A stretch of DNA of 64,000 nucleotides, taken from contig CALHND010000005.1 in the NCBI GenBank assembly GCA_938034875.1, positions 160,385-224,384 on the forward strand, in the 5' to 3' direction. The notes beneath the pieces were generated by a model. That model searched no databases and was not told where the DNA came from. It saw nothing but the letters and a program-made list of their open reading frames with translations. Origin of the DNA: an uncultured Clostridia bacterium (GTDB lineage Bacteria > Bacillota > Clostridia > Oscillospirales > Acutalibacteraceae). The translations under genes and the position numbers were made by a program. This document shows, in pieces, positions 1 through 64,000 of the stretch (the stretch's first letter is position 1; each line of letters starts with the position of its first letter).

Positions 1-410
1 CCGAAGCTATCCAAACCAAGTGCAGGCACTATCATAATTGCGCCGTTAAAATCAGTAACCGTTTCAAGTTCCGGCTTAGGTTCAAGAACATTGAACGTAC
101 CGCATTCAAGGTCGTCAAGACTTTGTATATAATGAAACTCCATGTTTCGCGTACCTTTTATACACCGAGGCAATGCAACACGTTTACCATCTTCAAAGGC
201 ACGTTTTATTATTTCAAAGGTGTCAACCTCAATAGGTGTAGATGCGTAAATCATCACTGTATGCGCGTTATCATACTGGTGAAGAGAAACCACGCGTCTT
301 GCGATTCGGCTGTCCATGGTGCTCTTTTGTTCTGGAAGCATCGCCATTCGCCGCCGTTTTCTCTTTTCGCGCAGGTTTTTCTTGTATTCTCTTAAATCTA
401 TTCCGGGCAT
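1..410 (-). CDS. 5-formyltetrahydrofolate cyclo-ligase (MTHFS); the gene's 3' end lies beyond the window start
   Basis: Minus-strand translation MPGIDLREYKKNLREKRKRRR...AIMIVPALGLDSF matches the MTHFS family (the C-terminal VPALGLD motif region). The ATG is at 408-410. The ORF runs off the window edge. Confidence 0.6.
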   Translation of the reverse strand, partial: MPGIDLREYKKNLREKRKRRRMAMLPEQKSTMDSRIARRVVSLHQYDNAHTVMIYASTPIEVDTFEIIKRAFEDGKRVALPRCIKGTRNMEFHYIQSLDDLECGTFNVLEPKPELETVTDFNGAIMIVPALGLDSF

Positions 411-952
411 TTCATACCCTTTCTAAGCGAATCGGCTTCATCCTTGCCTGCCAAATATTCAGCCAGTGCAAGTCCGAATTCAATTGCTGCTCCGGCACCT
501 CTTGCCGTAATAATATTACCGTCTGTAATGCAGGGAGCGTCTACATACTCTGCTCCCTCCAAAAATTGCTCAAACCCGTCAAAACATGTTGCTTTTTTGC
601 CTGTCAAAAGCTTCTTTCTGCCAAGTATTGATGGTGCGGCACATATCGCTGCCAAAAGCTTTCCGTTTTCGGCTGCTTTATCTATAAATTTCTGCACAAC
701 TGCACTTTTTTCAAGGTTAAGAGTTCCCGGCATACCTCCGGGAAGAATTACGCCGTCAATGTTGTTTGGCTCTCCTATTTCGGCATCGGATACATCCGCA
801 CCTACGGCTATGCCGTGTGCACCGACAATGGCTCTGCCGCCGATACCTACTGTGACAACACCAACACCTGCTCTGCGCAGAATATCTATTGGCGCAATAG
901 CCTCAGTTTCCTCGAAACCGTCGGCAAGAAAACAGTATATCATTAAATTCAC
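398..952 (-). CDS. DJ-1/PfpI family protein
   Basis: 184 aa; the AICAAP nucleophile-elbow motif and overall ThiJ/DJ-1 fold signature (IAPIDILRRAG, ILPGG). Confidence 0.8.
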   Translation of the reverse strand: MNLMIYCFLADGFEETEAIAPIDILRRAGVGVVTVGIGGRAIVGAHGIAVGADVSDAEIGEPNNIDGVILPGGMPGTLNLEKSAVVQKFIDKAAENGKLLAAICAAPSILGRKKLLTGKKATCFDGFEQFLEGAEYVDAPCITDGNIITARGAGAAIEFGLALAEYLAGKDEADSLRKGMKCPE

Positions 953-967
953 TCCTAATCACAGTTA

Positions 968-1627
968 TTACATCGCCGCATTTATGGCTTCAAAAACCTC
1001 GTCTGCTATCTCGTCAATCGGACGCATATTTTGGCCGTCAGTGCAACGAATAACCGTCCAGCCGAGGTACTTTGCAGCGAATAGCGCGCAGTTGTAACAA
1101 TGATCAAGATAAGCAACATCGCGCTCGTGAATATCCTTTTTCTGTTCGTCTCCGCTGTAACGCTCACTCATGAGACGCTGTGATACAGCTACGGGAACAT
1201 CGAGAAAAATTACTGCGGTTGGCCGTGGGATACCTATTTTTTCAAATTCAATTTCGTACAGCCAATCAAGATAGCATTCCCATTCCTCGCGTGGCATTTT
1301 GGACATTTGGTGAACAGCATTTGATGTTGTGTATCGGTCGCAAAGTATGGTTTTGCCGCCGTTGTAGTCATTCTGCCAATGTCGTTTAAAGCTGGCAAAA
1401 CGGTCAACTGCATACAACAAAGATGTAGCATATGCGTTGACATCGCCTGCTGTGCTGCCAAATTCACCGTTAAGATACATTTTTACCAGTGTGCTCGATG
1501 GATCATCGTAGTCAGGGAATTTTACAAATCGCACGCTATCTCCAAGTCGGTTGCGCAACAATTCTGTCTGCGTTGACTTTCCGCTGCCATCAAGTCCTTC
1601 TATAACAATAAGTTTTCCGCTCATCAT
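968..1627 (-). CDS. thymidylate kinase-like (dTMP kinase family) protein
   Basis: P-loop LIVIEGLDGSGKSTQ near the N-terminus and a later DRY motif. 219 aa. Overlaps thyX by 4 nt. Confidence 0.65.
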   Translation of the reverse strand: MMSGKLIVIEGLDGSGKSTQTELLRNRLGDSVRFVKFPDYDDPSSTLVKMYLNGEFGSTAGDVNAYATSLLYAVDRFASFKRHWQNDYNGGKTILCDRYTTSNAVHQMSKMPREEWECYLDWLYEIEFEKIGIPRPTAVIFLDVPVAVSQRLMSERYSGDEQKKDIHERDVAYLDHCYNCALFAAKYLGWTVIRCTDGQNMRPIDEIADEVFEAINAAM

Positions 1628-2394
1628 TTTTTCTCCGCTATGCTCTTAAAGAGCGCTCTGACTTCATTGGGCATGCCACACGACATCTTTCCCTCGGTGC
1701 ATTTGCCCCTTACGCATGGTGGGCCTGCATGTGAAAACATATTAGGCGCAACCCCGATGCACAAACGGTACATTTCGGTAGCAACCTCGCGTATTTCCCA
1801 CTGTGCGCGATTGCAGCAACGGTGCGAAAAGAAATTAAGCAGGCTGCGAGCGTTCATGGTAACAATCATTTTAGTTGTGCAGGCATTTGGCAGCACAAAA
1901 CGGGCATCTTCGATCGCCTTTTTTTCGGCGGCACGCAGTGCTGATTTTTCGTCCATGCCTGATGCTATCATATCGGCTTTATGCCGAGCTGTAAGAATTT
2001 CCGCCAACTCGTCATATTCACGCTGTGCGTTTTCCATTGACTTTATATATATTTCTTTTGCTCTTTCATCCTTTTCAATTTCCGGAGGAAGAACATATTC
2101 AAACTGCAATTCCTTAACATAGCGCTGGCTTTGTACACTGAATGATGCAATGCGATGGCGAGTAATTTGCGCTAGCAATGCACGCGAAACACCCTCTATA
2201 CCAAAGGTGAACGATGCATGTTCAATTGGACTTTCGTGTCCAATTTGCGCAAGCATATCTACAAATCCTGCTGCCTTTTCCTCATCCAATCCGTCGTGTA
2301 TGGTATCGATGGTTGCACCGGAATAGCACAGCTTGGCCGCCATGGCAACCGTAATCTCGGGCTCTGGCGTATGTGCAAGTAATGTAACCTTCAT
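1624..2394 (-). CDS. thyX: FAD-dependent thymidylate synthase ThyX
   Basis: ThyX signature ITRHRIASFSVQSQRY (RHR ... SxRY) and a conserved N-terminal fold; 256 aa. Confidence 0.85.
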   Translation of the reverse strand: MKVTLLAHTPEPEITVAMAAKLCYSGATIDTIHDGLDEEKAAGFVDMLAQIGHESPIEHASFTFGIEGVSRALLAQITRHRIASFSVQSQRYVKELQFEYVLPPEIEKDERAKEIYIKSMENAQREYDELAEILTARHKADMIASGMDEKSALRAAEKKAIEDARFVLPNACTTKMIVTMNARSLLNFFSHRCCNRAQWEIREVATEMYRLCIGVAPNMFSHAGPPCVRGKCTEGKMSCGMPNEVRALFKSIAEKK

Positions 2395-2581
2395 TCACAA
2401 TCCCTCATATTCATGGCATATGACGCCAATATATATTTTTATACATTATATCAAATTTACTTATATATATCAACTTTTTTATACTTTAAATTTGATTCAA
2501 CCTACATTGACATAAAAAAAATTGGGAATATAATTAATACGTAGTAATATTTCAATTTAAATACAGAGGTAGTTTATTTTT

Positions 2582-3487
2582 ATGGTATTAACCAACAAGC
2601 TAAATTTTGTTCCTGTAACCGTTAATCATGCAAAGCTGTTAAAGCGCACTTTTGAGACACAAAGCTACCGCACCTGCGGCTTTACCGTAGGCAGCGCAAT
2701 AATGTGGCGAAAAATATATAATCTTAAAATTTGTGAGTACGCAGACACCGTCATTTTATGTGCTGATTACCCTAACGAAGGGCGCTGTTTTTCTATTCCC
2801 TTGGGCAACGGAGATATAAAATCGGCCATGCTTGCCGTGTATGAAAGTTGCCGCCAAAACGGCGATAAATGCATATTTAGCGATGTTCCAGAAGGTGGGC
2901 TTGAGCTGCTTAAAGAGGTTTTTGGCGAAGAAAACTGTGCAGCTGTCCACTCTGATGAATGGGACGATTATGTTTATTTGGCTGATGACCTATCATCATA
3001 TGCGGGCAAAAAGTTCAACGGTCAGCGAAACCATGTAAACAAATTTAATCGGCTATATCAAGACGCTCAATTTTTACCAATTAACAAAGATAATTACGAT
3101 CTTGCTTCTCATTTTTTGCGTGAATACATTACTGAAAACAGCGACGGAACTCTTTCGGGCGAAGTCGAAAGTTGTGCCGATATAGAACTCATGAAGCACT
3201 ACTTTGAACTTGGACTTCACGGTGCCATTTTATGCGTTGACAATAAAATCATTTCAATTTCGGTTGGCGAACAGATTGGAGATACACTGTTCATTCACAT
3301 AGAAAAGGGAGATACTAAATATCAAGGTGTTTATCAAGTAATGGTTCTTCGCTTTGCGCAGAAGTATGCAAAAAACGCCGTTTACATCAACCGAGAGGAA
3401 GATGACGGTGTGGAGGGCTTGCGAAAATCAAAGCTTTCATATCATCCTGTAACCATGATTAAAAAGTATTCCGTAGAAATTAAGTGA
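2582..3487 (+). CDS. hypothetical protein (possibly GNAT-fold / DUF2156-like)
   Basis: 301-aa ORF with good coding appearance. No diagnostic motif recognised. Confidence 0.45.
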   Translation: MVLTNKLNFVPVTVNHAKLLKRTFETQSYRTCGFTVGSAIMWRKIYNLKICEYADTVILCADYPNEGRCFSIPLGNGDIKSAMLAVYESCRQNGDKCIFSDVPEGGLELLKEVFGEENCAAVHSDEWDDYVYLADDLSSYAGKKFNGQRNHVNKFNRLYQDAQFLPINKDNYDLASHFLREYITENSDGTLSGEVESCADIELMKHYFELGLHGAILCVDNKIISISVGEQIGDTLFIHIEKGDTKYQGVYQVMVLRFAQKYAKNAVYINREEDDGVEGLRKSKLSYHPVTMIKKYSVEIK

Positions 3488-3613
3488 CATAATAACAGAA
3501 AATATTGTATATTATCCCATATTCACTTTTTAACCGATATATGTTAAAATTAACATGTAATCAAATGCAGGTTGATCCTGCAGTAAAAATATAACGCATG
3601 GGGGACAAGAAAA

Positions 3614-4714
3614 ATGGCTGATGACATTTACGGCAAGCTTGGCATAATCAGTATGCCCGGTTGTGACAAACTCACCGGAAAAGTTGACAAATACCTTACT
3701 GAATGGAGAGAGGCTGAAGAGGACACTTTCGTCATACCCTCTGTTTGCCCAAGATTCGGCACAGGTGAAGCAAAGGCTCTCATCAAACACACCATCCGCG
3801 GATATGACCTCTACATCATATGTGACTGCTTTAACTACGGCGTTACCTACCGTATGTACGGCATGGATGTTCCTATGAGCCCGGATGATCATTATCAGGA
3901 TGTTAAGCGTATTATAGCTGCTATGGGTGGCAAGGCCAGACGAATCACCGTTATCATGCCCATGCTTTACGAGGGACGCCAGCACCGCAGAGTTGCTCGC
4001 GAATCGCTTGACTGCGCACTTGCTCTTCAGGAGCTGACCAATATGGGCGTTACCAATATTATTACTTTTGACGCTCACGATAACCGCGTTCAAAACGCTG
4101 TTCCGCTGGAAGGCTTTGAAAACGTTCACCCAACCTACCAGATGATTAAAGCTCTGGTTAAGAATGTCCCCGACATTCAGATTGATCGCGATCACCTTAT
4201 GATCGTTTCTCCGGACGAGGGCGGAATGAGCCGCTGCATCTACTATTCATCGGTACTCGGTCTTGAACTGGGTATGTTCTATAAGCGTAGAAATTACTCG
4301 GTTATAGTAAACGGACGCAACCCGATCGAAGCTCACGAATTCCTGGGTCAAGATGTTGAAGGCAAGGATATCATAATCGTTGATGATATGATTTCTTCCG
4401 GCGATTCAGTCATAGACATTGCTGAAAAGCTTAAAGCTAAAAAAGCCCGCCGAATTTTTGTTTTTGTTACATTCGGTCTGTTTGTTGAAGGTTTTGATAA
4501 CTTTGACAAAGCTTACGAACAGGGTGCGATTGATAGAGTATTCTCCACCAACCTGGTTTACTCTAAACCGGAGCTTTTGACAAAACCGTGGTATGTTCAG
4601 GTTGATATGGCAAAGTACATTGCACTCATCGTCAACACGCTCAACCACGATGAATCAATCAGCGAACTGCTTAATCCGATTAATAAGATAAAAAAATTCC
4701 TCAATATGAAGTAA
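3614..4714 (+). CDS. prs: ribose-phosphate pyrophosphokinase (PRPP synthetase, long class)
   Basis: PRPP-binding motif IIVDDMISSGDS and the divalent-cation site region DAHD; 366 aa. RBS GGGGGA upstream. Confidence 0.85.
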   Translation: MADDIYGKLGIISMPGCDKLTGKVDKYLTEWREAEEDTFVIPSVCPRFGTGEAKALIKHTIRGYDLYIICDCFNYGVTYRMYGMDVPMSPDDHYQDVKRIIAAMGGKARRITVIMPMLYEGRQHRRVARESLDCALALQELTNMGVTNIITFDAHDNRVQNAVPLEGFENVHPTYQMIKALVKNVPDIQIDRDHLMIVSPDEGGMSRCIYYSSVLGLELGMFYKRRNYSVIVNGRNPIEAHEFLGQDVEGKDIIIVDDMISSGDSVIDIAEKLKAKKARRIFVFVTFGLFVEGFDNFDKAYEQGAIDRVFSTNLVYSKPELLTKPWYVQVDMAKYIALIVNTLNHDESISELLNPINKIKKFLNMK

Positions 4715-4720
4715 TAAAAA

Positions 4721-4753
4721 AGGCTCTCCAAAATTCTGGAGAGCCTTTTCATT
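4721..4753 (+). terminator. rho-independent terminator after prs
   Basis: Hairpin GGCTCTCCaaaattcTGGAGAGCC followed by TTTTCATTT. Confidence 0.6.
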
Positions 4754-4816
4754 TGATTGTATTTTTAAGTTGATTATAGTATAATTATAAAAAACGCTAA
4801 AAGGGAGATTATATTT

Positions 4817-5674
4817 ATGAACAAGGTCACGCTGGTAGTTATGGCGGCAGGAATGGGTAGCCGTTTTGGCGGCATGAAGCAAATCAATCCCGTAGGCCCT
4901 AACGGCGAGATACTGCTCGATTTTTCGGTTTATGATGCTGTGAAAGCAGGTTTTTCTAAGGTTGTTTTCATAATTCGAGAGGAAAACGAGGCTGATTTCC
5001 GACGTGTTATCGGAGACCGTCTTTCGAAAAAAGTCGATGTGGAATATGTTTATCAGGACACTTCAATTCTCCCCGAGGGTCGCAAAAAACCGTTTGGCAC
5101 GGGTCACGCGGTGCTTTGCTGCATGAACAAAGTTAACGAGCCGTTTGCCGTTATCAACGCTGACGATTACTACGGTGCAAGTGCATTTTGCCAGATGTAT
5201 GAGCATTTGAAAAATGCAAAAGGCACAGATTTTGCAATGGTCGCATTTGACCTTAAAAACACTCTTACCGAAAATGGTACCGTTTCTCGTGGTATATGCG
5301 AGTTGGACGGCAATTATTTAAAAAGCGTAACAGAGCGCACCAAAATAAAGGATATGCACTACACCGAGGATGGCGAAAACTGGGTTAGTTTGCCCGATGA
5401 TACAATGGCGTCCATGAATTTCTGGGGTTTCACTCCCGACTTTTTCCCTGCGCTAAAAGCTGATTTTGAAAATTTTCTTGCTACCGCCAACCTAGAAAAA
5501 GATGAATTTTATCTTCCTTTCGCTGCCGACAAAATGCTGCAAAGCGGCATGGCAACAGTAAAAGTACTAAAAAGCCACGACAAATGGTACGGAATGACAT
5601 ACCGCGAGGACATTGACGCTGTTAAAGAGGCTCTGACCGCCAAAATTACAGCAGGCGAATACGACGGAATATAA
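4817..5674 (+). CDS. sugar-phosphate nucleotidyltransferase family protein
   Basis: N-terminal MAAGMGSRFGG resembles the GxGxR nucleotidyltransferase signature; 285 aa. Confidence 0.6.
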   Translation: MNKVTLVVMAAGMGSRFGGMKQINPVGPNGEILLDFSVYDAVKAGFSKVVFIIREENEADFRRVIGDRLSKKVDVEYVYQDTSILPEGRKKPFGTGHAVLCCMNKVNEPFAVINADDYYGASAFCQMYEHLKNAKGTDFAMVAFDLKNTLTENGTVSRGICELDGNYLKSVTERTKIKDMHYTEDGENWVSLPDDTMASMNFWGFTPDFFPALKADFENFLATANLEKDEFYLPFAADKMLQSGMATVKVLKSHDKWYGMTYREDIDAVKEALTAKITAGEYDGI

Positions 5675-5709
5675 ATTTAACCACACTACATAAACGGAGG
5701 TGACCAAAA

Positions 5710-7539
5710 TTGGCTGATAAAAGACTTTCTCGACTGCTTGCAAAGGCACGGAGACTGCCGCTGTCCCCCGGCGTATATATAATGAAAAACAGCTCCGGCA
5801 AAATAATATATATCGGAAAAGCGAAAAAGCTGCAAAACCGAGTCAGCCAATATTTTGGCACGCAAAATCGCCATGCTGAAAAGGTGCGGCAAATGGTCGC
5901 TAATGTTGACGATTTTGATTATATTGTGTGCGACAGTGAGTTTGAAGCGTTGGTGCTGGAATGTTCGCTGATAAAGCAGAATATGCCCAAATACAATATT
6001 TTACTGAAGGACGCAAAGGGTTTTCACTACATTCGTGTGACCCCTCCCCCGTGGACCACTATAAAAGCGGCAAAAATGATCAAAGATGATGGTGCACAAT
6101 ATCTTGGACCGTATTATTCATCCTATGTTGTAAAACATTCGGTCGACACTGCGCTAAAAGCATTTAAGTTACCGCAATGCAATAAAACAGCCGCCGATTT
6201 TTCACGCAGGAATCATGCTCGACCATGTCTTAATTATCACATCGGTCAGTGCTCTGCACCCTGCTGCGGAAAAATCAAACAGTCAGCATATGATGAAGCC
6301 GCCGCTTCCGCAGTTGAATTTTTAATAAAGGGAAGCAACGATACTGTAAAAATACTGACTGAGCAAATGAATCAAGCCGCAGAAAACCTTGAATTTGAGC
6401 GTGCGGCTCGGTTGCGTGACCGTATAAATGCGCTCAAAAGCATGAGCGAGAGGCAAAAAGTAGTTGAATCGACCGTTGCCGAGCAGGATATTATTGCGCT
6501 GGCTAATTCATATGAAAAATCATGCGTTGAATTGTTCCGTTTTCGTGGTGGTCTGCTTACCGACAGAGAAAATTTCTTTTTTGACAGCTATGACAGTCCC
6601 GAACATATGCGCTACGAGTTTATAACACAGTTTTATTCGGGCGCAGGGGAAATACCACGCCAAATCACCATTGACGGTGAGGTCGCAGACCACGAACTGA
6701 TAGAGCGTTTTTTAACAGAAAAGCTTGGTAAAAAGGTAACTGTTGCAATTCCCCAGCGAGGTGAACAGGCTAAACTGGTTGCAATGTGCCATGAAAACGC
6801 CGCTGAACATTTAGCGGACAAGCTGGGTAGACGCGGCCACGAAACAGCCGCACTTGAGGAAATTGCACGTTTGCTTGGGCTTGCTACTCCACCGCGCATA
6901 ATTGAATCATACGATATTTCGCACACCGCCGGCAGCGACATTGTTGCCGGAATGGTTGTTTTTCGTGATGGTGCGCCTTTAAAAAGCGCTTATCGTAAAT
7001 TTACGATCAAATCTCTTGCAAATCAAGATGACTGTGCCGCAATGGCAGAGGTAATTACACGGCGATTTGAGGAATATAAAAAGGGCGAGGACGATTCATT
7101 TTCGGTACTGCCTGATTTAATACTGCTTGACGGAGGCAAAGGTCAGGTAGATGCCGTCAACACCGTTTTTATGCAAATGGGCATAAATGTGCCGCTTTTC
7201 GGCATGGTAAAAGACGATAAGCACCGTACTCGTGCCATAGTTTCAACAAATGGCGAAATTGCACTTAAATCAACACGTGCCGCATACACTTTTGTCTCTA
7301 CAATTCAGGAGGAAGTGCACCGATTTGCGATCAGCTTCCACCGAAAAAAGCAAAGCGCAAAAATAGGTTCCACTCTGACAAAAATTGAAGGCGTTGGTGA
7401 CGTTCGTGCAAAAGCGCTGCTGCGTCATTTCGGCACGATTGAAAACGTAAAACACGCCGAAATAGAAGATATTATAAAAGTTAAAGGCATGAATTCAACA
7501 GTTGCAAAAGCGATTTTTGAACATTTTCATAAAAAGTAA
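5710..7539 (+). CDS. uvrC: excinuclease ABC subunit C
   Basis: GIY-YIG motif (GVYIMKNSSGKIIYIGKAKKLQNRV), UvrBC-interaction region, and C-terminal RNaseH-like/HhH domains. 609 aa. Apparent TTG start with GGAGGTG RBS. Confidence 0.9.
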   Translation: MADKRLSRLLAKARRLPLSPGVYIMKNSSGKIIYIGKAKKLQNRVSQYFGTQNRHAEKVRQMVANVDDFDYIVCDSEFEALVLECSLIKQNMPKYNILLKDAKGFHYIRVTPPPWTTIKAAKMIKDDGAQYLGPYYSSYVVKHSVDTALKAFKLPQCNKTAADFSRRNHARPCLNYHIGQCSAPCCGKIKQSAYDEAAASAVEFLIKGSNDTVKILTEQMNQAAENLEFERAARLRDRINALKSMSERQKVVESTVAEQDIIALANSYEKSCVELFRFRGGLLTDRENFFFDSYDSPEHMRYEFITQFYSGAGEIPRQITIDGEVADHELIERFLTEKLGKKVTVAIPQRGEQAKLVAMCHENAAEHLADKLGRRGHETAALEEIARLLGLATPPRIIESYDISHTAGSDIVAGMVVFRDGAPLKSAYRKFTIKSLANQDDCAAMAEVITRRFEEYKKGEDDSFSVLPDLILLDGGKGQVDAVNTVFMQMGINVPLFGMVKDDKHRTRAIVSTNGEIALKSTRAAYTFVSTIQEEVHRFAISFHRKKQSAKIGSTLTKIEGVGDVRAKALLRHFGTIENVKHAEIEDIIKVKGMNSTVAKAIFEHFHKK

Positions 7540-7616
7540 ATTAAGTTGCTTACACATTAAAAAATGATTTAAGATGCCACATACAATATTTAATTTTAAA
7601 ATTTGCATATTTAAAA

Positions 7617-7650
7617 AGACCCGACATCAGATGCTGTCAGGTCTTTTTTT
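7617..7650. terminator. bidirectional rho-independent terminator between uvrC(+) and the DHHW gene(-)
   Basis: AAAAAGACCcGACAtcagatgcTGTCaGGTCTTTTTTT: a stem flanked by an A-run and a T-run. Confidence 0.55.
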
Positions 7651-7672
7651 GTATAATGCTCAATTAGATTTT

Positions 7673-8773
7673 TTACTTCATAGTAACACTGTTGTTCAGA
7701 ACGAGGGTGCTGTAAAGGAATAAAACATCTGCGTTTTCAAAATCAACATAATTTCCGATAAGCTCGCTGGAAATATAACGGATGTCAATCAACGTAATCT
7801 CGGCGTAACCCTCTGTAAGCAACGGCGCAATGCTGCTGCCAAAAGAATCCCTAAAAATAATCAATTTTTTGTCGGTTTTTGCATTTGCGTTTTTAATATT
7901 TATTAGTGACTTTGATCCCGAAAGATACATCTCATAAGGGTCTCTTCCGTTTGCCTTTTCCATGTCATAAACAGGAATATTAGTTTCTGTCTCAAAGTCG
8001 TAAACTTGACAGCCGTCAATAGTGTTGCTGGTCATATAATACATCTGTTCAGATGGAAGCGGCAGCGCCGACTGTCCGTAATACACACCGTAAAATGGGT
8101 TATCAAGCAGATTTGTGGTGTACTTACCGCTGATTGTTGCGCCCATCTCTGAGGCAAGCTTTTGAGCTACATCAACTATTTTTTCCTGACGCCAATGAGT
8201 GTCGGTTTTATAATAATCCTCAAGCTCAAGGCAATCGAAAATGTCGATGTACTGCATATATTCTGTCCTGTCTTTTAGATAACTGACGAACTTTTCGTAA
8301 TCGATTGACGGATAGCCGTTTTGGTTTGCCATAAAGTAATTTTTGTCGGGTATAATCGAAAAATACACATTTGTACCGTCGATGTTTAAATATTTTTCGT
8401 AAATACGCTTAAATTTAGCCAGCGCATTATCAAGCGATTCGGTATTCATGGGATATTCGATTTTTGACAAATATCCGTCATTTATATAAATATTATTCAT
8501 GTCCTTTTGTCCGAAAAGGTAGAATGCAGACAGCGCTTTCAGTCGTCTGAACGAATCTCTTAGCGGGAATTGGTCGGTGGTATAACTTTCGAAATCCTGC
8601 ATGAAATCGCCGCTAAAAATTTCATCCACGCTAACTTCCGGCATTGTTGCAAGCGGGCGTCTTTCGCTTTCGGACATAGCATCTGCCGGCTTTAAATAAC
8701 ACCAAGTCGAAAATACAAAGAAAAATACCGCCGCCGACAACACAGTTATAATGTTTTTTATTTTTGTTGACAT
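7673..8773 (-). CDS. DHHW family protein (DltD/AlgX-like accessory protein of an MBOAT acyltransferase)
   Basis: N-terminal TM segment and a YYKTDTHW (DHHW-type) motif. It lies immediately downstream of an MBOAT gene. Confidence 0.75.
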   Translation of the reverse strand: MSTKIKNIITVLSAAVFFFVFSTWCYLKPADAMSESERRPLATMPEVSVDEIFSGDFMQDFESYTTDQFPLRDSFRRLKALSAFYLFGQKDMNNIYINDGYLSKIEYPMNTESLDNALAKFKRIYEKYLNIDGTNVYFSIIPDKNYFMANQNGYPSIDYEKFVSYLKDRTEYMQYIDIFDCLELEDYYKTDTHWRQEKIVDVAQKLASEMGATISGKYTTNLLDNPFYGVYYGQSALPLPSEQMYYMTSNTIDGCQVYDFETETNIPVYDMEKANGRDPYEMYLSGSKSLINIKNANAKTDKKLIIFRDSFGSSIAPLLTEGYAEITLIDIRYISSELIGNYVDFENADVLFLYSTLVLNNSVTMK

Positions 8774-8785
8774 TGATATCCTCCT

Positions 8786-10183
8786 TTAAAATCTGAAATA
8801 CAAAAACGGGTTGAAAGATCCATCCGCAATATAGCCGGTTATGATACACAAAAGCACAACCAAAAATATAGGTTCTGCAGTATTTAATATTTTTTCGCCT
8901 AATTTGCTGTTGCGCAGTCGCTTTATGCTGTTCGGAATGAGCGGTGTTGCTCCAATTACAGCAATTATTAGTATTACAGCATAACTTTGAAGATAATAAA
9001 CCGCCTGCACTGAAACGGCAGGAAATCCGCCTGCGCCAAACATGGATTTGATATAGAACCAAGCATTACCTATGCTGGAAGCATCGAAAATAACAAAGCT
9101 TACAATTACGACAAGCAAAACATAAGCATGGCGCAAAAATTTAAGTTTTGAAAGTATTTTTGAAAGCCACATTTTTTCTATAATCAGTAATATTCCGAAA
9201 TATAATCCCCATATTATAAAATTCCATGCGGCACCGTGCCAGAAGCCCGTTAACAGCCATACTATCATCAAATTGCACAGCCAGCGTAAAAGTTTTACTC
9301 TGTTTCCGCCAAGTGGGATGTAAACATAATCTCTAAACCATGTACCGAGGGACATATGCCACCGGCGCCAAAAATCCGTTACGCTTTTTGCAATGTACGG
9401 ATAATTAAAGTTTTCAAGAAAATTAAACCCAAATATTTTTCCGAGTCCGATTGCCATATCACTGTATCCAGAAAAGTCAAAGTAAACATGCAGGCAATAC
9501 GCTACTGCATACAGCCAAAAGAACATTACCGATTTGTCATTTGATTCGCGGAATATGCTGCAAAGCTCGCCAAGCGTATTTGCAATAAGCACCTTTTTGC
9601 CCAAACCAATTACAAATCGTCTGACACCGAGCGCACATTTTTCCATAGAGTGCTCTCTGTGTTCCAGCTGGGCGGCAATGTCCGAATATCTGACGATTGG
9701 GCCGGCAATAAGCTGCGGAAACATCGTAATATACGCCGCCAAATTAACAAAATTGCGCTGTGCCGGCACTTCCCTGCGGTAAACATCCACTGTGTAGCTT
9801 AAAATTTGAAACGTGTAAAAGCTGATTCCGATAGGCAATGCTATTCTTAAAAGCGGAACGGACAATCCCGTTACAGCATTAAAGTTTTCTACAAAAAAAT
9901 CTGCATATTTGTAGTAACCAAGCATGCCAATACTGAAAGCAACGGAGGCCGCCAAGTAAATTTTTGCTCGACGACCTCCGCTTTTCTCTATCAGCATTCC
10001 AAATATATATCCCTGTAATATCGACAAAAGCATTAAAACGACAAGCTTTGGCTCGCCCCATGCGTAAAACACAAGGCTGGACACCATTAGAACTGCGTTT
10101 TTAAGGCTTTTTGGGGATATAAAATACAGTAACAACACACAAGGAAGAAAGTAGTACAGAAACGGAATGCTTGAAAAAACCAT
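8786..10183 (-). CDS. MBOAT family O-acyltransferase (DltB/AlgI/PatA-like)
   Basis: Polytopic membrane protein with MBOAT region FWRRWHMSLGTWFRDYVYIPLGGNR and the conserved His (FWHGAAWNF); 465 aa. Confidence 0.85.
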   Translation of the reverse strand: MVFSSIPFLYYFLPCVLLLYFISPKSLKNAVLMVSSLVFYAWGEPKLVVLMLLSILQGYIFGMLIEKSGGRRAKIYLAASVAFSIGMLGYYKYADFFVENFNAVTGLSVPLLRIALPIGISFYTFQILSYTVDVYRREVPAQRNFVNLAAYITMFPQLIAGPIVRYSDIAAQLEHREHSMEKCALGVRRFVIGLGKKVLIANTLGELCSIFRESNDKSVMFFWLYAVAYCLHVYFDFSGYSDMAIGLGKIFGFNFLENFNYPYIAKSVTDFWRRWHMSLGTWFRDYVYIPLGGNRVKLLRWLCNLMIVWLLTGFWHGAAWNFIIWGLYFGILLIIEKMWLSKILSKLKFLRHAYVLLVVIVSFVIFDASSIGNAWFYIKSMFGAGGFPAVSVQAVYYLQSYAVILIIAVIGATPLIPNSIKRLRNSKLGEKILNTAEPIFLVVLLCIITGYIADGSFNPFLYFRF

Positions 10184-10203
10184 ACTTTTCTCCTCTTATT
10201 TAA

Positions 10204-10776
10204 TTATAACAGCGATTCCTCACAAGCCAGGGTTGCTGACTCATACGCTGCAAGTGTCTTTGTTTTGAATGTGTTTATCAATTCCTCATTGCCAAACGCA
10301 GATACTACATAGTTATCAACGGTTATTACAATGAGCTTGTCCGGGAATCCGCACATCCACTGTCTGTTTTTAATGTTTTCCTTAATCGAATCTACAACAT
10401 TAGTAACATCATCCGCATTTTTTATACGATATACTGCGGAGGTAAAGGTGTTTGCATTCATCATGTGAATCATAGAAGCGGCATCGTCAATTAAAGCTGC
10501 CGAATCCTGCGGCAAACCAAGTGTTGTGTCCAGTGCTTCTGCATTATCAGTTGGAAACTTGGCGGGGTGATCAATAAGCTCGCCTGACATATCTCCGCCA
10601 ACAACTGCAAATTTCTCATCCTCGGCATAGCTACCCCATACATTGTTAAGCAGAGTTTCTGAATCTGCGATTTCTGTCTTTGATGCGGTGTCTTTATTTC
10701 CATCTTCAGTTTTGCCGCATGCCGCAATTGCGAACACCAAGGCTACTGCTAAAACTAATGCGAATATCTTTTTCAT
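10204..10776 (-). CDS. lipoprotein (DUF4358-like), cotranscribed with sigma/anti-sigma
   Basis: Signal peptide plus lipobox LVFAIAAC-G; 190 aa. Confidence 0.55.
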   Translation of the reverse strand: MKKIFALVLAVALVFAIAACGKTEDGNKDTASKTEIADSETLLNNVWGSYAEDEKFAVVGGDMSGELIDHPAKFPTDNAEALDTTLGLPQDSAALIDDAASMIHMMNANTFTSAVYRIKNADDVTNVVDSIKENIKNRQWMCGFPDKLIVITVDNYVVSAFGNEELINTFKTKTLAAYESATLACEESLL

Positions 10777-10796
10777 GATTATTCCTCCGTGGTTTT

Positions 10797-11348
10797 TTAT
10801 TTTGTTGTTTTATTAATAATCCATTTCTGGTTATTGCTATAAGAAAGTATGACTTTGTCCGTTGTTTTTTGGTTGGCCAACGACATCTCGAATCGGGTTA
10901 TTTGCTCGCTTGCCTCAACAGTCCAAATTATAAAAACATCATTTTCTGTTTCCAAATTAACGCCCTCGTATATTAAGGTGCTGGTTTCACTATCAAAAAC
11001 CTGCATGGTGCCGCTCGAAACAGATATATTGGTATTATTCGCAACATCGATATTAAGAGAAGCTGAAAACTGCGCCGCCTGTTCTTGGTTCCTACGCCGT
11101 GCAGCTGCAACTGCATTTGACTCGGAAATTACAAGCGGCCGTGATGTAAGCTGTTTATCTAGCACCGTAATTATTGTATCCCCTTTCGGAAAGTACAAAA
11201 ACGCGGCTGCAATAATTAATAAAAAACACGCTGCTGCCGCGCACCATCTTTGCCAATGAATTATCTTGGCCGCCGGTACGTTATGCGCATCATTAATCAG
11301 GTCGTCGTCTATTTCTGTTATTGCGTTAACCAATGTTTCATGCTTCAT
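10797..11348 (-). CDS. putative anti-sigma factor (single-pass membrane protein)
   Basis: Overlaps the stop of the upstream sigma gene (ATGA). A short cytoplasmic N-terminus precedes one TM (WCAAAACFLLIIAAAFLYF) and an extracytoplasmic domain. Confidence 0.45.
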   Translation of the reverse strand: MKHETLVNAITEIDDDLINDAHNVPAAKIIHWQRWCAAAACFLLIIAAAFLYFPKGDTIITVLDKQLTSRPLVISESNAVAAARRRNQEQAAQFSASLNIDVANNTNISVSSGTMQVFDSETSTLIYEGVNLETENDVFIIWTVEASEQITRFEMSLANQKTTDKVILSYSNNQKWIINKTTK

Positions 11349-11905
11349 ACAGTGATTCCCACCTCCTCTAAATACTGCTTTAATTTATTTCGTGTTCTAA
11401 ATAAAACGGACTTTACTTTGCTTTCGCTTACTTTAAATAAAGCAGCTATTTGCGAAATTGAATCGCAATAAAAGTAACGGCACACAAAAATCCGTCGCAC
11501 CTGTTCGGGTTGCGTTCGCAAAAAATCACTTATGCTACGGCCTATCATTGCGTTATCCGTCTGGCTTTCCACGGTGAATGAGCCTGAAACGCATCCGTCT
11601 AATTCGTCCAGCGATAAAGCAAATTCAGCTGCTGCGCGTTTATCGGCATGACAGGCTTTATACCGATTGATTGCTAAATTTCTCGTAATCTTTGCGAGAA
11701 ATGCCGAAAGTGAGGTGGGGTGCTGCGGAGGTATAGCCTTCCACGCTTGCATATAAGTATCGTTTACACATTCTTCGCTTTCGAGCTCACTGCCCAAAAT
11801 GTTTAATGATATTTTCATACAATATGATCCGTATTTTGCGGAAGTCTCCTCAATAGCCTGCTCGTTGCGCTGTAAATACAGCTCTACGATTTCGCTATCA
11901 TTCAT
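11345..11905 (-). CDS. RNA polymerase sigma-70 family (ECF-type) sigma factor
   Basis: Region 2 (VNDTYMQAWKAIP) and region 4 HTH (ISQIAALFKVSESKVKSVLFRTRNKL). Preferred start MNDSEIVELYL with RBS AGGAAAGGAG. The longer frame extends to 11950. Confidence 0.8.
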   Translation of the reverse strand: MNDSEIVELYLQRNEQAIEETSAKYGSYCMKISLNILGSELESEECVNDTYMQAWKAIPPQHPTSLSAFLAKITRNLAINRYKACHADKRAAAEFALSLDELDGCVSGSFTVESQTDNAMIGRSISDFLRTQPEQVRRIFVCRYFYCDSISQIAALFKVSESKVKSVLFRTRNKLKQYLEEVGITV

Positions 11906-12221
11906 TGCAGTCTCCTTTCCTCTGTTTCGCCGTCCTAATAATATAGACAAGAAAATTTAAGTTTGGTTGCACAGAAAAATATATTTTTTTATTTTTTTAT
12001 AAATAATTTAATTTTGTTCGCTACAAGCTATTAAATAAACTATATTATATGTAACAGTAAAGGTCAATAAACAAATAATACCCCGTTACAAAATCGACTT
12101 TACTTTTAAAAACAAGTTGTTGCCCATTGTGCTTTACATGGATTTAATTCAGGAGTATTATCGGTATGGAATTAATAAAAGCGGCGGTCACAAATTAATG
12201 TGATCGCCGCTAATGTTTATA

Positions 12222-12992
12222 TCATAGTTTTCTTTTATTAAAAACGGAAACAGCAACTATTACGTTTATTGCAACAAGCAAGAGAGTAATTATCAGCGAG
12301 ATAATAAACTCTTTTGGCTGTGCAATTCCGGTCAATATTTCCATGCCGTTGCTCAGTTTAAGCGGAAGAAAGTTTTGTGTTTTTTGAAACATACTGAGGA
12401 TATACAATGCTAAAACGCAGCCTCCTGTTCCAAGCAAAACTCCTGTATTTGAGTTTGCAATTGCTGAAAACAGTATTACAAGTGAAATTACCCATACCCC
12501 AAACACATAATAGAAAAACGTTGCCGTAAAGAGATGATTTGCAATGCCGTTGTCCCAGAAATACGCGTTATAGCCGTATGTCACGGTATATGTGAGCGCG
12601 TAACCGGCTGTCCACAGCAATAACATTATAACTGCTTTAGCACTTATCACCTTCCATCTTGAAAGACCTTTTGTCAGCACGGGTATCAGCGTACCTCTAT
12701 GATATTCATTTGTCATACAACCGCAAAGCATTAAAACAAATATTATCAGCACCATGGGAATGTTTTTGTAAAACTGTGTCCATGAAGTAAGTGCTGTAAC
12801 CTCAATTTCAGATATAACCATTCCGCTTTCGGCAAGTGTGTCGGACATTAGTTCCATCATCCACGGTGTAAGCTTGGCAATAGCAGGATTCATTATGCCA
12901 AACAGCACAAAAATGATAAGCAGGATGATAAGCCGCCCACTTCTGAGCTGCTCCAGCCATTCTTTTTTTAAAAAAGCCACAAATGCTTTCAT
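12222..12992 (-). CDS. ABC-2 type transporter permease
   Basis: Six predicted TM helices; translationally coupled to the upstream ATPase. Confidence 0.6.
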   Translation of the reverse strand: MKAFVAFLKKEWLEQLRSGRLIILLIIFVLFGIMNPAIAKLTPWMMELMSDTLAESGMVISEIEVTALTSWTQFYKNIPMVLIIFVLMLCGCMTNEYHRGTLIPVLTKGLSRWKVISAKAVIMLLLWTAGYALTYTVTYGYNAYFWDNGIANHLFTATFFYYVFGVWVISLVILFSAIANSNTGVLLGTGGCVLALYILSMFQKTQNFLPLKLSNGMEILTGIAQPKEFIISLIITLLLVAINVIVAVSVFNKRKL

Positions 12993-13885
12993 TTGCCAAT
13001 CACCTCCATAAATACCGATTCAAGCGTCGGCTCACATTTTTCAAGGCGTGTAAATGAAATGTTTTGTTCAATCAGCAATTTCATGACATTTTCAATTTTA
13101 TCTCCGCTTTGAAAAAGCAGATGGCAACCGTTAATTAGCTCGGCCGTGGGAAAAGCCTGAGTAAGCAAGTAAGCATCTTGAGGGCTTTCAAGCTCAAGTT
13201 CAAAAGAATTACACTTGCGGTTTTGCTTAATGTTTTCAACTGAGCCGCTTTTTACGATATATCCGTTATGTAAAAAAGCAATTTCGTCACATATGCGCTC
13301 TACGTCCGACAAAATGTGTGTGGAAAACAGCACCGTTGTGTATTTCTTTGCCGAAACAAGAATATCAAGAATTTCTTTTCGACCGACAGGGTCAAGAGCA
13401 GAGGTCGGTTCATCGCATATCAGTAACATCGGCTCTCCAAGAAGAGCCTGCGCAATTCCAAGCCTTTGCTTCATCCCCCGAGAAAATCCTTTGATTCGGC
13501 TCTTTTCATTTGAAAGTCCGACAAGAGACAGCAATTCCTCGGATTTACTTAAAGCGGATTTTTTATCCATACAAAGAATGTCGCCGCAAAACATAAGATA
13601 CTCGGACGGTGTCATAAAGTTGTAAAATTCAGGAACATCCGGCAAATATCCTATATAGCGGTTGGTATTTGTCTGACCGTAATGTACCGTCTCACCGTTA
13701 ACTTTTACTGTGCCGTCGTCTTTTGATAAAAGTCCCAAAATTATTTTCATGCAGGTTGTTTTTCCGGCGCCATTTTGTCCGACAAAACCAAAAATCGTGT
13801 GTTCGGGCACACAAAAGCTAAGATCTTTTAACACCTCACGGCTTCCAAAGCTCTTTTTTACATTAGAAAGTTCTAAAATATCCAC
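12989..13885 (-). CDS. ABC transporter ATP-binding protein
   Basis: Walker A GQNGAGKTT, ABC signature FSRGMKQRL, Walker [13 protein letters not shown]. Confidence 0.85.
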   Translation of the reverse strand: MDILELSNVKKSFGSREVLKDLSFCVPEHTIFGFVGQNGAGKTTCMKIILGLLSKDDGTVKVNGETVHYGQTNTNRYIGYLPDVPEFYNFMTPSEYLMFCGDILCMDKKSALSKSEELLSLVGLSNEKSRIKGFSRGMKQRLGIAQALLGEPMLLICDEPTSALDPVGRKEILDILVSAKKYTTVLFSTHILSDVERICDEIAFLHNGYIVKSGSVENIKQNRKCNSFELELESPQDAYLLTQAFPTAELINGCHLLFQSGDKIENVMKLLIEQNISFTRLEKCEPTLESVFMEVIGK

Positions 13886-13888
13886 TTA

Positions 13889-14089
13889 TTAATCCTCTTT
13901 TCCAAGCAGAAAATACAGTATTGGTCCGATAAACTGCATTCCTACTATGCTGACAATAAGCCAAAGTGCACGGTTGCCTCGTTTATATGTTTTGTGGGTT
14001 AAAATGTGGTGAATCGTGTATCCTAAAAGCACAAGTTCCGCTATGGCAAGCGGAATCAAAAACGGTAGTAAATCGATTAGTTTATCCAT
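13889..14089 (-). CDS. PLDc_N-like small membrane protein
   Basis: 66 aa, two TM helices with an LWLIVSIVGMQFIGPILYFLLGK motif typical of the PLD-nuclease N-terminal domain family. Sits upstream of the ABC genes. Confidence 0.5.
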   Translation of the reverse strand: MDKLIDLLPFLIPLAIAELVLLGYTIHHILTHKTYKRGNRALWLIVSIVGMQFIGPILYFLLGKED

Positions 14090-14333
14090 AAAATCATTCC
14101 TCCGATTGTAAAGTTGTTTTATTATTTTAATGCAGTGTATGTATGAAAAGATAACAAATGCTTAATATACACAACATATATTTCATTTTCAGACGTTAGG
14201 GTAACAGATTTATTGATATTGCCGACTATTTCATTGTAGTTATTTATAATGTAGTTTTAAATATCAGTGACAATCAGTGCTTTTTTCTGCATATCACAAC
14301 CTTGCCGGAAATGCATTTTTTAAGCAAGTTTAT

Positions 14334-14630
14334 TTATTTAATAAGACAATTTACAGCTATGATTATCATAAACACAATGATTCCCATAATGGATACAAAA
14401 AGGCCTTTGCTTTTTGAGTTCTCGTTTTCTTTCATGAAAAAGCCGTATATTGCCCCACCCACACCAAGTGCAAAAGGTAACAGTATAGCAACCAATTTGG
14501 GTGCGGCAGTATTCCCGGATGAGCCAATGGAAAACTGAATAATAACCGACTCGGGAAGTATGAAGAAGGACAGGATTGCAAAGCCAATGGATGCAACAAT
14601 CATCAGTATAGGAACAATATTTCTTTTCAT
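14334..14630 (-). CDS. small membrane protein, hypothetical
   Basis: 98 aa, three hydrophobic helices. Confidence 0.35.
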   Translation of the reverse strand: MKRNIVPILMIVASIGFAILSFFILPESVIIQFSIGSSGNTAAPKLVAILLPFALGVGGAIYGFFMKENENSKSKGLFVSIMGIIVFMIIIAVNCLIK

Positions 14631-14660
14631 ATGTAAGCGTTCGCTTTCAGTTTTATTTTA

Positions 14661-15128
14661 TTACAGCTTGGATTTTTCGTAATTGTACGGAATACTCGTG
14701 CCGATAAGAACATCTTCAATTTTATCCACAATCAGCCAATCATCCATATTTGTTTGTTTTTCAAAATTTAAGGCAGGACTAATCGTTGTGGCGGAATCAA
14801 ATGACACAAGACAAATACACTTCTTACGCCACCTAGTTTCCTGCTTTTGCGTTAATATAAGTTTAGCCTTATTGTCAGAAAAGACCTTATCAATTTCATC
14901 TTCGGTCAGTTTCACATAGTTTTTCACATCGGTAACTTTTGCGGTTGCCGTTATTTTCAACGAACCTTTTTCCATGAAATACAATGTATCGCCACTAAAA
15001 ACTCTGCTATGAGGAATCTTTCGGCCTGCGGCACTCCGTATTACCATAGTCTTTTGTCCGGACATAATCCTATCCAATTCTCGTTCTCCGGATTTTCCCG
15101 CATTATCTGTATAAACAACATGGATCAT
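14661..15128 (-). CDS. ASCH (PUA-like) domain protein
   Basis: IMSGQKTMVIRSA ... GDTLYF matches the ASCH beta-barrel signature; 155 aa. Confidence 0.45.
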   Translation of the reverse strand: MIHVVYTDNAGKSGERELDRIMSGQKTMVIRSAAGRKIPHSRVFSGDTLYFMEKGSLKITATAKVTDVKNYVKLTEDEIDKVFSDNKAKLILTQKQETRWRKKCICLVSFDSATTISPALNFEKQTNMDDWLIVDKIEDVLIGTSIPYNYEKSKL

Positions 15129-15751
15129 AAATTTTCTCCTTTGTCTACAAAATTTATATGCTTATAAACTTATTCGCAATATGGTAAGCATGGCATCACG
15201 GGTTACACCGAGATATTCGTCATGTCTTTCATGGAGCACCTTCGTTCGATTAATAATTCAATTGCAATTTGCTCACTTTCGCACGAGCCTATACTAATTC
15301 AAATATATCATACTCCCATATGGAACGCAAATCAATGTTTTATAAGCATTTATGCAGAATTTTTATCAAATGTCACAGCAATGTCGAAATGCATTCTACA
15401 AACCAAAATGAACCGCTTTAAGCTACCTTATCGGTATTGCGTAGCAGCCTTTTGTTGTATTAAAAAACTCCCGGATAAAAAATTCGGGAGCATTGAATTA
15501 AAGTCCTTTTGTTTTTATAAATCATAAAGTTTCGCAGAAGATCCTTTTGTGAATGATTTTTTTAAATACATATTAGTTTAGCTTCAGAAAGTAGAAAAAC
15601 AAATCGTTTTGTTATAATTACCTTTTTGAATTTGCTTAAAGTGGCTTCATTTTGAGAACCGTTTAATGCAGTACACTTTATAGCATAAATTGTTACTATA
15701 CTGATTTTTTCACTCTTAAACGTCTCATTTTTAATTTAAATATATATAAAA

Positions 15752-15795
15752 GACTATATTTTAGAGAATTACCCCTAAAATATAGCCTCTTAATT
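15752..15795 (-). terminator. terminator after the cohesin-like gene
   Basis: Minus-strand hairpin GGCTATATTTTA-ggggtaattctc-TAAAATATAGTC followed by TTTTAT. Confidence 0.5.
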
Positions 15796-15833
15796 TATTC
15801 GTACAATTGATTTGCAATAACTTTATTAAATAA

Positions 15834-17264
15834 TTATGCCTTTTTCTTTTTAATAATAACAATGGTTGCTACACCTGCAATAACTACTATTGCGGCAACT
15901 ACAATTATTATCCAAAGCATATTATTTTTATCATTATTAGTAGATTTGTTGCCTGTACCGTTCACGGCAGTATCAGAAGGAGTCCCAACGTTTGTAGATA
16001 ATATAGGAATAACCTCTTCTTTAACATCTCCACAAGCTGTACAGGTTACAGTTTTGAGTCCTTCTTCTAAATCGGTAGCTTCTTTTGTTACTACTTCATC
16101 GCCGTATGTGTGTCCCTTTGCTTCAATGGTTTCCTTTGTCTTGGTGCCGCAATTGGAACAAGTGCATTCTTCTTCGCCGGCTGTCGTACAGGTTGCTTCA
16201 AGAATTACAACCGCATCTGTGAACTTGTGGCCGGTTGCTTTAATTGTCTTTGTGGTGTTTTTATTACAACGAGTACATTTGCCGGTTTCCGTTCCGGTAC
16301 TTGTACAAGTAGGCTCCTTTGTTACGGTTGATTTTGAGAATTGGTGACCAAGCGCACTTATAGCCTTTGTTTGAGTCTTATCACACTTTGTGCAAGTTCC
16401 TGTTTTCTCGCCTTTTTCGGTACAGGTGGCTTCCTTTGTTGTAGTCCATTTTTCCACTGAATGTCCAGTTGCTGCGATTGCTTTTGTTTCTGTATTCTGG
16501 CAAACTGAACAAGTTCTTGTACTTTCGCCTTTTGTTTCGCAGTCGGGTGCCTTTGTCTGTGTCCATGCACCGTATGTGTGACTGTTTGTTTTGGCTATGG
16601 TTTCAGTTTTTGTTCCGGAACAAACAGTACATGTATAGGTCTTTGTTCCTGCCTCCTTGCAGCTTGCGGCCTTTGTTACTTTGCCGCTGTCCCATGTATG
16701 AGCCTTGCTTTCAGTTGCTCCACAATTCGAACAGGTGTGGGTGTGATTAGTAGAATTTGTATTAGTATATTCACCGAAATCATGAGCTGCACAGCTTACG
16801 TTAATTGTTGCAGTTGTGTTACCAAAGGTGTTTTTGCCACCATCTGCATCTCGTGATTCGCTAAAATTCAATGTAACAGTTTTATTTCCCGTAGTTGCAT
16901 TGTCTTTAATTTTAAATTTAATGGTAGCAATTTTACCTGTTTTGGTATTGTTTGTTGTAGCAAGAGATTCTGCCCAACGAAGTGTATAAGGTGAACTAAT
17001 TGTCGGTGAAGGTGTAGTCCAACCCGCTAAAAGTCCAGAGTCGCTTACTCCTGTGAGCTCCAACCCATCGCCCCACGAAACAGTAAATTTCATTGTAATA
17101 AGTCCGGGGTTAGAATTAAGATTTACGTTTAATGAAACAGTTTCGCCTTGCTTGCCTTGTGCTCCGGAAAGAGCCAAGCTGCCTGATCCTGCTGCCGAAG
17201 CCGGAAACACCAATAACGCTAATGTTAAAACTAATGTTGCTATGATTGCTAATACTTTTTTCAT
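15834..17264 (-). CDS. membrane-anchored cohesin-like domain protein with Cys-rich tandem repeats
   Basis: Signal peptide. An N-terminal ~135-aa domain (GETVSLNVNLNSNPGLITMKFTVSWGDGLELTGV ... GKIATIKFKIKDNATTGNKTVTLNF) matches the cohesin beta-sandwich pattern. Then ~7 repeats of ~33 aa (A-TGH-xF...TKE-TCT..G..TG.C..C...TK.I). C-terminal TM plus KKKKA stop-transfer. Confidence 0.6.
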   Translation of the reverse strand: MKKVLAIIATLVLTLALLVFPASAAGSGSLALSGAQGKQGETVSLNVNLNSNPGLITMKFTVSWGDGLELTGVSDSGLLAGWTTPSPTISSPYTLRWAESLATTNNTKTGKIATIKFKIKDNATTGNKTVTLNFSESRDADGGKNTFGNTTATINVSCAAHDFGEYTNTNSTNHTHTCSNCGATESKAHTWDSGKVTKAASCKEAGTKTYTCTVCSGTKTETIAKTNSHTYGAWTQTKAPDCETKGESTRTCSVCQNTETKAIAATGHSVEKWTTTKEATCTEKGEKTGTCTKCDKTQTKAISALGHQFSKSTVTKEPTCTSTGTETGKCTRCNKNTTKTIKATGHKFTDAVVILEATCTTAGEEECTCSNCGTKTKETIEAKGHTYGDEVVTKEATDLEEGLKTVTCTACGDVKEEVIPILSTNVGTPSDTAVNGTGNKSTNNDKNNMLWIIIVVAAIVVIAGVATIVIIKKKKA

Positions 17265-17277
17265 GAGTAATTCTCCT

Positions 17278-19350
17278 TTAACCTATTTGAATATTCCAAC
17301 CAGCGAGGTGGCGGTCTAACATAACGCCGTCCCAGTCGGTTATTTCGCCATCGCCGTCAATATCCAATGCATCAATCACACTAATATCAACATCCCAGCC
17401 TGCTAAATATCGTGCCAGCACAACGCCGTCCCAGTCGGTTATTACACCGTCGCTGTCAACGTCGCCCAATTCGCACATCGGCTGTCCGCACACATCACAA
17501 ATGTCGTCATCACCATAAATATGACCGGTTTCTCTTTCAAAACTGCACTCATTACAAGTGGCATCACAGTCATTATCAAAGGTATGACCTATTGTACCCG
17601 TTTTTTCCCAACCGCATTCGTTACAGGTGCTATCAAAGCAGTCAGTATACGAATGCTCATCAGCGCATGTATTATAATGCCAAGTAGCATTTATTAAATT
17701 ATCGTTGTAACCATAACAACAAATCTCTTCTCTATCCTCTTCAGAACCGACGTACCATACATCAGTGAGATTTGTACAGTCCGAAAATGCTGATTCGCCA
17801 ATAAAAGTTGCATTAACGGGAAGTTGAATTTTTGTGAGGCTGAAGCATCTAGAAAATGTATAATTTCCGATAATTGTAACCTTATTGGGTATTACGATGC
17901 TTGTGATACTCTGGCAGCCGAAAAACGCTCGACTACCCAAGCTGGTTAAACTGTCGGAAAGGGTTACATTTGTAAGTTCTGCGCAGGCTTCGAACGCTTC
18001 GTCACCGATACTTGTTACGCTATCGGGAATGGCAATTTCGGTAAGACCTGTACATTCAAGAAATGCTCTGTTACCGATACTTGTTACGCTATCGGGAATA
18101 GTAATGCTTGTTATTTCGTAGTTGACAAAAAAAGCGTATTCACCAATGCTCGTCACGGTGCTGTCGGTAGGAATAGTGCTGTTTTTGCAACCTGCAACTA
18201 AAATTTTATTTTCAGTGTCGATAATGCAGTTCCCTGAGCTGTGATATACCGTGTTGCCGCTGTCTACCGTCATGCTTTCGAGCCCGACACAGCCGCCAAA
18301 AGCATTTTCGCCAATATTTGTTACGCTATCGGGAATAGTAATTCCTTCAAGCTCTTCTGCATAGACAAAGGCATAGTCTGCTATCGTTAATGTGCTGTCT
18401 TTTACAATATATGTATCGCAAATAGAGTACTTTGCACTAATTAAATGACTACCAATATACAAAACATCGTTTTCCCAATTATCTTCGTTGAGATAATATT
18501 CGGTATCCAAAAACGCGTCAATTCCAATGTTTGTTACGCTATCGGGAATAGTAATCCCTTTAAGCTCTTCTACATAGTAAAAGGCAAAGTCTGCTATCGT
18601 CAATGTGCCGTCTTTTACAACATATGTATCGCAATCAGAGTACTTTGCACTAATTAAATGGCTTCCAATATATAAGATATCGTTTTCCCAATTATCTTCG
18701 TTGAGATAATATCCGGTGCCCGAAAAAGCCGACATTTCGATGCTAGTTACGCTGTCGGTAAGGGTAATGCTTTCAAGTGCAGAACACTCCGCAAAAGCAT
18801 AAGCTCCGATGCTTGTTACACTATCGGGAATAATGATACTTGTGAGGTTTATGCAAAATTCAAATGCACCACGTTCAATGCTTGTTACGCCATTAGGAAT
18901 TGTTACGCTGGTAAGATCTTCGCAACCAACAAACATAAGTTCTCCTATGCTTGTTACGCCATCAGGAATTGTTGCGCTGGTAAGGCTGTCGCACCAACCA
19001 AAAGCAATGTCACCTATGCTTGTTACGCTGTCGGGAATGGTAATGCTTGTGATGCTCTCACAATACAAAAATGCACCTTTACCTATGCTCGTCACACCAT
19101 CAGGAATTGTTACGCTAGTAAGGTTTGTGCATTGAAAAAATGCTCTAACACCTATACTTGTTACCTCATAACCGCCTAATGTTGAAGGGATTGTCACATT
19201 ACCACTGATGTCTGTGCTAACATTCATAATGGTTGCTTTTCCATCAATTATAATGTATTTGTAATACCCTTCCGTTTCCGCGTTTGCGGTTAGGCTCACC
19301 GTCCCCATAACCACCACCAACGTCAAAATAATTGCTAGGATTCTTTTCAA
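17278..19350 (-). CDS. BspA-type leucine-rich repeat protein with a C-terminal type-I dockerin
   Basis: Signal peptide. About 20 LRR units of ~23 aa ([22 protein letters not shown]). A Cys-rich segment. The C-terminus is [24 protein letters not shown] ... [24 protein letters not shown], a duplicated Ca-binding dockerin loop. Confidence 0.8.
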   Translation of the reverse strand: MKRILAIILTLVVVMGTVSLTANAETEGYYKYIIIDGKATIMNVSTDISGNVTIPSTLGGYEVTSIGVRAFFQCTNLTSVTIPDGVTSIGKGAFLYCESITSITIPDSVTSIGDIAFGWCDSLTSATIPDGVTSIGELMFVGCEDLTSVTIPNGVTSIERGAFEFCINLTSIIIPDSVTSIGAYAFAECSALESITLTDSVTSIEMSAFSGTGYYLNEDNWENDILYIGSHLISAKYSDCDTYVVKDGTLTIADFAFYYVEELKGITIPDSVTNIGIDAFLDTEYYLNEDNWENDVLYIGSHLISAKYSICDTYIVKDSTLTIADYAFVYAEELEGITIPDSVTNIGENAFGGCVGLESMTVDSGNTVYHSSGNCIIDTENKILVAGCKNSTIPTDSTVTSIGEYAFFVNYEITSITIPDSVTSIGNRAFLECTGLTEIAIPDSVTSIGDEAFEACAELTNVTLSDSLTSLGSRAFFGCQSITSIVIPNKVTIIGNYTFSRCFSLTKIQLPVNATFIGESAFSDCTNLTDVWYVGSEEDREEICCYGYNDNLINATWHYNTCADEHSYTDCFDSTCNECGWEKTGTIGHTFDNDCDATCNECSFERETGHIYGDDDICDVCGQPMCELGDVDSDGVITDWDGVVLARYLAGWDVDISVIDALDIDGDGEITDWDGVMLDRHLAGWNIQIG
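17700..19250. repeat. tandem ~69-bp coding repeats (LRR units)
   Basis: The recurrent string cctatgcttgttacgct.tcgggaat.gt.atgcttgt appears many times. Confidence 0.7.
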
Positions 19351-19367
19351 TTTATACTACCTCTCCC

Positions 19368-21557
19368 TTATGCTATTTTTATATCCCAACCGGCGAGATA
19401 GCGGTCTAACATAACGCCGTCCCAGTCGGTTATTTCACCGTCTCCGTCAATATCCAATGCTTTCAATTCCGAAATTTCTACATCCCATCCTGCTAAATAT
19501 CGTGCCAGCATAACGCCGTCCCAGTCGGTTATTACACCGTCGCCGTCAACGTCGCCCAATATGTACTTTGTACGTCCGCATAAATCACAAATATCATCGT
19601 CGCCAAAATCGTGTTCAATTTCTCTTATTTCTCCGCATTTTTCGCAGCTGGGATCGCATACATCTTTGTATTCATGCTCGGTTTGTCTTTCATAACTACA
19701 TTCGTTACAATTAGGGTCGCAATCATTGTCAAATGTATGGTCGCTTACATCGCTTCTTACCCAGTCGCAATTCTCGCAAGTAGCGTCGTCACAACCCGTA
19801 TACGAATGCTCTGTTACACAGGTGTTATAATGCCATGTAACGGTTTCCAGCTCGTTATTATCCGAAAAGATAGATATTTTTTGTCTATCACTTTGAGAAC
19901 CGGTATACCACAAATCAGTCAAACTGGTGCATTCAAGAAATGCACCTTCACCTATGCTTGTTACGCCCTTTCCAATTATTACGTTGGTAAGGCCTGTGCA
20001 TTCAAAAAATGCTCCTTCGCCTATGCTTGTTACGCTGTCAGGAATTGTGATGCCTGTAAGGCCCTCGCAATATTCAAACATACAGTTTCCTATGCTTTTT
20101 ACGCCATTAGAAATTGTTACACTGGTAAGAGATGTACAGCCAGAAAACACACAATCACCTATGCTTGTTACATTGGCGGGAATAGTGACGCTTTTAAGCT
20201 GAGTGCACATGGCAAATGCACCTTCCCCTATGCTTGTTACGCTATTAGGAATTGTGATGCTTGTAAGGCTCTCGCAAAATTCAAACATACCGTTTCCTAT
20301 GCTTTTTATGCCATTAGAAATTGTTGCACTGGTAAGAGCTATACAGCAAGAAAACACATAATCACCCATGCTTGTTACATTGGCTGGAATAGTGATGCTT
20401 TTAAGCTGAGTGCAGCTGGCAAATGCACCTTCCCCTATGCTTGTTACGCTGTCGGGAATTGTGATGCTTGTAAGGCTCTCGCAACCGACAAATGCACCAT
20501 AACCTATGTTTTTTACGCCATTAGAAATTGTTACACTGGTAAGAGCAGTACATAAGGCAAACGCAGAATCACCTATGCTTGTTACGCTATCGGGGATTGT
20601 TATGCTTGTAAGGCTCACGCAACCGCCAAATGCACCTTCGCCTATGCTTGTTACGCCATTAGGAATTGTTGCACTGGTAAGTGCTGTACATAAAGCAAAC
20701 GCATAATCACCTATACTTGTTACACTATTAGGAATTGTGACACTTTTAAGACTTTCGCAACCATAAAACGCAAATGTATTTATACTTGTCACTTTGTTCG
20801 GAATGGTGACGCTGGTAAGAGCATAACACTCAGCAAACGCACCTTCGCCTAAATATGTTACACTGTTAGGGATTGTGGCACTTTTAAGACTTTCGCATAA
20901 ATTAAACGCATAATCACCTATACTTGTCACGCTGTTCGGAATGGTGATGCTGGTGAAAGCACACTCACTAAACGCAGCATAGCCTATATATGTTACACTG
21001 TTAGGGATTGTAACACTTTTAAGACCTTTGCATAAATCAAATGCATAATCACCTATACTTTTTACACTGCTCGGAATGGTGACGCTGGTAAGAGCAGAAC
21101 ACTCAGCAAACACACCTTCGCTTAAATTTGTTACACTGTTAGGGATTGTGGCACTTTTAAGACTTTCGCATAAAGCAAACGCATAATCACCTATACTTTT
21201 TACACTGCTTGGAATGGTGACGCTGGCGAGATTACTACACCCAGCAAACGCATAATCACCTATATATGTCACACTGTTAGGAATAGTGATGCTGGTGATA
21301 TTATAACGATTACCAAACGCAGCTTCGCCTATGCTTGTTACCGTATTGCTGCCGAATTTTGAAGGAATTGATACATTGCCGCTTATGGCTTCGTTAACAT
21401 ACACAATAGTTGCTTTTGAGTTAGCCACTGTATATAAATAATCTCCACTGGAATAATATTCGCTGGTATCCGCACTCGCGCTTAGTCCGGCCATCCCAAA
21501 AGGCAAAATGGAAACAACCAATACAAACGCTAAAACAATTGATAAAAATTTCTTCAT
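19368..21557 (-). CDS. BspA-type leucine-rich repeat protein with a C-terminal type-I dockerin (paralog)
   Basis: Same architecture as the neighbouring gene; 729 aa. Dockerin segments [24 protein letters not shown] and [24 protein letters not shown]. Confidence 0.8.
19900..21420. repeat. tandem ~69-bp coding repeats (LRR units), paralogous array
   Basis: The same unit as in 17700-19250, repeated more than 20 times. Confidence 0.7.
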
Positions 21558-22485
21558 TTCTGATCTTTCCTTCGTTTATTTGGCTTAATGGCCAAATTAA
21601 TAATTTGATTGAATAACGATAACGCCGTAAAAGTACTGTGATTATGCTACATCCAACGGTTTAAGATATCCACGTCAACATTTGCAATAACTTTGTCTCT
21701 ACAGCAGGTTATGGCCTCTGTAATATGACCGTCGGTTATTACAGGGCCTTCTGACTGCTTTTAATTTAACTTTGTATTTCCACATCGGTTTTGTTTACTA
21801 TTAAGCTGTCGCCAGGAGTAGATTAAAACCGGCAAAACATGACATTATTACAAAAGAAGAAATAATAGCAAGTGTTTTATTTTACATAATCTCATTTCTC
21901 CTTTTAAAGAAGGGACTTGCAGTGCACAAACGTTACCTCAATAAACCCAACGTCGAAGCAATTGCAGTTTTTTGAAAATATTTATAATAGTACCAAATAT
22001 GGCAATTTTTGTCAACAGTTATTTTGGTGTATTTCATTGATATTGAAATATAGATTGTTTATTTTATTATTGTGTGGTTTTACACAACTTCCAAATCTAA
22101 ATTTAATATGAGTATTTCATACAAACTCAAAAGCGTTTCTGTCGATTTACTCCTTTTGATGCTTTTGCGATAAAAGATATGTATGGATATAAAATTACGC
22201 AGGAGTTTGAGAAAAAGTAGCATCGGACGGTACAAACATCACTAAGAAACCAGCTCAGTTGGTAAACTATTATTATCGATTAAATATATTCGTAAAAACA
22301 TTCTTATATACTTTAAAAAGTGTTGAAGGTGCTTGTGTGGAATGCATATAATATTTATACTGCAAAAACTATTAAATACAGAAAAAAAAACCATTTACCT
22401 AAACTTAATGATACGGTATTAATGCCAACTATATCTAATGAACAGATAATTATTAAGGTGATATAACTGTATGAGGTGACTAATA

Positions 22486-22689
22486 ATGAATGAAAATGCA
22501 TTGACTACATTTAAAAAATTTCTAAGACCGTCTTTGTTTATTCTTGGCGGGTCGTTGCTCGGATTTTTGTACTATATACTCTTTGGTTGTACTAACGGGT
22601 GTGCAATCCAATCGAATCCGTATCTGATGGTTGTTTACGGAGCCGTTATGGCGTTTCTTATTTCGGTAATAATTAAAAAGGAGAAATGA
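22486..22689 (+). CDS. small two-TM membrane protein upstream of ccdA
   Basis: 67 aa, two hydrophobic helices and a CTNGC motif. The stop abuts the ccdA start. Confidence 0.35.
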   Translation: MNENALTTFKKFLRPSLFILGGSLLGFLYYILFGCTNGCAIQSNPYLMVVYGAVMAFLISVIIKKEK

Positions 22690-22693
22690 CAAA

Positions 22694-23359
22694 ATGCAAT
22701 ACATTATTTTATTTCTAGAAGGCATTATTACTTTTATTTCTCCCTGCCTTTTACCAATGCTTCCGATATACATTTCGTATTTTGCAGGAGGAGAAAAAGA
22801 GCGACCGTTAAAGAAAACATTAATCAATGCGTTTGGTTTTGTTCTGGGATTTACCGTAGTTTTTGTAATGCTCGGCGCTTTGGCTGGTACTGTCGGCAGC
22901 TTTTTAAGGCAACATACCGTCGCTGTTAATCTTATAACCGGACTTATTGTTGTATTCTTTGGGCTTAATTTCATGGGCGTATTCAAGTTGAATTTATTTC
23001 ATGGTATAAAGAATCCGTTTGCCGGAAAAGAACTTGGTTTTATTTCGGCGGTTCTATTCGGAATCATTTTCTCTATCGGTTGGACACCATGTGTAGGAGC
23101 GTTTCTGGGCTCTGCATTGATGCTTGCATCACAACAAGGTCATGTGATTAAAGGTATTCTTATGTTGCTTATCTATTCACTTGGACTCGGCATTCCGTTT
23201 ATCGCAAGCGCGTTGCTTATTGATAAACTTAAGGGTGTGTTTGGATGGATAAAAAATCATTACACAGTGATAAATATAGTCTGTGGCGGGTTGCTTACCG
23301 CTATCGGCATTTTAATGATGACAGGCTTGCTTGGACGATTCCTAGCATTACTCGGATAA
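22694..23359 (+). CDS. ccdA: cytochrome c-type biogenesis / thiol-disulfide transporter CcdA (DsbD core)
   Basis: Conserved FISPCLLPMLPIY and a second Cys in WTPCVGAFLG. Six TM helices. 221 aa. Confidence 0.8.
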   Translation: MQYIILFLEGIITFISPCLLPMLPIYISYFAGGEKERPLKKTLINAFGFVLGFTVVFVMLGALAGTVGSFLRQHTVAVNLITGLIVVFFGLNFMGVFKLNLFHGIKNPFAGKELGFISAVLFGIIFSIGWTPCVGAFLGSALMLASQQGHVIKGILMLLIYSLGLGIPFIASALLIDKLKGVFGWIKNHYTVINIVCGGLLTAIGILMMTGLLGRFLALLG

Positions 23360-23372
23360 AGGAGACTTTTAA

Positions 23373-23969
23373 ATGAATAAAACAACAAAGTTGCTTGCGG
23401 TCGTACTAATAGCGGTGATTGCGTTTATTGGTGTATATTTCTTATACACCAATTTATCCGGCAGGTATACCACAGATAATCTGCTGACCGAACAACAGCA
23501 AACAGATAAAACGGATGCCGCAGGCAGCCATCAGTCACAAGAATATTCACATAACCCTGCTCCCGACTTTTCGGTTATTGACGGTAATGGCAATAAAATA
23601 AAGCTGTCTGACATGAAGGGCAAACCAGTCGTTATTAACTTCTGGGCGACATGGTGTTATTACTGTAAGGTAGAGATGCCGGATTTTGAGGAGATGTATA
23701 AGCAGTACGGCGAAGACGTGCAGTTTATGATGGTCGATTTGACCGATGGAAAACGCGAAACCCTTGATGGTGCAAAAAAGCATATAAGTGATAACGGATT
23801 CACTTTCCCTGTATATTTTGATACCGATTCAGAAGCCGCGAAAGCATACAGCATTTCAGGAATACCTGCGACATATTTTATTGATGCCGAAGGTAATCTT
23901 ATTACCTATGTAAACGGTATGGTTGATGCGGAATTAATTGAAAAAGGAATTAAAATGATTACCAAATAA
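23373..23969 (+). CDS. TlpA/ResA-like thiol-disulfide oxidoreductase (membrane-anchored thioredoxin)
   Basis: N-terminal TM anchor and thioredoxin fold with the CxxC active site (VINFWATWCYYCKVEMP). Confidence 0.8.
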   Translation: MNKTTKLLAVVLIAVIAFIGVYFLYTNLSGRYTTDNLLTEQQQTDKTDAAGSHQSQEYSHNPAPDFSVIDGNGNKIKLSDMKGKPVVINFWATWCYYCKVEMPDFEEMYKQYGEDVQFMMVDLTDGKRETLDGAKKHISDNGFTFPVYFDTDSEAAKAYSISGIPATYFIDAEGNLITYVNGMVDAELIEKGIKMITK

Positions 23970-24035
23970 CTTCATTCAATAGAAAAAACGAAGTGATTGC
24001 TTTGACCAAAGAAACCCTTACTAAAGAAAGACTAA

Positions 24036-24380
24036 AAAGCGACTTATGTGTGACCGCCTGCTTTAGTGAGACGGTTTGCAGAATCATACTCGTATTCAGA
24101 GTAACCATTGGACAACATATTACCATCCGAATCGTGAGATACTGTCTTGCCGTTGAATACTGCCAGGCGGTTATTGGTATCATAGCCAAAACGGTCATTA
24201 GGTGCATCGGTAATATTACCTGCGGCATCGTAGGTGTAATTTTCTTCAGATACTACACAATCACAGCTAAGGCTGATAATCTGACGCTTTGTTACCTTGT
24301 TTAAATTATTATCATTTTAACATATTTTGGTATTTTTTTTGCAAGATAAAAAAGAACGGTTGGATCTTACACCAACCGTT
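24036..24380 (-). repeat. RHS junction repeat, copy A (YD-coding segment + leader + terminator hairpin)
   Basis: Near-identical to 29140-29405 (copy C) over ~250 nt except a ~30-nt divergent patch. The minus-strand reading ...YTYDAAGNITDAPNDRFGYD...SNGYSEYEYDSANRLTKAGGHT hits a stop at ~24047. Confidence 0.75.
24047..24290 (-). pseudogene. truncated RHS/YD-repeat fragment (relic cassette head)
   Basis: About 65 codons of YD-repeat sequence with no start codon upstream (in-frame TAA in the leader) and a premature end. Confidence 0.6.
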
Positions 24381-24453
24381 CTAGTTAGAAAGGAGTCTTT
24401 TAAAACGAAAACTTGAATAATTTTTGTTAACACAAAAGAACCGTACCTCTGTG

Positions 24454-25095
24454 TTAAGTGTCAAAGGCTATATGAAGTTTTTTTATATAATATAGTTTAA
24501 TTGCATCAAAAACTCCTAATATAACAAACACCGATGACAGAAGTATCAATAGTGCACTACAAAGCAGCAATGCAACATTTTGATCCATAGCAACATTTAA
24601 TTTTTTTAAAATTATATATGTAGCAATTGATATTGATCCTGATATATAAGCTAATGAACCATTTTTACTTTTAGTTGACGTTGCTTTTTCCTTTTTTATG
24701 TATTTCAAAGTAAATAGTATTGTCAGTGTCGCCACTAAAATGAGTGGTAAAGATAACAAAATTAAGCTTAATTGCACTTTGTTATACATAGAATACAATA
24801 TCATTGCAAATAGTAAATAATTAATAGCAGTAAACACATTTAAACATATACTAGATTTAATTGTACGAATAACAGTATACTTTTTTGTTAGAATAACAAT
24901 TAAAATAAATGAAAAAAATATTGAAAACGCTATTACAGCAGAGAACACTTTGTAAACATGGCCTAATATTATACCACATACAATACTAATAATTGGAAAA
25001 AAATTGACCAAAAATAAATTTAAACGCATTTTTCTAGGCTCTTTATCCAAGGTGTTTTCAATAAAAACTCTAATGCTATCTTCCAACTCAATCAC
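24454..25095 (-). CDS. polytopic membrane protein, putative immunity protein
   Basis: 213 aa, ~6 TM helices, very AT-rich. Lies directly downstream of a Gly-zipper peptide ORF and ends at the conserved terminator hairpin. Confidence 0.4.
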   Translation of the reverse strand: MIELEDSIRVFIENTLDKEPRKMRLNLFLVNFFPIISIVCGIILGHVYKVFSAVIAFSIFFSFILIVILTKKYTVIRTIKSSICLNVFTAINYLLFAMILYSMYNKVQLSLILLSLPLILVATLTILFTLKYIKKEKATSTKSKNGSLAYISGSISIATYIILKKLNVAMDQNVALLLCSALLILLSSVFVILGVFDAIKLYYIKKLHIAFDT

Positions 25096-25097
25096 TC

Positions 25098-25298
25098 CTA
25101 ATCAAACCATCCGCGTATTCCGTCAACAACCCAATCTAATCCTTCTTTACCCCAGTCAACTACTGTTTTTCCATTGATCTTTAAGACATCGGAAAGCGCA
25201 TAACTTACTAAGCCTACTCCTACACCAACGGCAATACCAATCGCTGTTCCCACACCAGGAGTTGCTACTGTTCCGATGGCTCCAAAGATTTTTGTCAA
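25098..25298 (-). CDS. glycine-zipper peptide (putative displaced pore-forming toxin tip or bacteriocin-like)
   Basis: GAIGTVATPGVGTAIGIAVGVGVGLVSYAL contains repeated GxxxG/AxxxG motifs. It resembles the C-terminal tip of the RHS module at 27805-28100. The start is non-ATG (TTG). Confidence 0.35.
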   Translation of the reverse strand: MTKIFGAIGTVATPGVGTAIGIAVGVGVGLVSYALSDVLKINGKTVVDWGKEGLDWVVDGIRGWFD

Positions 25299-25344
25299 GA
25301 CCCAGAACTGCCCGCTGTTTTAGAACCGTTCCTGTGTATTCCGA

Positions 25345-25707
25345 TTACTGCCGAACCTGTTCAGCTGGGTTAATTCTAATATACCAATTATCATCAATTA
25401 ATGTGACATCAAAATCTTGACCAATATAATTCAATAAATAAGCAAGTGATTCTCCCTCTTCTTCTACGTAAAACATTACTACTTCATGATTATTGCATAG
25501 AAAAACAAAAAATAATGAACTTTGTGTTTTCCCTATTTCATATGGTCGACATTGATTTAGAAAAAGACAAATAGTTTCATATTCTTTTTCAGTAAGGTAC
25601 TCATCTCTTTTAGGAATTTCTGGACTAAAAATTGATTTTCTATTTATAGAATAAAGGTAATCGAATATTTCGTTATCTTTTAGTATACTAGTAATTTCTG
25701 TGAACAA
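25345..25707 (-). CDS. small cytoplasmic protein, putative immunity/orphan cassette ORF
   Basis: 120-aa AT-rich ORF inside the degenerate cassette B; no recognisable motif. Confidence 0.3.
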   Translation of the reverse strand: MFTEITSILKDNEIFDYLYSINRKSIFSPEIPKRDEYLTEKEYETICLFLNQCRPYEIGKTQSSLFFVFLCNNHEVVMFYVEEEGESLAYLLNYIGQDFDVTLIDDNWYIRINPAEQVRQ

Positions 25708-25848
25708 TTCTCTTTTGTTAAAAAAACTTCTTCTACAGAATCAGGGGTACTGTAAACTTGGGGATCATACTCATCTTCATGAAAACATGAACATAATACA
25801 AAACTTATAAATATCAATATTACAATAACAAATATAATTATTTTGCTT

Positions 25849-26052
25849 CTATGGGAGTGTTCTGTTGATACCAGGTTTGGCGTTTGGATAGTCATCATAA
25901 TAGAAATCTATTCCTTTCTTTATTGCGATATGGTCTTTCTCTGAATCTCCATAATATATTGAAGCATCTCGCACTTCTTCCGAAAAAATGTTTTTTAATC
26001 CTTTCGAAGGAACTCCTCCACCCCAGTACAATGTAACATCGCCAATACCCAT
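25849..26052 (-). pseudogene. degenerate toxin-tip fragment of cassette B
   Basis: Reading out of the junction frame gives ...GNITYGYLGSAMGIGDVTLYWGGGVPSKGLK... A frame-shifting indel relative to copies A and C places a stop 11 codons after the junction. Confidence 0.35.
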
Positions 26053-26072
26053 TGCGCTACCTAAATATCCAT

Positions 26073-26250
26073 AGGTAATATTGCCGGCCGCTTCGAGGTG
26101 TAATTTTCTTCAGATACTACACAATCACAGCTAAGGCTGATAATCTGACGCTTTGTTACCTTGTTTAAATTATTATCATTTTAACATATTTTGGTATTTT
26201 CTGCAAGATAAAAAAGAACGGTTGGTTTTTAATCCAACCGTTCTTTTTTC
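26073..26250 (-). repeat. RHS junction repeat, copy B (shortened)
   Basis: Shares ggtgtaattttcttcagatactacacaatcacagctaaggctgataatctgacgctttgttaccttgtttaaattattatcattttaacatattttggtattttctgcaagataaaaaagaacggttgg with copy A, including the terminator hairpin. Confidence 0.75.
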
Positions 26251-26344
26251 AAATTGTTACAAAGGAGACTCATTCCCTGTCTCCCATTCGTTTTGATATC
26301 CACATCATTCGTAAACGCAATTTATTTGTTTCTCAAAGCATAAT

Positions 26345-27676
26345 TTATTTATTCGTTGTTTTAGGAACAATTTCAATATAATCAACAAAAAACAAATATT
26401 TATTATTATTCACCTTAAGCTCTCTAACACGATATGCATCAGCATCTGCAATTTCACTTTGCGTTAAAACAAATCCTAAATAATATTCGCTTACTGGGCT
26501 TTTTAAACAATAATACTCCCCTAAATCAAGGTCTTCCTCTATCGAAAGAATGTCAACAGTTTGACTATTGTCACTGAATACAATTTCAACCAGATGAATA
26601 CAATTATTTTCAACTATCAATCCAAGTGAATCCACAAAAATCTCATCTTTGTACAAATTAAAATAATCTAATATTATAGCATCTTCATAATGCAGAGTTA
26701 CTGCACGACTTAATTTTTTTTCAAAATCACTGATGTCACTATCATTTTTTACATTCAAAAAGCAACCTACCACTGAAAAAACAACAACTATAACAATGCC
26801 AATTCTTTTTACCAATTTACTTTTTTTTATTCTTTTTTCAGTTTTATTATCATATATTTGAAAATTTGTATCTGGAAGAACTTCTACATCAAATAAGGAA
26901 ACCGGCTGTTCCTGTTCTATTGCCATAAGATATTTTTTAGAAAGGGTTGCATAGTCCATCCGAGGCGCAATGGAGATAATATTTTCAAAAAAGCTTTTTG
27001 CCTCCTTAAAATCTCCATTTTCATAACAAGCTATTGCATAAAAAAAATCATTTTGCAGTTTTCGCAGTTTTATATACCACACATTAGGTTTAAGTCCCAA
27101 ATTTCTTTCCTTGCATACAATTTTACACGCTTCGTAATTTTTATCCAAAAAATACCTATAATAGCTCCATACAGAATTAGATGAACTCAGGAAAGATTTT
27201 GATGGATAGTTTTCTTTATATTCATCATATTTTTTTAATAGAATTTGCAGTTTTTCAAAATCTCTTAATTCAAAATATATTAGAGCTAAAATACCTAAAT
27301 ATGAATACTTGCCCATTATTGAACTCTTTTTTTTTCGCATTTGAGTAGTTGCAATATTAACAGTTGTTTGATAATCACCCGTGCACATGGCAGCATTAAT
27401 ACGATAATCTAATGGCGGTATAAAAAATTTTCCTTTTATTAGTTCCTGAAATCCTATTGCATCGAGCTTTACAAACAAAACAGACGCTATTGTTTTATTA
27501 GCAACTATTCTTATAAGAAGTTTTACAGGAAAATAGAGTGCTGTACAAAACAATATAGACCAAACATTAGGATAAACAAATATACACGGAATAACTATGG
27601 CTATATAACATATTAAAATAAGAATACATTTGAAATAATATTGGCGCAATATGGCTTTTTGTGATGATGATTTCAT
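26345..27676 (-). CDS. membrane protein, putative immunity protein for the adjacent RHS toxin tip
   Basis: 443 aa. Two N-terminal TM helices and a mid-protein TM. AT-rich. Lies immediately downstream of the toxin module and is followed by the conserved hairpin. Confidence 0.45.
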   Translation of the reverse strand: MKSSSQKAILRQYYFKCILILICYIAIVIPCIFVYPNVWSILFCTALYFPVKLLIRIVANKTIASVLFVKLDAIGFQELIKGKFFIPPLDYRINAAMCTGDYQTTVNIATTQMRKKKSSIMGKYSYLGILALIYFELRDFEKLQILLKKYDEYKENYPSKSFLSSSNSVWSYYRYFLDKNYEACKIVCKERNLGLKPNVWYIKLRKLQNDFFYAIACYENGDFKEAKSFFENIISIAPRMDYATLSKKYLMAIEQEQPVSLFDVEVLPDTNFQIYDNKTEKRIKKSKLVKRIGIVIVVVFSVVGCFLNVKNDSDISDFEKKLSRAVTLHYEDAIILDYFNLYKDEIFVDSLGLIVENNCIHLVEIVFSDNSQTVDILSIEEDLDLGEYYCLKSPVSEYYLGFVLTQSEIADADAYRVRELKVNNNKYLFFVDYIEIVPKTTNK

Positions 27677-27804
27677 TATGAATCTCCTATCAAAACGAAT
27701 AAATATTTATGTACACATCCCATCAACAAGAGAGTGATGGGATGTGTTTTACAATTTAATTTTCACGATTGAAATCTATACCGTAAACAACTGGACAAAT
27801 TTAT

Positions 27805-29187
27805 CTATCCAGCGGTTGCGGTTGCACCAGTACTTGTTATCCAATTCCAAAAACTTGATGCCCAAGCGGAAATTTGATTACCCACGGTTGTGAGAGATTG
27901 CCCCGCATTCGCCCATGCTGTTGCTGCAGCTCCAATAGCAATAGGGTCATTCCAAGCTCCCATTCCGCAAGTTGCAATAGTTTCAGCCACTGCTACTCCT
28001 GCAACTGCTGAAAGTCCTACAGCAATTCCTAAATTTAAGAATATACTGCCCCAATCGGTAGACTCTTCTTTTCCAGGAACAGTGCCTGTCTCAGATTTAG
28101 AACCCTTGTTTTGATTATTTTTATTATTCCAAGAAGTCATCTCAACACTCGTTGACACTGAATTACCAAAGTTATCCGATGTATTAATGGTATAACCAAC
28201 AGACAAAGACGAGCCAGGAACCCCAGAAATATATACTGCCACTGTAGAATATCCATCAATATCAGCAGAGTATTCTATTTTAATTCCATCATCACTAACC
28301 GACATACTTCCATTCGACATATCAAATGAAATGCTACCCAGAATATCTATTTGATCAGAAACCACTGCAGATATTTCAGCATTTCCTAGTCCACTGCTCG
28401 CCTGTACAGAAAAACTTCCCTTACCATTCATTCCTATCAGGAACGAGAAACTCATCCCATTAGAAACACTGAAAATATTTTTAAAACTCATAAGTTGATC
28501 TAATGTACTTGCTAACAAATTGGTTGCAATTTTCAAATCATTTGGAGATTCAATATTACCCAAAATTTTATATAAAGAGTCAAAATCAACCGATCCTCTC
28601 TCCTCAGCCGCCAACCCAAACGGGTCAACATAGGAAACGGGGTTGCCGTTGACGTAGGAATAACGGTTAAGCGATGTGGAATTGGATATTTCACCGTGAA
28701 GAATATCGGCATTGATGAAACGGCGCATTACAGGACTGTAGTAACGAGCTCGCATATAATACAAGCCGTTTTTATCGGTAATTACACCGTCACGACCGTT
28801 GTAACCGAAGATTACGAAGCTATTACCTGTTCTGGAAATAAGCTTACCATAGGTATCATACTTAAAGGTATCGGTAATGTTGCCGTTGATATCGGTTATA
28901 GCTACTGTACTGCCTCTATAATCGAAATGGTAGGTCTTAAAACAACCTTCCTTTTCTTCGCCAATAAGACCGTGACCGTAAACATACTTGGTTGTAATAT
29001 CATTTGTAGTCTTTTGTAACAACTGACTTAACTTACAGTTGGTATTATAGGTATAAGTAGTATCAGCATCAGAGCAAAGATTGCGGATTCGTACATCCTC
29101 TGCATTATAAGTATATGTGTGGCCATCTGCTTTGATTAATCGATTTGCAGAATCATACTCGTATTCAGAGTAACCATTGGACAACAT
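27805..29187 (-). CDS. orphan RHS/YD-repeat C-terminal module with a variable toxin tip
   Basis: YD repeats (YTYNAEDVRI, YGHGLIGEE, YHFDYRGS) run into the RHS core end PVSYVDPFGL at ~28626. A ~270-aa variable C-terminal domain follows, rich in Ser/Gly, with a Gly-zipper-like end (GIAVGLSAVAGVAVAETIATCGMGAW...IAIGAAATAWANAG). The coding frame extends upstream to ~29400 with no start codon: the leader contains an in-frame TAA. Confidence 0.65.
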   Translation of the reverse strand: MLSNGYSEYEYDSANRLIKADGHTYTYNAEDVRIRNLCSDADTTYTYNTNCKLSQLLQKTTNDITTKYVYGHGLIGEEKEGCFKTYHFDYRGSTVAITDINGNITDTFKYDTYGKLISRTGNSFVIFGYNGRDGVITDKNGLYYMRARYYSPVMRRFINADILHGEISNSTSLNRYSYVNGNPVSYVDPFGLAAEERGSVDFDSLYKILGNIESPNDLKIATNLLASTLDQLMSFKNIFSVSNGMSFSFLIGMNGKGSFSVQASSGLGNAEISAVVSDQIDILGSISFDMSNGSMSVSDDGIKIEYSADIDGYSTVAVYISGVPGSSLSVGYTINTSDNFGNSVSTSVEMTSWNNKNNQNKGSKSETGTVPGKEESTDWGSIFLNLGIAVGLSAVAGVAVAETIATCGMGAWNDPIAIGAAATAWANAGQSLTTVGNQISAWASSFWNWITSTGATATAG

Positions 29188-29405
29188 ATTGCCATCTGAA
29201 TCGTAAGATACGGTCTTGCCGTTAAACCGTATGAGTTTGTTATAGAAATCATAGCCAAAACGGTCATTAGGTGCATCGGTAATATTACCTGCGGCATCGT
29301 AGGTGTAATTTTCTTCAGATACTACACAATCACAGCTAAGGCTGATAATCTGACGCTTTGTTACCTTGTTTAAATTATTATCATTTTAACATATTTTGGT
29401 ATTTT
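29140..29405 (-). repeat. RHS junction repeat, copy C (head of the intact cassette)
   Basis: See copy A. Here the repeat is embedded in continuous YD coding sequence. Confidence 0.75.
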
Positions 29406-29585
29406 CTGTAAAGTGTTTTTCCTCGACAATTCTCGACAATAGGTCGTAAGCATACTCAAAGCCCGTAATCACGACACCACCCGATGTTTTTTCCACCGTA
29501 GAGGTAATTCGCTGTTTATTATCATAAACTGTAGTTGTAACACTACCGTCAGGCTTGGTTGCCCCTACTACCCTGTTATTTTCAT
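29405..29585 (-). pseudogene. internal RHS YD-repeat fragment
   Basis: The minus strand reads KDENNRVVGATKPDGSVTTTVYDNKQRITSTVEKTSGGVVITGFEYAYDLLSRIVEEKHFTENTKIC*. A stop codon sits immediately upstream. Confidence 0.55.
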
Positions 29586-30644
29586 CTTTTCAGAAAAGCT
29601 GAACTGCTTAATTTCTCAACTTCATCGACTTGCACAACTTTTCTCAAAAAGCAGTAAAACATTTGCAACAGTTATCTTAGATAAAGCAAATAATGAAAAG
29701 TGAAAAGCAGTAGGCATAAAAACCTACTTCTTTTTATTTGGCAGAGACGGAGAGTCTGATACAAAATGCACAAGGTATTCATGCTTGCGTTTGATAAGTA
29801 AACACCCTCGGAATTTTCTATTTGTTCCGCGTGCAAGGGTGAACATTTCTTATTGACGATGATAAATGGTTTCTGTGATTCGGGTGTTCCTGTGAAACAA
29901 ATGCTCGAACATTATTTTGCCGTTACGCCTGTCACCGTATGAGCCCGTGAAAACGGACTTTCTCTCTACATAATATATGGTTAAAGAATTATTTTTTAAT
30001 TTATATGAAAACTATTGACATTCATACCAATGTGTGCCATTGTAAATTTATGTATTTAAAAGGCGAAAGTTCTTATGGTTCCCTATTTTCCGCGCACTAT
30101 CGCAGATAGAAGGAAAAAAAGCCCTTCCGAATTCTTATTAGATGTTTTTTATGTTACAAAAGGGCTTATGTTATTACAGGTTAAAGAAATAACCGGCATT
30201 GGAACCCCATTAATACAAAACCGGGCAACCAGAGGCTGGATACGAAAACCTATTGAAAAAGGTATTCCGTCGACCATCTGGCAAAGATTATGCTTTTCGA
30301 TATGTTGCGGGGAGTTTTACAAATTAAAAATATAGCCTGTATTATACCTATATCAACGGACAGACAAATGACAGGGACGATGACATAATTCTCGAATTGC
30401 AGCTGTATGTTTACATATACGAAATACTTCACAGCGTGGATATAAAACGATTCTGTCTGGTGGAAAATTAGAGGCTATTATTAAACAAGCCGTTAAAAGC
30501 TATAAACAACCATACAATGGTGCTTTTAAGAAATTGGTGTCTGGCTTACCCATTATTTTAATTTATTATGCTTCTGCTATTAAAAAAGCAAAAGCTGATA
30601 GAATGTTAAACTAGAGAAATATTTATGAAGGGAGGTAGAGCTAT

Positions 30645-31298
30645 ATGTTGGAATGGTGGAACAGTCTTACGCTATTTGGTCAGATTTATGCAGCAATCGC
30701 TATACCTGCAACCATTATTTTAGTGCTTCAGTCCCTTTTGTTGTTTTTAGATTTAGGCTTTGACCATGACGCGGACTTTAGCGGAGGAGATCACGACGTT
30801 GGTGAGGGAGATCATGGTTTTGACGGTGACGACGGTCTTTCCCTATTTACTATAAGGGGAATAGTGGCATTTTTCTCAATAGGTGGATGGACAGGACTTG
30901 CTTGTGAAATGGCTGGATCAGGTGCAATTTTATCCATACTGATTGCTTTTGGTGCAGGAACTATAGCATTAGTCGGCATTGCTGTTTTGTTTAAGTATTC
31001 CTTAAAGCTTCAGAGTCAGGGCAATTTGGATATTCATAATGCTTTAGATAAAGTGGGAAAGGTATATATTCCTATACCCGGTAACAGAAACGGAATGGGC
31101 AAAATATCCGTTATGTTTCAGGCAAAATACACGGAACTTGACGCTGTTACCGAAGACAAGCAAAGCTTAAAAACTGGTGAGATGGCAAAAATAACAGCCT
31201 TAATTGACGAACAGACTGTTTTGGTTACCCGCAAAATTTCTAACAAAGAAGATTCCCGTAAGACATCATTAAATGAAATTGGAGGTATCTCAAAATGA
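30645..31298 (+). CDS. NfeD-like membrane protein (flotillin-associated, YuaF-type)
   Basis: N-terminal TM helices, an acidic DHD-rich loop and a C-terminal OB-like soluble domain. The stop overlaps the flotillin start (ATGA). Confidence 0.65.
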   Translation: MLEWWNSLTLFGQIYAAIAIPATIILVLQSLLLFLDLGFDHDADFSGGDHDVGEGDHGFDGDDGLSLFTIRGIVAFFSIGGWTGLACEMAGSGAILSILIAFGAGTIALVGIAVLFKYSLKLQSQGNLDIHNALDKVGKVYIPIPGNRNGMGKISVMFQAKYTELDAVTEDKQSLKTGEMAKITALIDEQTVLVTRKISNKEDSRKTSLNEIGGISK

Positions 31299-32707
31299 AC
31301 CCAGTAATTATCGTGTTAATATCCGTGGCGGCGGTTTTAATCTTTACAACCTTTGTAGTAATTCTATCAAGGTACCGTAAATGTCCATCCGACAAAATTT
31401 TGGTGGTTTACGGAAAAATAGGCACCAATAAGGACGGTACATACAGAAGTGCAAAATGTATTCACGGCGGTGCGGCCTTTATAGTACCTGTGCTTCAATC
31501 CTATGAATACATGGATTTAACACCAATGTCCATATCCGTTGACTTAAAAAATGCCCTTTCAAAGCAAAATATCCGTATTGATGTCCCTTCAAGATTTACC
31601 GTTGGTATTTCGGTTGAGCAGGGAGTCATGCAAAATGCGGCAGAGCGCCTTTTGGGCTTAAAGCTTACGGAAATTCAGGAGCTGGCAAAGGATATTATCT
31701 TCGGTCAGCTAAGACTAATTATTGCGACAATGGATATTGAGGAAATCAATACCGACCGTGACAAGTTTTTGGCTGCCGTGTCTAATAACGTAGAGTCAGA
31801 GCTTAAGAAGATTGGTCTTCGCCTTATAAACGTTAACGTAACCGATATTACCGACGAATCGGGATATATCGTTGCGTTAGGTAAGGAAGCGGCGGCTAAG
31901 GCCATTAACGATGCAAAAATTTCTGTTGCAGAGGCTGACCGTCAGGGTGCTATTGGTGAAGCCAACGCTAAAAGAGACCAGAGAATTTCCGTATCCCTTG
32001 CCGATTCAGCAGCTATACAGGGTGAAAACGAAGCTAGGGCACTGGTCGCAGACTCAAACGCAACCTTGAATGAAAAGCAGGCCGAAGCCCTTCGTCGTTC
32101 AACCGCATCGGAAAAAATTCAAGCCGCCAAAGCGTTGCTTGAAGCATATTCTGCAGAGCAGGAAGCGGAAAAGGCGCGTTTTGCTCGCGAACAGGCCACC
32201 TTGGAAGCCGATATTATTGTTAAGGCCGAAATAGATAAGAGAAGAAAAGAAGTGGAGGCCGAAGCCGAAGCCGAACAGCTAAGACGCCGCGCAAGAGGTG
32301 AAGCCGATGCCATATTCGCAAAAATGGAAGCCGAAGCGCGTGGTTTACAGGAAATTATGACCAAGCAAGCACTCGGCCTTTCGAAAATTGTGGAAGCTGC
32401 AGGCGGAAATGCCAACGATGCCGTTAAGCTTATGATCGCGGAGAAAATTGAAGATCTTGTTAAAACTCAGGTTGAAGCAATTAAGAATATCAAGATTGAC
32501 AAGGTCACCGTTTGGGATAGTATGGGCGGCAAGGATGGTACTCCGGCAACAGCAAACTTTCTGTCGGGTATGATGAAGTCAATTCCTCCGATGAACGAAA
32601 TGTTCAATATGGCAGGAATGGAGCTTCCCGAATTCTTGGGAAAGAATAAAAACGAAATTACAGAAATGATAGAAAACGAGATAATTGCGGAAGCAAAACA
32701 CGAATAA
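31295..32707 (+). CDS. flotillin family protein (SPFH/band-7; FloT/YuaG-like)
   Basis: N-terminal membrane hairpin and SPFH domain, followed by long Ala/Glu-rich coiled-coil EA repeats (EAEAEAEQLRRRARGEADAI). 470 aa. Confidence 0.85.
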   Translation: MNPVIIVLISVAAVLIFTTFVVILSRYRKCPSDKILVVYGKIGTNKDGTYRSAKCIHGGAAFIVPVLQSYEYMDLTPMSISVDLKNALSKQNIRIDVPSRFTVGISVEQGVMQNAAERLLGLKLTEIQELAKDIIFGQLRLIIATMDIEEINTDRDKFLAAVSNNVESELKKIGLRLINVNVTDITDESGYIVALGKEAAAKAINDAKISVAEADRQGAIGEANAKRDQRISVSLADSAAIQGENEARALVADSNATLNEKQAEALRRSTASEKIQAAKALLEAYSAEQEAEKARFAREQATLEADIIVKAEIDKRRKEVEAEAEAEQLRRRARGEADAIFAKMEAEARGLQEIMTKQALGLSKIVEAAGGNANDAVKLMIAEKIEDLVKTQVEAIKNIKIDKVTVWDSMGGKDGTPATANFLSGMMKSIPPMNEMFNMAGMELPEFLGKNKNEITEMIENEIIAEAKHE

Positions 32708-32773
32708 ACAACATAGATAAAAACAAAATTTGTCAGTTAAAGGCTGCATCTTAGCGGCTTTTAATTGCGGGAA

Positions 32774-32820
32774 AATACCGGCATAGTTTGATAGCTAATA
32801 TCTAACATGCCGGTTTTTCT
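32774..32820 (+). terminator. rho-independent terminator after flotillin
   Basis: AAATACCGGCAT-(21 nt)-ATGCCGGTTTTTCTTG. Confidence 0.6.
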
Positions 32821-33214
32821 TGTTTTGGAGTGAATGCAGAACCTGATGAATTATAATTTAAACACTTTTTAAACCATTTTTATACGTTGTACTCATTAGC
32901 TATACAAGAACTGACGCAGAGAAAATGATAGTATATTGGATATTTGGAGAAACTTAAGGCAAGCGGAGAAACCCAGCTTCTGACCGCTGACCCTAGGACT
33001 TTTTGAAATGCCACCGTTCACCACGATGGCAAAAATACAAGTCAAGAACGGAGCAGAAATTTAGGTTGGATTTTAAGACCCAACCTCTTTTTTGCCCCTT
33101 TGCAATCTATAATTTGCAAAGATGTACACCACTCCAAAAAAGTGATCATCCCTCCTGTAAATTGTAAATGAAAGAGGTATTGACGAATATATTGCATCGT
33201 GATATAGTGACAAT

Positions 33215-33541
33215 GTGACACGTCGCACTAAAACGAGAGGCGATGTTTTAAATATCGAAAAACTGTTAAAATCATACATTCCTATGACAGAAACTGCTTA
33301 TTATATATTACTTTCACTTAGTAGTAAAAGGCACGGATATGGAGTCATCAAATTTGTTGAGGAACTAACAGAAAGCAGAATAAAGCTTGTATCTGGCACG
33401 GTTTAAAGTACGTTGACGAAGATGCAAAAAGACGGAATCATCACTATTTATTCTGATGAACAGCGAAAAACAGTATATCAGATTACTTCAATTGGAAATC
33501 AACTAATTAAGGTTGAAATCGGCCGAATCAAAAAGCTTTAT
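33215..33541 (+). pseudogene. PadR family transcriptional regulator interrupted by an in-frame TAA
   Basis: Reads ...HGYGVIKFVEELTESRIKLVSGTV*STLTKMQKDGIITIY... The TAA at 33404-33406 falls where PadR proteins carry the conserved Tyr of the GTLYPTL motif. A TAT/TAC to TAA change is a single-base difference. Confidence 0.6.
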
Positions 33542-33572
33542 TCAGATACAGTTTCACAGGAGGAATATTTTA

Positions 33573-34793
33573 ATGATTAGAAAATTTAGACCGTTTTGGA
33601 GCTATGATATTTTAAAAACAGAGGCATGGTTAAATAAGATGAGCTTAAACGGGTATCACTTGAAACATATTAATTTTATATCTAGAATATTTGTTTTTGA
33701 AAAAGATAAAAGTATGAATATTCGTTATCATATTTGCTATGAAAAAAGTTTTAATGGACAACTTTCAGCCCAAATGGTTAATGCCGGGTGGGAATGTCTT
33801 TTAACCAACTCTCGATTCTGTGTTCTCAGAACCACCTGCGAAAACCCAACTGCGACCCCGTCTTATGAAAATATTTTGGAGAGAAACAGAAAGATTAAAC
33901 TTGTTGTTGGTATTATATTATTGATAATAATTTGTTTGCAACTGCCAATGCTTCTGATATTTGGTATTGTATTCCTTATTGTGCTTACTGGAAACTTTAC
34001 TGTGGAATATAGTGAATCTCTTGAAAATGCTCCCCAAGCAATAGATGTTATTTTAGGGACACTAATACCTTTTGCCGTCTTATTATCTATTTCTTGGCTT
34101 GTTTATACTTTCTTTAAATTAAGAGCATCCAATAAGTATATTGAAACTAATTATTCTGTCATGCCTAATCTAAGCTTTACAATACCAACTGCTGGACTTA
34201 TGAGTAAAATTGATGAAAAATTATTAATTAAATCCAAAAAAATGATTCGGAAAGGAAAACTGGCTTGGTTCTATGCCCCCGATAAAGCTGAACATTGGCT
34301 TGAGGAGATGGAATTAAAAGGATACAATTTGTATCGAATGAGTAAAACAGGAAGCAGTTTTTATTTTATAAAAGGCGCACCAAGAAAGATGAAATATGCC
34401 GTTGATTATCAAAATAAGACGGGACCTTCATATTTTGCTTTTAATACTGAATGTGGTTGGAAACTGGTGTTTACATCTTTATCAAGATCTCAAGCCATCA
34501 CAGTATGGTCGCATGAATATATTGAAGACGAAAATATACCGGAATTTTATAGTGATGATCAATCAAAAATAAAGCACGCAAAAAGATTTGCTTTAACATA
34601 TTCACTTTGTTTCTTACCGGCATGTATTTTATATATTGCAATTATAATAATTGAGTTATATACCAGTAATGGCAACACTATCCCTTGGGCAACTTTGCTA
34701 ATTTTTACACTTTTAGTTATCGAGTCTGTAGCATTTGCATTTACAACAATATTTTATTATTTTAGGGTCAAGAAAAAGTTGGAAACCAAGTGA
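33573..34793 (+). CDS. DUF2812 domain membrane protein (tandem duplicated), PadR-associated
   Basis: Two DUF2812-like halves: the first has WSYDILKTEAWLNKMSLNGYHL and the second has APDKAEHWLEEMELKGYNL. TM segments lie between and after them. The six-frame ORF extends to 33513. Confidence 0.55.
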   Translation: MIRKFRPFWSYDILKTEAWLNKMSLNGYHLKHINFISRIFVFEKDKSMNIRYHICYEKSFNGQLSAQMVNAGWECLLTNSRFCVLRTTCENPTATPSYENILERNRKIKLVVGIILLIIICLQLPMLLIFGIVFLIVLTGNFTVEYSESLENAPQAIDVILGTLIPFAVLLSISWLVYTFFKLRASNKYIETNYSVMPNLSFTIPTAGLMSKIDEKLLIKSKKMIRKGKLAWFYAPDKAEHWLEEMELKGYNLYRMSKTGSSFYFIKGAPRKMKYAVDYQNKTGPSYFAFNTECGWKLVFTSLSRSQAITVWSHEYIEDENIPEFYSDDQSKIKHAKRFALTYSLCFLPACILYIAIIIIELYTSNGNTIPWATLLIFTLLVIESVAFAFTTIFYYFRVKKKLETK

Positions 34794-34931
34794 GTATCGA
34801 AAAAGCTCATTTGATTTATAAATCAAAGGTATCATCGGCAGAAGCCATGGCAGGATGGCTTGTTATACCGGAGTTTACAGGCATAAAAAGCAAGTGGTCT
34901 GAGCAGCTTTCACTGCTCAGACCACTTGCTT

Positions 34932-35020
34932 TGGCGGAGACGGAGAGATTCGAACTCTCGTGCGATTTCTCGCAAACGCATTTCGAGTGCGCCCCGTTAT
35001 GACCACTTCGATACGTCTCC
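34932..35020 (-). tRNA. tRNA-Ser (anticodon CGA), class II with a long variable arm
   Basis: The 7-bp acceptor stem GGAGACG/CGTCTCC folds. Anticodon stem GCGCA/TGCGT with loop CTCGAAA. Variable arm TGCGAgaaaTCGCA. T arm GAGAG-TTCGAAT-CTCTC. CCA is encoded. Confidence 0.8.
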
Positions 35021-35059
35021 ATATTATAAATCGGCGAGAATGACTCGCGCGACCTTAAT

Positions 35060-35088
35060 ATTATAATTACATTTTCCATTCATGTCAA
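35060..35088 (-). promoter_or_regulatory. sigma-A type promoter for tRNA-Ser(CGA)
   Basis: Minus strand TTGACA-17 nt-TATAAT about 35 nt upstream of the tRNA 5' end. Confidence 0.5.
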
Positions 35089-35565
35089 GATAATTTGCAT
35101 ATACGGCTGTATTTGTTCAGCCAAATGGTCTGAATGGTTAATATTATTATGATGTTCATGCGATAAGTTGTACTTTGACTGCAATCTTTGCACGAGCCGA
35201 GCCCTGCATTTTCTCGAGCAAACAACATAACCCCGTAATGCGTCCCTCTTTTGTAACTGATTTAACTGGAATCCCTCCCTCCACGGGTGATTTACTTTGC
35301 CTACCACCGCAAATAACATTTGCGACTGCTCATTCACCACACCTAAAAACATTATTTGTGCATTCCAGCACAACGGCCAGACTTCGCATTTTATCCGCTC
35401 GAATTTCAGCTTTTTAAAACCGGCTGAAAGCCCCATGCCCTTTTTTATATTTTACCACTAAATTTCCTATCTAATAACCTCATTAATTTGTTCAAAAGAC
35501 TTGAAATAGCATGAAAAAAGGGTTAAAATTAATTATATTGTATTTTTTGAAAGGATATGTTATAA

Positions 35566-36141
35566 ATGGCAAAAGTTTTAGTTGAAACCTCTGCTCGCCA
35601 CATTCACCTATCACGTAAGGCACTGGACATTCTGTTTGGCGAGGGCTACGAGCTCACCCCCAAAAAGGAGCTTTCTCAGCCCGGTCAGTTTGCGTGTGAA
35701 GAAAGAGTCACCGTTGTCGGCCCTAAAAAGGAGCTTGCCGGTGTATCAATTCTCGGACCCGTACGCCCCGATACTCAACTTGAGCTGTCCCTTACAGACG
35801 CTCGTTCAATCGGTATAAGCGCACCTATTCGTGAATCAGGCGATATTAAAGGATCTGCCGGCTGCAAGCTGGTCGGACCTAAAGGAGAGCTTGAAATTAG
35901 CGAAGGAGTTATCATTGCTAAGCGCCACATTCACATGACTCCCGAAGATGCTGAGCTTTTTGGTGTAAAGGATACTCAGGTCGTAAAGGTCGCTGTTGAA
36001 TCGAACGATCGCAGCCTCATTTTTGGTGATGTAGTTGTTCGCGTCAGCCCGAAATATGCTCTCGCTATGCACATCGACACCGACGAATCCAATGCCGCGG
36101 GCATGGCTCCAGGCACAATGGGCGAAGTTATTACAGACTGA
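35566..36141 (+). CDS. pduL: phosphate propanoyltransferase PduL family
   Basis: Two tandem PduL repeats (SARHIHLS ... GPVR and AKRHIHMTPEDAELFG...). 191 aa. Confidence 0.8.
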   Translation: MAKVLVETSARHIHLSRKALDILFGEGYELTPKKELSQPGQFACEERVTVVGPKKELAGVSILGPVRPDTQLELSLTDARSIGISAPIRESGDIKGSAGCKLVGPKGELEISEGVIIAKRHIHMTPEDAELFGVKDTQVVKVAVESNDRSLIFGDVVVRVSPKYALAMHIDTDESNAAGMAPGTMGEVITD

Positions 36142-36270
36142 TTTTGCATAAACTAAACAGAAACATTAAATTTTAATTTTTCTGTTTACATATGCTTTGC
36201 CCCATTTTGAACCGCAAAAATAATAAAACCGCCATTTCAGCACATAATATTGCCGAAAGGCGGTTTTTTT

Positions 36271-36639
36271 ATGGAAATGTTTATGGAATACCTTTGGGCA
36301 TTCGTGATAGGCGGCGCATTTTGCGTGGTTGGACAGCTACTTATTGACTTTACAAAGCTGACCCCCGCACGAATTTTGGTCGGTTATGTAGTCGCCGGTG
36401 TTATAATCAGCGCATTAGGTCTGTATCAGCCGCTGGTTGAATTTGCAGGTGCGGGCGCAACTGTGCCGCTGACCGGATTTGGTCATTTACTTGCAAAGGG
36501 AGTACGACAGGCGATAGGCAGCGATGGTTTCATCGGTATTTTGACCGGCGGACTTACGGCAGCAGCCGGCGGAATTGCGGCAAGCGTATTTTTCGGATAT
36601 GTCGTTTCCCTGATTGCAAAGCCAAAAATGCGAAACTAA
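36271..36639 (+). CDS. SpoVAC/SpoVAEB family sporulation membrane protein
   Basis: ~120 aa with four hydrophobic helices and Gly-rich motifs (GFGHLLAKG, GILTGGLTAAAGG) typical of the SpoVAC/SpoVAEB family. The ORF track starts at 36250. Confidence 0.55.
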   Translation: MEMFMEYLWAFVIGGAFCVVGQLLIDFTKLTPARILVGYVVAGVIISALGLYQPLVEFAGAGATVPLTGFGHLLAKGVRQAIGSDGFIGILTGGLTAAAGGIAASVFFGYVVSLIAKPKMRN

Positions 36640-36686
36640 TATATTAAAACTCCGCCGAAAACATTCGGCGGAGTTTTTTCAGTAAA

Positions 36687-38462
36687 TTACCATGATGCAT
36701 TCGAAATCTCAGCAATTTGTTTCCAGTTTTCTTTAATCAAATTGGCCGCTTTTATGTGACTGGTATTATACAAACGAAAATCGCTATTTTCTTCGTACAA
36801 TTGTATATCAGATACTATGAACCATTCATAGTCATCAGTGTAATCCTCTTCATAATCACCATAATTATAAGCTGAATTAACAAGAGCCTCGGCGGCTTCT
36901 TGTTTGAACTCTGGCTCATTAAGCAGGTCAACAAGATACGGCACCCCTGCATCACCAAGATAACCGAAATATTCCACATCAAGATCATTCACTACTCCTG
37001 CACGGTATGCTTCATGATTGTAGTAGGCAATGACTGTGTTCACATCTGCAACCGAAACGGCAACACCGATCGCTGCAATTATTGCGGCGCAAACCTTGAA
37101 ATACGGGAAGCGACGAACGCAGAGTCGAATTAAAGCACAAATAAAAACTACTGCAAGCATGGCACTGAAAATGGTCGTATAAACCCTCATTTTTGCCAGC
37201 CCAAAATTATTCATATACAGCGCTAGCTTTGCACATACTGTGAAAATAATAGCGAGCGAAAATGCGATTATAAACACACATAGTCCTTTGGTAGCGCGGG
37301 GAACTTCTCCTCGCTCATTTTTTCGTGTTAGTATAAACGTAATGCCGACCAAAATTAGATTTATTGCGCATATTACAGTCATTTCAAAGAATCCACGACG
37401 AGCGTACTCTGCCACTGTAAAATTTTCCGGTAATAGTCCCGAAAATGCGCTAAAAAAGTATGTCATCTGCGACAGTATATATACTGCATATACAAACGAA
37501 ACAACCCCAAAAAAACTGTTGACAGCAATGGGATTAAGTCCCTTGACTTTTGTTGTTTTGTTGTCGTCATGACGCACAACTATCTTTTTTGTCGCTGCAA
37601 ATATTGAGGTGAAAACCAGAACGAAAAATACGCAACCAAGCACTATTGACCCAAATAACCGAGGCAGGTCGGAAAATATTGTGTTCTTAAGCAGTTGCTC
37701 AAACGCAGCATCGGAGGCCACTAGAAGAGGCAATATTATAATCAGCGCCGGCACAGCACACGCCAAGCCTATAAGCGCCGCAGTGTAACGCTTGCGCCTT
37801 AACGAAATGTTATTTTCCGATGCACACACTGACCCGAAAAATGTTTCCATGCGCTCAAACGGCGTTACAAACATAATACGCAAAACATCAAGTGCACCAC
37901 GCCAACCGTTTTGTGAATATTGACCGCTTTTTGTAAAATCAATAAGTGAAATTGTAAGCAGTATCCACACAGCGATTACCTGAATGAACTTTGATTCTAA
38001 GCTGTTATAAACAGTAAATGTGGCTGCAATGGCCACAGCACAAATGGCACAATAACCACCGAACAGGGTAAAACGGTTGCCTCCGCAAGCATAAAAGCAT
38101 ATGAACACCGTAACCAGTACAGTTGATATTGAATATCCCATGTTGAATCCGCCAAACAGCCCCAAATCAACCGATACAATTGACAGCACACAGAAAATTA
38201 TTGCAAAAACGGCATCTCGTGCGGTAATGGGTACACGCAGCTTTGGTTTTGGAACATATGCTGAGTAATATCCATTACCCTGTGCCGGCTGTGCATTTTG
38301 TGCCGGCTGCGCAAAAGGCGGCGCTGTTGCGTAAGGCGTCTGAGGCGGCAAATTTTGTTGTGACTGATACGCGGTATCTGACGAATATACTGGTTTTATA
38401 TTTCTACTTGGCGGCGCTTCGTTTGGAGCATTAACATTATTAAACTGATTATCCATGGTCAT
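36687..38462 (-). CDS. large polytopic membrane protein (DUF4153-like) with a Pro/Gln-rich N-terminus
   Basis: 591 aa. A low-complexity N-terminus (PPQTPYATAPPFAQPAQNAQPAQG), 10 or more TM helices and an acidic C-terminal tail. It overlaps the stop of the XRE gene. Confidence 0.45.
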   Translation of the reverse strand: MTMDNQFNNVNAPNEAPPSRNIKPVYSSDTAYQSQQNLPPQTPYATAPPFAQPAQNAQPAQGNGYYSAYVPKPKLRVPITARDAVFAIIFCVLSIVSVDLGLFGGFNMGYSISTVLVTVFICFYACGGNRFTLFGGYCAICAVAIAATFTVYNSLESKFIQVIAVWILLTISLIDFTKSGQYSQNGWRGALDVLRIMFVTPFERMETFFGSVCASENNISLRRKRYTAALIGLACAVPALIIILPLLVASDAAFEQLLKNTIFSDLPRLFGSIVLGCVFFVLVFTSIFAATKKIVVRHDDNKTTKVKGLNPIAVNSFFGVVSFVYAVYILSQMTYFFSAFSGLLPENFTVAEYARRGFFEMTVICAINLILVGITFILTRKNERGEVPRATKGLCVFIIAFSLAIIFTVCAKLALYMNNFGLAKMRVYTTIFSAMLAVVFICALIRLCVRRFPYFKVCAAIIAAIGVAVSVADVNTVIAYYNHEAYRAGVVNDLDVEYFGYLGDAGVPYLVDLLNEPEFKQEAAEALVNSAYNYGDYEEDYTDDYEWFIVSDIQLYEENSDFRLYNTSHIKAANLIKENWKQIAEISNASW

Positions 38463-38634
38463 CCTCCTTAAATTCCAGTATATCTCCAGGCTGGCATCCC
38501 AGTTCTTTGCAAATGGCCTCCAGCGTAGAAAACCGTATTGCCCTTGCCTTGCCCGTCTTTAAAATCGAAAGGTTTGCAGGTGTAATGTCAATTTTCTCGG
38601 CAAGTTCGAGCGATGAAATTTTATTCTTTGCCAT
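38449..38634 (-). CDS. XRE-family (YozG-like) helix-turn-helix transcriptional regulator
   Basis: MAKNKISSLELAEKIDITPANLSILKTGKARAIRFSTLEAICKELGCQPGDILEF matches the ~65-aa Cro/C1 HTH family. Confidence 0.7.
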   Translation of the reverse strand: MAKNKISSLELAEKIDITPANLSILKTGKARAIRFSTLEAICKELGCQPGDILEFKEDDHG

Positions 38635-38673
38635 TACTACATCTAAATTTACTACAATCATATCTTTTTCCGC

Positions 38674-39186
38674 CTATATGGTAAGTTCATTTTCGTTTTT
38701 TATATTGACAGCATAATCAAACGCGTTCTTCACTACTCTGAGTATAATTGCAATGAAGCCTGCCGCGGCGCAAACTATAATTAACGGCAAATAATATATC
38801 CCTGCCACTAATGTAATAACTGCTACCGCAACACAGCACCACGAAAGTCCACGCAATGCTGACACATTTTTAGCGGTAAAAACATCACCGCGGCGTATTC
38901 TGAAGAGCATCCGTATAAGTAAAAACAGCGCAACAGCCGCAAACGGCATACACGCATAAAATGCAATGCAAACGATTTTTGTCAGGTAATCAAGCGTATA
39001 AATTCCTAAATTCCTGACTTCGCCGAAATACCAGTGAATTAAAGACGGAATTGTAAAGCAAATTACCGCAAGAATAGCGGACAAAGCGAAACATAAAACA
39101 AGTGACAGCGTAACTGAGAAACTTTTTTTAATCATACTTTCACTCCCTTTTATTCCCATATTATAACTATTATTATCGTTTGTCAA
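38674..39186 (-). CDS. DUF2975-like membrane protein
   Basis: 170 aa, 4 TM helices. Sits immediately upstream of the YozG-like regulator, which is a recurrent pairing. Confidence 0.45.
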   Translation of the reverse strand: MTNDNNSYNMGIKGSESMIKKSFSVTLSLVLCFALSAILAVICFTIPSLIHWYFGEVRNLGIYTLDYLTKIVCIAFYACMPFAAVALFLLIRMLFRIRRGDVFTAKNVSALRGLSWCCVAVAVITLVAGIYYLPLIIVCAAAGFIAIILRVVKNAFDYAVNIKNENELTI

Positions 39187-39263
39187 TAATTATTATCTGT
39201 TTTAGAAAAATAATAGTAAAAAATCACCGCTGCACATTACTGTGTAGCGGTATAAATTAATTC

Positions 39264-39785
39264 TTATTTATTTTTAAGCAATGCCTCTCGCTTTTTATAG
39301 TCAGGCATGTATTTTTCTATCAAACGGTAAAAATTCGCAGAATGATTATGGTAAGCGATATGTGCAAGCTCATGCACGACTACATAATCAATCGCCCGTT
39401 CGGGATAGCGCATAAGCTCATATGAAAAGCACAGCGAATTTTTACCCGAACAGCTACCAAATCTTTTTTTCGCCGATGTTATTTTAACTGCGCTTGGTGT
39501 AAGCCCCATTATTGCCGCAAAATGAGCCACCTTTGGCGGTATTTTCTCTTTTGCCAGTGATTTTAACGCGGCTACATCCTCATGTGACAGCTCGATTTTA
39601 TTCTCAACTCGCTCTCGCATTATAGCGATCTTACTCTCTACCCATTTTTCATGCCGTTTTACAAATCGGTCTATACTGATTTTGGGCATAAGAAGCGGTG
39701 CTCGCACAATTACGGTCAAATCGCGCCCAACTTCAAGCGAAACAGTACGGCGCTTTGAACGAACCAATGTGTATTCAATCATCAT
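39264..39785 (-). CDS. M48-family / DUF45 (YgjP-like) metal-dependent hydrolase
   Basis: Zinc motif HELAH inside YVVVHELAHIAYHNHSANF; 173 aa. Confidence 0.7.
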   Translation of the reverse strand: MMIEYTLVRSKRRTVSLEVGRDLTVIVRAPLLMPKISIDRFVKRHEKWVESKIAIMRERVENKIELSHEDVAALKSLAKEKIPPKVAHFAAIMGLTPSAVKITSAKKRFGSCSGKNSLCFSYELMRYPERAIDYVVVHELAHIAYHNHSANFYRLIEKYMPDYKKREALLKNK

Positions 39786-40126
39786 TTAAATGTAACCGGG
39801 ATCTCGTTGCGTTTAGCGGCAAGATATTCTTTGTATCGCTCTAAAAGCCATTCCTGCGTTTTTTCTCTGCCCTCTTCGGTCAAAGGAAATTGCGCTGATT
39901 TATACTCACCCGGTTCATTTTTTGTCAGCACATCATACGACTGAGCTAAAATAAAGCAGTTGTCGGCATCCTCCTTGTTAACGCTCAACTTGTAACAAAA
40001 GGCGTTGAAGCTGAGAGATACTGAGTCGACGGAGCCGGTGTATGTATTACCATGGCTTGAAAATTTATCTCCACTGAGCCAGACAATTTTTGGCACAAAT
40101 ATTTTTTCTCTGATATCCTTTTTCAT
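39782..40126 (-). CDS. hypothetical protein
   Basis: 114-aa ORF translationally coupled (ATGA) to the DUF45 gene. Confidence 0.4.
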   Translation of the reverse strand: MKKDIREKIFVPKIVWLSGDKFSSHGNTYTGSVDSVSLSFNAFCYKLSVNKEDADNCFILAQSYDVLTKNEPGEYKSAQFPLTEEGREKTQEWLLERYKEYLAAKRNEIPVTFK

Positions 40127-40272
40127 GTTCGTTACCTCAAATCAAAATCGTTATTATCTAATAAATTTTATAACAATATCATTTTAAACCATACTGCCTA
40201 TGTTTTCAATAATTTATTGCACATGATATCATTGTGTGTTAAAATATATATATAAACAAATTACTCAGGGAG

Positions 40273-41109
40273 ATGTTTAAAATGGGTTGCAATCATGACT
40301 GCTCAAGTTGCTCGGAAAATTGCTCAGATAGAAAGTCTGAGAGCCTCATTGCTGAGCAAAATCATATGTCAAATGTTAAAAATGTTATTGCTGTCGTCAG
40401 CGGCAAAGGTGGCGTAGGTAAATCGCTGGTCACCTCCATGCTTGCTGTTACCATGCAAAGAAAAGGATTTACTACCGCCATTCTTGACGGCGATATTACC
40501 GGTCCATCCATTCCAAAGGAATTCGGTGTTCACGAAAAAGCTCAGGGTACCGAGGATGGCCTTTATCCTACCCTTACAAAGTCGGGTATTCGCATCATGT
40601 CAACTAATTTGTTGCTCGAAAACGAGACCGACCCTGTAATTTGGCGCGGTCCCGTAATAGCCGGCATGGTTAAACAGTTTTGGACCGATGTTGTTTGGGG
40701 AGAAGTCGATTATATGTTTGTCGACATGCCTCCAGGAACAGGCGATGTCCCGCTGACTGTTTTCCAGTCGCTTCCGATAAAAGGCATTGTTGTTGTCACT
40801 TCTCCGCAGGAATTGGTCAGCATGATTGTTGAAAAGGCAGTCAAAATGGCTAACATGATGAATATTCCGGTACTCGGTATCGTCGAAAATATGTCATATT
40901 TTGAATGTACCGATTGTGGCAAACGTCACAACATTTACGGCGAAAGTCACATTGACGAAATCGCCTCAAAGCATAATATTAAAGAGGTTGCCAAACTTCC
41001 CATTTGCGCCGACATTGCACGCTGGTGCGATGAGGGACTGATGGAGCTGTACGAAGGCGACTGGCTCGATAAACTGTCCGACTCAATCGAGGAGGCGGTG
41101 ACCGAGTGA
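40273..41109 (+). CDS. Mrp/NBP35 family Fe-S cluster carrier ATPase (ApbC)
   Basis: N-terminal Cys-rich CxxC motif, deviant Walker A VIAVVSGKGGVGKS and a conserved CTDCGKRH motif. Confidence 0.85.
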   Translation: MFKMGCNHDCSSCSENCSDRKSESLIAEQNHMSNVKNVIAVVSGKGGVGKSLVTSMLAVTMQRKGFTTAILDGDITGPSIPKEFGVHEKAQGTEDGLYPTLTKSGIRIMSTNLLLENETDPVIWRGPVIAGMVKQFWTDVVWGEVDYMFVDMPPGTGDVPLTVFQSLPIKGIVVVTSPQELVSMIVEKAVKMANMMNIPVLGIVENMSYFECTDCGKRHNIYGESHIDEIASKHNIKEVAKLPICADIARWCDEGLMELYEGDWLDKLSDSIEEAVTE

Positions 41110-41552
41110 GCCATGCTAAAAAAGCGGCGGAGCTTTTCCGTCAGGGTTACAACTGCTCACAAGCGGTATGTGCCGCGTTTTGCGATGTTTCCGGACTTGA
41201 TGAAAAGACAGCTCTGATGTTATCATCATCGTTTGGTGGTGGAATGGGTCGCATGAGAGAAGTTTGCGGTGCTGTAAGTGGTATGTTTATGGTCGCAGGC
41301 CAGCTTTATGGCTACTCTGACCCATGCGATAATCAAGCAAAAAAGGAGCACTATGCGCTCATACAGAGCATGGCGGCTAAATTTAAGGAGCAAAACGGTT
41401 CTATCATCTGCCGCGAATTGCTCGGAATTGCGCCAGACGGACCTGTACCTACCGAGCGTAACGCTGAATTTTATAAAAAGCGTCCATGTGTAGAATTAGT
41501 CGCAATGTGCGCCCAAATCATGGACGAAACAATTGCTGAAAAAGGACTTTAA
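41106..41552 (+). CDS. C_GCAxxG_C_C family redox protein
   Basis: GYNCSQAVCAAFCD ... CGAVSGMFMV ... RPCVELVAMCAQ; 148 aa. Confidence 0.7.
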   Translation: MSHAKKAAELFRQGYNCSQAVCAAFCDVSGLDEKTALMLSSSFGGGMGRMREVCGAVSGMFMVAGQLYGYSDPCDNQAKKEHYALIQSMAAKFKEQNGSIICRELLGIAPDGPVPTERNAEFYKKRPCVELVAMCAQIMDETIAEKGL

Positions 41553-41621
41553 TTTTATATTTCCTACTTAACAACAACAGTGCGTGAGGTTAATTATCTC
41601 GCGCACTGTTTTTTTATAATT

Positions 41622-42200
41622 TTATTTGCCCAATTTTCTCATTTGCCAAATATCTGTTGGGTTGGGTATGTAGTTTTCGAGGTACTGGGTCAATTCGTCG
41701 GCAGAACTGAAGTCTGCACACAGCTTTCTACCCTGTTCGGTCAAAAATTCGCCGTCAACAGCCGTGTCAAGCATGGCAAACATATTATCATAGTACCCGT
41801 TTGTGTTAAGCGCTGCAACCGCTTTTGCATGTCTGCCGAGCTGCTTTAGCGTTAAGACCTCAAAAAATTCCTCAAAAGTGCCTATACCGCCGGCGGTGAC
41901 AATAAAAGCATCAGAAAGATCCTCCATGATTGCCTTTCGCTCACGCATTGTTTCTGTTTTAATAATTTGGTTGCAATGCGGAAAAAGCACTCCGTCGGGA
42001 AAAAACGATGGTACTACGCCGATAATTTCTGCGCCGGCACGGTAAAATCCGCGTGCAGTAGCACCCATCATTCCGCTGGCCCCTGCACCAAAAACAAGCG
42101 TATGTCCGCGCGCGCCTAACATTTCTCCAAGTTCTTCTCCTGCTTTGATATAAGAAACGTCGATATCATCCGACGCACTACCGAAAATGCAAATCTTCAT
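41622..42200 (-). CDS. LOG family protein (TIGR00730; cytokinin riboside 5'-monophosphate phosphoribohydrolase-like)
   Basis: ICIFGSAS ... GAGASGMMGATARG ... a PGGxGTxEE-like stretch (AGGIGTFEEFFEV). Confidence 0.75.
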   Translation of the reverse strand: MKICIFGSASDDIDVSYIKAGEELGEMLGARGHTLVFGAGASGMMGATARGFYRAGAEIIGVVPSFFPDGVLFPHCNQIIKTETMRERKAIMEDLSDAFIVTAGGIGTFEEFFEVLTLKQLGRHAKAVAALNTNGYYDNMFAMLDTAVDGEFLTEQGRKLCADFSSADELTQYLENYIPNPTDIWQMRKLGK

Positions 42201-42328
42201 CGTAAATCTCCCTTTTTATCCATGTGGCTAATATTATAACACATAATTGGATGCAATAGAATATAATTTTTATATATAATATAAACGGCAGACACAATTA
42301 TTTTGTGTCTGCCGTTTTTTAATGTTAA

Positions 42329-43060
42329 TTACAAAATGCAGTTAAGAAAATCGCGTGTGCGCTGTTCTTTAGGCGCAGTAAAAATTTCGCTCGGGGATCC
42401 TTGCTCCACAATAACGCCGTCGGACATAAATATTACTCGGTCAGCTACATCGCGTGCAAATCCCATTTCGTGAGTTACGACAACCATTGTCATCCCCTGC
42501 TCTGCAAGCTCCTTCATTACTGCAAGAACTTCACCAACCATTTCCGGATCGAGCGCCGATGTCGGTTCGTCGAACAGCATTATGTCGGGATTCATGGCAA
42601 GAGAGCGTGCAATTGCTACACGCTGCTGCTGTCCTCCCGAAAGCTGACGCGGATATGAATCAGCCTTATCCTCAAGTCCGACACGACGAAGAAGATCGTA
42701 AGCTCGCTTCTCAGCTTCCGCTTTCGACATTATTTTAAGGTCGACAGGCGCAAGCATTATATTTTTTTTAACGGTCAGGTGCGAAAACAGGTTAAACTGC
42801 TGAAACACCATTCCGATATTTTCCCTAACCTTATTTATATTAAGTTTTTTATCCGAAATCTCATATCCGTCAACCTCAATTGTACCTTCGGTTGACTCCT
42901 CCAGACGATTAAGACAACGCAAAAAGGTCGATTTGCCCGAACCCGATGGTCCGATAAGGCAAACAACCTCGCCCTCGTCAATTTCTAAATCAATGCCGTT
43001 AAGAACATTGAGATCTCCGAAGGATTTATGAAGATTTTTTACTACTACTTTTTTTGTCAT
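42329..43060 (-). CDS. amino acid ABC transporter ATP-binding protein (GlnQ-like)
   Basis: Walker [10 protein letters not shown], signature [13 protein letters not shown], Walker [13 protein letters not shown]. Start at [10 protein letters not shown]. Confidence 0.85.
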
Positions 43061-43721
43061 ATCTGAACTTCTTCTCCACAAACTTTGAAACAACCATAAG
43101 AGCTGATATAACTACTAAATAGCATATACCTACAAATATATATGTTTCAAAATAAATATAAGTGCTTGCGGAATACTGCTTTGCCTGATTGCATATTTCC
43201 TCCAAAGCAATAACCGAAAGAATGGATGTATCCTTAACTGTAATGATAAACTGGTTTACGATAGACGGTATTGTAATTTTAAACGCCTGCGGTAAAACTA
43301 TGCGCGCCATCGTTCTTGAAGCAGGAATTCCGAGACTGCGTGCAGCCTCAACCTGTCCGACATCAACAGCCTGGATACCGCTGCGAAAAATTTCTGACAG
43401 ATAAGCCCCTGCGTTTAAACTAAGAGTAATAACGCCCGCCATGAACTCCGATATAATAAAATTGGGGCTAACAGGCCTAATCATCATCGGTACACCGTAG
43501 TATACAATAAAAGCTTGTACAATCATTGGTGTGCCGCGTATAAGCCAAACATATACGGCGGAAATTGACCTCAGCACTTTGCTCTTTGACAATCCGAACA
43601 AGCATGAAATTAGACCAACTGCCATGCCGATTGCAAGCGAAACAACTGAAATCAATACAGTGACCTTTAAGCCACTTAAAATCATGGGCGTTGCTTCTTT
43701 TAATACAACTTCAAACTGCAT
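43026..43721 (-). CDS. amino acid ABC transporter permease (polar amino acid family)
   Basis: Five TM helices and an EAA-like loop ([21 protein letters not shown]). Confidence 0.8.
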
Positions 43722-43807
43722 ATCTTTTAATCACTCAAATACATCAAAATTGATTCGCATGGCAACTGTGTACCATGCGAATCATGCGGTTAACTGCCAA
43801 TATATGA

Positions 43808-44587
43808 TTACAGGCCGTATTTTGCCAGAATCATATCATATTCGCCGCTTGCCTTAATATTTGCAAGACCGGCATTAAATTTTTGAATCAATTCTGCGTT
43901 TGTGCCCTTCTTAACGGCAAAACCGTACTGGCTGGGGTTAAACTTTTCACCGACTGTCTTAAGAGCGACGCCGTTTTTAATGGCGTGGCTGATAACTGAA
44001 AAATCCTCGAAACAAGCAACACAGTTTCCGTTGAGAATTGCTTGATACTGCTCATTAGAGCCCTCAAAAGCCTTTGTTGTGTAGCCGTATTTATCCTTAT
44101 TTTGCTCCGCAAACTTACCGCCCATTGTGCCATTTTTTGCGGCAACAGCCTTGCCATTTAAATCCTCAAGGCTTTTTATATCGCTGTCGGCGGCAACAAC
44201 CATAACCTGGCCGTCCTCAAAATATCCATCAGAAAAATCAAAGATTTTTTTGCGTTCATCATTTATAGTCATACCCGCAATAACGCCGTCTGCTTGGCCT
44301 GCCTGAACCTTTGCAAGAGCTGGGTCAAATCCAACATTAAGCATTTCATATTTAATGTTCTGATCCTTTGCAACAGCTTCCATAATATCCATGTCAATGC
44401 CTACATATTTGCCGGTTTTCTGGTCATATGACTCGAAGGGTGCAAATGCATTATCAGAAACGATTGTGTAAACCTTTTCTCCAGTGTCAGCGTCAGTTTT
44501 AGTGGCTTTGTTACCACAGCCTGCTGCGCATGCTATTAACATAAGCAGTGAAAGAGCGAGAGCAAGTATACGAGAAACTTTTTTCAT
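43808..44587 (-). CDS. amino acid ABC transporter substrate-binding lipoprotein
   Basis: Lipobox LIACAAGCG and a periplasmic binding fold (SBP_bac_3-like). Confidence 0.8.
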   Translation of the reverse strand: MKKVSRILALALSLLMLIACAAGCGNKATKTDADTGEKVYTIVSDNAFAPFESYDQKTGKYVGIDMDIMEAVAKDQNIKYEMLNVGFDPALAKVQAGQADGVIAGMTINDERKKIFDFSDGYFEDGQVMVVAADSDIKSLEDLNGKAVAAKNGTMGGKFAEQNKDKYGYTTKAFEGSNEQYQAILNGNCVACFEDFSVISHAIKNGVALKTVGEKFNPSQYGFAVKKGTNAELIQKFNAGLANIKASGEYDMILAKYGL

Positions 44588-44683
44588 ATTATTACCCCTC
44601 CATGAAATATTAATTTTATTTTACATTATATTTATTAGTATGTCAAGAAAAGGCATGACAGTTCTGAGTCTCATAATAAATTG

Positions 44684-45223
44684 TTATTGCACGACAGAAT
44701 TCATATATTTTTCAAAACGGAACATGCCCTCAAAATATTTAATATCCGGAAATTCATCTTCAGTTTCATTTGGATCTTTATGATATTTATTAAAAAACTC
44801 CACAATATGAAAACCGCAACAATTCACATAAAAATGAATATTGCGTTTTTGAAAATACGGAGTGCATGTCTCCCATATTTTTGTTTCAGGGTGCAATTGT
44901 TCAATTGATTCCCAAATCTTGTGACCAACTCCCCTGCTTTGCTCCCCAACTTTTACATACAAAAAATCAAGATGGTTGTGCTGTTTTTTATCATCAATTA
45001 TTACAATTGCACCGCCGACTACATTTCCATCCAAAACCGCTTCATAAGCTCTGGCGCCGTTAGCCATGAGGGAACGGTCAATATGGCTTTCGGGAAGGAT
45101 TTCTTCGTTCATTTCGCCAAATTCCTCAACTGCGCCCTTCTGAAATGCAGCCTGCATGTCCTGTTTGAACTGTTTTACATGTTCCTCGCAAAGAGGAATA
45201 AGCTCAAACCCCATATTATTCAT
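44684..45223 (-). CDS. GNAT family N-acetyltransferase
   Basis: Acetyl-CoA binding motif region QSRGVGHKIWE; 179 aa. Confidence 0.65.
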   Translation of the reverse strand: MNNMGFELIPLCEEHVKQFKQDMQAAFQKGAVEEFGEMNEEILPESHIDRSLMANGARAYEAVLDGNVVGGAIVIIDDKKQHNHLDFLYVKVGEQSRGVGHKIWESIEQLHPETKIWETCTPYFQKRNIHFYVNCCGFHIVEFFNKYHKDPNETEDEFPDIKYFEGMFRFEKYMNSVVQ

Positions 45224-45521
45224 CTCCTAATTACAATTAAATTAACAATTAAATTATCGCCAGTCAAAAATCACCTTTGCATAAAAGTGCACGATTAGGC
45301 TATACTTTCTACACCGCTGTCATTAATAAAATGTTTCTATTATAAAAAACGATACCACATATTCGTACTGGTTGCAAGTATGGAGAAGCTCTCCTTTTAA
45401 TGTTATCCGTGAAAAAATATATGTCGCGGCGCTTGTGACTCACCCTCGCATTTGTCACCTGTGTTTAAATTGCATAAGCACAAAAAAACAAGCGGAGACG
45501 CAAAATACGTCTTCGCTTGTT

Positions 45522-45611
45522 TGGCGCAGAAGGAGGGATTTGAACCCTCGCGCCGGTTACCCGACCTACTCCCTTAGCAGGGGAGCCCCTTCACCACTTG
45601 GGTACTTCTGC
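45522..45611 (-). tRNA. tRNA-Ser (anticodon GCU)
   Basis: GCAGAAG acceptor stem. Anticodon loop CTGCTAA. Long variable arm. T arm GAGGG-TTCAAAT-CCCTC. CCA encoded. Very similar to Bacillus tRNA-Ser(GCU). Confidence 0.85.
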
Positions 45612-45665
45612 ATGGTGAAAAACTTTTGTAAAATATTTATCAGGCTGTTGCCTGTTAAAGTCGTT

Positions 45666-45754
45666 TGGCGGAGAGAGTGGGATTCGAACCCACGGTGCCT
45701 TGCGACACGACGGTTTTCAAGACCGTTCCGTTATGACCACTTCGGTATCTCTCC
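45666..45754 (-). tRNA. tRNA-Ser (anticodon UGA)
   Basis: GGAGAGA acceptor stem. Anticodon stem ACGGT/ACCGT with loop CTTGAAA. Long variable arm. T arm GTGGG-TTCGAAT-CCCAC. CCA encoded. Confidence 0.85.
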
Positions 45755-45783
45755 GTAGATGCACCCCCGTAGATGCAAAAAAT

Positions 45784-45812
45784 ATATTATCATATTAAAG
45801 ACTGTCTGTCAA
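45784..45812 (-). promoter_or_regulatory. sigma-A type promoter for the tRNA-Ser(UGA)/tRNA-Ser(GCU) pair
   Basis: Minus strand TTGACA-17 nt-TAATAT about 30 nt upstream of the first tRNA. Confidence 0.45.
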
Positions 45813-46066
45813 GCATCAATCGGGATTTTATGATTAAAAAATCAAATTGCCAAAATATGTTTAACCGCTTCTTTTTTTCACATTATTTCATTTGGATTTT
45901 TTGTTTTCATGATAAATATTTTTAGTGAAACCATATTGTTAAAACAGCAATTAATACTGTCTGTATATTTAAAAATTTCTTGATTTATATTAAAAAAGGT
46001 TTATAATACTAACATAATATATTCTTGTCATATCTTATGACGAAATTAAAAAAAGGAGTAGTTTAA

Positions 46067-47047
46067 ATGGATTACAATAAAAGGCCGGACGATATGGCCC
46101 GAATTACCACCAAAGAACTCGCTGACAAATTTATTGAAGAACAGGTTGAGCTCATTCGGAAGCAGGTTGGAGACAGAAAAGTATTGCTTGCTCTTTCCGG
46201 CGGTGTTGATTCATCAGTTGTTGCCGCATTACTCATTAAAGCAATTGGCAAACAGCTTGTTTGCGTTCATGTAAACCACGGTCTCATGCGCAAAGGTGAA
46301 AGCGAATCGGTCATCGAAGTTTTCAAAAACCAGCTTGACGCTAACCTAATTTACATTGATGCTACCGACCGTTTTCTAGATAAACTGGCCGGCGTTTCCG
46401 ACCCTGAAACAAAGCGTAAAATCATCGGTGCTGAGTTTATCGTTGTTTTTGACGAGGAAGCTCGCAAACTTACTGACGTTGATTTTCTTGCACAGGGAAC
46501 AATTTACCCCGATATTCTTGAAAGCGACGGCGTTAAAGCACACCACAACGTCGGCGGTCTGCCTGAAGATATGCATTTTGAACTTGTTGAGCCGGTTAAG
46601 CTGTTGTATAAAGATGAAGTTCGCGTTGTCGGTTCTGCCCTCGGTCTCCCCGACTCAATGGTCAACCGTCAGCCCTTCCCCGGCCCTGGACTTGGCGTTC
46701 GCTGCCTCGGCGCTATTACTCGCGACAGACTTCACGCTTTGCGCGAAGCTGATGCAATTTTAAGAGACGAATTTGATAAAAATGGTCTTGCGGGAAAAGT
46801 ATGGCAGTATTTTATCGCAGTTCCTGATATCAAAAGCGTTGGTGTTAAAGATTCAAAGCGTTACGAAGGTTGGCCTGCTATTATCCGAGCCGTTAACACA
46901 ACCGACGCAATGAGCGCAACCATTGAAGAAATCCCATACGCTATTTTGCATAAAATCACCGACCGCATCACAAATGAGGTCGACGGAATAAACCGCGTTT
47001 TATATGATCTTACTCCAAAGCCAATCGGCACCATTGAGTGGGAGTAA
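46067..47047 (+). CDS. guaA: GMP synthase ATP-pyrophosphatase subunit (GuaA C-terminal domain, standalone)
   Basis: PP-loop [15 protein letters not shown]. The C-terminal dimerisation domain ends in ...PIGTIEWE, as in GuaA. 326 aa, with no glutamine amidotransferase domain. Confidence 0.8.
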
Positions 47048-47140
47048 TAGCAAAACGCCGCAAAGCCTTGATATGACTGGATTTTTCAGTTTCAAAAAAG
47101 GCGTTTGGCAACGTTTTGGCAACATCTGAATTATTTATAT

Positions 47141-47183
47141 AAAAAGAGCTAACTGATTTTTGAAGTCAGTTAGCTCTTTTTTT
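47141..47183. terminator. bidirectional terminator between guaA-like(+) and merR-like(-)
   Basis: AAAAAGAGCTAACTGAtttttgaagTCAGTTAGCTCTTTTTTT. Confidence 0.55.
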
Positions 47184-47376
47184 CCTTTGCATATGTAGAT
47201 AATTACCAACTCAAAAAATCAAATGTATTGGCCTTTTGTAATTTCACCGCTACGATACTTTTTCAGCTTGCTCTGCCCCGGCGGCCATTTACAAAATAGA
47301 ATCAGATGCTATTCTGCTATTCTCAAGCTTAAAAGCAGCACCGTTTTCGGTTGCGGTTATTGTAGCTAAATTTTGA

Positions 47377-48099
47377 TTATTTTTTGCAATATGCTTCTAT
47401 TGCTGCAGAGGCAAACTCTGCAGTACCATCAGCATGCTTATCAATGTTATTCTTGAAGCGTTCATCAAGTACATACATCTGACCGAGACCAGCTAAAATC
47501 TCATTTGTACAAAGATAGTAATTTTCGTCTATATAGCTCTGCAGCGATTTCACAAGGTTCTGAGCCTCGGTAGAATCTGGCTCTTCACCATTTTTCATAC
47601 ATACTGCAAACTCTGCGAAGATATCATTCAATCCCTCGACAAAGTTATTCCATTTGTCTTTTGAATAATCCTTCGTTTTTTCTGCATATTCCTTGTATGC
47701 GTTAGTTTTGCCCCATTTTTCTTTTGCCTCTGCTTTGTATTTTTCAAATTCGCTATTATCAAATGCTCCCATAATATTTTCTCCTTTTACAGCATCGTCA
47801 ATGGAAGAAATTAACCTCTCCAACCGTTCTTTTTTAAGTAAGAGCAGGTTCTTTTGTGCTTTCATTGCCTTTTCCTTATCATAATTCGGGGATGATAAAA
47901 TCTCTGCAATGCTCTTTAAAGAAAAATCCAGTTCACGATAAAAAAGAATCTCTTGCATGCGAAGAAGTGAGCTTTCGTCGTAATAACGATAGCCTGTGGT
48001 ACTGTCAACATAGGCAGGTGCCAGCAATCCTATTTCATCGTAATAATGCAGTGTGCGCACACTTACACCAGCAAACTCGGCAAATTCTTTAATTTGCAT
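47377..48099 (-). CDS. MerR family transcriptional regulator with a TipAS-like C-terminal domain
   Basis: N-terminal HTH MQIKEFAEFAGVSVRTLHYYDEIGLL, a coiled-coil, then a ~140-aa C-terminal sensor domain. The ORF track extends to 48135. Confidence 0.8.
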   Translation of the reverse strand: MQIKEFAEFAGVSVRTLHYYDEIGLLAPAYVDSTTGYRYYDESSLLRMQEILFYRELDFSLKSIAEILSSPNYDKEKAMKAQKNLLLLKKERLERLISSIDDAVKGENIMGAFDNSEFEKYKAEAKEKWGKTNAYKEYAEKTKDYSKDKWNNFVEGLNDIFAEFAVCMKNGEEPDSTEAQNLVKSLQSYIDENYYLCTNEILAGLGQMYVLDERFKNNIDKHADGTAEFASAAIEAYCKK

Positions 48100-48272
48100 T
48101 TTCAATTTTATCACCTCACAAAACAGAGTATACACTATGACGGAGCGTGAGAGTCAATACCTTTTTTAAAGTTCGCTTTTTATTTAAAGCAGAACTGTTT
48201 TACAGATTTTACTGTATACGGCACTGAGTGGGAAATATGGAACTTTCGACATCTTAATTAAGTCTTTACTGC

Positions 48273-49664
48273 TCATTTTATTTGGCCTAATACATCCTCA
48301 ATATTCGCAACAATTCCATAATCGGCATACTCAAATAACGTCGCATCTTTGTCAGGGTTTATAGCGATAACCGTGCCCGACTGTTGCATACCGACAATAT
48401 GGTGAACCGCTCCCGATACGCCTATTGCAATATATACCGGCGGACTTACTGTTTTCCCGGTAAGTCCCACCTGTAAGCTATACGGCAGGATATTGTTATC
48501 AACTGATTTTCTCGTGGTTGACATATTGGCACCAATTTGATCAGCAAATGCCTTAATTTTTTCAAGACTATCTTTAGCACCCCAACCTGCCGCAACAACA
48601 ATATCTCCGCTGTTTTGAGTTGTTCTTACGGTTGCCATCGCAGGTATGGTAACACTTTCTATTTTTGCAATTATACTGCCCGAAAGCGCAGGACGGTACA
48701 TATACAAAGATTTTCCGTCGGTTTCGAGCAATGTGCAGTCTGCACAAAGACCTAATCCGAGTTTAGCGGCAACCTGCGCCGATAATTTTTTAGAGAGAGC
48801 ATCGCTACCCCAAAGCACAGCGTTTGGTTTAAACTCGGTTATTTTTTCGGCCAACTCATCCGCATTGCCAATAGGCAACACGGTTATATCATCGCTTATT
48901 GTCTCGGCAAAACTTCGCGGAGTCTCTCCAACTATACATACTTTGGAAAGCTTTGTATCTGAGCTGTTTAAAACCTCAACCTTTTCTCTGTCTTTTTTAA
49001 GTCCCGCGTCGATAGCATTTTGCAGTTCGGAAAATGAAATGAACTTGCATTTTCTTTTGCCCGATTCGTTATTAAAGGTTTTTAAAACCCTTGTAGGCGA
49101 GCCTTTAAGACCACATTTTTCCTCTTCTGCGCCAATATCGCAAGCATTCCAAACCTCTACCTCACCTATTTTTGAAAAAATACTTGGTAGTCTTAAATTA
49201 TTTATTCTTTCTATGGTAAGTAGTGCCGGCAGTGTAACTGTTTGGTTGCCCATATCTCGTGTGGTGCAGCTAACGCTCTCACCTATTTCATTAATACTCA
49301 TAACATTGGTTATAAGACTTGTGTTTGCCATTACTGAAAGCATAATTCCAGTCTGTGCGGTATCTCCGACAAGGGTCTGTCTTCCGCAGAAAATAAGATC
49401 AGGTTTTATTTTTTTTACCGCCAAAGACAAGGCATATGCGGTAGCAATCGTATCCGCACCCGCAAAGGCCTTATCTGATAAAAGTATAGCATTTTTAGCA
49501 CCAAGGCGGGTCAATTTCAAAAGAAAATCCTTTACAGTTAGCGGACCCATGCTAATAATTACAACCTCGGCATTTTTTATTTTTAAAGCCGCCTCGTACG
49601 CGCAGGCATCAAATAGATTAATTTCACCGTCAATTCCCTGACGAATACAAACAAGTATTTTCAT
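48273..49664 (-). CDS. fused electron transfer flavoprotein beta-alpha (EtfB-EtfA single polypeptide)
   Basis: The N-terminal ~200 aa are EtfB-like (KILVCIRQG ... PDLIFCGRQ ... GLKGSPT). The C-terminal ~260 aa are EtfA-like with the FAD-binding region PPVYIAIGVSGAVHHIVGMQQSGTVIAINPDKDA. Confidence 0.75.
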   Translation of the reverse strand: MKILVCIRQGIDGEINLFDACAYEAALKIKNAEVVIISMGPLTVKDFLLKLTRLGAKNAILLSDKAFAGADTIATAYALSLAVKKIKPDLIFCGRQTLVGDTAQTGIMLSVMANTSLITNVMSINEIGESVSCTTRDMGNQTVTLPALLTIERINNLRLPSIFSKIGEVEVWNACDIGAEEEKCGLKGSPTRVLKTFNNESGKRKCKFISFSELQNAIDAGLKKDREKVEVLNSSDTKLSKVCIVGETPRSFAETISDDITVLPIGNADELAEKITEFKPNAVLWGSDALSKKLSAQVAAKLGLGLCADCTLLETDGKSLYMYRPALSGSIIAKIESVTIPAMATVRTTQNSGDIVVAAGWGAKDSLEKIKAFADQIGANMSTTRKSVDNNILPYSLQVGLTGKTVSPPVYIAIGVSGAVHHIVGMQQSGTVIAINPDKDATLFEYADYGIVANIEDVLGQIK

Positions 49665-49665
49665 A

Positions 49666-51135
49666 TTATCTCTCACTGTATATAGGTGCTAATGCATCGT
49701 GTATCTTCTTATAAACTTCGAATACCTTACGATATTTAGGTGTATTTTCGGGGTTTGGATATGTGATATCAGCCTGTTTCACACACTTTAGAACTGCGTC
49801 TTCCGCATCCTTAAATACTCCTGACGCAATACCTGCAAGCATAGCCGAACCAAAAGAAGAGTCACTGCTTTCGGTAGTTTTAAGAGCAATACCTAAAGTA
49901 TCGGCAATCATTTGACGCCAAAGTTTACCCTTTGTACCACCACCGATGGAGGTTGCCACCGAATTATAAGGTATATTAAGACTATCAAGGTAAATCTTAC
50001 TGTCAAGTAAAGAATATGCCACGCCCTCTAAAACAGCCCTTGTAAAATGCGCCTTAGTGTGGGTAGCACGAACGCCAGTAAAACTTCCGCAAAGCATTGG
50101 GTCGGCATAAGGAGTTAATTCGCCATTTAAATATGGATGAAAAATCATACCATCACATCCAATAGGAAGTTTAGCAGCTTCGTCATCAAGTACTTTGTAA
50201 TCTCCTCCGAAGGTATCTCTATACCAACGATAGGATGATGCGCAAGATTTTGTAGCAGTACCCGGATACCAAAGTCCCTCTGCAATATGGGAATAGTTCA
50301 CCAAATGTCTATCAGGATAAGGCTTATCTGTAATAACACAAATTCTACCTGCTGTTGCAAGTTTTACCGTTACATCACCTTTTTTAACTGCACCACTTGC
50401 GAAAACCTCCATAACAGTATCAGTTGTACCGCAAACAACAGGTGTGCCAACCTTTAAGTTTGTGGCTTTTGCCGCTTTTTCGGTTACATTACCAATAATA
50501 TCAGTAGGCTTTACAATGGGCGGAAGCATATCTGGTGTTATGCTCGCAAGAGCACAAAGTTCACTATCCCACTGCATTTTATTGCAATCAAACAGCATAC
50601 TGCCCTCTGCTTCAATAAAATCAGTGCAGAAAACATCTGTTAAAAAGTAACGAACATAATCCTTTTCAAAAAATATGTAGCTTACCTGTTCAAACATTTG
50701 GGGTTCGTTCGCCTTAAGCCATATAAGTTGAGGAAGGGTCCAGATAGTATCAGGCTTATGAAATGTTATTTTAAATATGTCTTCTCCTAATTTTTCTCTT
50801 AACTTATCCGCTTCAGCTCGGCTTCTTGTATCGGTCCAATGAATAGCGTTTCTGAGCGGTTTAAAATTTTTATCACATACAATAGATGTGTGTGTGGCAG
50901 AGTCAAGTGCGACAGCCAAAATATCCCCTGCATCTATACCGCTTTTAGAAAGCAACGACTTACTGTTTTCGCAAAGAGCTTCAATCCAATGTTGAGGGTT
51001 TTGCTCGCAGGCGCCGTTTTCAGGATAAAGCGTTGGATATTCTACAGTATTTTCAGCAATAATACTGCCGTTTGTATCAATAAGCGTTGCCTTTGAAGCT
51101 CCGCCGCCAAAATCTATGCCTAAAAGGTATTTCAT
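49666..51135 (-). CDS. FGGY family carbohydrate kinase
   Basis: N-terminal LGIDFGGGASKATL and C-terminal GGG motif (ATSIGGGTKGKLWRQMIADTLG); 489 aa. Confidence 0.8.
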   Translation of the reverse strand: MKYLLGIDFGGGASKATLIDTNGSIIAENTVEYPTLYPENGACEQNPQHWIEALCENSKSLLSKSGIDAGDILAVALDSATHTSIVCDKNFKPLRNAIHWTDTRSRAEADKLREKLGEDIFKITFHKPDTIWTLPQLIWLKANEPQMFEQVSYIFFEKDYVRYFLTDVFCTDFIEAEGSMLFDCNKMQWDSELCALASITPDMLPPIVKPTDIIGNVTEKAAKATNLKVGTPVVCGTTDTVMEVFASGAVKKGDVTVKLATAGRICVITDKPYPDRHLVNYSHIAEGLWYPGTATKSCASSYRWYRDTFGGDYKVLDDEAAKLPIGCDGMIFHPYLNGELTPYADPMLCGSFTGVRATHTKAHFTRAVLEGVAYSLLDSKIYLDSLNIPYNSVATSIGGGTKGKLWRQMIADTLGIALKTTESSDSSFGSAMLAGIASGVFKDAEDAVLKCVKQADITYPNPENTPKYRKVFEVYKKIHDALAPIYSER

Positions 51136-51408
51136 TTTAAATATCCCTTTCTAAAATAAATATAGAAAACATAATCGAAATTGTTATAAACATTAAATTT
51201 CATATTAAGCCATAAAGATAAGCAATACAAGCATCTGATTTATTTAGAACGCAGAACACCCACTCGGTTTCGTTGTAATCGAGACTTTTAAGCTCTGCAC
51301 CAATCTTAATAATTATTGCTGTTATAAATTTGATTTTATTGTAATTATAATACTACCTATTTTAGCACAATAGAGATATGCAAAAAAGCATATCTCTATT
51401 TTTATTTT

Positions 51409-52215
51409 TTATCTGTGTACTATCCAGTCGTGTTCGGGGTCGTTACTGCGGTTAAAGCCCTGATAATCGCCCGCCATAATCCATAAGAAATAGCTATTAT
51501 AACCGGGGGTGGCAACAGTGGTGTGGTAACCGTATGGGAATTCAACCAATTCGTCATTCTTAACTCTGTAAGCCTCATCAATTTTGCCGTCTGCGGTATA
51601 AAGGCACTGCACAGCAAAACCCTGCTTGGGGTCAAACAGGAAGTAGTAAATTTCTTCTGCGATACACTCGGTAGGCATTTTGTCCTCATCATGTTTATGG
51701 GGCGGGAAACCTGCCCAGTTACCTTCGGTACAAAAGCACTCACCAATAGTAAGTACTTTAGCGTTAGAATTTCCATCAATAAGGAAACTGGTCTCTCTTT
51801 CAAAAGGCTGCGTACCCAAAACCTTTAATACAGCATGGTCTTCACGAAGAACTTGAGGCTCGGTCTTCTCTGAAACAGGAGTACCGCATACAGCAATCTT
51901 AATATGGTCAATTGCCTCTATTACCAATTCTTGCTCGCGGGGCATATAAAAACTTTCAGCCTTACGGTTTTCAAAGACCGACATTCTTGTACCTACATTT
52001 TTGTAGGTTTCGTCGTTTACATCTACATTGCAATGACCTTCGAGCATAATAAATGCAAATTCCTTGTCCTCAGTATAAAACGATAATTTCTGTCCTGCAT
52101 CAAGTTCGATTATACCAAACTCAAGTTTTTTCAAAGAACATTCACCTATTTTGCATACAGGAGTATATCCGTTTGTAGGTACATAAGTCTTTTTATAATT
52201 ATAACTCATAACCAT
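51409..52215 (-). CDS. iolB: 5-deoxy-glucuronate isomerase
   Basis: Strong similarity to Bacillus IolB: NVGTRMSVFENRKA, EGNWAGFPPHKHDEDKMPTE, NDPEHDWIVHR. 268 aa. Confidence 0.8.
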   Translation of the reverse strand: MVMSYNYKKTYVPTNGYTPVCKIGECSLKKLEFGIIELDAGQKLSFYTEDKEFAFIMLEGHCNVDVNDETYKNVGTRMSVFENRKAESFYMPREQELVIEAIDHIKIAVCGTPVSEKTEPQVLREDHAVLKVLGTQPFERETSFLIDGNSNAKVLTIGECFCTEGNWAGFPPHKHDEDKMPTECIAEEIYYFLFDPKQGFAVQCLYTADGKIDEAYRVKNDELVEFPYGYHTTVATPGYNSYFLWIMAGDYQGFNRSNDPEHDWIVHR

Positions 52216-53110
52216 TCTCCTTTAAGAATTTCTTAGTAGTATCAAAATCGGGTGCACTTTCACGAGCGCCAACACCGGTACACTTAAGTCCTGATACCGC
52301 ACTTGAGAAATGACAGCATTTAAGGTAATCATAACCCTTTACAACCGCTGCCGCAAATGCGCCGTGAAACACATCGCCCGAACCATTCGAATCTACAACA
52401 ACAACAGGATAAATTGGGTACGAGGTGGTTTCCTTGCCGTCATAAATGATGCCGCCTTTTTTACCTTGTGTTATTACAACAACTTCAGGATTATAGGTTT
52501 CATATAATTTTTTAGCCGCTTCTTCAACAGTTTTGCAACCCGTATGACCAAGCGAAAACTCCTCGGACGGAATCATAATATCAGTGAGAGCCAACAATCT
52601 CTCAACGCCCTCATAAAGTCCGCCGCAGTCATAAAGTACCTTTGTGCCATTTTCCCTTGCGATTTTAGCACCGTCAACAGCAGCATTCATTTCGTTGCCG
52701 TCAACCATAAGTATCTCGGCATCGCGAATAGCCTGCTTTCCAGCATCGTTCAGCTCTAAAGGCGGCAAATTGCCCTTATCAAAAACGCAGGTACGGCTTG
52801 TGCTGTCTGCACAAAGCCAAAGCACCGATGCAAAGGAACGATAACCTGATTTTACATCAATGTACTTTGTTTCAACGCCGTATTTTTCAAGATCCTCTTT
52901 AAGAAATTTACCGCCGTTATCGTCAGATAAAACACCGATATATGCAGTATCCTCACCTAACTTTTGAGCCGCTACAAGTCCGGTAGCAGTAGGGCCGCCG
53001 CCAGCAGTTTTGCTGGCGGTGGCTCTCATTTTTGTATCTTCAGTTGGGTAAGTAGGAATATTGTAAAGGGTATCAAAAACATTAGCACCTATTCCAACTA
53101 TTTTAACCAT
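52199..53110 (-). CDS. PfkB family sugar kinase (IolC/KdgK-like)
   Basis: Ribokinase-family motifs (GGGPTATG ... DSNGSGDVFHGAFAAA). Start at MVKIVGIG. Confidence 0.75.
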   Translation of the reverse strand: MVKIVGIGANVFDTLYNIPTYPTEDTKMRATASKTAGGGPTATGLVAAQKLGEDTAYIGVLSDDNGGKFLKEDLEKYGVETKYIDVKSGYRSFASVLWLCADSTSRTCVFDKGNLPPLELNDAGKQAIRDAEILMVDGNEMNAAVDGAKIARENGTKVLYDCGGLYEGVERLLALTDIMIPSEEFSLGHTGCKTVEEAAKKLYETYNPEVVVITQGKKGGIIYDGKETTSYPIYPVVVVDSNGSGDVFHGAFAAAVVKGYDYLKCCHFSSAVSGLKCTGVGARESAPDFDTTKKFLKENGYEL

Positions 53111-53114
53111 ATTT

Positions 53115-53954
53115 TTATGCCTTTCCGTCTGCACCGACCAACTCAATTCTTGAAATACAGAAATCCCTAACGGCCTCAATAGGCGCTTTCATAAAGTTAT
53201 CAATAGCAATTGCTCTATCAGGTTTTTTTAGTTCTTCAAAACAGCAATCAAGAAAAGCATAGCAAATATCGGTTGCAAAATTCATTTTGCGAATACCCGC
53301 CTTAACTGCCTTTTTGATTTCCTCATCAGGGACACCCGAACCACCATGCAAAACAAGGGCGGTATTATCGGTAGCCTTTCTAATAGCCTCAATTCGCTCA
53401 ATATCAAGTTTGGGGGGCTTGGAATACTTGCCGTGAGCGGTGCCTACAGCAACAGCCAGACAAGCAACGCCTGTTTCTTCTACAAATTTCTTTGCATCCT
53501 CAGAAGTTGTAAACTCGTCCATATTGGTATCGGCAGTTGTTCCTACGTGACCTAATTCACCCTCAACCTGAACATCCACAAACTTGCAGGTCTCAACAAC
53601 ACGCTTTGTAAGAGCAATGTTCTCCTCAAAGGGGAGTGTTGAACCGTCAAGCATGATGCCTGTAGCACCGTAACGCAAGGAACGGGTTGTTTCAAGCTCG
53701 GAAGGACCGTGGTCGAGATGGAAGCAGACCGGAACACTTGCTCTTTTTGCAGCAGCAAGAATAACGGGAGATAAATAATATCCCGTTTCTTCCTTCATAA
53801 GTCGCGGGTAAACCTGCATAATGATAGGAGCTTTTTTCTCCTCGGCAGCTTTTATAACACCCATTGCGCTTTCCATGTTATATACATTAAAAGCAGGGAT
53901 ACAAAAGCTACCCTTTTCGGCTAAATCAAGTACATATTTTAAGTTGACTAACAT
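53115..53954 (-). CDS. class II fructose-bisphosphate aldolase family protein (IolJ/GatY-like)
   Basis: IPAFNVYNME ... FHLDHG ... ALVLHGGSG; 279 aa. Confidence 0.8.
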   Translation of the reverse strand: MLVNLKYVLDLAEKGSFCIPAFNVYNMESAMGVIKAAEEKKAPIIMQVYPRLMKEETGYYLSPVILAAAKRASVPVCFHLDHGPSELETTRSLRYGATGIMLDGSTLPFEENIALTKRVVETCKFVDVQVEGELGHVGTTADTNMDEFTTSEDAKKFVEETGVACLAVAVGTAHGKYSKPPKLDIERIEAIRKATDNTALVLHGGSGVPDEEIKKAVKAGIRKMNFATDICYAFLDCCFEELKKPDRAIAIDNFMKAPIEAVRDFCISRIELVGADGKA

Positions 53955-53956
53955 AA

Positions 53957-55042
53957 TTATTCACCTAAAATCAAATCTTCGATTGAGATGATTTCAATAT
54001 CTTCAGCCACAGCCTTGAGTGATACATACTCACCAACACAAGCTGTTACTATTGTGTTTGCACCGATGCTCTTTGCATTAAAAATTCTTCTCTTTGCAAC
54101 AAGCTTTACAACCTCGGGCATATACTGTGCCATCAGGATATTACCTGCCCAAACGGTTTCTGCACGATTGAGAAGCATTTCGCCGAGCACAGCATAAGAC
54201 ATAATGATTTCTCTTGCCTCTTCGGTTTCCTCAAGGTCACGGGAAAGCTGATAAGGATCCTGGAAAACAACATCCTTGTAGCTGTTTTCAGCCTTTAACT
54301 TTCCATCCTTAATAAGAGCGGCAACAAAGGAAGTATATGTAACAACATTTGCATTTACTTCGATGCCATACTCTTTATATAGCTGCTTTATAGCCTTTGC
54401 ATCGTTGGGGTCGTAAACCACAACGGTCTTAAACTCGCCCAAGGTCTTTGCGCAAGCTTCCATTTGAGCCTTTGTTTCGTTAGCTGCGCCGATAAGGAAA
54501 TCAAGCTGAACGCCGCTTGCAGGTTCGTTTTCCAAAACTGTGAATTCTATGCCTGCCTTATCAAGCACCTTTATTGCCTTTTCAGCCTGCTCGCAAGCCA
54601 TGAATTTAGCATCTGCACCCAAGAAAATAAGAGTATCCTTTTTATCGGCATGAGCTTTGATAGCATCGCCCAAGCAAGAGCAGGTTGCAGTTTTGCCGTA
54701 AGCATTGCCTGTTTCAATGCAGTTAGCAACTAATGTATTTATATATTCGGGAAGTTTGCCCTCTAATGCTGCTTGTAATCTGGTTTCCTTAGTAAACATT
54801 ACAGGGTCCCAACCGGTTACACAGTCATGTACGCAAGCGCCGCAGGTGCAGCACTCGTAAATATTATCCATGATTTCCTCGAGTTCCATTGCCTCGCGGT
54901 TTACAAGAGAAATACCAAGTGCTCTTGCTCTTGCTGTATTTCTTTCCTGACCTGTTGCATTACCAATAGGACAAATATGATGGCACATCCAGCAAAAACG
55001 GCAGGAATCAACATGTTGTTTACATTTATTTGACATTATCAT
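53957..55042 (-). CDS. (Fe-S)-binding protein with CCG domains (GlcF/LutA-like)
   Basis: Two ferredoxin-type cysteine clusters (CRFCWMCHHICP and CCTCGACVHDC) followed by Cys-rich CCG-like regions. Confidence 0.7.
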   Translation of the reverse strand: MIMSNKCKQHVDSCRFCWMCHHICPIGNATGQERNTARARALGISLVNREAMELEEIMDNIYECCTCGACVHDCVTGWDPVMFTKETRLQAALEGKLPEYINTLVANCIETGNAYGKTATCSCLGDAIKAHADKKDTLIFLGADAKFMACEQAEKAIKVLDKAGIEFTVLENEPASGVQLDFLIGAANETKAQMEACAKTLGEFKTVVVYDPNDAKAIKQLYKEYGIEVNANVVTYTSFVAALIKDGKLKAENSYKDVVFQDPYQLSRDLEETEEAREIIMSYAVLGEMLLNRAETVWAGNILMAQYMPEVVKLVAKRRIFNAKSIGANTIVTACVGEYVSLKAVAEDIEIISIEDLILGE

Positions 55043-55062
55043 TGTTCTTTACCCCCTATCAA

Positions 55063-56499
55063 TTAAAGACCAAGTTTGAACGGATTCATGATACCGTTGG
55101 GGTCAAGTGTCTTCTTAAGATTTTCAAATACCTGCATTGCAGGGCCGTACTGTTCTTTCATAAGTCTACCAAGTTTAATACCAACACCGTGGTGGTCATT
55201 TACAACACCGCCGTGGGCAAGTGCTGTTCTAACACCGCAAGTCCAGATAGCCTGATGAAGCCTCAGAGCCTCAACCGGATCCTCGGGCACATCCTTACCA
55301 TCAACTATAAAACGGTCATAAATCATCGCTCCCCACTCATACCAGTGTGAGAAGTGAGCAATAAACTTAGCCTGTGGGAAGTTGGTTTCTATAGCTTCTT
55401 TCATAGCCCAGTAGATTTCTTCAATCTTACCGTAAGGAGCAATTGTATCCATAGTACCAAAGCACTGCGGAATATCCATCATATGACCCGGATAGAAGAA
55501 TGTAATCTTTTCCTTCCACCATTTCTCACCATACTCAGAACCTAAGTCCTCAGCACCATATTTAGCAAATGTTTCAAGCAGAATTTTCTCCTCAACATCA
55601 ACCATCTCTTTAACGCCTTCGTAAGCGATGTTCATAAATGCACCCTTACGCTCAACGCCTACTATTTTCTTAATAAGAGAAGCTGTTTCTGCCTCGTCAT
55701 AAAGACGCATAACAGATGGCTTGAATTTCTGTAAAAGTTCGCGTGAAGCCTTAAAAGCAGCTTCCAAATCCTGAAACAGGAAACCGCGGAAGCGTCTGTC
55801 TTCAGGCTGGTCGTATATTCGAATTTGTGCCTTTGTTATAACACCAAGTGTTCCCTCAGAACCGATGAAAATCTGGTTAAGGTCAGGACCTGCAGCGTGC
55901 TTGGGAGCAGAGCAGGTTTCAATGATATCACCATTAGGAAGAACTATCTCCATTTTGAGCACCATATCATCAATTTTACCGTACTTGGTGGAAACAACAC
56001 CGATACCTCTGTGTGCCAAGAAGCCGCCAACAGTGGAGCAAGTAAGCGAAGATGGATAGTGCATTGTAGCCTTACCAACCTCATTTGCCGCCCACTCGAT
56101 ATGCTTATAAATAGCGCCTGTACCGCATTCGATATACATACCCTCTGTGTTAACTTCGTAAATTTTGTTCATTCTTTTGGTGTCAAGAATAATACCACCA
56201 CAAACAGGGATGGCGCCGCCTTGTGTACCGCCGCCGGCACCCCAGGTAGTAACGGGCAATTTGTAGTAGTTAGCAATTTTAACAACCTTTGAAACCTCTT
56301 GTGCATTTTCCGGACAAACAACATACTGTGCCTCGGGCATATGGCAACCACGGTCTGCCCACATACGGGACAGCCAATAATAGTCAACGCTATGTGTTAC
56401 CTTGTCAATCGCTCTTGTTGAACAATTTTCTTTTCCTACTGCATCTTCAAGCTCGGTCAAGATCATTGCAAACAAAAAATCATTCATTTGATACTGCAT
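55063..56499 (-). CDS. FAD-binding oxidoreductase (GlcD / FAD-linked oxidase family)
   Basis: FAD-binding PCMH-type N-terminal domain (VVCPENAQEVSKVVKIANYYKLPVTTWGAGGGTQGG) and the C-terminal FAD-oxidase_C region ending HGVGIKLGRLM. 478 aa. Confidence 0.75.
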   Translation of the reverse strand: MQYQMNDFLFAMILTELEDAVGKENCSTRAIDKVTHSVDYYWLSRMWADRGCHMPEAQYVVCPENAQEVSKVVKIANYYKLPVTTWGAGGGTQGGAIPVCGGIILDTKRMNKIYEVNTEGMYIECGTGAIYKHIEWAANEVGKATMHYPSSLTCSTVGGFLAHRGIGVVSTKYGKIDDMVLKMEIVLPNGDIIETCSAPKHAAGPDLNQIFIGSEGTLGVITKAQIRIYDQPEDRRFRGFLFQDLEAAFKASRELLQKFKPSVMRLYDEAETASLIKKIVGVERKGAFMNIAYEGVKEMVDVEEKILLETFAKYGAEDLGSEYGEKWWKEKITFFYPGHMMDIPQCFGTMDTIAPYGKIEEIYWAMKEAIETNFPQAKFIAHFSHWYEWGAMIYDRFIVDGKDVPEDPVEALRLHQAIWTCGVRTALAHGGVVNDHHGVGIKLGRLMKEQYGPAMQVFENLKKTLDPNGIMNPFKLGL

Positions 56500-56529
56500 T
56501 TCAATTTATCCTTTTACTCAATTTTTTTA

Positions 56530-57933
56530 TTATTTAATGGTTTCATCAACCTTAAGGTTGGGAAAGTATTTGCAAAACTCTTTTATTTCTTTTCTATAGT
56601 CACCCTGAATTTCAACAAAGTGGTGTATATACGGACCATCTATAAGCCTATCTTCTACGGCTGGTAAATCTTTAAATTCACCCCATAAATATGTACCATG
56701 TGTCTGCGGACCTTCGGTAGTATTGCAAACAAGGGGAAGAATCATGTAATTTCCGCTTTCTTGATCTATACGAGCAACGGTATAAATTCCGTCTTTGGCT
56801 CTAAGCCATGCTCGCTGATTTACAAGACGAGCTTTTGTTCCCTCTGCTTTTTCACTTACGGGGAAAGGTCCGCAATGCCAGAGAAGTTCGGCATTTTTAT
56901 TTTCAGGATGACGGACAGTAAACTCACCGAAAAGTGGTCTTCCCTCACCTAATGTAGCACACTTAAGAAGGGCCATAGTCATAGCACAATGCATATCGCT
57001 TTCACATGCAACCATATATCCCATTTCGTTAAGCAAACCATACAGCGCACAAGGAGCAAGGCCGTTAAACATAACTGGGACAGCCGTCCAACATTCTGCC
57101 GAAATAACATCAAGATTGAATTCTTCAAACAGATGCTTATACATAGCTGTCATAGTAGCCATTGGCTTTATGTATTTTGGCGTTAAATCGTCAAGTTCAT
57201 AGTGGGTCAAGAAATACTGCTCATACTCGGCAATCTCATCCGCATAATCGATTTCGGCAGTTTTCATTCTCTGCTCAATAATAGCAAAGTTGATCGGAAT
57301 TATACGAACGCCGAATTTTTCCATTAATTCGCCTTCATTCCAAATAACCGAGAAGAAAGGAGCAGGTCGAGCACCGACCTGACCGATGCGCATACCTTTA
57401 AAGTTTTTCACCATACAAGTAACTCTTACGAAGCTTTCAAAGCCCTCTCTGAATTCAGTACTTTCAACTCTGCAGCAAGGCAGATGAGAGAACGGAATGT
57501 GGTATCTTTGCATTTGACGTGATACTCCGAAAAGTCCACACTGCGAGTCTGTAGGACGCATACCGTCAACATAATACTCATCATCAAGCGGTGCCCACAA
57601 CAGTACAGGTTTACCCAGAGCCTGAGCAATATCGGCAGCAGCCTCTTCATTACCAAAGTTGCAGTTAATAATCATAACTGCATCAACTTTCTCATTTTTA
57701 AAGCGCTCTATAACCTCTTTAGCAGAAGCATCGTCAAAAACAAGATCCTCGATACCAATCCCCTTATTATCAACAAAGCTTACTTTATCGTTTGCAAAGT
57801 TCTCCTCAATGTAATCCACAAATCTTTTGCCGCGCTGTTCCGCAGAATACCATGTAAGAAATGTGCCCCTGGGACGATCGGTAGTGTTACGTCGCATTGC
57901 AACAAGACCGATTTTCACATTGTAATCAAACAT
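56530..57933 (-). CDS. L-fucose/L-arabinose isomerase family protein (short FucI-like)
   Basis: 467-aa cytoplasmic protein with the three-domain aldose-ketose isomerase pattern (KIGLVAM ... VISAECWTA ... MVACESDMHCAMTMALLK). First gene of the operon. Confidence 0.55.
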   Translation of the reverse strand: MFDYNVKIGLVAMRRNTTDRPRGTFLTWYSAEQRGKRFVDYIEENFANDKVSFVDNKGIGIEDLVFDDASAKEVIERFKNEKVDAVMIINCNFGNEEAAADIAQALGKPVLLWAPLDDEYYVDGMRPTDSQCGLFGVSRQMQRYHIPFSHLPCCRVESTEFREGFESFVRVTCMVKNFKGMRIGQVGARPAPFFSVIWNEGELMEKFGVRIIPINFAIIEQRMKTAEIDYADEIAEYEQYFLTHYELDDLTPKYIKPMATMTAMYKHLFEEFNLDVISAECWTAVPVMFNGLAPCALYGLLNEMGYMVACESDMHCAMTMALLKCATLGEGRPLFGEFTVRHPENKNAELLWHCGPFPVSEKAEGTKARLVNQRAWLRAKDGIYTVARIDQESGNYMILPLVCNTTEGPQTHGTYLWGEFKDLPAVEDRLIDGPYIHHFVEIQGDYRKEIKEFCKYFPNLKVDETIK

Positions 57934-58094
57934 TTACACACCCCTTTTGAATATTTTTATATAATTTATATATATAAAATATACCAAAATCAAACACCTT
58001 CCGCAATAGGTTTCCGAAAAATAATTTCATTTTCTTGCTTTTTTTCAAGAATTATGTTAAAATAATGAAAATAATTTTCATATAGAGGTTGCTA

Positions 58095-58934
58095 ATGGAA
58101 TCAATCATACACAAAATAAGATTTATGCATTCACAGATGGGTCCTGCAGAAAAAAAAATCGCTGATTATATACTTGAAAATACTCAAGAAATAATCAGTG
58201 ATTCTATTAGTGATTTTGCAGAAAAATGCTGCTGCGGAGATGCAACGGTCGTCCGCTTTGCTCAAAGATTGGGATTCAGCGGATATCAATCTTTGAAAAT
58301 AGGTATTGCAAGTGAAATCAGCTCTGCATCAAAGGTTAGCAAGGAGATTACTAAAGACGACTCCTGCTTTGATATTTTCAAAAAGCGCATAAGCGATATA
58401 TCGGTATCACTTGCTAACACCGAAACTGTTTTAGATGCAGAAATATTGGAGCTTACCGCCAAAGCCATAATGAAATCTAAAAGAATTGTAGTTTTTGGAT
58501 TAGGCAACTCTGCCGCAATTGCTCAAGATGCTGCACACAAATTTTTAAGACTTGGCTTTAATGCGCAGGCATGTTGCGACAACCATATGCAAGCAATTAT
58601 AGCCACTCATCTTGACCGCGCAAGCGTTGTTATTGGTATTTCGCATTCAGGCTCATCAAAAGATATTGTAGACGCATTAGAGCTTTCAAAAATAGGAGGA
58701 GCTACCACAGTATGTATTACAAACTTTGGCAACTCCCCTATTGTTAAGGCTTGTGATTACTCTTTATTTACTCGAGCAGAAGAAACCCAACACTCCATTT
58801 TGGCAATGAGTTCTCGCATAGCACAGCTTACCATCCTTGACTCAATATATACATATATTGTAGTTAATTCTGATAAACAAGCCGAGCAGGAGATTTATAA
58901 AACCGAATTAGCACTTCAGAATAAAAAATATTAA
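58095..58934 (+). CDS. MurR/RpiR family transcriptional regulator (HTH_6 + SIS domain)
   Basis: HTH MGPAEKKIADYILENTQEII ... SIS domain VVFGLGNSAAIAQDAAHKFLRLG. Divergent from the catabolic operon. Confidence 0.8.
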   Translation: MESIIHKIRFMHSQMGPAEKKIADYILENTQEIISDSISDFAEKCCCGDATVVRFAQRLGFSGYQSLKIGIASEISSASKVSKEITKDDSCFDIFKKRISDISVSLANTETVLDAEILELTAKAIMKSKRIVVFGLGNSAAIAQDAAHKFLRLGFNAQACCDNHMQAIIATHLDRASVVIGISHSGSSKDIVDALELSKIGGATTVCITNFGNSPIVKACDYSLFTRAEETQHSILAMSSRIAQLTILDSIYTYIVVNSDKQAEQEIYKTELALQNKKY

Positions 58935-58940
58935 AGCATT

Positions 58941-61259
58941 TTATAAATCAACCGTTTTAACCGTTACACCGCAATTATCACTCATTGCAGTAAGTTTAAG
59001 TTTTTTCTGTCCATTGGCTACCTTTACTGCAACAAGAATCTTGCCCATGTACATTTTACGCTCTGTGTTTGCCACGTTATTGTGGTCACAGTTATCTGAA
59101 CCGGTACCGACTATTTTTGCTGGTGCCGAAGCTGAAAATTTAACAAACTCACTAGCATCGGGTACTATATTGCCATTTTCATCAAGGCATTCACAGGTGA
59201 ATAAAGCAATATCCTTACCGTTAGCCTCAAATTCATTACATAAAGTAAGGCTTAGCGAAACCGGTTTACCGGTTGTAGTGCGTTTATCCTCTGCCACAAC
59301 GCATCCGTTTATATATCCAATAACCTTAATTTCGCCTGCTTTATACTGAACATTCCACTCACCGTGACCATATTTTTCAATCTGCTTTTTACCTAAGCTT
59401 TCGCCGTTAAGGAAAAGCTCTAGCTCATCACAGTTGGTATAAACAGTTACTAAAACATCCTCACCCTGCATACCCTCAAAATTCCAATGAGGAACGATAT
59501 GTACCATAGGTTCATTTGTCCAATGAGATTTATTTTGATAAAATGCGCCCTTTTTTTGTAAAAACAAATCAAGAGCACCCGATACTGAGCAGATTCTTGG
59601 CCATGCAGCCTCTCCCCTATGTTCTACTGCCGCCCACTGGTAGCAACCGAATACATACGGACGCGCTTTCAGAAATTTATATGTTTTTTCACGTCCTAAA
59701 AACCACTGGTTAGTATCAACATCTTTATCCCTGATTCTATCTTCGCTATTTGTATCGAAATTCCAGTCCCTTGTAGTGCCCGTAGCACAGCACTCCGAAG
59801 AAAACAAAGGTTTATCAGGACTTATTTCGTGAACTTTATCAAAGATATCTAAATTATAATTTATTCCTACAACAGAACAGTCTCCATATATGGTAGATTT
59901 TTCAGGATTCCTTTCCTCAGCAGCAGTAATAAGTCTTGTACGATCAAATTTTCTTATATGTTCGGCTACCGCTTTATGTATCCTACGACCGACATCGGAT
60001 GTGTGGTAAGGCTCCTCGTTGCTGGTTGACCATAATATAACACTTGGGCGATTTCTATCACGCTTGATAAGCGATTCAAGCTGTTCCAACCCCTCTTTTG
60101 TGCTTTCAAACCAACGTGCTTCATCCATGACCAAAAGACCCATTTCATCGCAAGCATCAAGATATGCAGCAGTCTGTTGGTAATGGCTCGTTCTATATCC
60201 GTTGGCGCCCATTTCTTTTATAAGTTTTATTTTGTATTTAGCAATATTATCAGGCACTGCAAGTCCCGTAAGACCAAAATCCTGATGCGCACATACACCG
60301 TTTATAAATGTAGTTTTGCCATTGAGTAATAGCCCTCTGTCAGCCAAAATTTCAACCGTTCTGAAACCAATTCTGGTATAGTTTTCATCAATTTCCTGTC
60401 CGCCCATTTTTAAAATGGTTTTTACGGTATAAAGATTTGGATTATCGCAGTCCCAAAGCAAAGGGTTATGTACAGTTGCGTTATACTTTACGATTGCTTT
60501 ATCACGCGTACAAACAACAGCCTTTCCCTCGCCTGCTGCAACACAATTGCCGTTAGCATCAAGCAGTTGACTTTCTATTGTTACAGCGCTATCAACATAA
60601 CCGGAATTTACAATGGTAGTTTCAAAATTTATCTTCCATGTGTTTTCATCTATTTTCTCATATGGAGCGTACACACCCCAAAGGTCAATGGCTACGGGCT
60701 CGGTAATTGTAAGGTGTACATCGCGGTATATTCCGCCGCCCTGATACCACCAGCCCTCCCATTCCTCTGTATTTACATAGACTGCAATAATATTTTCCTT
60801 ATCATAAAAAACATTATCACTTATATCTATTTCAAAGGTATTATAAGAGGAGAAGTTATGATACATAAGGCAACCGTTGAGATAAACTGTAGACATACCT
60901 GCAATACCATCAAAACGCAGGGTTATTCTCTTGTTTTCACTACCCTCAGGAAGTTTAAAATGATTTCTGTACCAGGCATTATCATAATGAAGAAAGCCAA
61001 GCGCATTATTTTCATCACTTGATAAATCCTGGGCTATTACATAATCATGAGGAACGGTAACTGTTTCCCAACGATCGCTATGAAGCGGTTTTCCACAATA
61101 ATAGGGGTCAGAAGTATCCAGATAGTTATAAGCCGCAGGTCCCGAAAGTTTTCTTTCGGTTTTACTCTGCGTATATATTGGCCCCTTTTGTGTCGGTCTC
61201 GGTACAACTATATCTCCCTTATGAAAAAGCCATTGTGTAAGATTTATTTCGTTACGCAT
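58941..61259 (-). CDS. glycoside hydrolase family 2 protein (beta-galactosidase/beta-glucuronidase-like)
   Basis: GH2 sugar-binding, Ig-like and TIM-barrel order, with the acid/base region WSTSNEEPY and the nucleophile region. 772 aa with no signal peptide. Confidence 0.8.
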   Translation of the reverse strand: MRNEINLTQWLFHKGDIVVPRPTQKGPIYTQSKTERKLSGPAAYNYLDTSDPYYCGKPLHSDRWETVTVPHDYVIAQDLSSDENNALGFLHYDNAWYRNHFKLPEGSENKRITLRFDGIAGMSTVYLNGCLMYHNFSSYNTFEIDISDNVFYDKENIIAVYVNTEEWEGWWYQGGGIYRDVHLTITEPVAIDLWGVYAPYEKIDENTWKINFETTIVNSGYVDSAVTIESQLLDANGNCVAAGEGKAVVCTRDKAIVKYNATVHNPLLWDCDNPNLYTVKTILKMGGQEIDENYTRIGFRTVEILADRGLLLNGKTTFINGVCAHQDFGLTGLAVPDNIAKYKIKLIKEMGANGYRTSHYQQTAAYLDACDEMGLLVMDEARWFESTKEGLEQLESLIKRDRNRPSVILWSTSNEEPYHTSDVGRRIHKAVAEHIRKFDRTRLITAAEERNPEKSTIYGDCSVVGINYNLDIFDKVHEISPDKPLFSSECCATGTTRDWNFDTNSEDRIRDKDVDTNQWFLGREKTYKFLKARPYVFGCYQWAAVEHRGEAAWPRICSVSGALDLFLQKKGAFYQNKSHWTNEPMVHIVPHWNFEGMQGEDVLVTVYTNCDELELFLNGESLGKKQIEKYGHGEWNVQYKAGEIKVIGYINGCVVAEDKRTTTGKPVSLSLTLCNEFEANGKDIALFTCECLDENGNIVPDASEFVKFSASAPAKIVGTGSDNCDHNNVANTERKMYMGKILVAVKVANGQKKLKLTAMSDNCGVTVKTVDL

Positions 61260-61670
61260 TTTAATCTCCTACCATACTTTAAATTATATCATAGTGATAT
61301 TATTTTTAAATATAAGATGATCGGCATGTCCTGCAGTAATTTGGAACATACCATTTTCTAAAACAAATTTATAATCGTTATTCTAAAATCTAAGCATTTG
61401 TTATGTAATATCAATCCTTACAGTCTTGTCTTCATTGGACGTGATACTTTTTTATAATGCTATCAACTACTGTATAGGTCGCAAGCTAAAGATAATATTT
61501 CAAATTCTTTTGCCTTTAATTGTTATAACATGAAAAAGAGCTTTAGTCCATAGGTTTGAACGATTTTTTGTTTAAATTGCTTTTCATGCCGTACATCTCT
61601 TTCCTCATTATCCATTGTGTCTGAATTATACTATTCGCCTGCGGAGAAAAAATCTTGGTCGCATTTATTA

Positions 61671-61708
61671 AAAGCACCTATCCAATTAAGGATAGGTGCT
61701 TTTGGCTT
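61671..61708 (-). terminator. terminator after the SPxTG surface protein gene
   Basis: GCACCTATCCttaattGGATAGGTGC hairpin with flanking T-runs on the minus strand. Confidence 0.45.
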
Positions 61709-61719
61709 TTTATCTATTT

Positions 61720-63864
61720 TTATTTTAAATATTTCTTACGTTTTAATGAAAGAGCGTATACCCCACCAACTGAAATAAAGAGCAATGTTGCCCATAAAAT
61801 CATATTACTATTATCACCAGTTTCAGGACTGTTTGTATTGGGGTTAGCCGGTGTAGATGTTTTAACAACTTCGAACTCTGCATCAGCAGAACCATTAGTT
61901 GAAACAATACTTATTGTATGTTTTCCAACATCAAGTGTTTTAACATAATCCGATTTTAGTATAACAGTTGTACTTCCTTCTTTAAGAATGTACTTATTTG
62001 AAGAAACTTGTTTCCCATCTACTAGGACTTTTTGAAAATCTTTAAAATCAGCATCAGATTTAAATGTTGCTTCTTTTCCTTGTTCAACAGTTTGATTTGC
62101 ACCTTCAACAATTTTCGGATTATCCGCAACAGGCGGGGTTACAGTCTTTAATTCAAGAGCATTGATCGCATCTTCAATAGCTTTTGCATAACTGTTAACT
62201 TCTTCTTGTTCCGTAATATCTTTATCACGAACAACGTTATTAATTGCATTATCTACAGCAGAAAAATCTTTGTAGTCCTCTTTGTTTAATGCATTTGCTT
62301 TACTTATTGCCTTATCTACTTTAGAATAGTCAGCTCGCAATATATATTGTTCATCACATACGGAATACACAAAATTGTTCTTATTAAAATTGTCTACATA
62401 GCTAATCTCAAACTTGGTATATATGCATATCAATTGTTTTGAATCATTGATGATAAAGGAAGGCGATGATGGGAAATTTAGTCTATCTTTATTGTATAGC
62501 TTTTGTGAAAGGGCAACAAAATTTTGTGTTTCAGGTTTAGCATAATAAAAACAAGTATCTTGTTGTTTTATCTCTTGGATATTTCCTTCCCCATCCACCC
62601 ATTTTTCATCATCTGTTTTGGTGTAAGTTTTACCGCCAATATTTATTTGGTTATCATTTGTTTTAAGTGGTTCATACTGAATTGCCGCAATGTACTTTAT
62701 ATCACCATTTTCAGAAACAAAAGAGTACTTCGTATCACCTGTTTTTGACACATCTGCAACTTGTACAGGTGTTAAACCGTCTTTAGCAGAATTGTTTACT
62801 ACATAAATGTTATTTTTATTATAGTAAAACAAACCTGAAATATCAGAATCTATGATTGATGCATTTGATGCACCATCTGTAAGATTAGTTACGACATTTC
62901 CTTTATTGGTAGCCATTTTAATTATGTTATTTTTATACTTATCGGAGTAAAAAGAATAACTTTGTGTAACTACTTTATCAAGCATAATATCAGAAATATG
63001 GGTTTTATCTATCGCCTCTTCAAAGATGGTCGCAATTTTACATCCTGTTTCTTCATGCCTATATTCATAAATAGAGTAGTTTGAAATATAATCGCAATTT
63101 TTTGCAAAAACCATTGGTACAGGGTTTTCACTTGTATTATCTTCATTATTTTCTGAGTAAAAAGCATTTGTTTTAGGATTATAATACAATCCTTCTATTC
63201 CATATGCATTTTTATCATTTTGGGTATTATGACAAACTACCCAAGAAACAAGTATTTTATCGTCAACCTTGGTCACTTTTGGATTATAAGTGCTAATATT
63301 ATCTGAATCATAAAAAGAAGAATTAGAAATAGTGCTTTTAACTTTCATTGGTTCAAAAGCTGCAACAGAAATTCTCATAGCACTTGCTATATCATAGCCT
63401 GTTGATTTTTCATTAAAGCTTTTAGTTGAATCGCTCCATGCAACTAACACATCATCATTTGAATATATAAATGGATGCATATCCCATGTATTATCATCTT
63501 TAATGTATTTTGGAACAGCAAAGTAATTGCCATTATAAACGGAATAGCTAATTTGTGAATAATTGTATTTGTCCAGATCGTAATTGTCCATGGTAAATAC
63601 AAGCAGTTCTTTTTCAACACCGTATGTTTCCGGTAAAGATGCCAGCTTAGTTTCAAAAAAACTAGACGCACCAGTTAGTAATATTGTGTGCGATACATCA
63701 CCATTTTGTGCAAATGATGTTGTAGAAGTAAGACCTATTAATAATGATAGTGATAAAAAGAACGATATTATCCTTAATTTTCTTGGCTTTTTTGTTGTCA
63801 TAATTCCTCCATTTGTTGTTTTCAGGATAAAAAAGATAATCGTTGTCCTGAGTGTTATATCCAT
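61720..63864 (-). CDS. cell-wall anchored surface protein with an SPxTG sorting signal
   Basis: Signal peptide. 714 aa, AT-rich and Asn/Ser/Tyr-rich. The C-terminus is NSPETG, then a hydrophobic helix, then KRKKYLK (SPxTG-type sortase B-like signal, as in Clostridioides). A Big_2-like domain lies near the C-terminus. Confidence 0.55.
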   Translation of the reverse strand: MDITLRTTIIFFILKTTNGGIMTTKKPRKLRIISFFLSLSLLIGLTSTTSFAQNGDVSHTILLTGASSFFETKLASLPETYGVEKELLVFTMDNYDLDKYNYSQISYSVYNGNYFAVPKYIKDDNTWDMHPFIYSNDDVLVAWSDSTKSFNEKSTGYDIASAMRISVAAFEPMKVKSTISNSSFYDSDNISTYNPKVTKVDDKILVSWVVCHNTQNDKNAYGIEGLYYNPKTNAFYSENNEDNTSENPVPMVFAKNCDYISNYSIYEYRHEETGCKIATIFEEAIDKTHISDIMLDKVVTQSYSFYSDKYKNNIIKMATNKGNVVTNLTDGASNASIIDSDISGLFYYNKNNIYVVNNSAKDGLTPVQVADVSKTGDTKYSFVSENGDIKYIAAIQYEPLKTNDNQINIGGKTYTKTDDEKWVDGEGNIQEIKQQDTCFYYAKPETQNFVALSQKLYNKDRLNFPSSPSFIINDSKQLICIYTKFEISYVDNFNKNNFVYSVCDEQYILRADYSKVDKAISKANALNKEDYKDFSAVDNAINNVVRDKDITEQEEVNSYAKAIEDAINALELKTVTPPVADNPKIVEGANQTVEQGKEATFKSDADFKDFQKVLVDGKQVSSNKYILKEGSTTVILKSDYVKTLDVGKHTISIVSTNGSADAEFEVVKTSTPANPNTNSPETGDNSNMILWATLLFISVGGVYALSLKRKKYLK

Positions 63865-64000
63865 ATTTTGGTATAGACTGTGTTTATTGTACAGGAACTT
63901 TAATTAAAAGTAAAGCAAAACCGACTTTCTTATTGATAAATTAAAAAATTGCACTTAAATCACTGCAAATAGTCTAATATTATAAATAAAAAGGTTAAAA

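Follow-up and report, generated by a model that had tools for sequence, protein, structure and literature searches.

In Ruminococcus flavefaciens, dockerins have been documented on LRR proteins, peptidases and serpins (PMC2930009, PMC5301203), and in R. bromii the LRR-dockerin CBL14720.1 (2x LRR protein) binds the anchoring cohesin Sca2 experimentally (Ze et al. 2015, PMC4611034). Single cohesins anchored by a transmembrane (TM) helix are described from R. difficilis, Ruminococcus sp. HUN007, JE7B6, zg921 and zg924 (bioRxiv 10.64898/2026.02.05.704116). In view of these systems, the non-cellulolytic use of the cohesin-dockerin module is not new. The behaviour of LRR-dockerins is nevertheless not always predictable, since most LRR-protein dockerins of R. 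flavefaciens FD-1 bound none of the tested cohesins (PMC5301203). From a different context, zinc sites have been predicted, not measured, in the CTD2 and CTD4 domains of the Thomasclavelia ramosa IgA protease (PMC12415215). Here we analyse a locus of a human-gut Clostridia bacterium at which a cohesin protein is encoded next to two LRR-dockerin proteins, and which an earlier note had read as a dedicated display system for LRR adhesins.

The locus lies in a window of 64 kb, by which we mean the whole stretch of DNA that was analysed, and its features are collected in Table 1. All three open reading frames of the earlier note were present, and the peptide strings quoted in it were recovered verbatim. 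Given the intergenic gaps of 13 and 17 nt and the ribosome-binding sites AGGAGA and GGGAGAGG, we read the three genes as an operon. The candidate promoter is positioned ~430 nt 5' of the LRR-Doc A start codon and the terminator-like hairpin 42 nt 3' of the anchor stop codon; as scans of the region gave promoter-like and terminator-like sites in numbers equal to the shuffle expectation, both are treated as candidates only. An Rfam scan of positions 15000-23000 returned no family match for a regulatory RNA in the ~430-nt leader. The only glycoside hydrolase (GH) of the window is a GH2 protein at 58941-61259, which carries no dockerin, and further cohesins or dockerins (the latter in all six frames) are absent from the 64 kb. 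A functional tie to the divergently transcribed CcdA/TlpA thiol-reductase pair was considered and discarded, as this neighbourhood is not conserved at the relatives' loci L001 and L002. Separately, a look-up of the anchor sequence located identical copies on human-gut contigs.

Table 1. Genes, domains and candidate signals of the locus (positions in the window; residues are those of the respective protein).
Feature	Position	Strand	Description
Candidate sigma-70-type promoter	21987..22015	(-)	TTGACA-17 nt-TACTAT with extended -10 TG; best-scoring site, 10/12
LRR-Doc A	19368..21557	(-)	729 aa; signal peptide, BspA-type LRR_5 region, four short His/Cys3 knuckles, C-terminal dockerin
Dockerin of A	19395..19559	(-)	Residues 667-721; two near-identical segments; Ca loops 19518-19553 and 19419-19454
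LRR-Doc B	17278..19350	(-)	690 aa; TTG start; 17-nt gap after A; signal peptide, LRR_5 region with insert, three His/Cys3 knuckles, dockerin
Dockerin of B	17305..17469	(-)	Residues 628-682; Ca loops 17428-17463 and 17329-17364
Cohesin anchor	15834..17264	(-)	476 aa; 13-nt gap after B; ribosome-binding site AGGAGA
Signal peptide of anchor	17193..17264	(-)	Residues 1-24, cleavage after PASA, as read from the sequence
Cohesin domain	16794..17186	(-)	Residues 27-157; predicted type-I-like all-beta sandwich
Stalk	15993..16793	(-)	Residues 158-424; one degenerate His2Cys2 unit, then six 39-aa units
Low-complexity linker	15924..15992	(-)	Residues 425-447; predicted disordered, pLDDT <50
C-terminal TM helix	15852..15917	(-)	L450-I471, predicted helical
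Cytoplasmic KKKKA tail of anchor	15837-15851	(-)	Directly after the TM helix
Terminator-like hairpin	15747..15792	(-)	20-bp AT-rich stem, then T/A-rich tail; consensus match only

The earlier note had assigned a cohesin module to the N-terminus of the anchor, and this assignment is borne out both by the profile match and by structure prediction: Cohesin (PF00963) matches residues 30-153 over model positions 3-136 of 139 with an E-value of 8e-10 and 39.5 bits against a gathering threshold of 24.1 (Pfam), and the predicted structure of the domain is an all-beta jelly-roll sandwich. The AF2 model was built from a 96-sequence alignment; single-sequence AF2 gave a pLDDT of 37. A phmmer search of the whole anchor against PDB sequences returned spurious matches only and a profile search was used instead. 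By TM-score, the solved cohesin that comes closest is CaCohA2 (6kgc/6kgf); its crystal complex also contains CaDoc0917 (6kg9/6kgc), which is the best match among solved cellulosomal dockerins. At the N-terminal end, residues A24, A25 and G26 are conserved in the family and the model shows a helix at residues 2-19. As modelled, the N-terminal domain thus has the cohesin fold; Ca-dependent dockerin binding by this putative receptor is suggested by the conserved gene adjacency and the co-variation described below.

The six 39-aa units of the stalk follow the pattern H-x12-C-x9-C-x2-C; the stalk is modelled with three short strands per unit (pLDDT ~90), and its Cys and His columns vary little or not at all among 96 homologues. 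In the profile comparison, the stalk matched 9qa6_A, the T. ramosa IgA protease, with an E-value of 9e-6 in two stretches (residues 848-968 and 1073-1142). Judged by sequence, the repeats are homologues of CTD2/CTD4, the "periscope" domains of this protease for which Zn binding is predicted, and the stalk is presumably occupied by zinc. Tethering by a C-terminal TM helix, also claimed earlier, is likewise upheld, the predicted helix being kept in 119 of 120 anchor homologues and the basic tail in 115 of them. An LPXTG-like motif ([LSIV]P.[TSA]G in the last 60 residues) was found in 0/120 homologues and is also lacking at the C-terminus of this anchor; sortase anchoring was therefore rejected. 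With a signal peptide, a single cohesin and a C-terminal TM helix, the anchor exhibits the features of TM-anchored monovalent cohesin proteins, and not the C-terminal LPXTG-type signal of sortase-anchored scaffoldins of the ScaE, Sca2 or cSca5 type.

The two upstream genes had been described as encoding BspA-type LRR proteins that end in duplicated Ca-binding dockerin segments, and the domain searches agree with this description. LRR_5 (PF13306) scores 564 bits in A and 451 bits in B (Pfam), in five stretches of each protein, and both sequences start with an N-terminal signal peptide as far as can be read from them, the combination that characterises BspA-type LRR proteins. A and B are paralogues with 40-49% identity, and the LRR_5 region of B is interrupted by an internally duplicated non-LRR insert. 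For both proteins the best NCBIfam match is the adhesin HupY/LrrG model, at 174 and 244 bits and hence far under its cut-off of 1250; an adhesin role of the BspA-type LRRs would here be assigned purely by analogy. Homology of the His/Cys3 knuckles to the 39-aa stalk units of the anchor was considered as well: the unit HMM scores the knuckles at E ~0.1, so that homology is unsupported and the ligand pattern alone is held in common.

Dockerin_1 (PF00404) scores 38.8 bits in A and 27.7 bits in B against a gathering threshold of 22.9 (Pfam). Each protein contains two segments of ~22 residues with an EF-hand-like loop, D/N at loop positions 1, 3 and 5 and D at position 12, as in type I dockerins, where a helix follows each loop, and a six-frame search of the 64 kb with the expression D-x-[DN]-x-[DN]-G-x5-[DN] gave exactly four matches, two each in A and B and none outside. 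Aligned with type I dockerins of solved structure (6kg9, E 7e-8; 1ohz, 1.4e-4; also 3ul4), the segments need no gaps and have the Ca ligand positions matched; their similarity to PDB entries of R. bromii dockerins is weak (E ~0.04). At the level of sequence, the C-terminal modules of A and B are thus dockerins with intact duplicated Ca-loop motifs. The earlier note had set the cohesin fold and the geometry of these loops as its tests beforehand: the fold is predicted and, in sequence, the loop motifs are intact.

The arrangement of the genes was compared with that in close relatives, which are gut MAGs of the Acutalibacteraceae and Oscillospiraceae. R. bromii is placed in the GTDB family Acutalibacteraceae, and its lineage is that of the MAGs in which a dockerin-bearing cargo gene is joined to such an anchor. 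In 13/13 informative close relatives and in five more distant ones, a dockerin is encoded in the gene immediately 5' of the anchor, often across the same gap of 12-14 nt. The cargo itself is unrelated between loci, comprising LRR_5 proteins, Flg_new repeats, Big_3-containing, phage-lysozyme/SH3 and unknown domains, with the dockerin in C-terminal, N-terminal or internal position, and the genomic flanks of the pair vary. Close cohesins are paired with dockerins of the type ITDWDGVxLxRYLAGW, and the divergent cohesins of L012, L016 and L017 with the type KINSLDGLxLLRxLNGW; these are the only three loci with the alternative subtype and also the most divergent overall. Dockerin subtype correlates with cohesin clade with a Mantel r of 0.90 (p = 1e-4, n = 18) and, when stalk divergence is controlled in a partial Mantel test, with r = 0.82 (p = 4e-4, n = 13), both values being partly confounded by shared phylogeny. 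As adjacency is kept despite changing cargo and flanks, and as the subtype tracks the clade, the adjacent dockerin and cohesin genes very probably encode cognate partners. The clustering of cohesin and dockerins as a surface-display unit, as the earlier note had it, gains strong support from these data, with binding as the putative step. Its proposal of a dedicated LRR display does not extend to the family, across which the anchor is paired with other cargo besides LRR proteins.

Taken together, we consider it probable that the three genes form an operon for non-covalent surface display. Each of the proteins would be exported via Sec, and the anchor would be held in the cytoplasmic membrane by its C-terminal TM helix, its basic tail pointing into the cytoplasm. 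The single N-terminal cohesin would then be carried through the wall by the disordered linker and a rigid stalk, in which Zn(Cys/His) sites would stabilise about seven mini-domains. Cleavage of the signal peptide would free both LRR proteins from the membrane, whereupon their C-terminal dockerins could be captured by the anchor cohesin in a Ca2+-dependent manner, probably in either of two orientations, as the two dockerin halves are nearly identical. Captured in this way by their C-termini, the LRR solenoids would point away from the cell and act as adhesin-like modules for ligand binding. Since the anchor offers a single cohesin, its two cargoes A and B would compete for it or occupy it in turn: a stoichiometry that is odd for a "dedicated" system. 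It is further conceivable that the height or the stability of the display might depend on zinc.

A different arrangement would have the LRR-dockerins dock mainly on multi-cohesin scaffoldins of a larger amylosome- or mucinolysome-like network, with gene adjacency reflecting co-regulation or ancestry, or with the anchor chiefly tethering a scaffoldin. Cohesin domains related to the one described here do occur in many multi-cohesin proteins (P0121, for example, has five cohesins at 40% identity), scaffoldin-like proteins with both cohesin and dockerin are present in some related MAGs (L019, L022, L023, L027, L030), and the anchoring cohesin of R. bromii and Limousia binds many dockerins, including those of scaffoldins. 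However, the cargo-dockerin/anchor pair stays together while cargo, dockerin position and flanks change, the dockerin subtype follows the adjacent cohesin even with stalk divergence controlled, and the 64 kb contain no further cohesin or dockerin; on balance we regard this arrangement as unlikely. Far less credible still is that the cohesin-like domain has lost dockerin binding and recognises another ligand, in which case three independent surface or secreted proteins would merely share an operon.

What the displayed proteins do is a separate matter. The display unit could function as outlined and the LRR proteins still serve in contact or aggregation between bacteria, or in protein recruitment, in place of adhesion to host or substrate; the term adhesin would then be a misnomer. 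LRR_5/BspA-type domains are generic protein-binding solenoids, and in relatives the anchor is found with a lysozyme/SH3 wall hydrolase and with repeat proteins of unknown function, which points to a general-purpose tether and not to one specialised in adhesion. Nothing in the sequence separates this possibility from an adhesin function, and the best NCBIfam match, albeit far under its cut-off, is an adhesin; we consider this possibility less likely than not, yet a serious contender.

Display by cohesin capture, if it works as proposed, would offer a route, independent of sortase, by which adhesin-like LRR proteins meet host or food particles, and would turn the neighbouring gene into a simple genomic rule for finding the cohesin partner of orphan dockerin proteins. 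This is of relevance as the R. bromii/Acutalibacteraceae lineage is an abundant group of gut Clostridia whose surface decoration is little understood. The combination of cohesin, rigid Zn stalk and TM helix would, on the same premise, also be a compact natural module that engineers of surface display could adopt. As a tentative extension, to which we give somewhat less than even credence, the family may represent a portable display cassette, in which any dockerin cargo is combined with a private cohesin/Zn-stalk/TM anchor, with specificity co-evolving and insulated from the scaffoldin network. If true, a sortase-independent, plug-and-play anchoring route would be widespread in gut Acutalibacteraceae/Oscillospiraceae, and this could explain many ruminococcal LRR-dockerins without a scaffoldin-cohesin partner (PMC5301203).

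In comparison with described systems, the locus differs from a cellulosome in the strict sense: within the 64 kb there is one cohesin, no CBM, and the cargo is without GH domains. We found no description in the literature of a portable cassette of cargo plus private anchor, nor of a Zn stalk on a cohesin anchor. The closest solved complex, CaCohA2-CaDoc0917 from Clostridium acetobutylicum (PDB 6kgc-6kgf, 6kg9), is likewise of type I, with a cohesin identity of only 16%; in contrast to the locus described here, CaCohA2 is part of a multi-cohesin scaffoldin, and the dockerin it pairs with belongs to a GH9 enzyme. As for the stalk, it shares the H...C...CxxC ligand pattern with CTD2/CTD4 of T. 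ramosa (PMC12415215; PDB 9qa6), together with the proposed role of a Zn-stabilised spacer that projects a functional domain from the surface (PMC12415215); CTD2/CTD4 are, however, interleaved with other domains in a sortase-anchored metalloprotease, whilst the stalk is a uniform tandem array of six to seven units under a cohesin.

Sca2 of R. bromii, like the anchor, is tethered to the cell and monovalent; its cohesin binds, by experiment, dockerins from proteins that are not glycosidases (PMC4611034). Sca2 ends in a C-terminal sortase signal, whereas the anchor has a TM helix and a KKKK tail without LPXTG; Sca2 is moreover promiscuous and unlinked to its cargo genes, whilst here the genes for cargo and anchor lie side by side and co-vary. 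In the R. flavefaciens sca cluster, too, one locus encodes both CttA, a non-enzymatic protein for adhesion that ends in a dockerin, and ScaE, the monovalent cell-surface anchor cohesin to which CttA binds (PMC5301203). The proteins of the 2026 preprint, matched by description, share with the anchor the single cohesin, the C-terminal TM helix in the lipid bilayer and the relationship to R. bromii; LRR, Flg and SH3 modules are among the components of these systems, which the preprint reads as starch- or fibre-degrading assemblies, with no mention of a Cys/His (zinc) stalk or of cargo-anchor gene adjacency (bioRxiv 10.64898/2026.02.05.704116). Thus, hanging non-enzyme proteins on the cell surface through cohesin and dockerin is probable at this locus but familiar as a concept, and the established picture, in which cohesin-dockerin pairs serve well beyond cellulose degradation, is left unchanged.

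The three genes of the operon, encoding two BspA-type LRR proteins that end in dockerins (LRR-Doc A and LRR-Doc B) and a cohesin protein (the anchor), are closely packed, with a strong Shine-Dalgarno sequence both in the 17-nt gap between LRR-Doc A and LRR-Doc B (GGGAGAGG) and in the 13-nt gap preceding the anchor gene (AGGAGA), and all three products carry typical N-terminal signal peptides. A promoter-like site ~430 nt upstream of LRR-Doc A and an AT-rich hairpin 42 nt past the final stop codon are consensus matches only, occurring at the frequency expected by chance, and an Rfam scan of the operon region matched no family. The earlier note had read these genes as a cohesin-like membrane protein beside two BspA-type LRR proteins with duplicated calcium-binding dockerin segments, and Pfam bore these assignments out: anchor residues 30-153 match Cohesin (PF00963; 39.5 bits, threshold 24.1), both LRR protein C-termini match Dockerin_1 (PF00404; A 38.8 and B 27.7 bits, threshold 22.9) and LRR_5 scores 564 bits in A and 451 bits in B, above the curated threshold. 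A six-frame scan of the 64 kb returned exactly four matches to the dockerin calcium-loop motif, two in each LRR protein, and an ungapped alignment of both dockerins to solved type I dockerins places the calcium ligands in register; among solved structures, the cohesin ranking first by TM-score and the cellulosomal dockerin that matches best both belong to the C. acetobutylicum CohA2-Doc0917 crystal complex. Each dockerin consists of two near-identical halves, a symmetry that accompanies a dual binding mode in other systems. In LRR-Doc B the LRR array is also interrupted by a non-LRR segment that is duplicated in tandem (GYYLNEDNWEND..., twice); LRR-Doc A is without this insert.

Coordinates of features in the window and at loci of anchor relatives in other genomes (L numbers)
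Feature	Position	Strand	Details
LRR-Doc A	19368-21557	-	729 aa
LRR-Doc B	17278-19350	-	690 aa, TTG start
Anchor	15834-17264	-	476 aa
Anchor cohesin	residues 27-157		
Anchor stalk	residues 158-424		one degenerate His2Cys2 unit, six regular 39-residue units
Anchor linker	residues 425-447		disordered
Anchor TM helix	L450-I471		then tail KKKKA
LRR-Doc A knuckles	residues ~583-662 (19572-19811)		between LRR region and dockerin
LRR-Doc B knuckles	residues ~565-625 (17476-17658)		between LRR region and dockerin
LRR-Doc B duplication	residues ~205-330		non-LRR
CcdA/DsbD_TM protein	22694-23359	+	membrane protein
TlpA/ResA-like thioredoxin	23373-23969	+	
Operon-CcdA intergenic region	21558-22693		1.1 kb
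ECF sigma factor and overlapping gene	10797-11950	-	sigma factor 11345-11950; overlap 4 nt
RHS ORF	27805-29187	-	460 aa
ORF downstream of RHS ORF	26345-27676	-	443 aa
L002 region holding the pair	1-17911		GCA_045539925.1, JAZQGH010000029.1
L005 cargo	4413-7946		dockerin N-terminal, residues 28-95 of 1177
L015 cargo	1307-4927		dockerin internal, residues 885-954 of 1206
L017 cargo	3110-4540	+	phage lysozyme, SH3 and dockerin; next to cohesin-TM anchor

Within the anchor, the regular stalk units follow the pattern H-x12-C-x9-C-x2-C, each being predicted as three short strands (pLDDT ~90), and across 96 homologues their Cys and His positions vary little or not at all. The anchor-family profile matches residues 848-968 and 1073-1142 of the IgA protease structure 9qa6_A (E 9e-6); in the Thomasclavelia ramosa IgA protease, CTD2 and CTD4 are beta-sheets joined by predicted Cys/His zinc sites, for which the authors propose a metal-binding 'periscope' fold, not characterised before, that would keep functional domains at a distance from the cell (PMC12415215). 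The C-terminal tether claimed for the anchor is present as well: a TM segment is found in 119 of the 120 best homologues and a basic tail in 115, while none of the 120 exhibits an LPXTG-like motif, and therefore the anchor is held by membrane insertion and not by sortase. Both LRR proteins carry shorter tandem His/Cys3 knuckles (three or four per protein, ~20 aa each, H-x4-5-C-x3-C-x2-C), for which Pfam holds no family and which are missing from the LRR-dockerin cargo of L010. Homology of these knuckles to the much longer stalk units is not supported: since the stalk-unit HMM reached only E ~0.1, the ligand pattern alone is common to both.

Comparison with anchor relatives revealed a dockerin of the same subtype in the gene that directly precedes the anchor gene (the cargo) at all 13 informative close loci (L001, L002, L004, L005, L006 and L010-L017), often with a gap of 12-14 nt as in the window. 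Two close loci were uninformative: L009 begins within the anchor gene, and the upstream gene of L003, cut at the contig end, resembles the L005 cargo with its N-terminal dockerin. A dockerin gene also precedes the anchor at five more distant loci (L018, L020, L031, L034, weakly, and L039), and L031 has the same layout as the window, a cohesin-TM gene preceded by two LRR-dockerin genes. The cargo itself changes: LRR_5 (window, L010, L012, L013, L016), Flg_new repeats (L005), Big_3 (L001), phage lysozyme with SH3 (L017), peptidase-like (L018) or without recognisable domain (L002, L004, L006, L011). The dockerin may be C-terminal, N-terminal or internal, and at L005 and L015 its subtype and place beside the anchor gene are unchanged despite its altered position. 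The flanks also differ: HSP90 and glycosyltransferases at L001, an ABC transporter and CcdA/TlpA in the window, and resolvase, integrase, serine recombinase, Amidase_3 and DnaB-like genes at L002. These L002 surroundings resemble a mobile element or prophage and would fit transfer of the pair as a cassette. As pairing is kept while cargo, dockerin position and flanking genes differ, the pair behaves as a persisting unit. The L017 cargo, a peptidoglycan hydrolase, would be tethered on the producer's own surface.

Dockerin subtype tracks cohesin clade: 'ITDWDGVxLxRYLAGW' dockerins accompany the close cohesins and 'KINSLDGLxLLRxLNGW' dockerins those of L012, L016 and L017. Neighbouring dockerins and cohesins show correlated pairwise identities (Mantel r = 0.90, p = 1e-4, n = 18), also when divergence of the stalk from the same protein is controlled for (partial Mantel r = 0.82, p = 4e-4, n = 13); because shared ancestry still inflates these values, we take the co-variation as supportive of cognate pairing, short of conclusive. 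The main alternative is that the dockerins mostly serve a larger scaffoldin network encoded elsewhere in the genome, outside the 64-kb view. The cohesin domain alone matches 2456 cluster representatives at E <= 1e-3 and 675 at <= 1e-10 (among 1.84 billion), multi-cohesin scaffoldins among them; conserved pairing and co-variation favour the neighbouring anchor, and we regard such a network as rather improbable. Far less probable still is a cohesin-fold domain that has lost dockerin binding. The cohesin is the best-conserved part of the anchor (mean identity 80% vs 61% for the stalk).

The data establish the domain identities, the cohesin fold, the operon layout, the conserved pairing and the co-variation; we consider it likely that the anchor captures the LRR-dockerins on the cell surface. 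All three proteins would be exported, the C-terminal helix keeping the anchor in the membrane while a putatively zinc-stiffened stalk and the linker lift the cohesin through the wall; released LRR proteins would be caught as their dockerins bind the cohesin in a calcium-dependent manner, probably in one or other of two orientations, and their LRR solenoids would face outward. A single cohesin would have to serve both cargoes, with LRR-Doc A and LRR-Doc B sharing or competing for anchors. Whether the displayed LRR modules are adhesins is an uncertainty separate from the display mechanism; another role is unlikely, albeit with an appreciable chance. The surface-display reading first proposed gains in silico support from conserved pairing and co-variation, but the family anchor is not LRR-specific, as the Flg_new, Big_3 and lysozyme-SH3 cargo illustrates.

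The 7.4 kb around the anchor are 100% identical to two human-gut metagenome contigs of ~292 kb, and the anchor relatives from species-representative genomes belong to gut MAGs of human, deer, sheep and rabbit origin, nearly all of them bearing the labels Acutalibacteraceae, Oscillospiraceae, Faecousia, Eubacteriales or Clostridia. The remaining window is ordinary chromosome (UvrC, ETF, FGGY kinase, GH2, ABC transporter, ECF sigma factor). Divergent from the operon lies the extracytoplasmic thiol-reducing CcdA/TlpA pair; the operon's exported proteins contain 35, 28 and 21 cysteines, and this adjacency is probably coincidental, as it is not kept at L001 or L002, the two loci compared. The ECF-type sigma factor, 4 kb downstream of the operon, overlaps a gene whose 183-aa product has a single TM segment, matches no family and is probably the anti-sigma factor. 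The RHS ORF starts within an RHS region; behind its RHS repeat-associated core (TIGR03696, 65 bits) comes a C-terminal tip that has no annotation and resembles an RHS toxin tip, either orphan or truncated. The ORF downstream has no family match, and GC at 24-28 kb is only 32% vs ~36-46% across most of the window.

In the literature we found no description of a conserved, portable unit in which a cargo-dockerin gene leads straight into the gene for its private cohesin anchor and the cargo is exchanged, nor of a homogeneous Zn-type periscope stalk under a cohesin. We tentatively suggest, as a possibility somewhat short of even, that cargo and anchor form a self-contained, co-evolving, sortase-independent display cassette widespread in gut Clostridia. 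The non-cellulolytic cohesin use put forward in the earlier note is supported in silico, but as a concept it is long established (PMC2930009, PMC5301203, PMC4611034): dockerin proteins of R. flavefaciens FD-1 include 28 LRR modules alongside peptidases, serpins and transglutaminases (PMC2930009, PMC5301203), and for R. bromii, experiments have shown that Sca2, a monovalent cohesin anchored on the cell, is bound by the dockerin of a 2x LRR protein (PMC4611034). A 2026 preprint describes single cohesins on C-terminal TM helices from R. difficilis, Ruminococcus sp. HUN007 and others, in systems whose components include LRR, Flg and SH3 modules (bioRxiv 10.64898/2026.02.05.704116). The 'mucinolysome' of Limousia spp., genomes of which carried the source-database labels Anaeromassilibacillus or Acutalibacteraceae sp., owes its anchoring to a single cohesin attached through sortase (PMC12997984). 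In R. flavefaciens, the majority of LRR-protein dockerins did not bind any scaffoldin cohesin tested (PMC5301203); private partners encoded next door would be one explanation, a speculative one for this different organism. In CttA-ScaE of R. flavefaciens, an adhesion protein and the anchoring cohesin that binds it are likewise encoded in one locus (PMC5301203).

Follow-up and report, generated by a model that had tools for sequence, protein, structure and literature searches.

The minus strand of the window (the whole 64-kb stretch of DNA analysed) carries at 24045-29592 an RHS "polymorphic toxin" island built of toxin-tip and immunity-gene cassettes (Table 1). We found one nearly complete cassette, C, with a 3' RHS core, a 268-aa tip (CT1) and a 443-aa membrane protein (imm443), as well as what is left of two or more older cassettes and one further intact candidate membrane immunity gene. 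The island is probably the tail, now decaying, of a WapA-like RHS polymorphic-toxin locus in an uncultured gut Oscillospirales-type Firmicute, and part of it is plainly decaying because the candidate immunity gene of cassette B is frameshifted. An earlier note on this DNA had described the island as AT-rich; this is true of the immunity genes and of the interiors of the cassettes (GC 0.26-0.29) but not of the RHS core parts (0.37-0.40), which are near the flanks (0.39-0.43). It had also read 29600-30640 as only non-coding relics; however, an ORF at 30075-30335 (+) is conserved there, kept directly upstream of nfeD-flotillin in ~20 related genomes. Upstream of hairpin T0, no minus-strand gene is left, and neither a recombinase nor a mobile element was found among the genes called at 17.8-39.2 kb.

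Table 1. Features of the RHS island, in window coordinates.
Feature	Position	Strand	Basis or remark
Terminator-like hairpin T0	29709..29728	-	Terminator scan; RHS homology begins ~115 nt downstream of it
5'-truncated RHS core fragment (copy C)	28612..29592	-	Translation; YD repeats through to NPVSYVDPFGL
Promoter-like head C	29383..29412	-	TTTACA (29412-29407), 18-nt spacer, TG-extended TAAAAT (29388-29383)
Junction block J_C	29301..29404	-	Exact match, cassette C
Longest ORF, 460 aa (P0051)	27805..29187	-	Last 192 aa of RHS core plus tip
Toxin tip CT1, 268 aa	27808..28611	-	C-terminal to RHS core
13-bp stem-loop	27713..27747	-	Sequence; between tip stop codon and imm443
Candidate immunity gene imm443, 443 aa	26345..27676	-	Intact; AGGAG ribosome-binding site; weak TPR match
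Intrinsic terminator hairpin T1 and T-run	26215..26244	-	Closes cassette C
Promoter-like head B	26178..26206	-	TTGCAG, 17-nt spacer, TG-extended TAAAAT
Junction block J_B	26096..26199	-	Exact match, cassette B
Cassette B remnant	25849..26095	-	1-nt deletion past junction, one YD motif, remaining core deleted
Lipoprotein-like candidate immunity gene, cassette B	25345..25898	-	Three-frame translation; one hydrophobic leader
Gly-zipper ORF, 66 aa	25098..25298	-	C-terminal leftover of third toxin tip
210-aa multi-pass membrane protein (TTG start)	24454..25086	-	Intact; candidate immunity gene for third tip
Intrinsic terminator hairpin T2	24353..24382	-	Terminator scan
Cassette A	24045..24344	-	Head, then J_A (24335-24232), then ~190 nt of RHS core
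Promoter-like head A	within 24045..24344	-	TTGCAA, 19-nt spacer, TAAAAT
Junction block J_A	24232..24335	-	Exact match, cassette A

RHS core, toxin tip and candidate immunity gene of cassette C

In the minus-strand frame that ends at 27805, translated RHS sequence starts at ~29592. The Pfam RHS_repeat profile PF05593 matched this module at 30.8 bits (cut-off 22), the TIGR01643 repeat profile at 22.5 bits (cut-off 15.8), and the NCBIfam profile TIGR03696 Rhs_assc_core at 66.1 bits (cut-off 32.5), the last match stopping at NGNPVSYVDPFGL (nt 28626-28612), after which the 268-aa tip follows. The earlier note had proposed an island of orphan-type cassettes with YD repeats and a core terminus ahead of a variable tip, and had named the absence of any profile hit as a result that would speak against it; its proposal is borne out by the PF05593 and TIGR03696 matches above cut-off, the DPFGL motif and the frame. 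RHS identity also stands for the module that the note had placed at 27805-29400, but the upstream limit lies at ~29592 and not at 29400. Only ~330 aa of RHS core are retained, homologous to full-length genes and without their 5' part and start, and they share 78% identity over 325 aa with the core of a 1894-aa RHS protein from a related locus (L086). Nor is the toxin module "intact", as had been claimed: the copy C reading frame is interrupted within the junction by an in-frame TAA (29388-29386), and the longest ORF runs from an ATG at 29187 that has no clear Shine-Dalgarno sequence before it.

CT1 belongs to a rare family of 34 cluster representatives, with the match at or near the C-terminal end in all proteins listed. 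In its structure model (pLDDT 77), residues 1-165 form an alpha/beta domain, followed by a disordered linker and then a helical hairpin (186-259), the latter Gly/Ala-rich, hydrophobic and modelled at pLDDT 60-70. A PDB sequence search with CT1 gave no match, and the structural search that the earlier note had suggested for the tip, run as a fold comparison of the model, returned generic helical matches only, none of them informative. The Gly/Ala-rich helical hairpin weakly suggests the membrane as the most likely target of this candidate toxin. Such a target is reminiscent of glycine-zipper membrane-depolarising toxins, including EsxX of S. aureus (PMC12744356) and CDI ionophore toxins (PMC11630599), with which CT1 would share a Gly/Ala-rich hydrophobic helical C-terminus, as modelled, and a membrane-embedded candidate immunity partner. 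Unlike these toxins, CT1 has an extra 165-residue alpha/beta domain, and no sequence or fold homology to known members was detected.

The membrane helices predicted for imm443 lie near both ends, with a hydrophilic middle between them, and its family comprises 49 proteins of 289-458 aa, mostly 430-455 aa. In three independent loci (L085, L086 and L127), a CT1-family tip adjoins an imm443 homologue of 437-441 aa, so that the membrane-protein gene noted earlier in the immunity position is there a recurrent neighbour of this tip family; this adjacency fits an immunity role for imm443. In L086, the tip of the pair closes the 1894-aa RHS, whereas in L127 no full-length RHS gene lies within 8 kb on either side. 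The same pair without a full-length RHS within 8 kb recurs in another organism, on 11 contigs.

Older cassettes

Two degenerate cassettes downstream, each headed by the conserved junction, had been recognized before, and the 104-nt junction block is indeed present at both. Cassette B retains ~75 aa of its tip, and its lipoprotein-like candidate immunity gene, split over two frames with ORFs of 72 aa and 120 aa, is probably a pseudogene. A third tip is represented by the 66-aa ORF, which matches residues 349-407 in the tip of an L086 orphan RHS at 33% identity (E = 1e-7); the junction, core and most of the tip of this cassette are deleted. The stop codon of the 66-aa ORF overlaps the ribosome-binding site of the intact 210-aa gene. 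In cassette A, the last one, the core stops before a convergent tlpA-like gene.

Junction repeat

The 104-nt junction block occurs in three identical copies in the window, with 0 matches expected in shuffles, and the stop codon is present in all three. Between copies A and C, exact identity extends over 158 nt within otherwise mosaic sequence. In relatives, the junction is ordinary RHS coding sequence (LAENTK[M/I]CYTYD), reading TK[MI]CYTYD[NS]L where the window has TKIC*NDNN; the alternative that the junction is an IS end or an intron, set beforehand as a refutation, was rejected on this ground. Exact scans for the junction in two contig collections gave no match. Compared with the window, this contig shows only 5 differences over 21.4 kb in two other assemblies. 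All of them fall at 24219-24251, in junction copy A or immediately past it; the perfect three-way identity is thus particular to this assembly or strain and could partly reflect assembler cross-talk. The mosaic pattern of identity and the restriction of the polymorphism to copy A make it plausible that junction copies have recombined with one another.

Promoter-like heads of the cassettes

At the same spot, the junction contains a Gram-positive extended -10 promoter motif, CTTGCAa-N17-TRTGTTATACT, which is invariant across main and orphan genes of different loci. Among 8 non-redundant RHS genes of 63-80% nucleotide identity, same-residue pairs used identical codons at a fraction of 0.93-0.94 over LA(D/E)NTKxCYT, compared with a mean of 0.49 and a next peak of 0.74. 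Conservation falls into two blocks that match the -35 and TG/-10 elements, with a variable spacer of fixed length (17 nt) between them. In 21 further unique orphan heads of other genomes, a terminator, the head and TAT are joined to different core positions. Where coding constraint is absent, the hexamers shift to consensus (TTGACA and TATAAT; TAAAAT in the window), and one L086 orphan lost ~90 nt of junction coding sequence while TTGAAA-17-TATATT was kept. In the promoter scan, head C had 10/12 matches and the TG, its -10 overlapping the in-frame stop; relatives show synonymous-site conservation at the homologous position. Head C lies ~1.7 kb upstream of its candidate immunity gene, and head A, with its 19-nt spacer, has nothing downstream to drive. 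Against a promoter, such hexamers are common in the AT-rich region (49 observed vs 40.6 expected), and the nucleotides might be conserved for a different reason, such as use as a recombination site.

Because a nucleotide-conserved promoter motif heads orphan cassettes right after a terminator in many genomes, the cassettes look expressed and are probably transcription units rather than silent ones. A head that acts as an integron-like recombination signal defining mobile cassettes, and not as a promoter, is the least probable of the readings considered here. The breakpoint falls directly after TATACTTAT in many cassettes, and L085 carries a large serine recombinase gene inside a head; however, no recombinase was found in the window island, L003, L086 or L127, the sequence changes go towards the sigma-A consensus in blocks that match promoter elements, and the downstream breakpoints are explicable by microhomology between Tyr-codon-rich YD motifs.

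If the heads are promoters, they might instead serve a selfish toxin-antitoxin-like module, in which the head promoter would drive internal translation of the 460-aa fragment together with imm443 and the module would act inside the producer. This ORF is open from its ATG to a natural stop with the candidate immunity gene next to it, and the rhs main and orphan elements of Salmonella offer a precedent, including weak non-canonical translation starts (PMC7043789). We consider this highly improbable, since the ATG at 29187 lacks a Shine-Dalgarno sequence and the heads of related orphans are fused to many core positions with no conserved start codon.

Related loci and the absence of a nearby main gene

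In two related loci, the orphans lie behind a main gene: a 1673-aa RHS followed by two orphans in L003, and the 1894-aa RHS (Big_2, DUF6531, RHS repeats) followed by two orphans in L086. The orphans share one starting point, directly past a terminator. In the window, a main gene upstream in the same orientation is absent. As the earlier note had stated, no full-length RHS is nearby: tblastn with the 1673-aa RHS matched only 28366-29586 and 24059-24337 in the 64 kb, within which a full-length shell (>1000 aa of repeats plus an N-terminal trafficking part) is absent. Among 5.8 billion proteins, a set that includes proteins called on assemblies holding this contig, nothing more than 85% identical to the window core was found except the ORF itself (P0051), the best other core being 85% identical.

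These results bear on the earlier view of the cassettes as silent orphans that displace the tip of a main gene, of which the orphan type stands; the promoter-like heads argue against silence, and the window holds no main gene. A silent reservoir, from which homologous recombination at the shared junction or core would supply a full-length rhs/wapA gene elsewhere in the genome with a new tip and its immunity gene, is unlikely, though it is the alternative to which we give most weight. Main gene and orphans of relatives have the junction in common, the mosaic identity and junction-confined polymorphism indicate recombination or conversion acting here, and orphan-to-main recombination is documented for Salmonella (PMC3967940). 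On the other hand, there is no main gene in 64 kb and no close core in the protein set described above, and the conserved promoter head argues against silence. The stop in the junction also means that only crossovers downstream of 29386 would yield a functional fusion. No case of tip swapping onto a main gene was observed.

Discussion

We consider it likely that the island consists of promoter-headed orphan cassettes, the tail of an RHS locus, which probably still express their candidate immunity genes. An intrinsic terminator would immediately precede each cassette, whose head would be an RHS coding segment (LAENTKxCYTYD) and at the same time a sigma-A type extended -10 promoter, with a predicted activity that would depend on TGTTAAAAT. 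Transcription from the heads would pass through a core and tip remnant with little or no translation and reach the candidate immunity genes, which would be expressed with the help of strong ribosome-binding sites of their own. Homologous recombination and gene conversion could still act on the repeats formed by the heads and core fragments, and would explain why the junction copies are identical down to the stop codon that they share.

The island could alternatively be neutral wreckage, a dead RHS locus without present function, in which the head is only a coding leftover and the junctions are identical through recent duplication or an assembly artefact. Such a reading draws on the in-frame stop, frameshifts, internal deletions and 3'-truncated last copy, and on the location of the polymorphism exactly in a repeat. 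We regard it as improbable, given that neither imm443 nor the 210-aa membrane gene is truncated and both have good ribosome-binding sites, that the head was kept in 22 independent cassettes despite variable core deletions and drifted towards the promoter consensus, and that the tip-immunity pair recurs without a nearby full-length RHS on the 11 contigs mentioned above.

The cassettes with their promoter-like heads resemble the orphan rhs-CT/rhsI modules that lie downstream of main rhs genes in Enterobacteria such as Salmonella Typhimurium (PMC3967940) in their 5'-truncated RHS, partial conserved core, variable tip and adjacent immunity gene, and in forming a single-orientation array with shared repeats that allow recombination. 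Unlike those modules, the island has no nearby main gene, its host is a Gram-positive-type gut anaerobe, and a terminator and conserved head delimit each of its cassettes. The full-length RHS proteins of relatives have Big_2/DUF6531 N-terminal parts, in contrast to the T6SS PAAR/VgrG-linked enterobacterial type. Immunity genes without a matching weapon are known from the AID and rAID-1 islands of gut Bacteroidales, which carry T6SS-directed orphan immunity genes and are often linked to XerD-type recombinases or mobile elements (bioRxiv 10.1101/471110); the two intact candidates of the island, with no main RHS in 64 kb, may be a comparable case. Skewed GC, repeated intergenic sequences and toxin-gene remnants are further similarities, whereas the RHS derivation, the lack of a recombinase and the small number of intact candidate immunity genes (only two) set the island apart.

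Internal promoters P2A and P2B occur in Salmonella rhs main and orphan genes, with starts mapped experimentally 89 nt upstream of the PxxxxDPxGL codons (PMC7043789). Like them, the head lies within conserved rhs coding sequence of main and orphan copies, in a position from which the C-terminal toxin part and the immunity gene could be transcribed. The -10 of head C (29383) lies ~760 nt (255 codons) upstream of 28626, the DPxGL codons, rather than just upstream of them, and we infer its promoter function only from motif and conservation. The head further differs from P2A/P2B in marking the 5' edge of orphans and in surviving the loss of most of the core. Internal rhs promoters common to main and orphan genes are already known from Salmonella; in the gut anaerobe studied here, cassettes headed in this way would mainly confer immunity to RHS toxins fired by neighbours.

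Results

The minus strand carries an orphan RHS island of three cassettes, designated C, B and A from upstream to downstream (Table), and its nature had been read correctly in the earlier note: the N-terminal RHS fragment matched Pfam RHS_repeat (30.8 bits, cut-off 22), and the last 83 residues before the variable toxin C-terminus, the tip, matched the TIGR03696 Rhs_assc_core profile (66.1 bits, cut-off 32.5). The core match terminated at NGNPVSYVDPFGL and was followed by a 268-aa tip. The full extent of the module and an in-frame TAA had been missed in that note; translation placed the RHS protein in one minus-strand frame with this codon as its lone interruption. The 460-aa ORF (P0051) that spans the core end and the tip starts at an ATG without a convincing ribosome-binding site.

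Table. Coordinates of features in and around the RHS island, and parts of the tip model.
Feature	Position	Strand	Description
LRR_5 genes	17278-21557	-	two adjacent genes, 690 and 729 aa
Junction copy A	24232-24335		104-nt block, identical in three copies
Hairpin before copy A	24382-24353		GC-rich, with T-run
Junction copy B	26096-26199		104-nt block, identical in three copies
Hairpin before copy B	26244-26215		GC-rich, with T-run
imm443	26345-27676	-	443-aa candidate immunity gene
Stem-loop	27713-27747	-	perfect 13-bp stem
RHS frame	~29592 to 27805 (stop)	-	single frame
P0051	27805-29187	-	460-aa ORF, core end and tip
End of core match	28626-28612	-	NGNPVSYVDPFGL
Second codon-conservation peak	~28890-28850	-	core codons for NITDTFKYDTYG
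Junction copy C	29301-29404		104-nt block, identical in three copies
In-frame stop	29388-29386	-	TAA
Third hairpin	29728-29709		
86-aa ORF	30075-30335	+	directly before nfeD-like gene
nfeD-like and flotillin genes	30645-32707		
Tip model, first part	residues 1-165		alpha/beta domain, confident
Tip model, second part	between the first and third parts		linker, disordered
Tip model, third part	residues 186-259		two long hydrophobic Gly/Ala-rich helices, pLDDT 60-70

The tip belongs to a rare family (34 representatives among 1.8 billion), with the match at or near the C-terminal end in all listed proteins, and its AlphaFold model, built from 29 sequences with a mean pLDDT of 77, had three parts. 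The gene in the immunity position, imm443, is preceded by the ribosome-binding site AGGAG, and membrane helices are predicted in its product at residues ~9-69 and 285-312. Its family comprised 49 proteins, mostly of 430-455 aa, for which Pfam annotation was limited to an occasional weak TPR match, and Pfam and NCBIfam searches of the immunity candidates and small ORFs likewise returned only weak TPR matches. Between the tip stop codon and the imm443 ribosome-binding site lies a stem-loop without a clear T-run, which may act in processing or attenuation.

We found no evidence of the partner main gene onto which tips had been proposed to be swapped, either in an RHS search of the window or among the 120 proteins most closely related to the core. 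These relatives were all 272-571 aa long, and none exceeded 85% identity to the core except the ORF itself, the database searched including proteins from assemblies that hold the window's contig (P0051). A classical layout was found in two related loci, L003 and L086, where a 1673-aa or 1894-aa RHS gene and an immunity gene are followed by two orphan cassettes. Two segments of the window, 28366-29586 and 24059-24337, were the only ones that matched the 1673-aa protein. L003 comes from a different organism, with RHS parts 71-83% identical at the DNA level and the rest of the window unmatched. The 1894-aa RHS of L086, which has Big_2, DUF6531 and RHS repeat domains, ends in a tip of the window's family, with 75% identity across 418 aligned residues, and a 437-aa imm443 homologue comes next. 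The tip-immunity pair was also present in the orphan array of locus L085 and, with a 441-aa immunity gene, in L127 from another organism (11 contigs), where gene calls over the 8 kb to each side included no full-length RHS gene. The rare, function-unassigned tip family is now tied to a family of putative membrane immunity proteins of 430-455 aa. In the L127 island (6150-11040; also in L126, L128 and L129), the pair is followed by a short orphan that bears the promoter-like head described below and matches L003 in both tip and immunity gene.

The three junction copies share a 104-nt identity for which the chance expectation is none. Hairpins with T-runs immediately precede copies A and B, and copy C has an extra 190 nt of RHS repeat sequence upstream and the third hairpin; copies A and C have a 158-nt exact run in common and are mosaic beyond it. 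All three copies carry the same four substitutions, including the stop, which were absent from every relative, and the adjacent core sequence differs between A and C despite these shared substitutions. Compared with L001 and L002, which are further assemblies of this contig, the window had five differences in 21,383 nt, all within 24219-24251, a stretch of 33 nt inside or just after copy A in which the window matches copy C exactly. These differences were left either by recent gene conversion or by cross-talk between the repeats during assembly.

An insertion sequence end or an intron was ruled out as the origin of the junction, given that relatives translate through it as RHS protein; they read ...EEKxLA(E/D)NTK(M/I)CYTYD(N/S)L..., and the window reads ...EEKHFTENTKIC*NDNNL.... 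An Rfam scan of 21.5-31 kb returned only a sub-threshold miRNA match, located on the terminator hairpin, so that the junction corresponds to no known RNA. Exact junction scans of the genome_contigs and metagenome_contigs sets, both of which lack the source species, gave zero matches.

Cassettes B and A are degenerate. In B, a 1-nt deletion after the junction block destroys the frame, and past this frameshift the sequence jumps to ~75 residues that are the remnant of an unrelated tip; downstream, a lipoprotein-like gene is broken across two reading frames. A 66-aa Gly-zipper ORF has 33% identity (E = 1e-7) to the C-terminal end of an orphan RHS tip in a related locus, and its stop codon is overlapped by the ribosome-binding site of an intact gene for a 210-aa multi-pass membrane protein; therefore, we interpret the ORF as the remaining end of a third toxin tip whose immunity gene has survived intact. 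Cassette A retains ~190 nt of core and is then cut off beside a convergent tlpA-like gene.

The window's contig (~292 kb) derives from human-gut metagenomes and is present in several sources, and its nearest genomes by flotillin were uncultured Clostridia, Acutalibacter and Neglectibacter-type MAGs (84-89% protein identity), which makes the organism an uncultured Oscillospirales-like Firmicute. Upstream of the island, where only non-coding relics had been supposed at 29600-30640, lies a real gene, the 86-aa ORF, kept directly before nfeD-flotillin in ~20 related genomes, in none of which did RHS sequence occupy this position. This ORF had no family match; together with the nfeD-like and flotillin genes it probably makes up an operon of three genes. 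A flotillin synteny search found these three genes conserved, yet RHS or ccdA/tlpA upstream in no relative. Two further minus-strand genes encode LRR_5 leucine-rich-repeat proteins with dockerin-like ends and internal DNA repeats ~80% identical; LRR_5 genes also adjoin the RHS island in L126-L129.

Within the RHS coding sequence at the cassette start, the head CTTGCA(A/G)-N17-(T)RTGTTATACTTATGA was invariant, including codon choice, in main and orphan genes of different loci. In a codon alignment of 8 non-redundant genes (63-80% nucleotide identity), the proportion of matching-residue pairs that also matched in codon was 0.93-0.94 over LA(D/E)NTKxCYT, against 0.49 overall and 0.74 at the next peak. 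This second, weaker peak covers the core codons for NITDTFKYDTYG, near the point where many short orphans join head to core. The two conserved blocks, 17 nt apart, fit the sigma-A promoter consensus, one as a -35 hexamer (TTGCAa) and the other as a TRTG-extended -10 of Gram-positive type (TGTTATACT).

Orphan cassettes begin at several core points, and classes at query positions 136-264, 287-299, 332-346 and ~470-515 rule out one fixed 5' boundary for all of them. In most orphans examined by reading the upstream DNA, the head directly follows the terminator hairpin, and the core parts downstream of it vary (CYTYD..., YGKLISRTG..., RTG..., YNGRDG..., DGVITD...). Twenty-two distinct sequences were classed as heads, one of which, in L096, is really an in-ORF site, leaving 21; the regular expression behind this list presupposes the motif, and tblastn-anchored extractions do not. 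The -35 hexamers among the 22 were TTGCAA (15), TTGCAG (3), TTGCGG (2), TTGACA (1) and TTGAAT (1), and the -10 hexamers were TATACT (14), TATATT (5), TATAAT (2) and TACAAT (1).

One L086 orphan has lost ~90 nt of junction coding sequence and kept TTGAAA-17-TATATT, and the window head, TGTTAAAAT, is one step nearer to TATAAT through the same change that makes the stop codon. Such drift to consensus once coding constraint is lifted, together with retention of the head while core is deleted, argues for a promoter, since a homology boundary alone would predict neither. Given this conserved promoter-like head, the cassettes, which the earlier note had considered silent, are probably expressed, judging from sequence.

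Two further observations concern promoter-like sites. In L085 (6000-7965), the gene for a 531-aa large serine recombinase with Resolvase, Recombinase and Zn_ribbon_recom domains lies inside the head of the third orphan, from a -35-like TTGAAA to where the RHS core resumes, a single case. Another promoter-like sequence, TTGCAT-N17-TATACT preceded by TTGACAT, occurred in L106, L110, L116, L117, L120, L123 and L125, which hold a distant RHS family (~25-30% identity to the core), and its distance upstream of the RHS match is ~6 kb on L106, L110, L116 and L117.

Discussion

We infer a mechanism in which each cassette would be a transcription unit, running from the head promoter through the core and tip remnant and the immunity gene to the terminator. 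Expression of imm443 would fall to unit C, and that of the broken lipoprotein gene and the intact 210-aa membrane gene to unit B, with unit A a stump. Given that a convincing ribosome-binding site is lacking before the 460-aa ORF and that related orphans share no conserved start codon, the toxin parts are probably translated poorly or not at all and the immunity genes translated, as far as sequence features indicate. Where the genome lacks the delivery gene, the island would then serve as defence against RHS toxins of neighbours. In Salmonella, mapped internal promoters, in a region common to main and orphan rhs genes, drive expression of CT and immunity genes (PMC7043789), a precedent for head-driven expression.

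Both RHS orphan arrays and promoters internal to rhs genes have been described before, and the island itself is ordinary biology; the conserved cassette-defining promoter head seen in gut Firmicutes adds a modest new detail. A broader reading, which we regard as possible rather than probable, is that RHS toxin/immunity modules of gut Clostridia are standard cassettes in which a terminator precedes a promoter placed in the RHS frame, and that, because each cassette has its own promoter, immunity would still be expressed after displacement, loss of most of the core or even loss of the main gene. Under the same tentative reading, islands without a main gene (the window, L127) would be the Gram-positive counterpart of Bacteroidales acquired interbacterial defence islands, and the head would be a preferred crossover point moving cassettes between arrays.

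The useful product of this analysis is a ~35-nt, synonymous-site-conserved head that sets the orphan start, a testable regulatory element shared by RHS loci that form a large family in uncultured Firmicutes of the gut. If the head is active, orphan cassettes in these bacteria would be expressed immunity units and not silent spare parts, and gut-metagenome repertoires would be reread, with cassette carriage indicating resistance and not necessarily attack.

What the first reader, a model, noticed from the sequence alone, without database searches (positions are those of the whole stretch)
24036..29405. Three copies of a composite junction repeat: terminator hairpin, ~75-nt non-coding leader, and in-frame YD coding with no start codon
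Copies A (24036-24380), B (26073-26250) and C (29140-29405) share the block ...gaacggttgg/ccaaccgttc hairpin (A and B), then aaaataccaaaatatgttaaaatgataataatttaaacaaggtaacaaagcgtcagattatcagccttagctgtgattgtgtagtatctgaagaaaattacacc, then YTYDAAGNITD... coding. The YD reading frame passes back through the leader with no ATG/GTG/TTG and hits an in-frame TAA. Every cassette head is therefore translationally silent unless it is recombined onto an expressed RHS gene. A and C differ only by a ~30-nt patch (ccgttgaatactgccaggcggttattgg versus ccgttaaaccgtatgagtttgttatagaa). B has a frame-shifting variant right after the junction. The repeat unit includes the 3' terminator of the preceding immunity-like gene. 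The duplication unit therefore ran from the end of one cassette to the head of the next.
Basis: seen in the sequence. Interest (0 to 1): 0.6.

Follow-up and report, generated by a model that had tools for sequence, protein, structure and literature searches.

The report
Silent RHS toxin cassette heads
The three repeats are the front ends of leftover ("orphan") RHS toxin/immunity cassettes in a gut Clostridia chromosome; the supposed non-coding leader is decayed RHS coding sequence with a stop codon replacing a conserved tyrosine, and it probably also carries a promoter, so this is a known kind of locus with one modestly new detail.

Summary
The repeat is real and lies on the minus strand. A ~105-111-nt block is identical at 24232-24342 (A), 26096-26206 (B) and 29301-29411 (C). 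A and B follow a strong terminator hairpin; C does not.

The "non-coding leader" is not a leader. In C it runs in frame into an upstream YD fragment. In full-length RHS genes of related gut Clostridia the same stretch is translated (...EEKHLAENTK(I/M)CYTYDSLNRV...). A 15-nt patch, seen only here, turns YTYDS into *NDNN; the TAA replaces a conserved Tyr.

The locus (24045-29590) is a decaying orphan RHS array with no full-length rhs gene in the window. It holds:
- one intact toxin plus immunity pair (C);
- half an Ntox44 domain (B);
- a toxin tail with an intact immunity gene;
- a bare stub (A).

The junction "terminator T-run | CTTGCA..." was not made locally: at least 10 orphan heads in 9 other loci share it.

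The head contains TTGCAR, 17 nt, then TRTGnTATACT. These hexamers are invariant at synonymous sites while the spacer varies (P about 5e-5). This suggests an embedded promoter that drives the immunity genes.

Verdict: a known kind of system (orphan Rhs cassettes). The terminator-plus-promoter junction is a plausible, untested refinement.

The parts
29412..29590 (-). 5'-truncated YD-repeat fragment (KDENNRVVGATKPDGS...EEKHFT). It has no start codon and is in frame with head C.
   Evidence: Translation. PF05593 RHS_repeat, E=3.7e-7. blastn to the L005 main gene starts at query position 1327.
29301..29411 (-). It is decayed RHS core codons (T)ENTKIC*NDNNLNKVTKRQIISLSCDCVVSEENYT. It contains -35-like TTTACA (29412-29407) and extended -10-like TGTTAAAAT (29391-29383). 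The TAA is at 29388-29386.
28612..29300 (-). C-terminal part of the RHS core of cassette C (YTYDAAGNIT ... YVDPFGL). It includes the palindrome GGTAATATTACC at 29289-29278 and the DPFGL codons at 28626-28612.
   Evidence: 65-79% identity to 11 aligned homologues among the 120 listed, which include P0026 (Eubacterium sp. CAG:841) and P0075 (Ruminococcaceae). Coordinates.
27805..28611 (-). Toxin (CT) domain of cassette C, intact, with no Pfam family. It ends in a Gly/Ala-rich hydrophobic tail.
   Evidence: 70% identical to the CT of orphan P0007 in L003, and 67% identical to the CT of the full-length 1894-aa RHS gene in L005. No Pfam hit.
26345..27676 (-). 443-aa membrane/TPR-like protein, the putative immunity protein of cassette C. 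It has its own AGGAG ribosome-binding site.
   Evidence: 38% identical to the gene immediately after the matching CT in L003 and L005. Weak TPR hits. The AGGAG sequence, 8 nt before the ATG, is read.
26208..26287 (-). Inter-cassette spacer: a first hairpin (GGGAGAC...GTCTCC) followed by the intrinsic terminator GAACGGTTGG-ATTAAAAA-CCAACCGTTC plus T6 (26249-26215).
   Evidence: Fold -33 kcal/mol, z=-5.5. Inverted and direct repeat families I1 and D5.
26096..26206 (-). Head block B: TTGCAG (26206-26201), 17 nt, then TGTTAAAAT (26186-26178). The TAA is at 26183-26181.
25849..26095 (-). Diverged YDAAGNIT remnant with a 1-nt deletion, joined at GGCAATATTACC (26085-26074) to the C-terminal half of an Ntox44 toxin domain.
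   Evidence: PF15607 Ntox44, E=1e-9, profile positions 47-102 of 104. Alignment. P0028 is an RHS protein with a complete Ntox44 domain.
25345..25898 (-). Two overlapping ORFs (72 and 120 aa) in different frames. They are probably one immunity gene frameshifted at a T7 run (25726-25720).
   Evidence: ORF list and sequence. This is inference only; no family hit.
25098..25316 (-). Last ~70 codons of a glycine-zipper-type CT toxin with no head. Half a copy of the inter-cassette element lies upstream (about 25335-25300).
   Evidence: tblastn: P0036 residues 416-486 of 487, 53.5% identity. Sequence.
24454..25095 (-). 210/213-aa polytopic membrane protein, the putative immunity protein. Its start overlaps the toxin stop, and it has AGGAG 8 nt before a TTG start.
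   Evidence: 41% identical to the L007 gene at 6602-7216, which also precedes a copy of the hairpin element. Sequence.
24346..24457 (-). ~110-nt inter-cassette element: hairpin 1 (TTAACACAGAGG...CTTTTGTGTTAA), a conserved linker, then the terminator AGAACGGTTGG-TGTAAGAT-CCAACCGTTCT plus T6 (24382-24353).
   Evidence: Fold -31.8 kcal/mol, z=-4.9. Terminator scan. Homologous copies in L003, L005, L007 and L008.
24232..24342 (-). Head block A: CTTGCA at 24345-24340, 2 extra A's, and TGTTAAAAT at 24322-24314. The TAA is at 24319-24317.
24045..24231 (-). YD stub of cassette A (YTYDAAGNIT...AGGHT*). Homology stops at 24045, with no toxin and no immunity gene. The convergent thioredoxin-like gene ends at 23969.

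Best explanation
Region 24045-29590 (minus strand) is a decaying array of orphan RHS C-terminal toxin/immunity cassettes in the chromosome of a spore-forming gut Clostridia bacterium. Its closest relatives are Acutalibacteraceae/Oscillospiraceae MAGs and Eubacterium sp. CAG:841.

What the repeat is (shown):
- The repeated block is the 5' end of the RHS-core homology segment that every orphan of this family carries. It corresponds to codons ...H-L-A-E-N-T-K-I-C-Y-T-Y-D-S-L-N-R-V... of a full-length gene.
- In this genome a private 15-nt patch (TAT ACT TAT GAT AGT to TAA AAT GAT AAT AAT) replaced the conserved Tyr with TAA.
- All three heads carry the patch and are identical over ~105 nt. This points to intralocus gene conversion or reuse of a single head.
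- The toxin parts have no start codon and no delivery domain, so they are translationally silent.

How it would work (inferred):
- A toxin can only be deployed after homologous recombination between the ~800-nt core homology and a full-length rhs gene, as shown experimentally in Salmonella.
- Only cassette C still has a complete toxin.
- The head embeds a sigma-A-type promoter (TTGCAR, 17 nt, TRTGnTATACT; here TAAAAT). It sits immediately after the previous cassette's intrinsic terminator.
- Each cassette would therefore be an insulated transcription unit. Its immunity gene, which has its own ribosome-binding site, would be expressed while the toxin fragment is not.
- In practice the locus would work mainly as an immunity island.
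For: - Repeat and stop codons.
- Coding origin of the 'leader': 11 homologues read straight through with consensus EEKHLANSTKxCYTYDNLSRVT. DNA alignment to main genes and orphans in L003-L005 has no gaps in this stretch.
- Canonical arrays of a main gene plus orphans in relatives: L004 (1847 aa), L005 (1894 aa), L013 (1673 aa), L016 (1881 aa), L018.
- The toxin and immunity pair of cassette C equals the CT and immunity of the L005 main gene.
- Ntox44 half-domain in B.
- No other RHS sequence in the window.
- Family-wide junction: homology starts at query position 1498-1501 in 10 or more heads. The same T-run|CTTGC junction occurs in 7 species-representative MAGs and in L019. About half of 120 homologue ORFs begin at or next to LA(E/N)NTK or MCYTYD.
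- Promoter match: copy C scores 10/12 plus TG, the second-best site in the region.
- Synonymous-site test: of 103 invariant-residue degenerate codon columns in 11 protein-ascertained heads, only 10 use a single codon. Five of those are CTT, TGT, TAT, ACT and TAT, which form the two hexamers; GCA and GAT are each 10 of 11. Spacer codons vary freely. Hypergeometric P=5.5e-5, about 0.005 after correcting for sliding windows.
- L018 keeps TGTGnTATACT although the residues change from M-C to L-W. In L019 and L013 the in-frame stops fall in the spacer, not in the hexamers.
- Precedents: orphans lack initiation signals while immunity genes are expressed (PMC3150448). Main/orphan recombination activates the orphan toxin (PMC3967940). 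Internal promoters exist inside Salmonella rhs ORFs (PMC7043789).
Against: - No transcription data exist, and the promoter scan as a whole is not enriched over shuffles (26 found against 29 expected).
- The hexamers encode conserved residues (L-A, C-Y-T-Y), so part of their conservation is protein-level.
- The 11 sequences in the synonymous-site test are not phylogenetically independent.
- Copy A has a 19-nt spacer because of 2 extra A's.
- Some orphan heads in relatives start downstream of the putative promoter: L003 7969, L005 11730, L014 and L017.
- No full-length rhs partner is visible in the window, so the reservoir function may already be lost.
- The locus is colinear at 99.98% identity in two other assemblies, with no recombination isoform.
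- Several unrelated hairpins abut the head at the same nucleotide. Simple common descent does not fully explain this.
Confidence: 0.8

Rival explanations
1. A truly non-coding ~75-nt leader plus terminator was duplicated in situ together with the cassette ends, and it serves only as a recombination handle.
For: - Three identical copies occur within 5.4 kb.
- There is no start codon and an in-frame TAA.
- The hairpin is shared by A and B.
Against: - The stretch aligns without gaps to translated RHS core sequence in full-length genes.
- C has in-frame YD codons upstream instead of a hairpin.
- The identical terminator|head junction exists in other species with other cassettes, so it predates this locus.
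Confidence: 0.1
2. The hairpin, or the palindrome GGTAATATTACC, is a site for a site-specific recombinase. That would make this an integron-like or serine-recombinase-driven cassette system rather than one driven by homologous recombination.
For: - The hairpin, including its loop TGTAAAAG, is conserved across species.
- The junction is precise to about 3 nt behind different hairpins.
- Three independent junctions fall exactly after the palindrome: window B, L003 7969 and L005 11730.
- A large serine recombinase gene lies next to one of them in L003.
Against: - No recombinase or integrase gene lies in or beside the window array or most related arrays.
- The hairpins are textbook intrinsic terminators with a T-run on the RHS strand only.
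- At least four unrelated hairpin families occupy the same position.
- No attC-type R''/L''/L'/R' organisation is evident in the hairpin (read by eye, no attC model run), and nothing reached any Rfam family's gathering score.
Confidence: 0.1
3. The two hexamers conserved at synonymous sites are not a promoter. They would be another nucleotide-level signal, such as a recombination hotspot that fixes the cassette boundary, an RNA motif, or a protein-binding site.
For: - The synonymous-site conservation is real, but its function is untested.
- The orphan boundary lies exactly at the 5' hexamer.
Against: - Two hexamers 17 nt apart, matching TTGACA and TRTGnTATAAT with a freely varying spacer, is the specific signature of a sigma-A promoter.
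- Internal rhs promoters are documented in Salmonella (PMC7043789).
Confidence: 0.2
4. The TAA is read through or recoded, or the repeats are an assembly artefact, so that cassette C is an ordinary expressed gene.
For: The frame is open on both sides of the TAA in copy C.
Against: - The upstream fragment itself has no start codon and begins just after a TGA.
- TAA terminates neighbouring genes, such as the thioredoxin-like gene and the 443-aa gene.
- Relatives have TAT (Tyr) at this position.
- The same structure appears in two other metagenome assemblies with 5 mismatches in 21 kb.
Confidence: 0.02

Closest known systems
Orphan rhs-CT/rhsI modules downstream of full-length rhs genes (Enterobacteria; Poole et al. 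2011, PMC3150448; Koskiniemi et al. 2014, PMC3967940; the 'C-terminal displacement' model as cited in those papers)
   Same: - Fragments retain the 3' part of the YD core up to DPxGL, followed by a variable toxin and a small immunity gene.
- The toxin has no translation start and no export signal.
- The immunity genes have their own ribosome-binding sites.
- Cassettes are stacked in tandem.
- Homology to the main-gene core allows recombinational activation.
   Different: - The host is a Gram-positive gut Clostridia lineage. In relatives the main genes carry Big_2 and DUF6531 N-termini rather than T6SS PAAR/VgrG-linked ones.
- The window holds no main gene at all.
- The heads additionally carry a nonsense patch.
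- Across species the family shares one precise boundary directly behind a terminator.
Internal P2 promoters inside Salmonella rhs ORFs (Starsta et al. 2020, PMC7043789)
   Same: A promoter embedded in conserved rhs coding sequence upstream of many different CT/immunity pairs. It gives expression independent of the main gene's promoter.
   Different: - The promoter here is predicted only, not measured.
- It lies about 255 codons upstream of DPxGL, at the orphan boundary.
- There is no downstream start codon for the toxin, so only immunity expression is expected, not TA-like toxin expression.
Orphan immunity-gene arrays and acquired interbacterial defence islands (for example Vibrio cholerae T6SS immunity arrays, PMC5361080)
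   Same: Intact immunity genes are retained next to truncated or absent effector genes. This is consistent with protection against the toxins of neighbouring cells.
   Different: - Here the immunity genes stay attached to RHS core heads and terminators.
- One immunity candidate is itself frameshifted.
Integron gene cassettes with attC hairpins
   Same: Promoterless or silent cassettes are stacked in tandem, each ending in an imperfect-palindrome hairpin.
   Different: - There is no integrase and no attC core sites.
- The hairpin is an intrinsic terminator.
- Exchange is expected to occur by homologous recombination through about 0.8 kb of shared coding sequence.

Membership tests
Orphan Rhs-CT/immunity cassette (Rhs polymorphic toxin system) | Contains the C-terminal part of the YD/RHS core, ending in the DPxGL motif, followed by a variable toxin domain. 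| tested here: met
   - Cassette C has YTYDAAGNIT...YVDPFGL (28626-28612) followed by a 270-aa CT.
- Its CT is 67-70% identical to CTs in L003 and in the L005 main gene.
- B carries half of an Ntox44 domain.
- A is only a core stub.
Orphan Rhs-CT/immunity cassette (Rhs polymorphic toxin system) | Lacks the N-terminal and delivery region and lacks translation initiation signals. | tested here: met
   - No ATG, GTG or TTG lies between the in-frame TAA and the YD repeats.
- The upstream fragment starts just after a TGA with no start codon.
- No Big_2 or DUF6531 region was seen in the locus proteins scanned with Pfam, and tblastn with the homologues, which are mostly C-terminal fragments, found RHS sequence only at 24047-29598.
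Orphan Rhs-CT/immunity cassette (Rhs polymorphic toxin system) | A cognate immunity gene with its own translation signals lies immediately downstream. | tested here: inconclusive
   - The 443-aa and 210-aa ORFs follow the toxins, have AGGAG sites, and are syntenic with homologues behind the same CTs in L003, L005 and L007.
- Immunity activity cannot be tested here.
Orphan Rhs-CT/immunity cassette (Rhs polymorphic toxin system) | Located downstream of a full-length rhs gene that shares the core homology. | tested here: not met
   - There is no other RHS sequence in the 64-kb window.
- The array is flanked by housekeeping-type genes.
- The feature is met in the related loci L004, L005, L013, L016 and L018.
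- The rest of this genome could not be searched.
Orphan Rhs-CT/immunity cassette (Rhs polymorphic toxin system) | Can recombine with the main gene to express the orphan toxin. | not testable with these tools
   - Two other assemblies are colinear, with no isoform.
- The experimental precedent is in Salmonella only (PMC3967940).
Intrinsic (rho-independent) terminator | A GC-rich stem-loop followed directly by a T-run on the transcribed strand. | tested here: met
   - There are 11-pair stems with an 8-nt loop followed by T6.
- The scan lists 24382-24353.
- The two spacer segments holding the terminators fold at -31.8 and -33 kcal/mol, with z of -4.9 and -5.5.
- Termination itself was not measured.
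Sigma-A (sigma-70-type) promoter with extended -10 | A -35 hexamer like TTGACA, a 16-18-nt spacer, and TRTGnTATAAT. | tested here: inconclusive
   - Sequence match: TTGCAR, 17 nt, T(A/G)TGnTATACT in relatives. In the window, copy C has TTTACA, 18 nt, TGtTAAAAT, scoring 10/12 plus TG.
- The hexamers are invariant at synonymous sites while the spacer varies.
- No transcription-start data exist, and the scan overall is not enriched.
Integron cassette / attC | An adjacent tyrosine-recombinase integrase, and an attC site with inverse-core and core sites. | tested here: not met
   - No recombinase gene lies in the window locus or in most related arrays.
- The hairpin arms do not fit RYYYAAC/GTTRRRY.
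- Several unrelated hairpins occupy the same place.
Ntox44 (PF15607) toxin domain | A full-length match to the 104-position profile. | tested here: not met
   Only profile positions 47-102 are present, at 26085-25852. The domain is truncated and out of frame with the head.

The most novel reading that the evidence does not exclude
In this Clostridia RHS family the cassette boundary may be a functional module rather than an accident of displacement. An intrinsic terminator would abut, to the nucleotide, a promoter written into the RHS reading frame (TTGCAR, 17 nt, TRTGnTATACT, maintained at synonymous sites). Every displaced cassette would then become an insulated unit that transcribes its immunity gene while keeping the toxin untranslatable. 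This terminator-promoter junction, together with the GGTAATATTACC palindrome, would define recurrent recombination boundaries across species.
Probability: 0.4. Interest if true: 0.55.

Novelty: new member of a known kind. Interest (0 to 1): 0.33.

Why it matters
Orphan toxin/immunity arrays are thought to serve as reservoirs of weapons and as shields in bacterial competition. Almost all the mechanistic work has been done in Proteobacteria. This locus shows the same architecture in abundant, uncultured gut Clostridia, and it corrects a tempting misreading: the "non-coding leader" is decayed coding sequence.

If the embedded promoter is real, it would explain two things. It would explain how orphan immunity genes stay expressed after displacement. 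It would also explain why so many orphans in this family begin at the same nucleotide. Metatranscriptomes could test this directly.

Tried and rejected
- Exact searches for the TAA-bearing leader found nothing in genome contigs or metagenome contigs. The hairpin|head junction was absent from metagenome contigs and the hairpin from viral contigs. These collections evidently do not hold this strain, so the patch could only be called private relative to the loci fetched.
- Rfam gave only three tRNAs elsewhere in the window at gathering threshold. At E up to 10 over the locus it gave only sub-threshold chance hits. No known RNA family explains the leader or the inter-cassette element.
- I considered a riboswitch or attenuator reading of the two-hairpin element, because the loop of hairpin 1 (ACGGTTCT) resembles the 5' arm of the terminator. 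I left it as a note, since six copies are too few for covariation statistics.
- I considered a small antisense ORF (AAAGGAG-N9-ATG KTLMIFV...). The peptide is not conserved beyond 8 residues and the ATG is lost in half the copies.
- I considered a DGR-type template/variable repeat pair for the A/C patches. There is no reverse transcriptase nearby, and both alleles of the patch occur in other genomes.
- I looked for recombination isoforms in other assemblies and found none.

Full report
**1. Observation.** The feature lies on the minus strand. A 46-nt core of the reported block occurs exactly three times, at 24271-24316, 26135-26180 and 29340-29385. Dinucleotide-preserving shuffles give 0 matches. 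The repeat finder and MAFFT give a 111-nt family at 24232-24342 (A), 26096-26206 (B) and 29301-29411 (C), and a 292-nt A/C family at 91% identity.

A and B are each preceded by GAACGGTTGG-N8-CCAACCGTTC plus a T-run (24382-24353 and 26249-26215). The ~110- and 88-nt spacer segments that contain these hairpins fold at -31.8 and -33 kcal/mol (z -4.9 and -5.5), and the first scores as an intrinsic terminator.

The YD frame read backwards meets TAA at 29388-29386, 26183-26181 and 24319-24317, with no ATG, GTG or TTG in between. Some details differ from the finding:
- C has no hairpin.
- A and C are identical for 158 nt and then differ at 26 positions, in two patches plus scattered sites.
- A has 2 extra A's at its 5' edge.

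**2. The "leader" is decayed RHS coding sequence.** Translating 29598-27805 shows that in copy C the block is in frame with 60 further YD codons upstream. A single TAA interrupts the frame...GFEYAYDLLSRIVEEKHFTENTKIC*NDNNLNKVTKRQIISLSCDCVVSEENYTYDAAGNITD....

A protein search returned 1594 relatives at E <= 1e-10, among them proteins named for Eubacterium sp. CAG:841 and Ruminococcaceae. Eleven of them aligned to the query read straight through this stretch, with consensus EEKHLANSTKxCYTYDNLSRVTxRTVKNxCDxVVSSExYTYDAAGNITD.

At the DNA level, full-length genes and orphans in L003-L005 align without gaps in this stretch. They carry TGT TAT ACT TAT GAT AGT/AAC where the window has TGT TAA AAT GAT AAT AAT. 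The TAA therefore replaces the conserved Tyr of a YD repeat. None of about 20 other heads examined has this patch. All three window heads share it and are identical over ~105 nt, whereas they are only ~86% identical to the closest foreign head. This argues for intralocus gene conversion or reuse of one head; that is an inference.

**3. What the locus is.** Only 24047-29598 holds RHS-related sequence in the 64-kb window (tblastn with 120 homologues). Reading the minus strand from its upstream end:
- A start-less YD fragment, then head C.
- The core to DPFGL (28626-28612) and an intact ~270-aa toxin domain. The toxin is 67-70% identical to the CT of an orphan in L003 and to the CT of the full-length 1894-aa RHS of L005.
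- A 443-aa TPR-like membrane protein that is syntenic with the gene after those CTs.
- A two-hairpin spacer, then head B.
- A diverged YDAAGNIT with a 1-nt deletion, fused at GGCAATATTACC to Ntox44 profile positions 47-102 of 104.
- Two overlapping ORFs that look like one frameshifted immunity gene.
- The last ~70 codons of a glycine-zipper CT (P0036-like).
- An intact 210-aa membrane protein with its own AGGAG site.
- The ~110-nt two-hairpin element, then head A and a 62-codon stub ending at 24045.

The flanking genes are chromosomal (SpoVAC, Band_7, thioredoxin/DsbD, dockerin/LRR proteins). Two other human-gut assemblies carry the same locus with 5 mismatches in 21 kb and no rearrangement.

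Related loci show the canonical arrangement: a full-length RHS (Big_2, DUF6531, RHS; 1673-1894 aa), then immunity, then one to several orphans. These are L004, L005, L013, L016 (Eubacterium sp. CAG:841) and L018. The window thus holds a stranded, partly degraded orphan array.

**4. The junction is family-wide, not a local duplication.** I used the L005 main gene as a blastn query. Homology starts at query position 1498-1501 (CTTGCAGA) in window A, two L003 orphans, and orphans in L005, L006, L007, L008, L011, L012 and L013.

A degenerate head pattern found seven species-representative MAGs from goat, human and Hadza guts: Acutalibacteraceae, Oscillospiraceae and "Clostridia bacterium". In six of them, the head follows a hairpin plus T-run: the GAACGGTTGG-TGTAAAAG-CCAACCGTTC hairpin in five and a variant hairpin in L012. 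The seventh (L010) is a continuous RHS gene. L019 adds two more cases.

Other heads sit behind unrelated hairpins at the same nucleotide, for example CAACCGCTCT-GAAA-AGAGCGGTTG in L003 and L005. Gene-caller N-termini such as RAVGVKANRPFY|LAENTK and GNSRKNSAVSFH|LAENTK are simply translations of such hairpins. About half of the 120 homologue ORFs start at or next to LA(E/N)NTK or at MCYTYD.

**5. A promoter written into the head (inferred).** The consensus scan lists copy C as TTTACA, 18 nt, TAAAAT with an upstream TG. It scores 10/12, the second-best site in the region, although the region overall is not enriched for such matches. In relatives the head reads C-TTGCA-R, 17 nt, T(A/G)TG-n-TATACT. 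This matches the Gram-positive extended -10 consensus TRTGnTATAAT; that consensus is from my own knowledge.

I tested for nucleotide-level constraint using 11 heads that were ascertained by protein, not by DNA pattern.
- 103 codon columns have an invariant, degenerate amino acid. Only 10 of them use a single codon.
- Five of those 10 are CTT (Leu, sixfold degenerate), TGT, TAT, ACT (Thr, fourfold degenerate) and TAT. These are exactly the two hexamers.
- GCA and GAT are each 10 of 11.
- Other Leu and Thr columns use 2-6 codons, and the spacer residues vary (ADNTKT, AICRKM, AENRKM, AILQKM, ANSTKM, ANNTRL).
- The hypergeometric P is 5.5e-5, or about 0.005 after allowing for sliding windows.

Three further observations fit. 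In the GC-richer relative L018 the residues change from M-C to L-W, but the nucleotides keep TGTGnTATACT. In L019 and a third L013 orphan, in-frame stops fall inside the spacer while the hexamers survive. The window's patch changes TATACT to TAAAAT, which is still a 5/6 match to the -10 consensus.

Taken together with the terminator directly upstream, each cassette looks like an insulated transcription unit that would express its immunity gene while the toxin fragment stays untranslated. Precedents exist in Proteobacteria: orphan immunity genes are expressed while orphan toxins lack initiation signals (PMC3150448), and internal promoters inside rhs ORFs are active in Salmonella (PMC7043789).

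Caveats:
- There are no RNA data.
- The hexamers also encode conserved residues.
- The 11 sequences are related to one another.
- Copy A has a 19-nt spacer.
- Some orphans in relatives start downstream of the element.

**6. How the toxins could be used.** In Salmonella, a 522-bp segment shared at 95% identity between the main and orphan genes allows recombination that fuses the orphan CT to the delivery-competent main gene (PMC3967940). Cassette C offers about 690 nt of core between the TAA and DPFGL for the same event. A crossover downstream of 29386 would leave the TAA behind. Whether this genome still has a main rhs gene is unknown. B and A cannot yield functional toxins.

**7. Rivals.**
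- A truly non-coding leader duplicated in situ is contradicted by sections 2 and 4.
- An integron-like or recombinase-driven system is not supported. There is no recombinase in or beside most arrays. The hairpins are ordinary terminators, and several hairpin families occupy the same spot.
- One point stays open: the precision of the boundary, and three independent junctions exactly after the palindrome GGTAATATTACC (window B, L003 7969, L005 11730; in L003 next to a large serine recombinase gene), are not fully explained.
- Stop-codon recoding and assembly artefact are excluded by the missing upstream start codon, the normal use of TAA as a stop nearby, Tyr in relatives, and the independent assemblies.

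**8. Verdict.** The repeat is real. Its biological class, silent orphan Rhs toxin/immunity cassettes, is well known. The terminator-plus-embedded-promoter junction conserved across gut Clostridia is a plausible, testable refinement of moderate interest.

Noticed in passing
window 29289-29278, 24220-24209, 26085-26074; L003 ~7969; L005 ~11730: GGTAATATTACC (codons G-N-I-T) is a perfect 12-bp palindrome and a recurrent breakpoint. Window copy B joins the Ntox44 half-domain right after it. Two orphan heads in other genomes begin right after it, behind unrelated AT-rich DNA. In L003 a large serine recombinase gene (6242-7837) lies just upstream of that junction.
   Followed up: partly
window 24457-24346 (half copy ~25335-25300); L003 ~5860-5990; L005 ~11540-11690; L007 ~5020-5150 and ~7210-7345; L008 ~330-465: A conserved ~110-nt inter-cassette element. 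It has a first hairpin with covarying stems (AACACA/TGTGTT versus AAGACA/TGTCTT), a conserved linker ACAAAAATCATTAAAGTTTTC...AAGACTCCTTTCT, and then the terminator hairpin with a conserved loop TGTAAAAG. It follows different immunity genes in different species. Nothing reached any Rfam family's gathering score.
   Followed up: partly
window + strand 24383-24430; reverse strands of L003 5973, L005 11650, L007 7317: Antisense to the inter-cassette element there is AAAGGAG-N7-9-ATG AAA ACT TTA ATG..., a good ribosome-binding site and start in 3 of 6 copies (ACG in the window). It encodes 17-30-aa hydrophobic peptides that are conserved only in their first ~8 residues. It may be a relic gene start or a small ORF.
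   Followed up: partly
L019 ~1290-1320; L013 ~12620-12645: Other orphan heads are silenced independently by in-frame stops (LANN*GMCYTYD; LE**NKMCYTYD). These stops lie in the spacer between the two conserved hexamers.
   Followed up: partly
window 25726-25720 (minus strand), ORFs 25680-25898 and 25345-25707: The putative immunity gene after the Ntox44 remnant appears to be split by a frameshift at a run of seven T's.
   Followed up: no
window 29728-29709: A bidirectional terminator-like hairpin (AGTAGGTTTTTATGCCTACT) lies ~120 nt upstream of the truncated first YD fragment, between the array and the divergent + strand genes. It may be the remnant of an earlier cassette boundary.
   Followed up: no
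window 17278-21557 (minus strand): Two adjacent large ORFs (690 and 729 aa); the 690-aa ORF has LRR_5/dockerin hits, the 729-aa one has none on record. The region carries internal tandem repeats of ~73-86% identity, seen as off-diagonal blastn hits.
   Followed up: no
L014 8165-11722, L015 5209-9191, L016 12482-19484: In several related genomes the RHS orphan arrays sit next to phage-like genes (holin, CHAP endolysin, S24/M78 repressor pairs) or conjugative genes (MobL, TraG/VirD4-like, Toprim). This suggests the arrays travel with mobile elements. The window array has no such neighbours.
   Followed up: no
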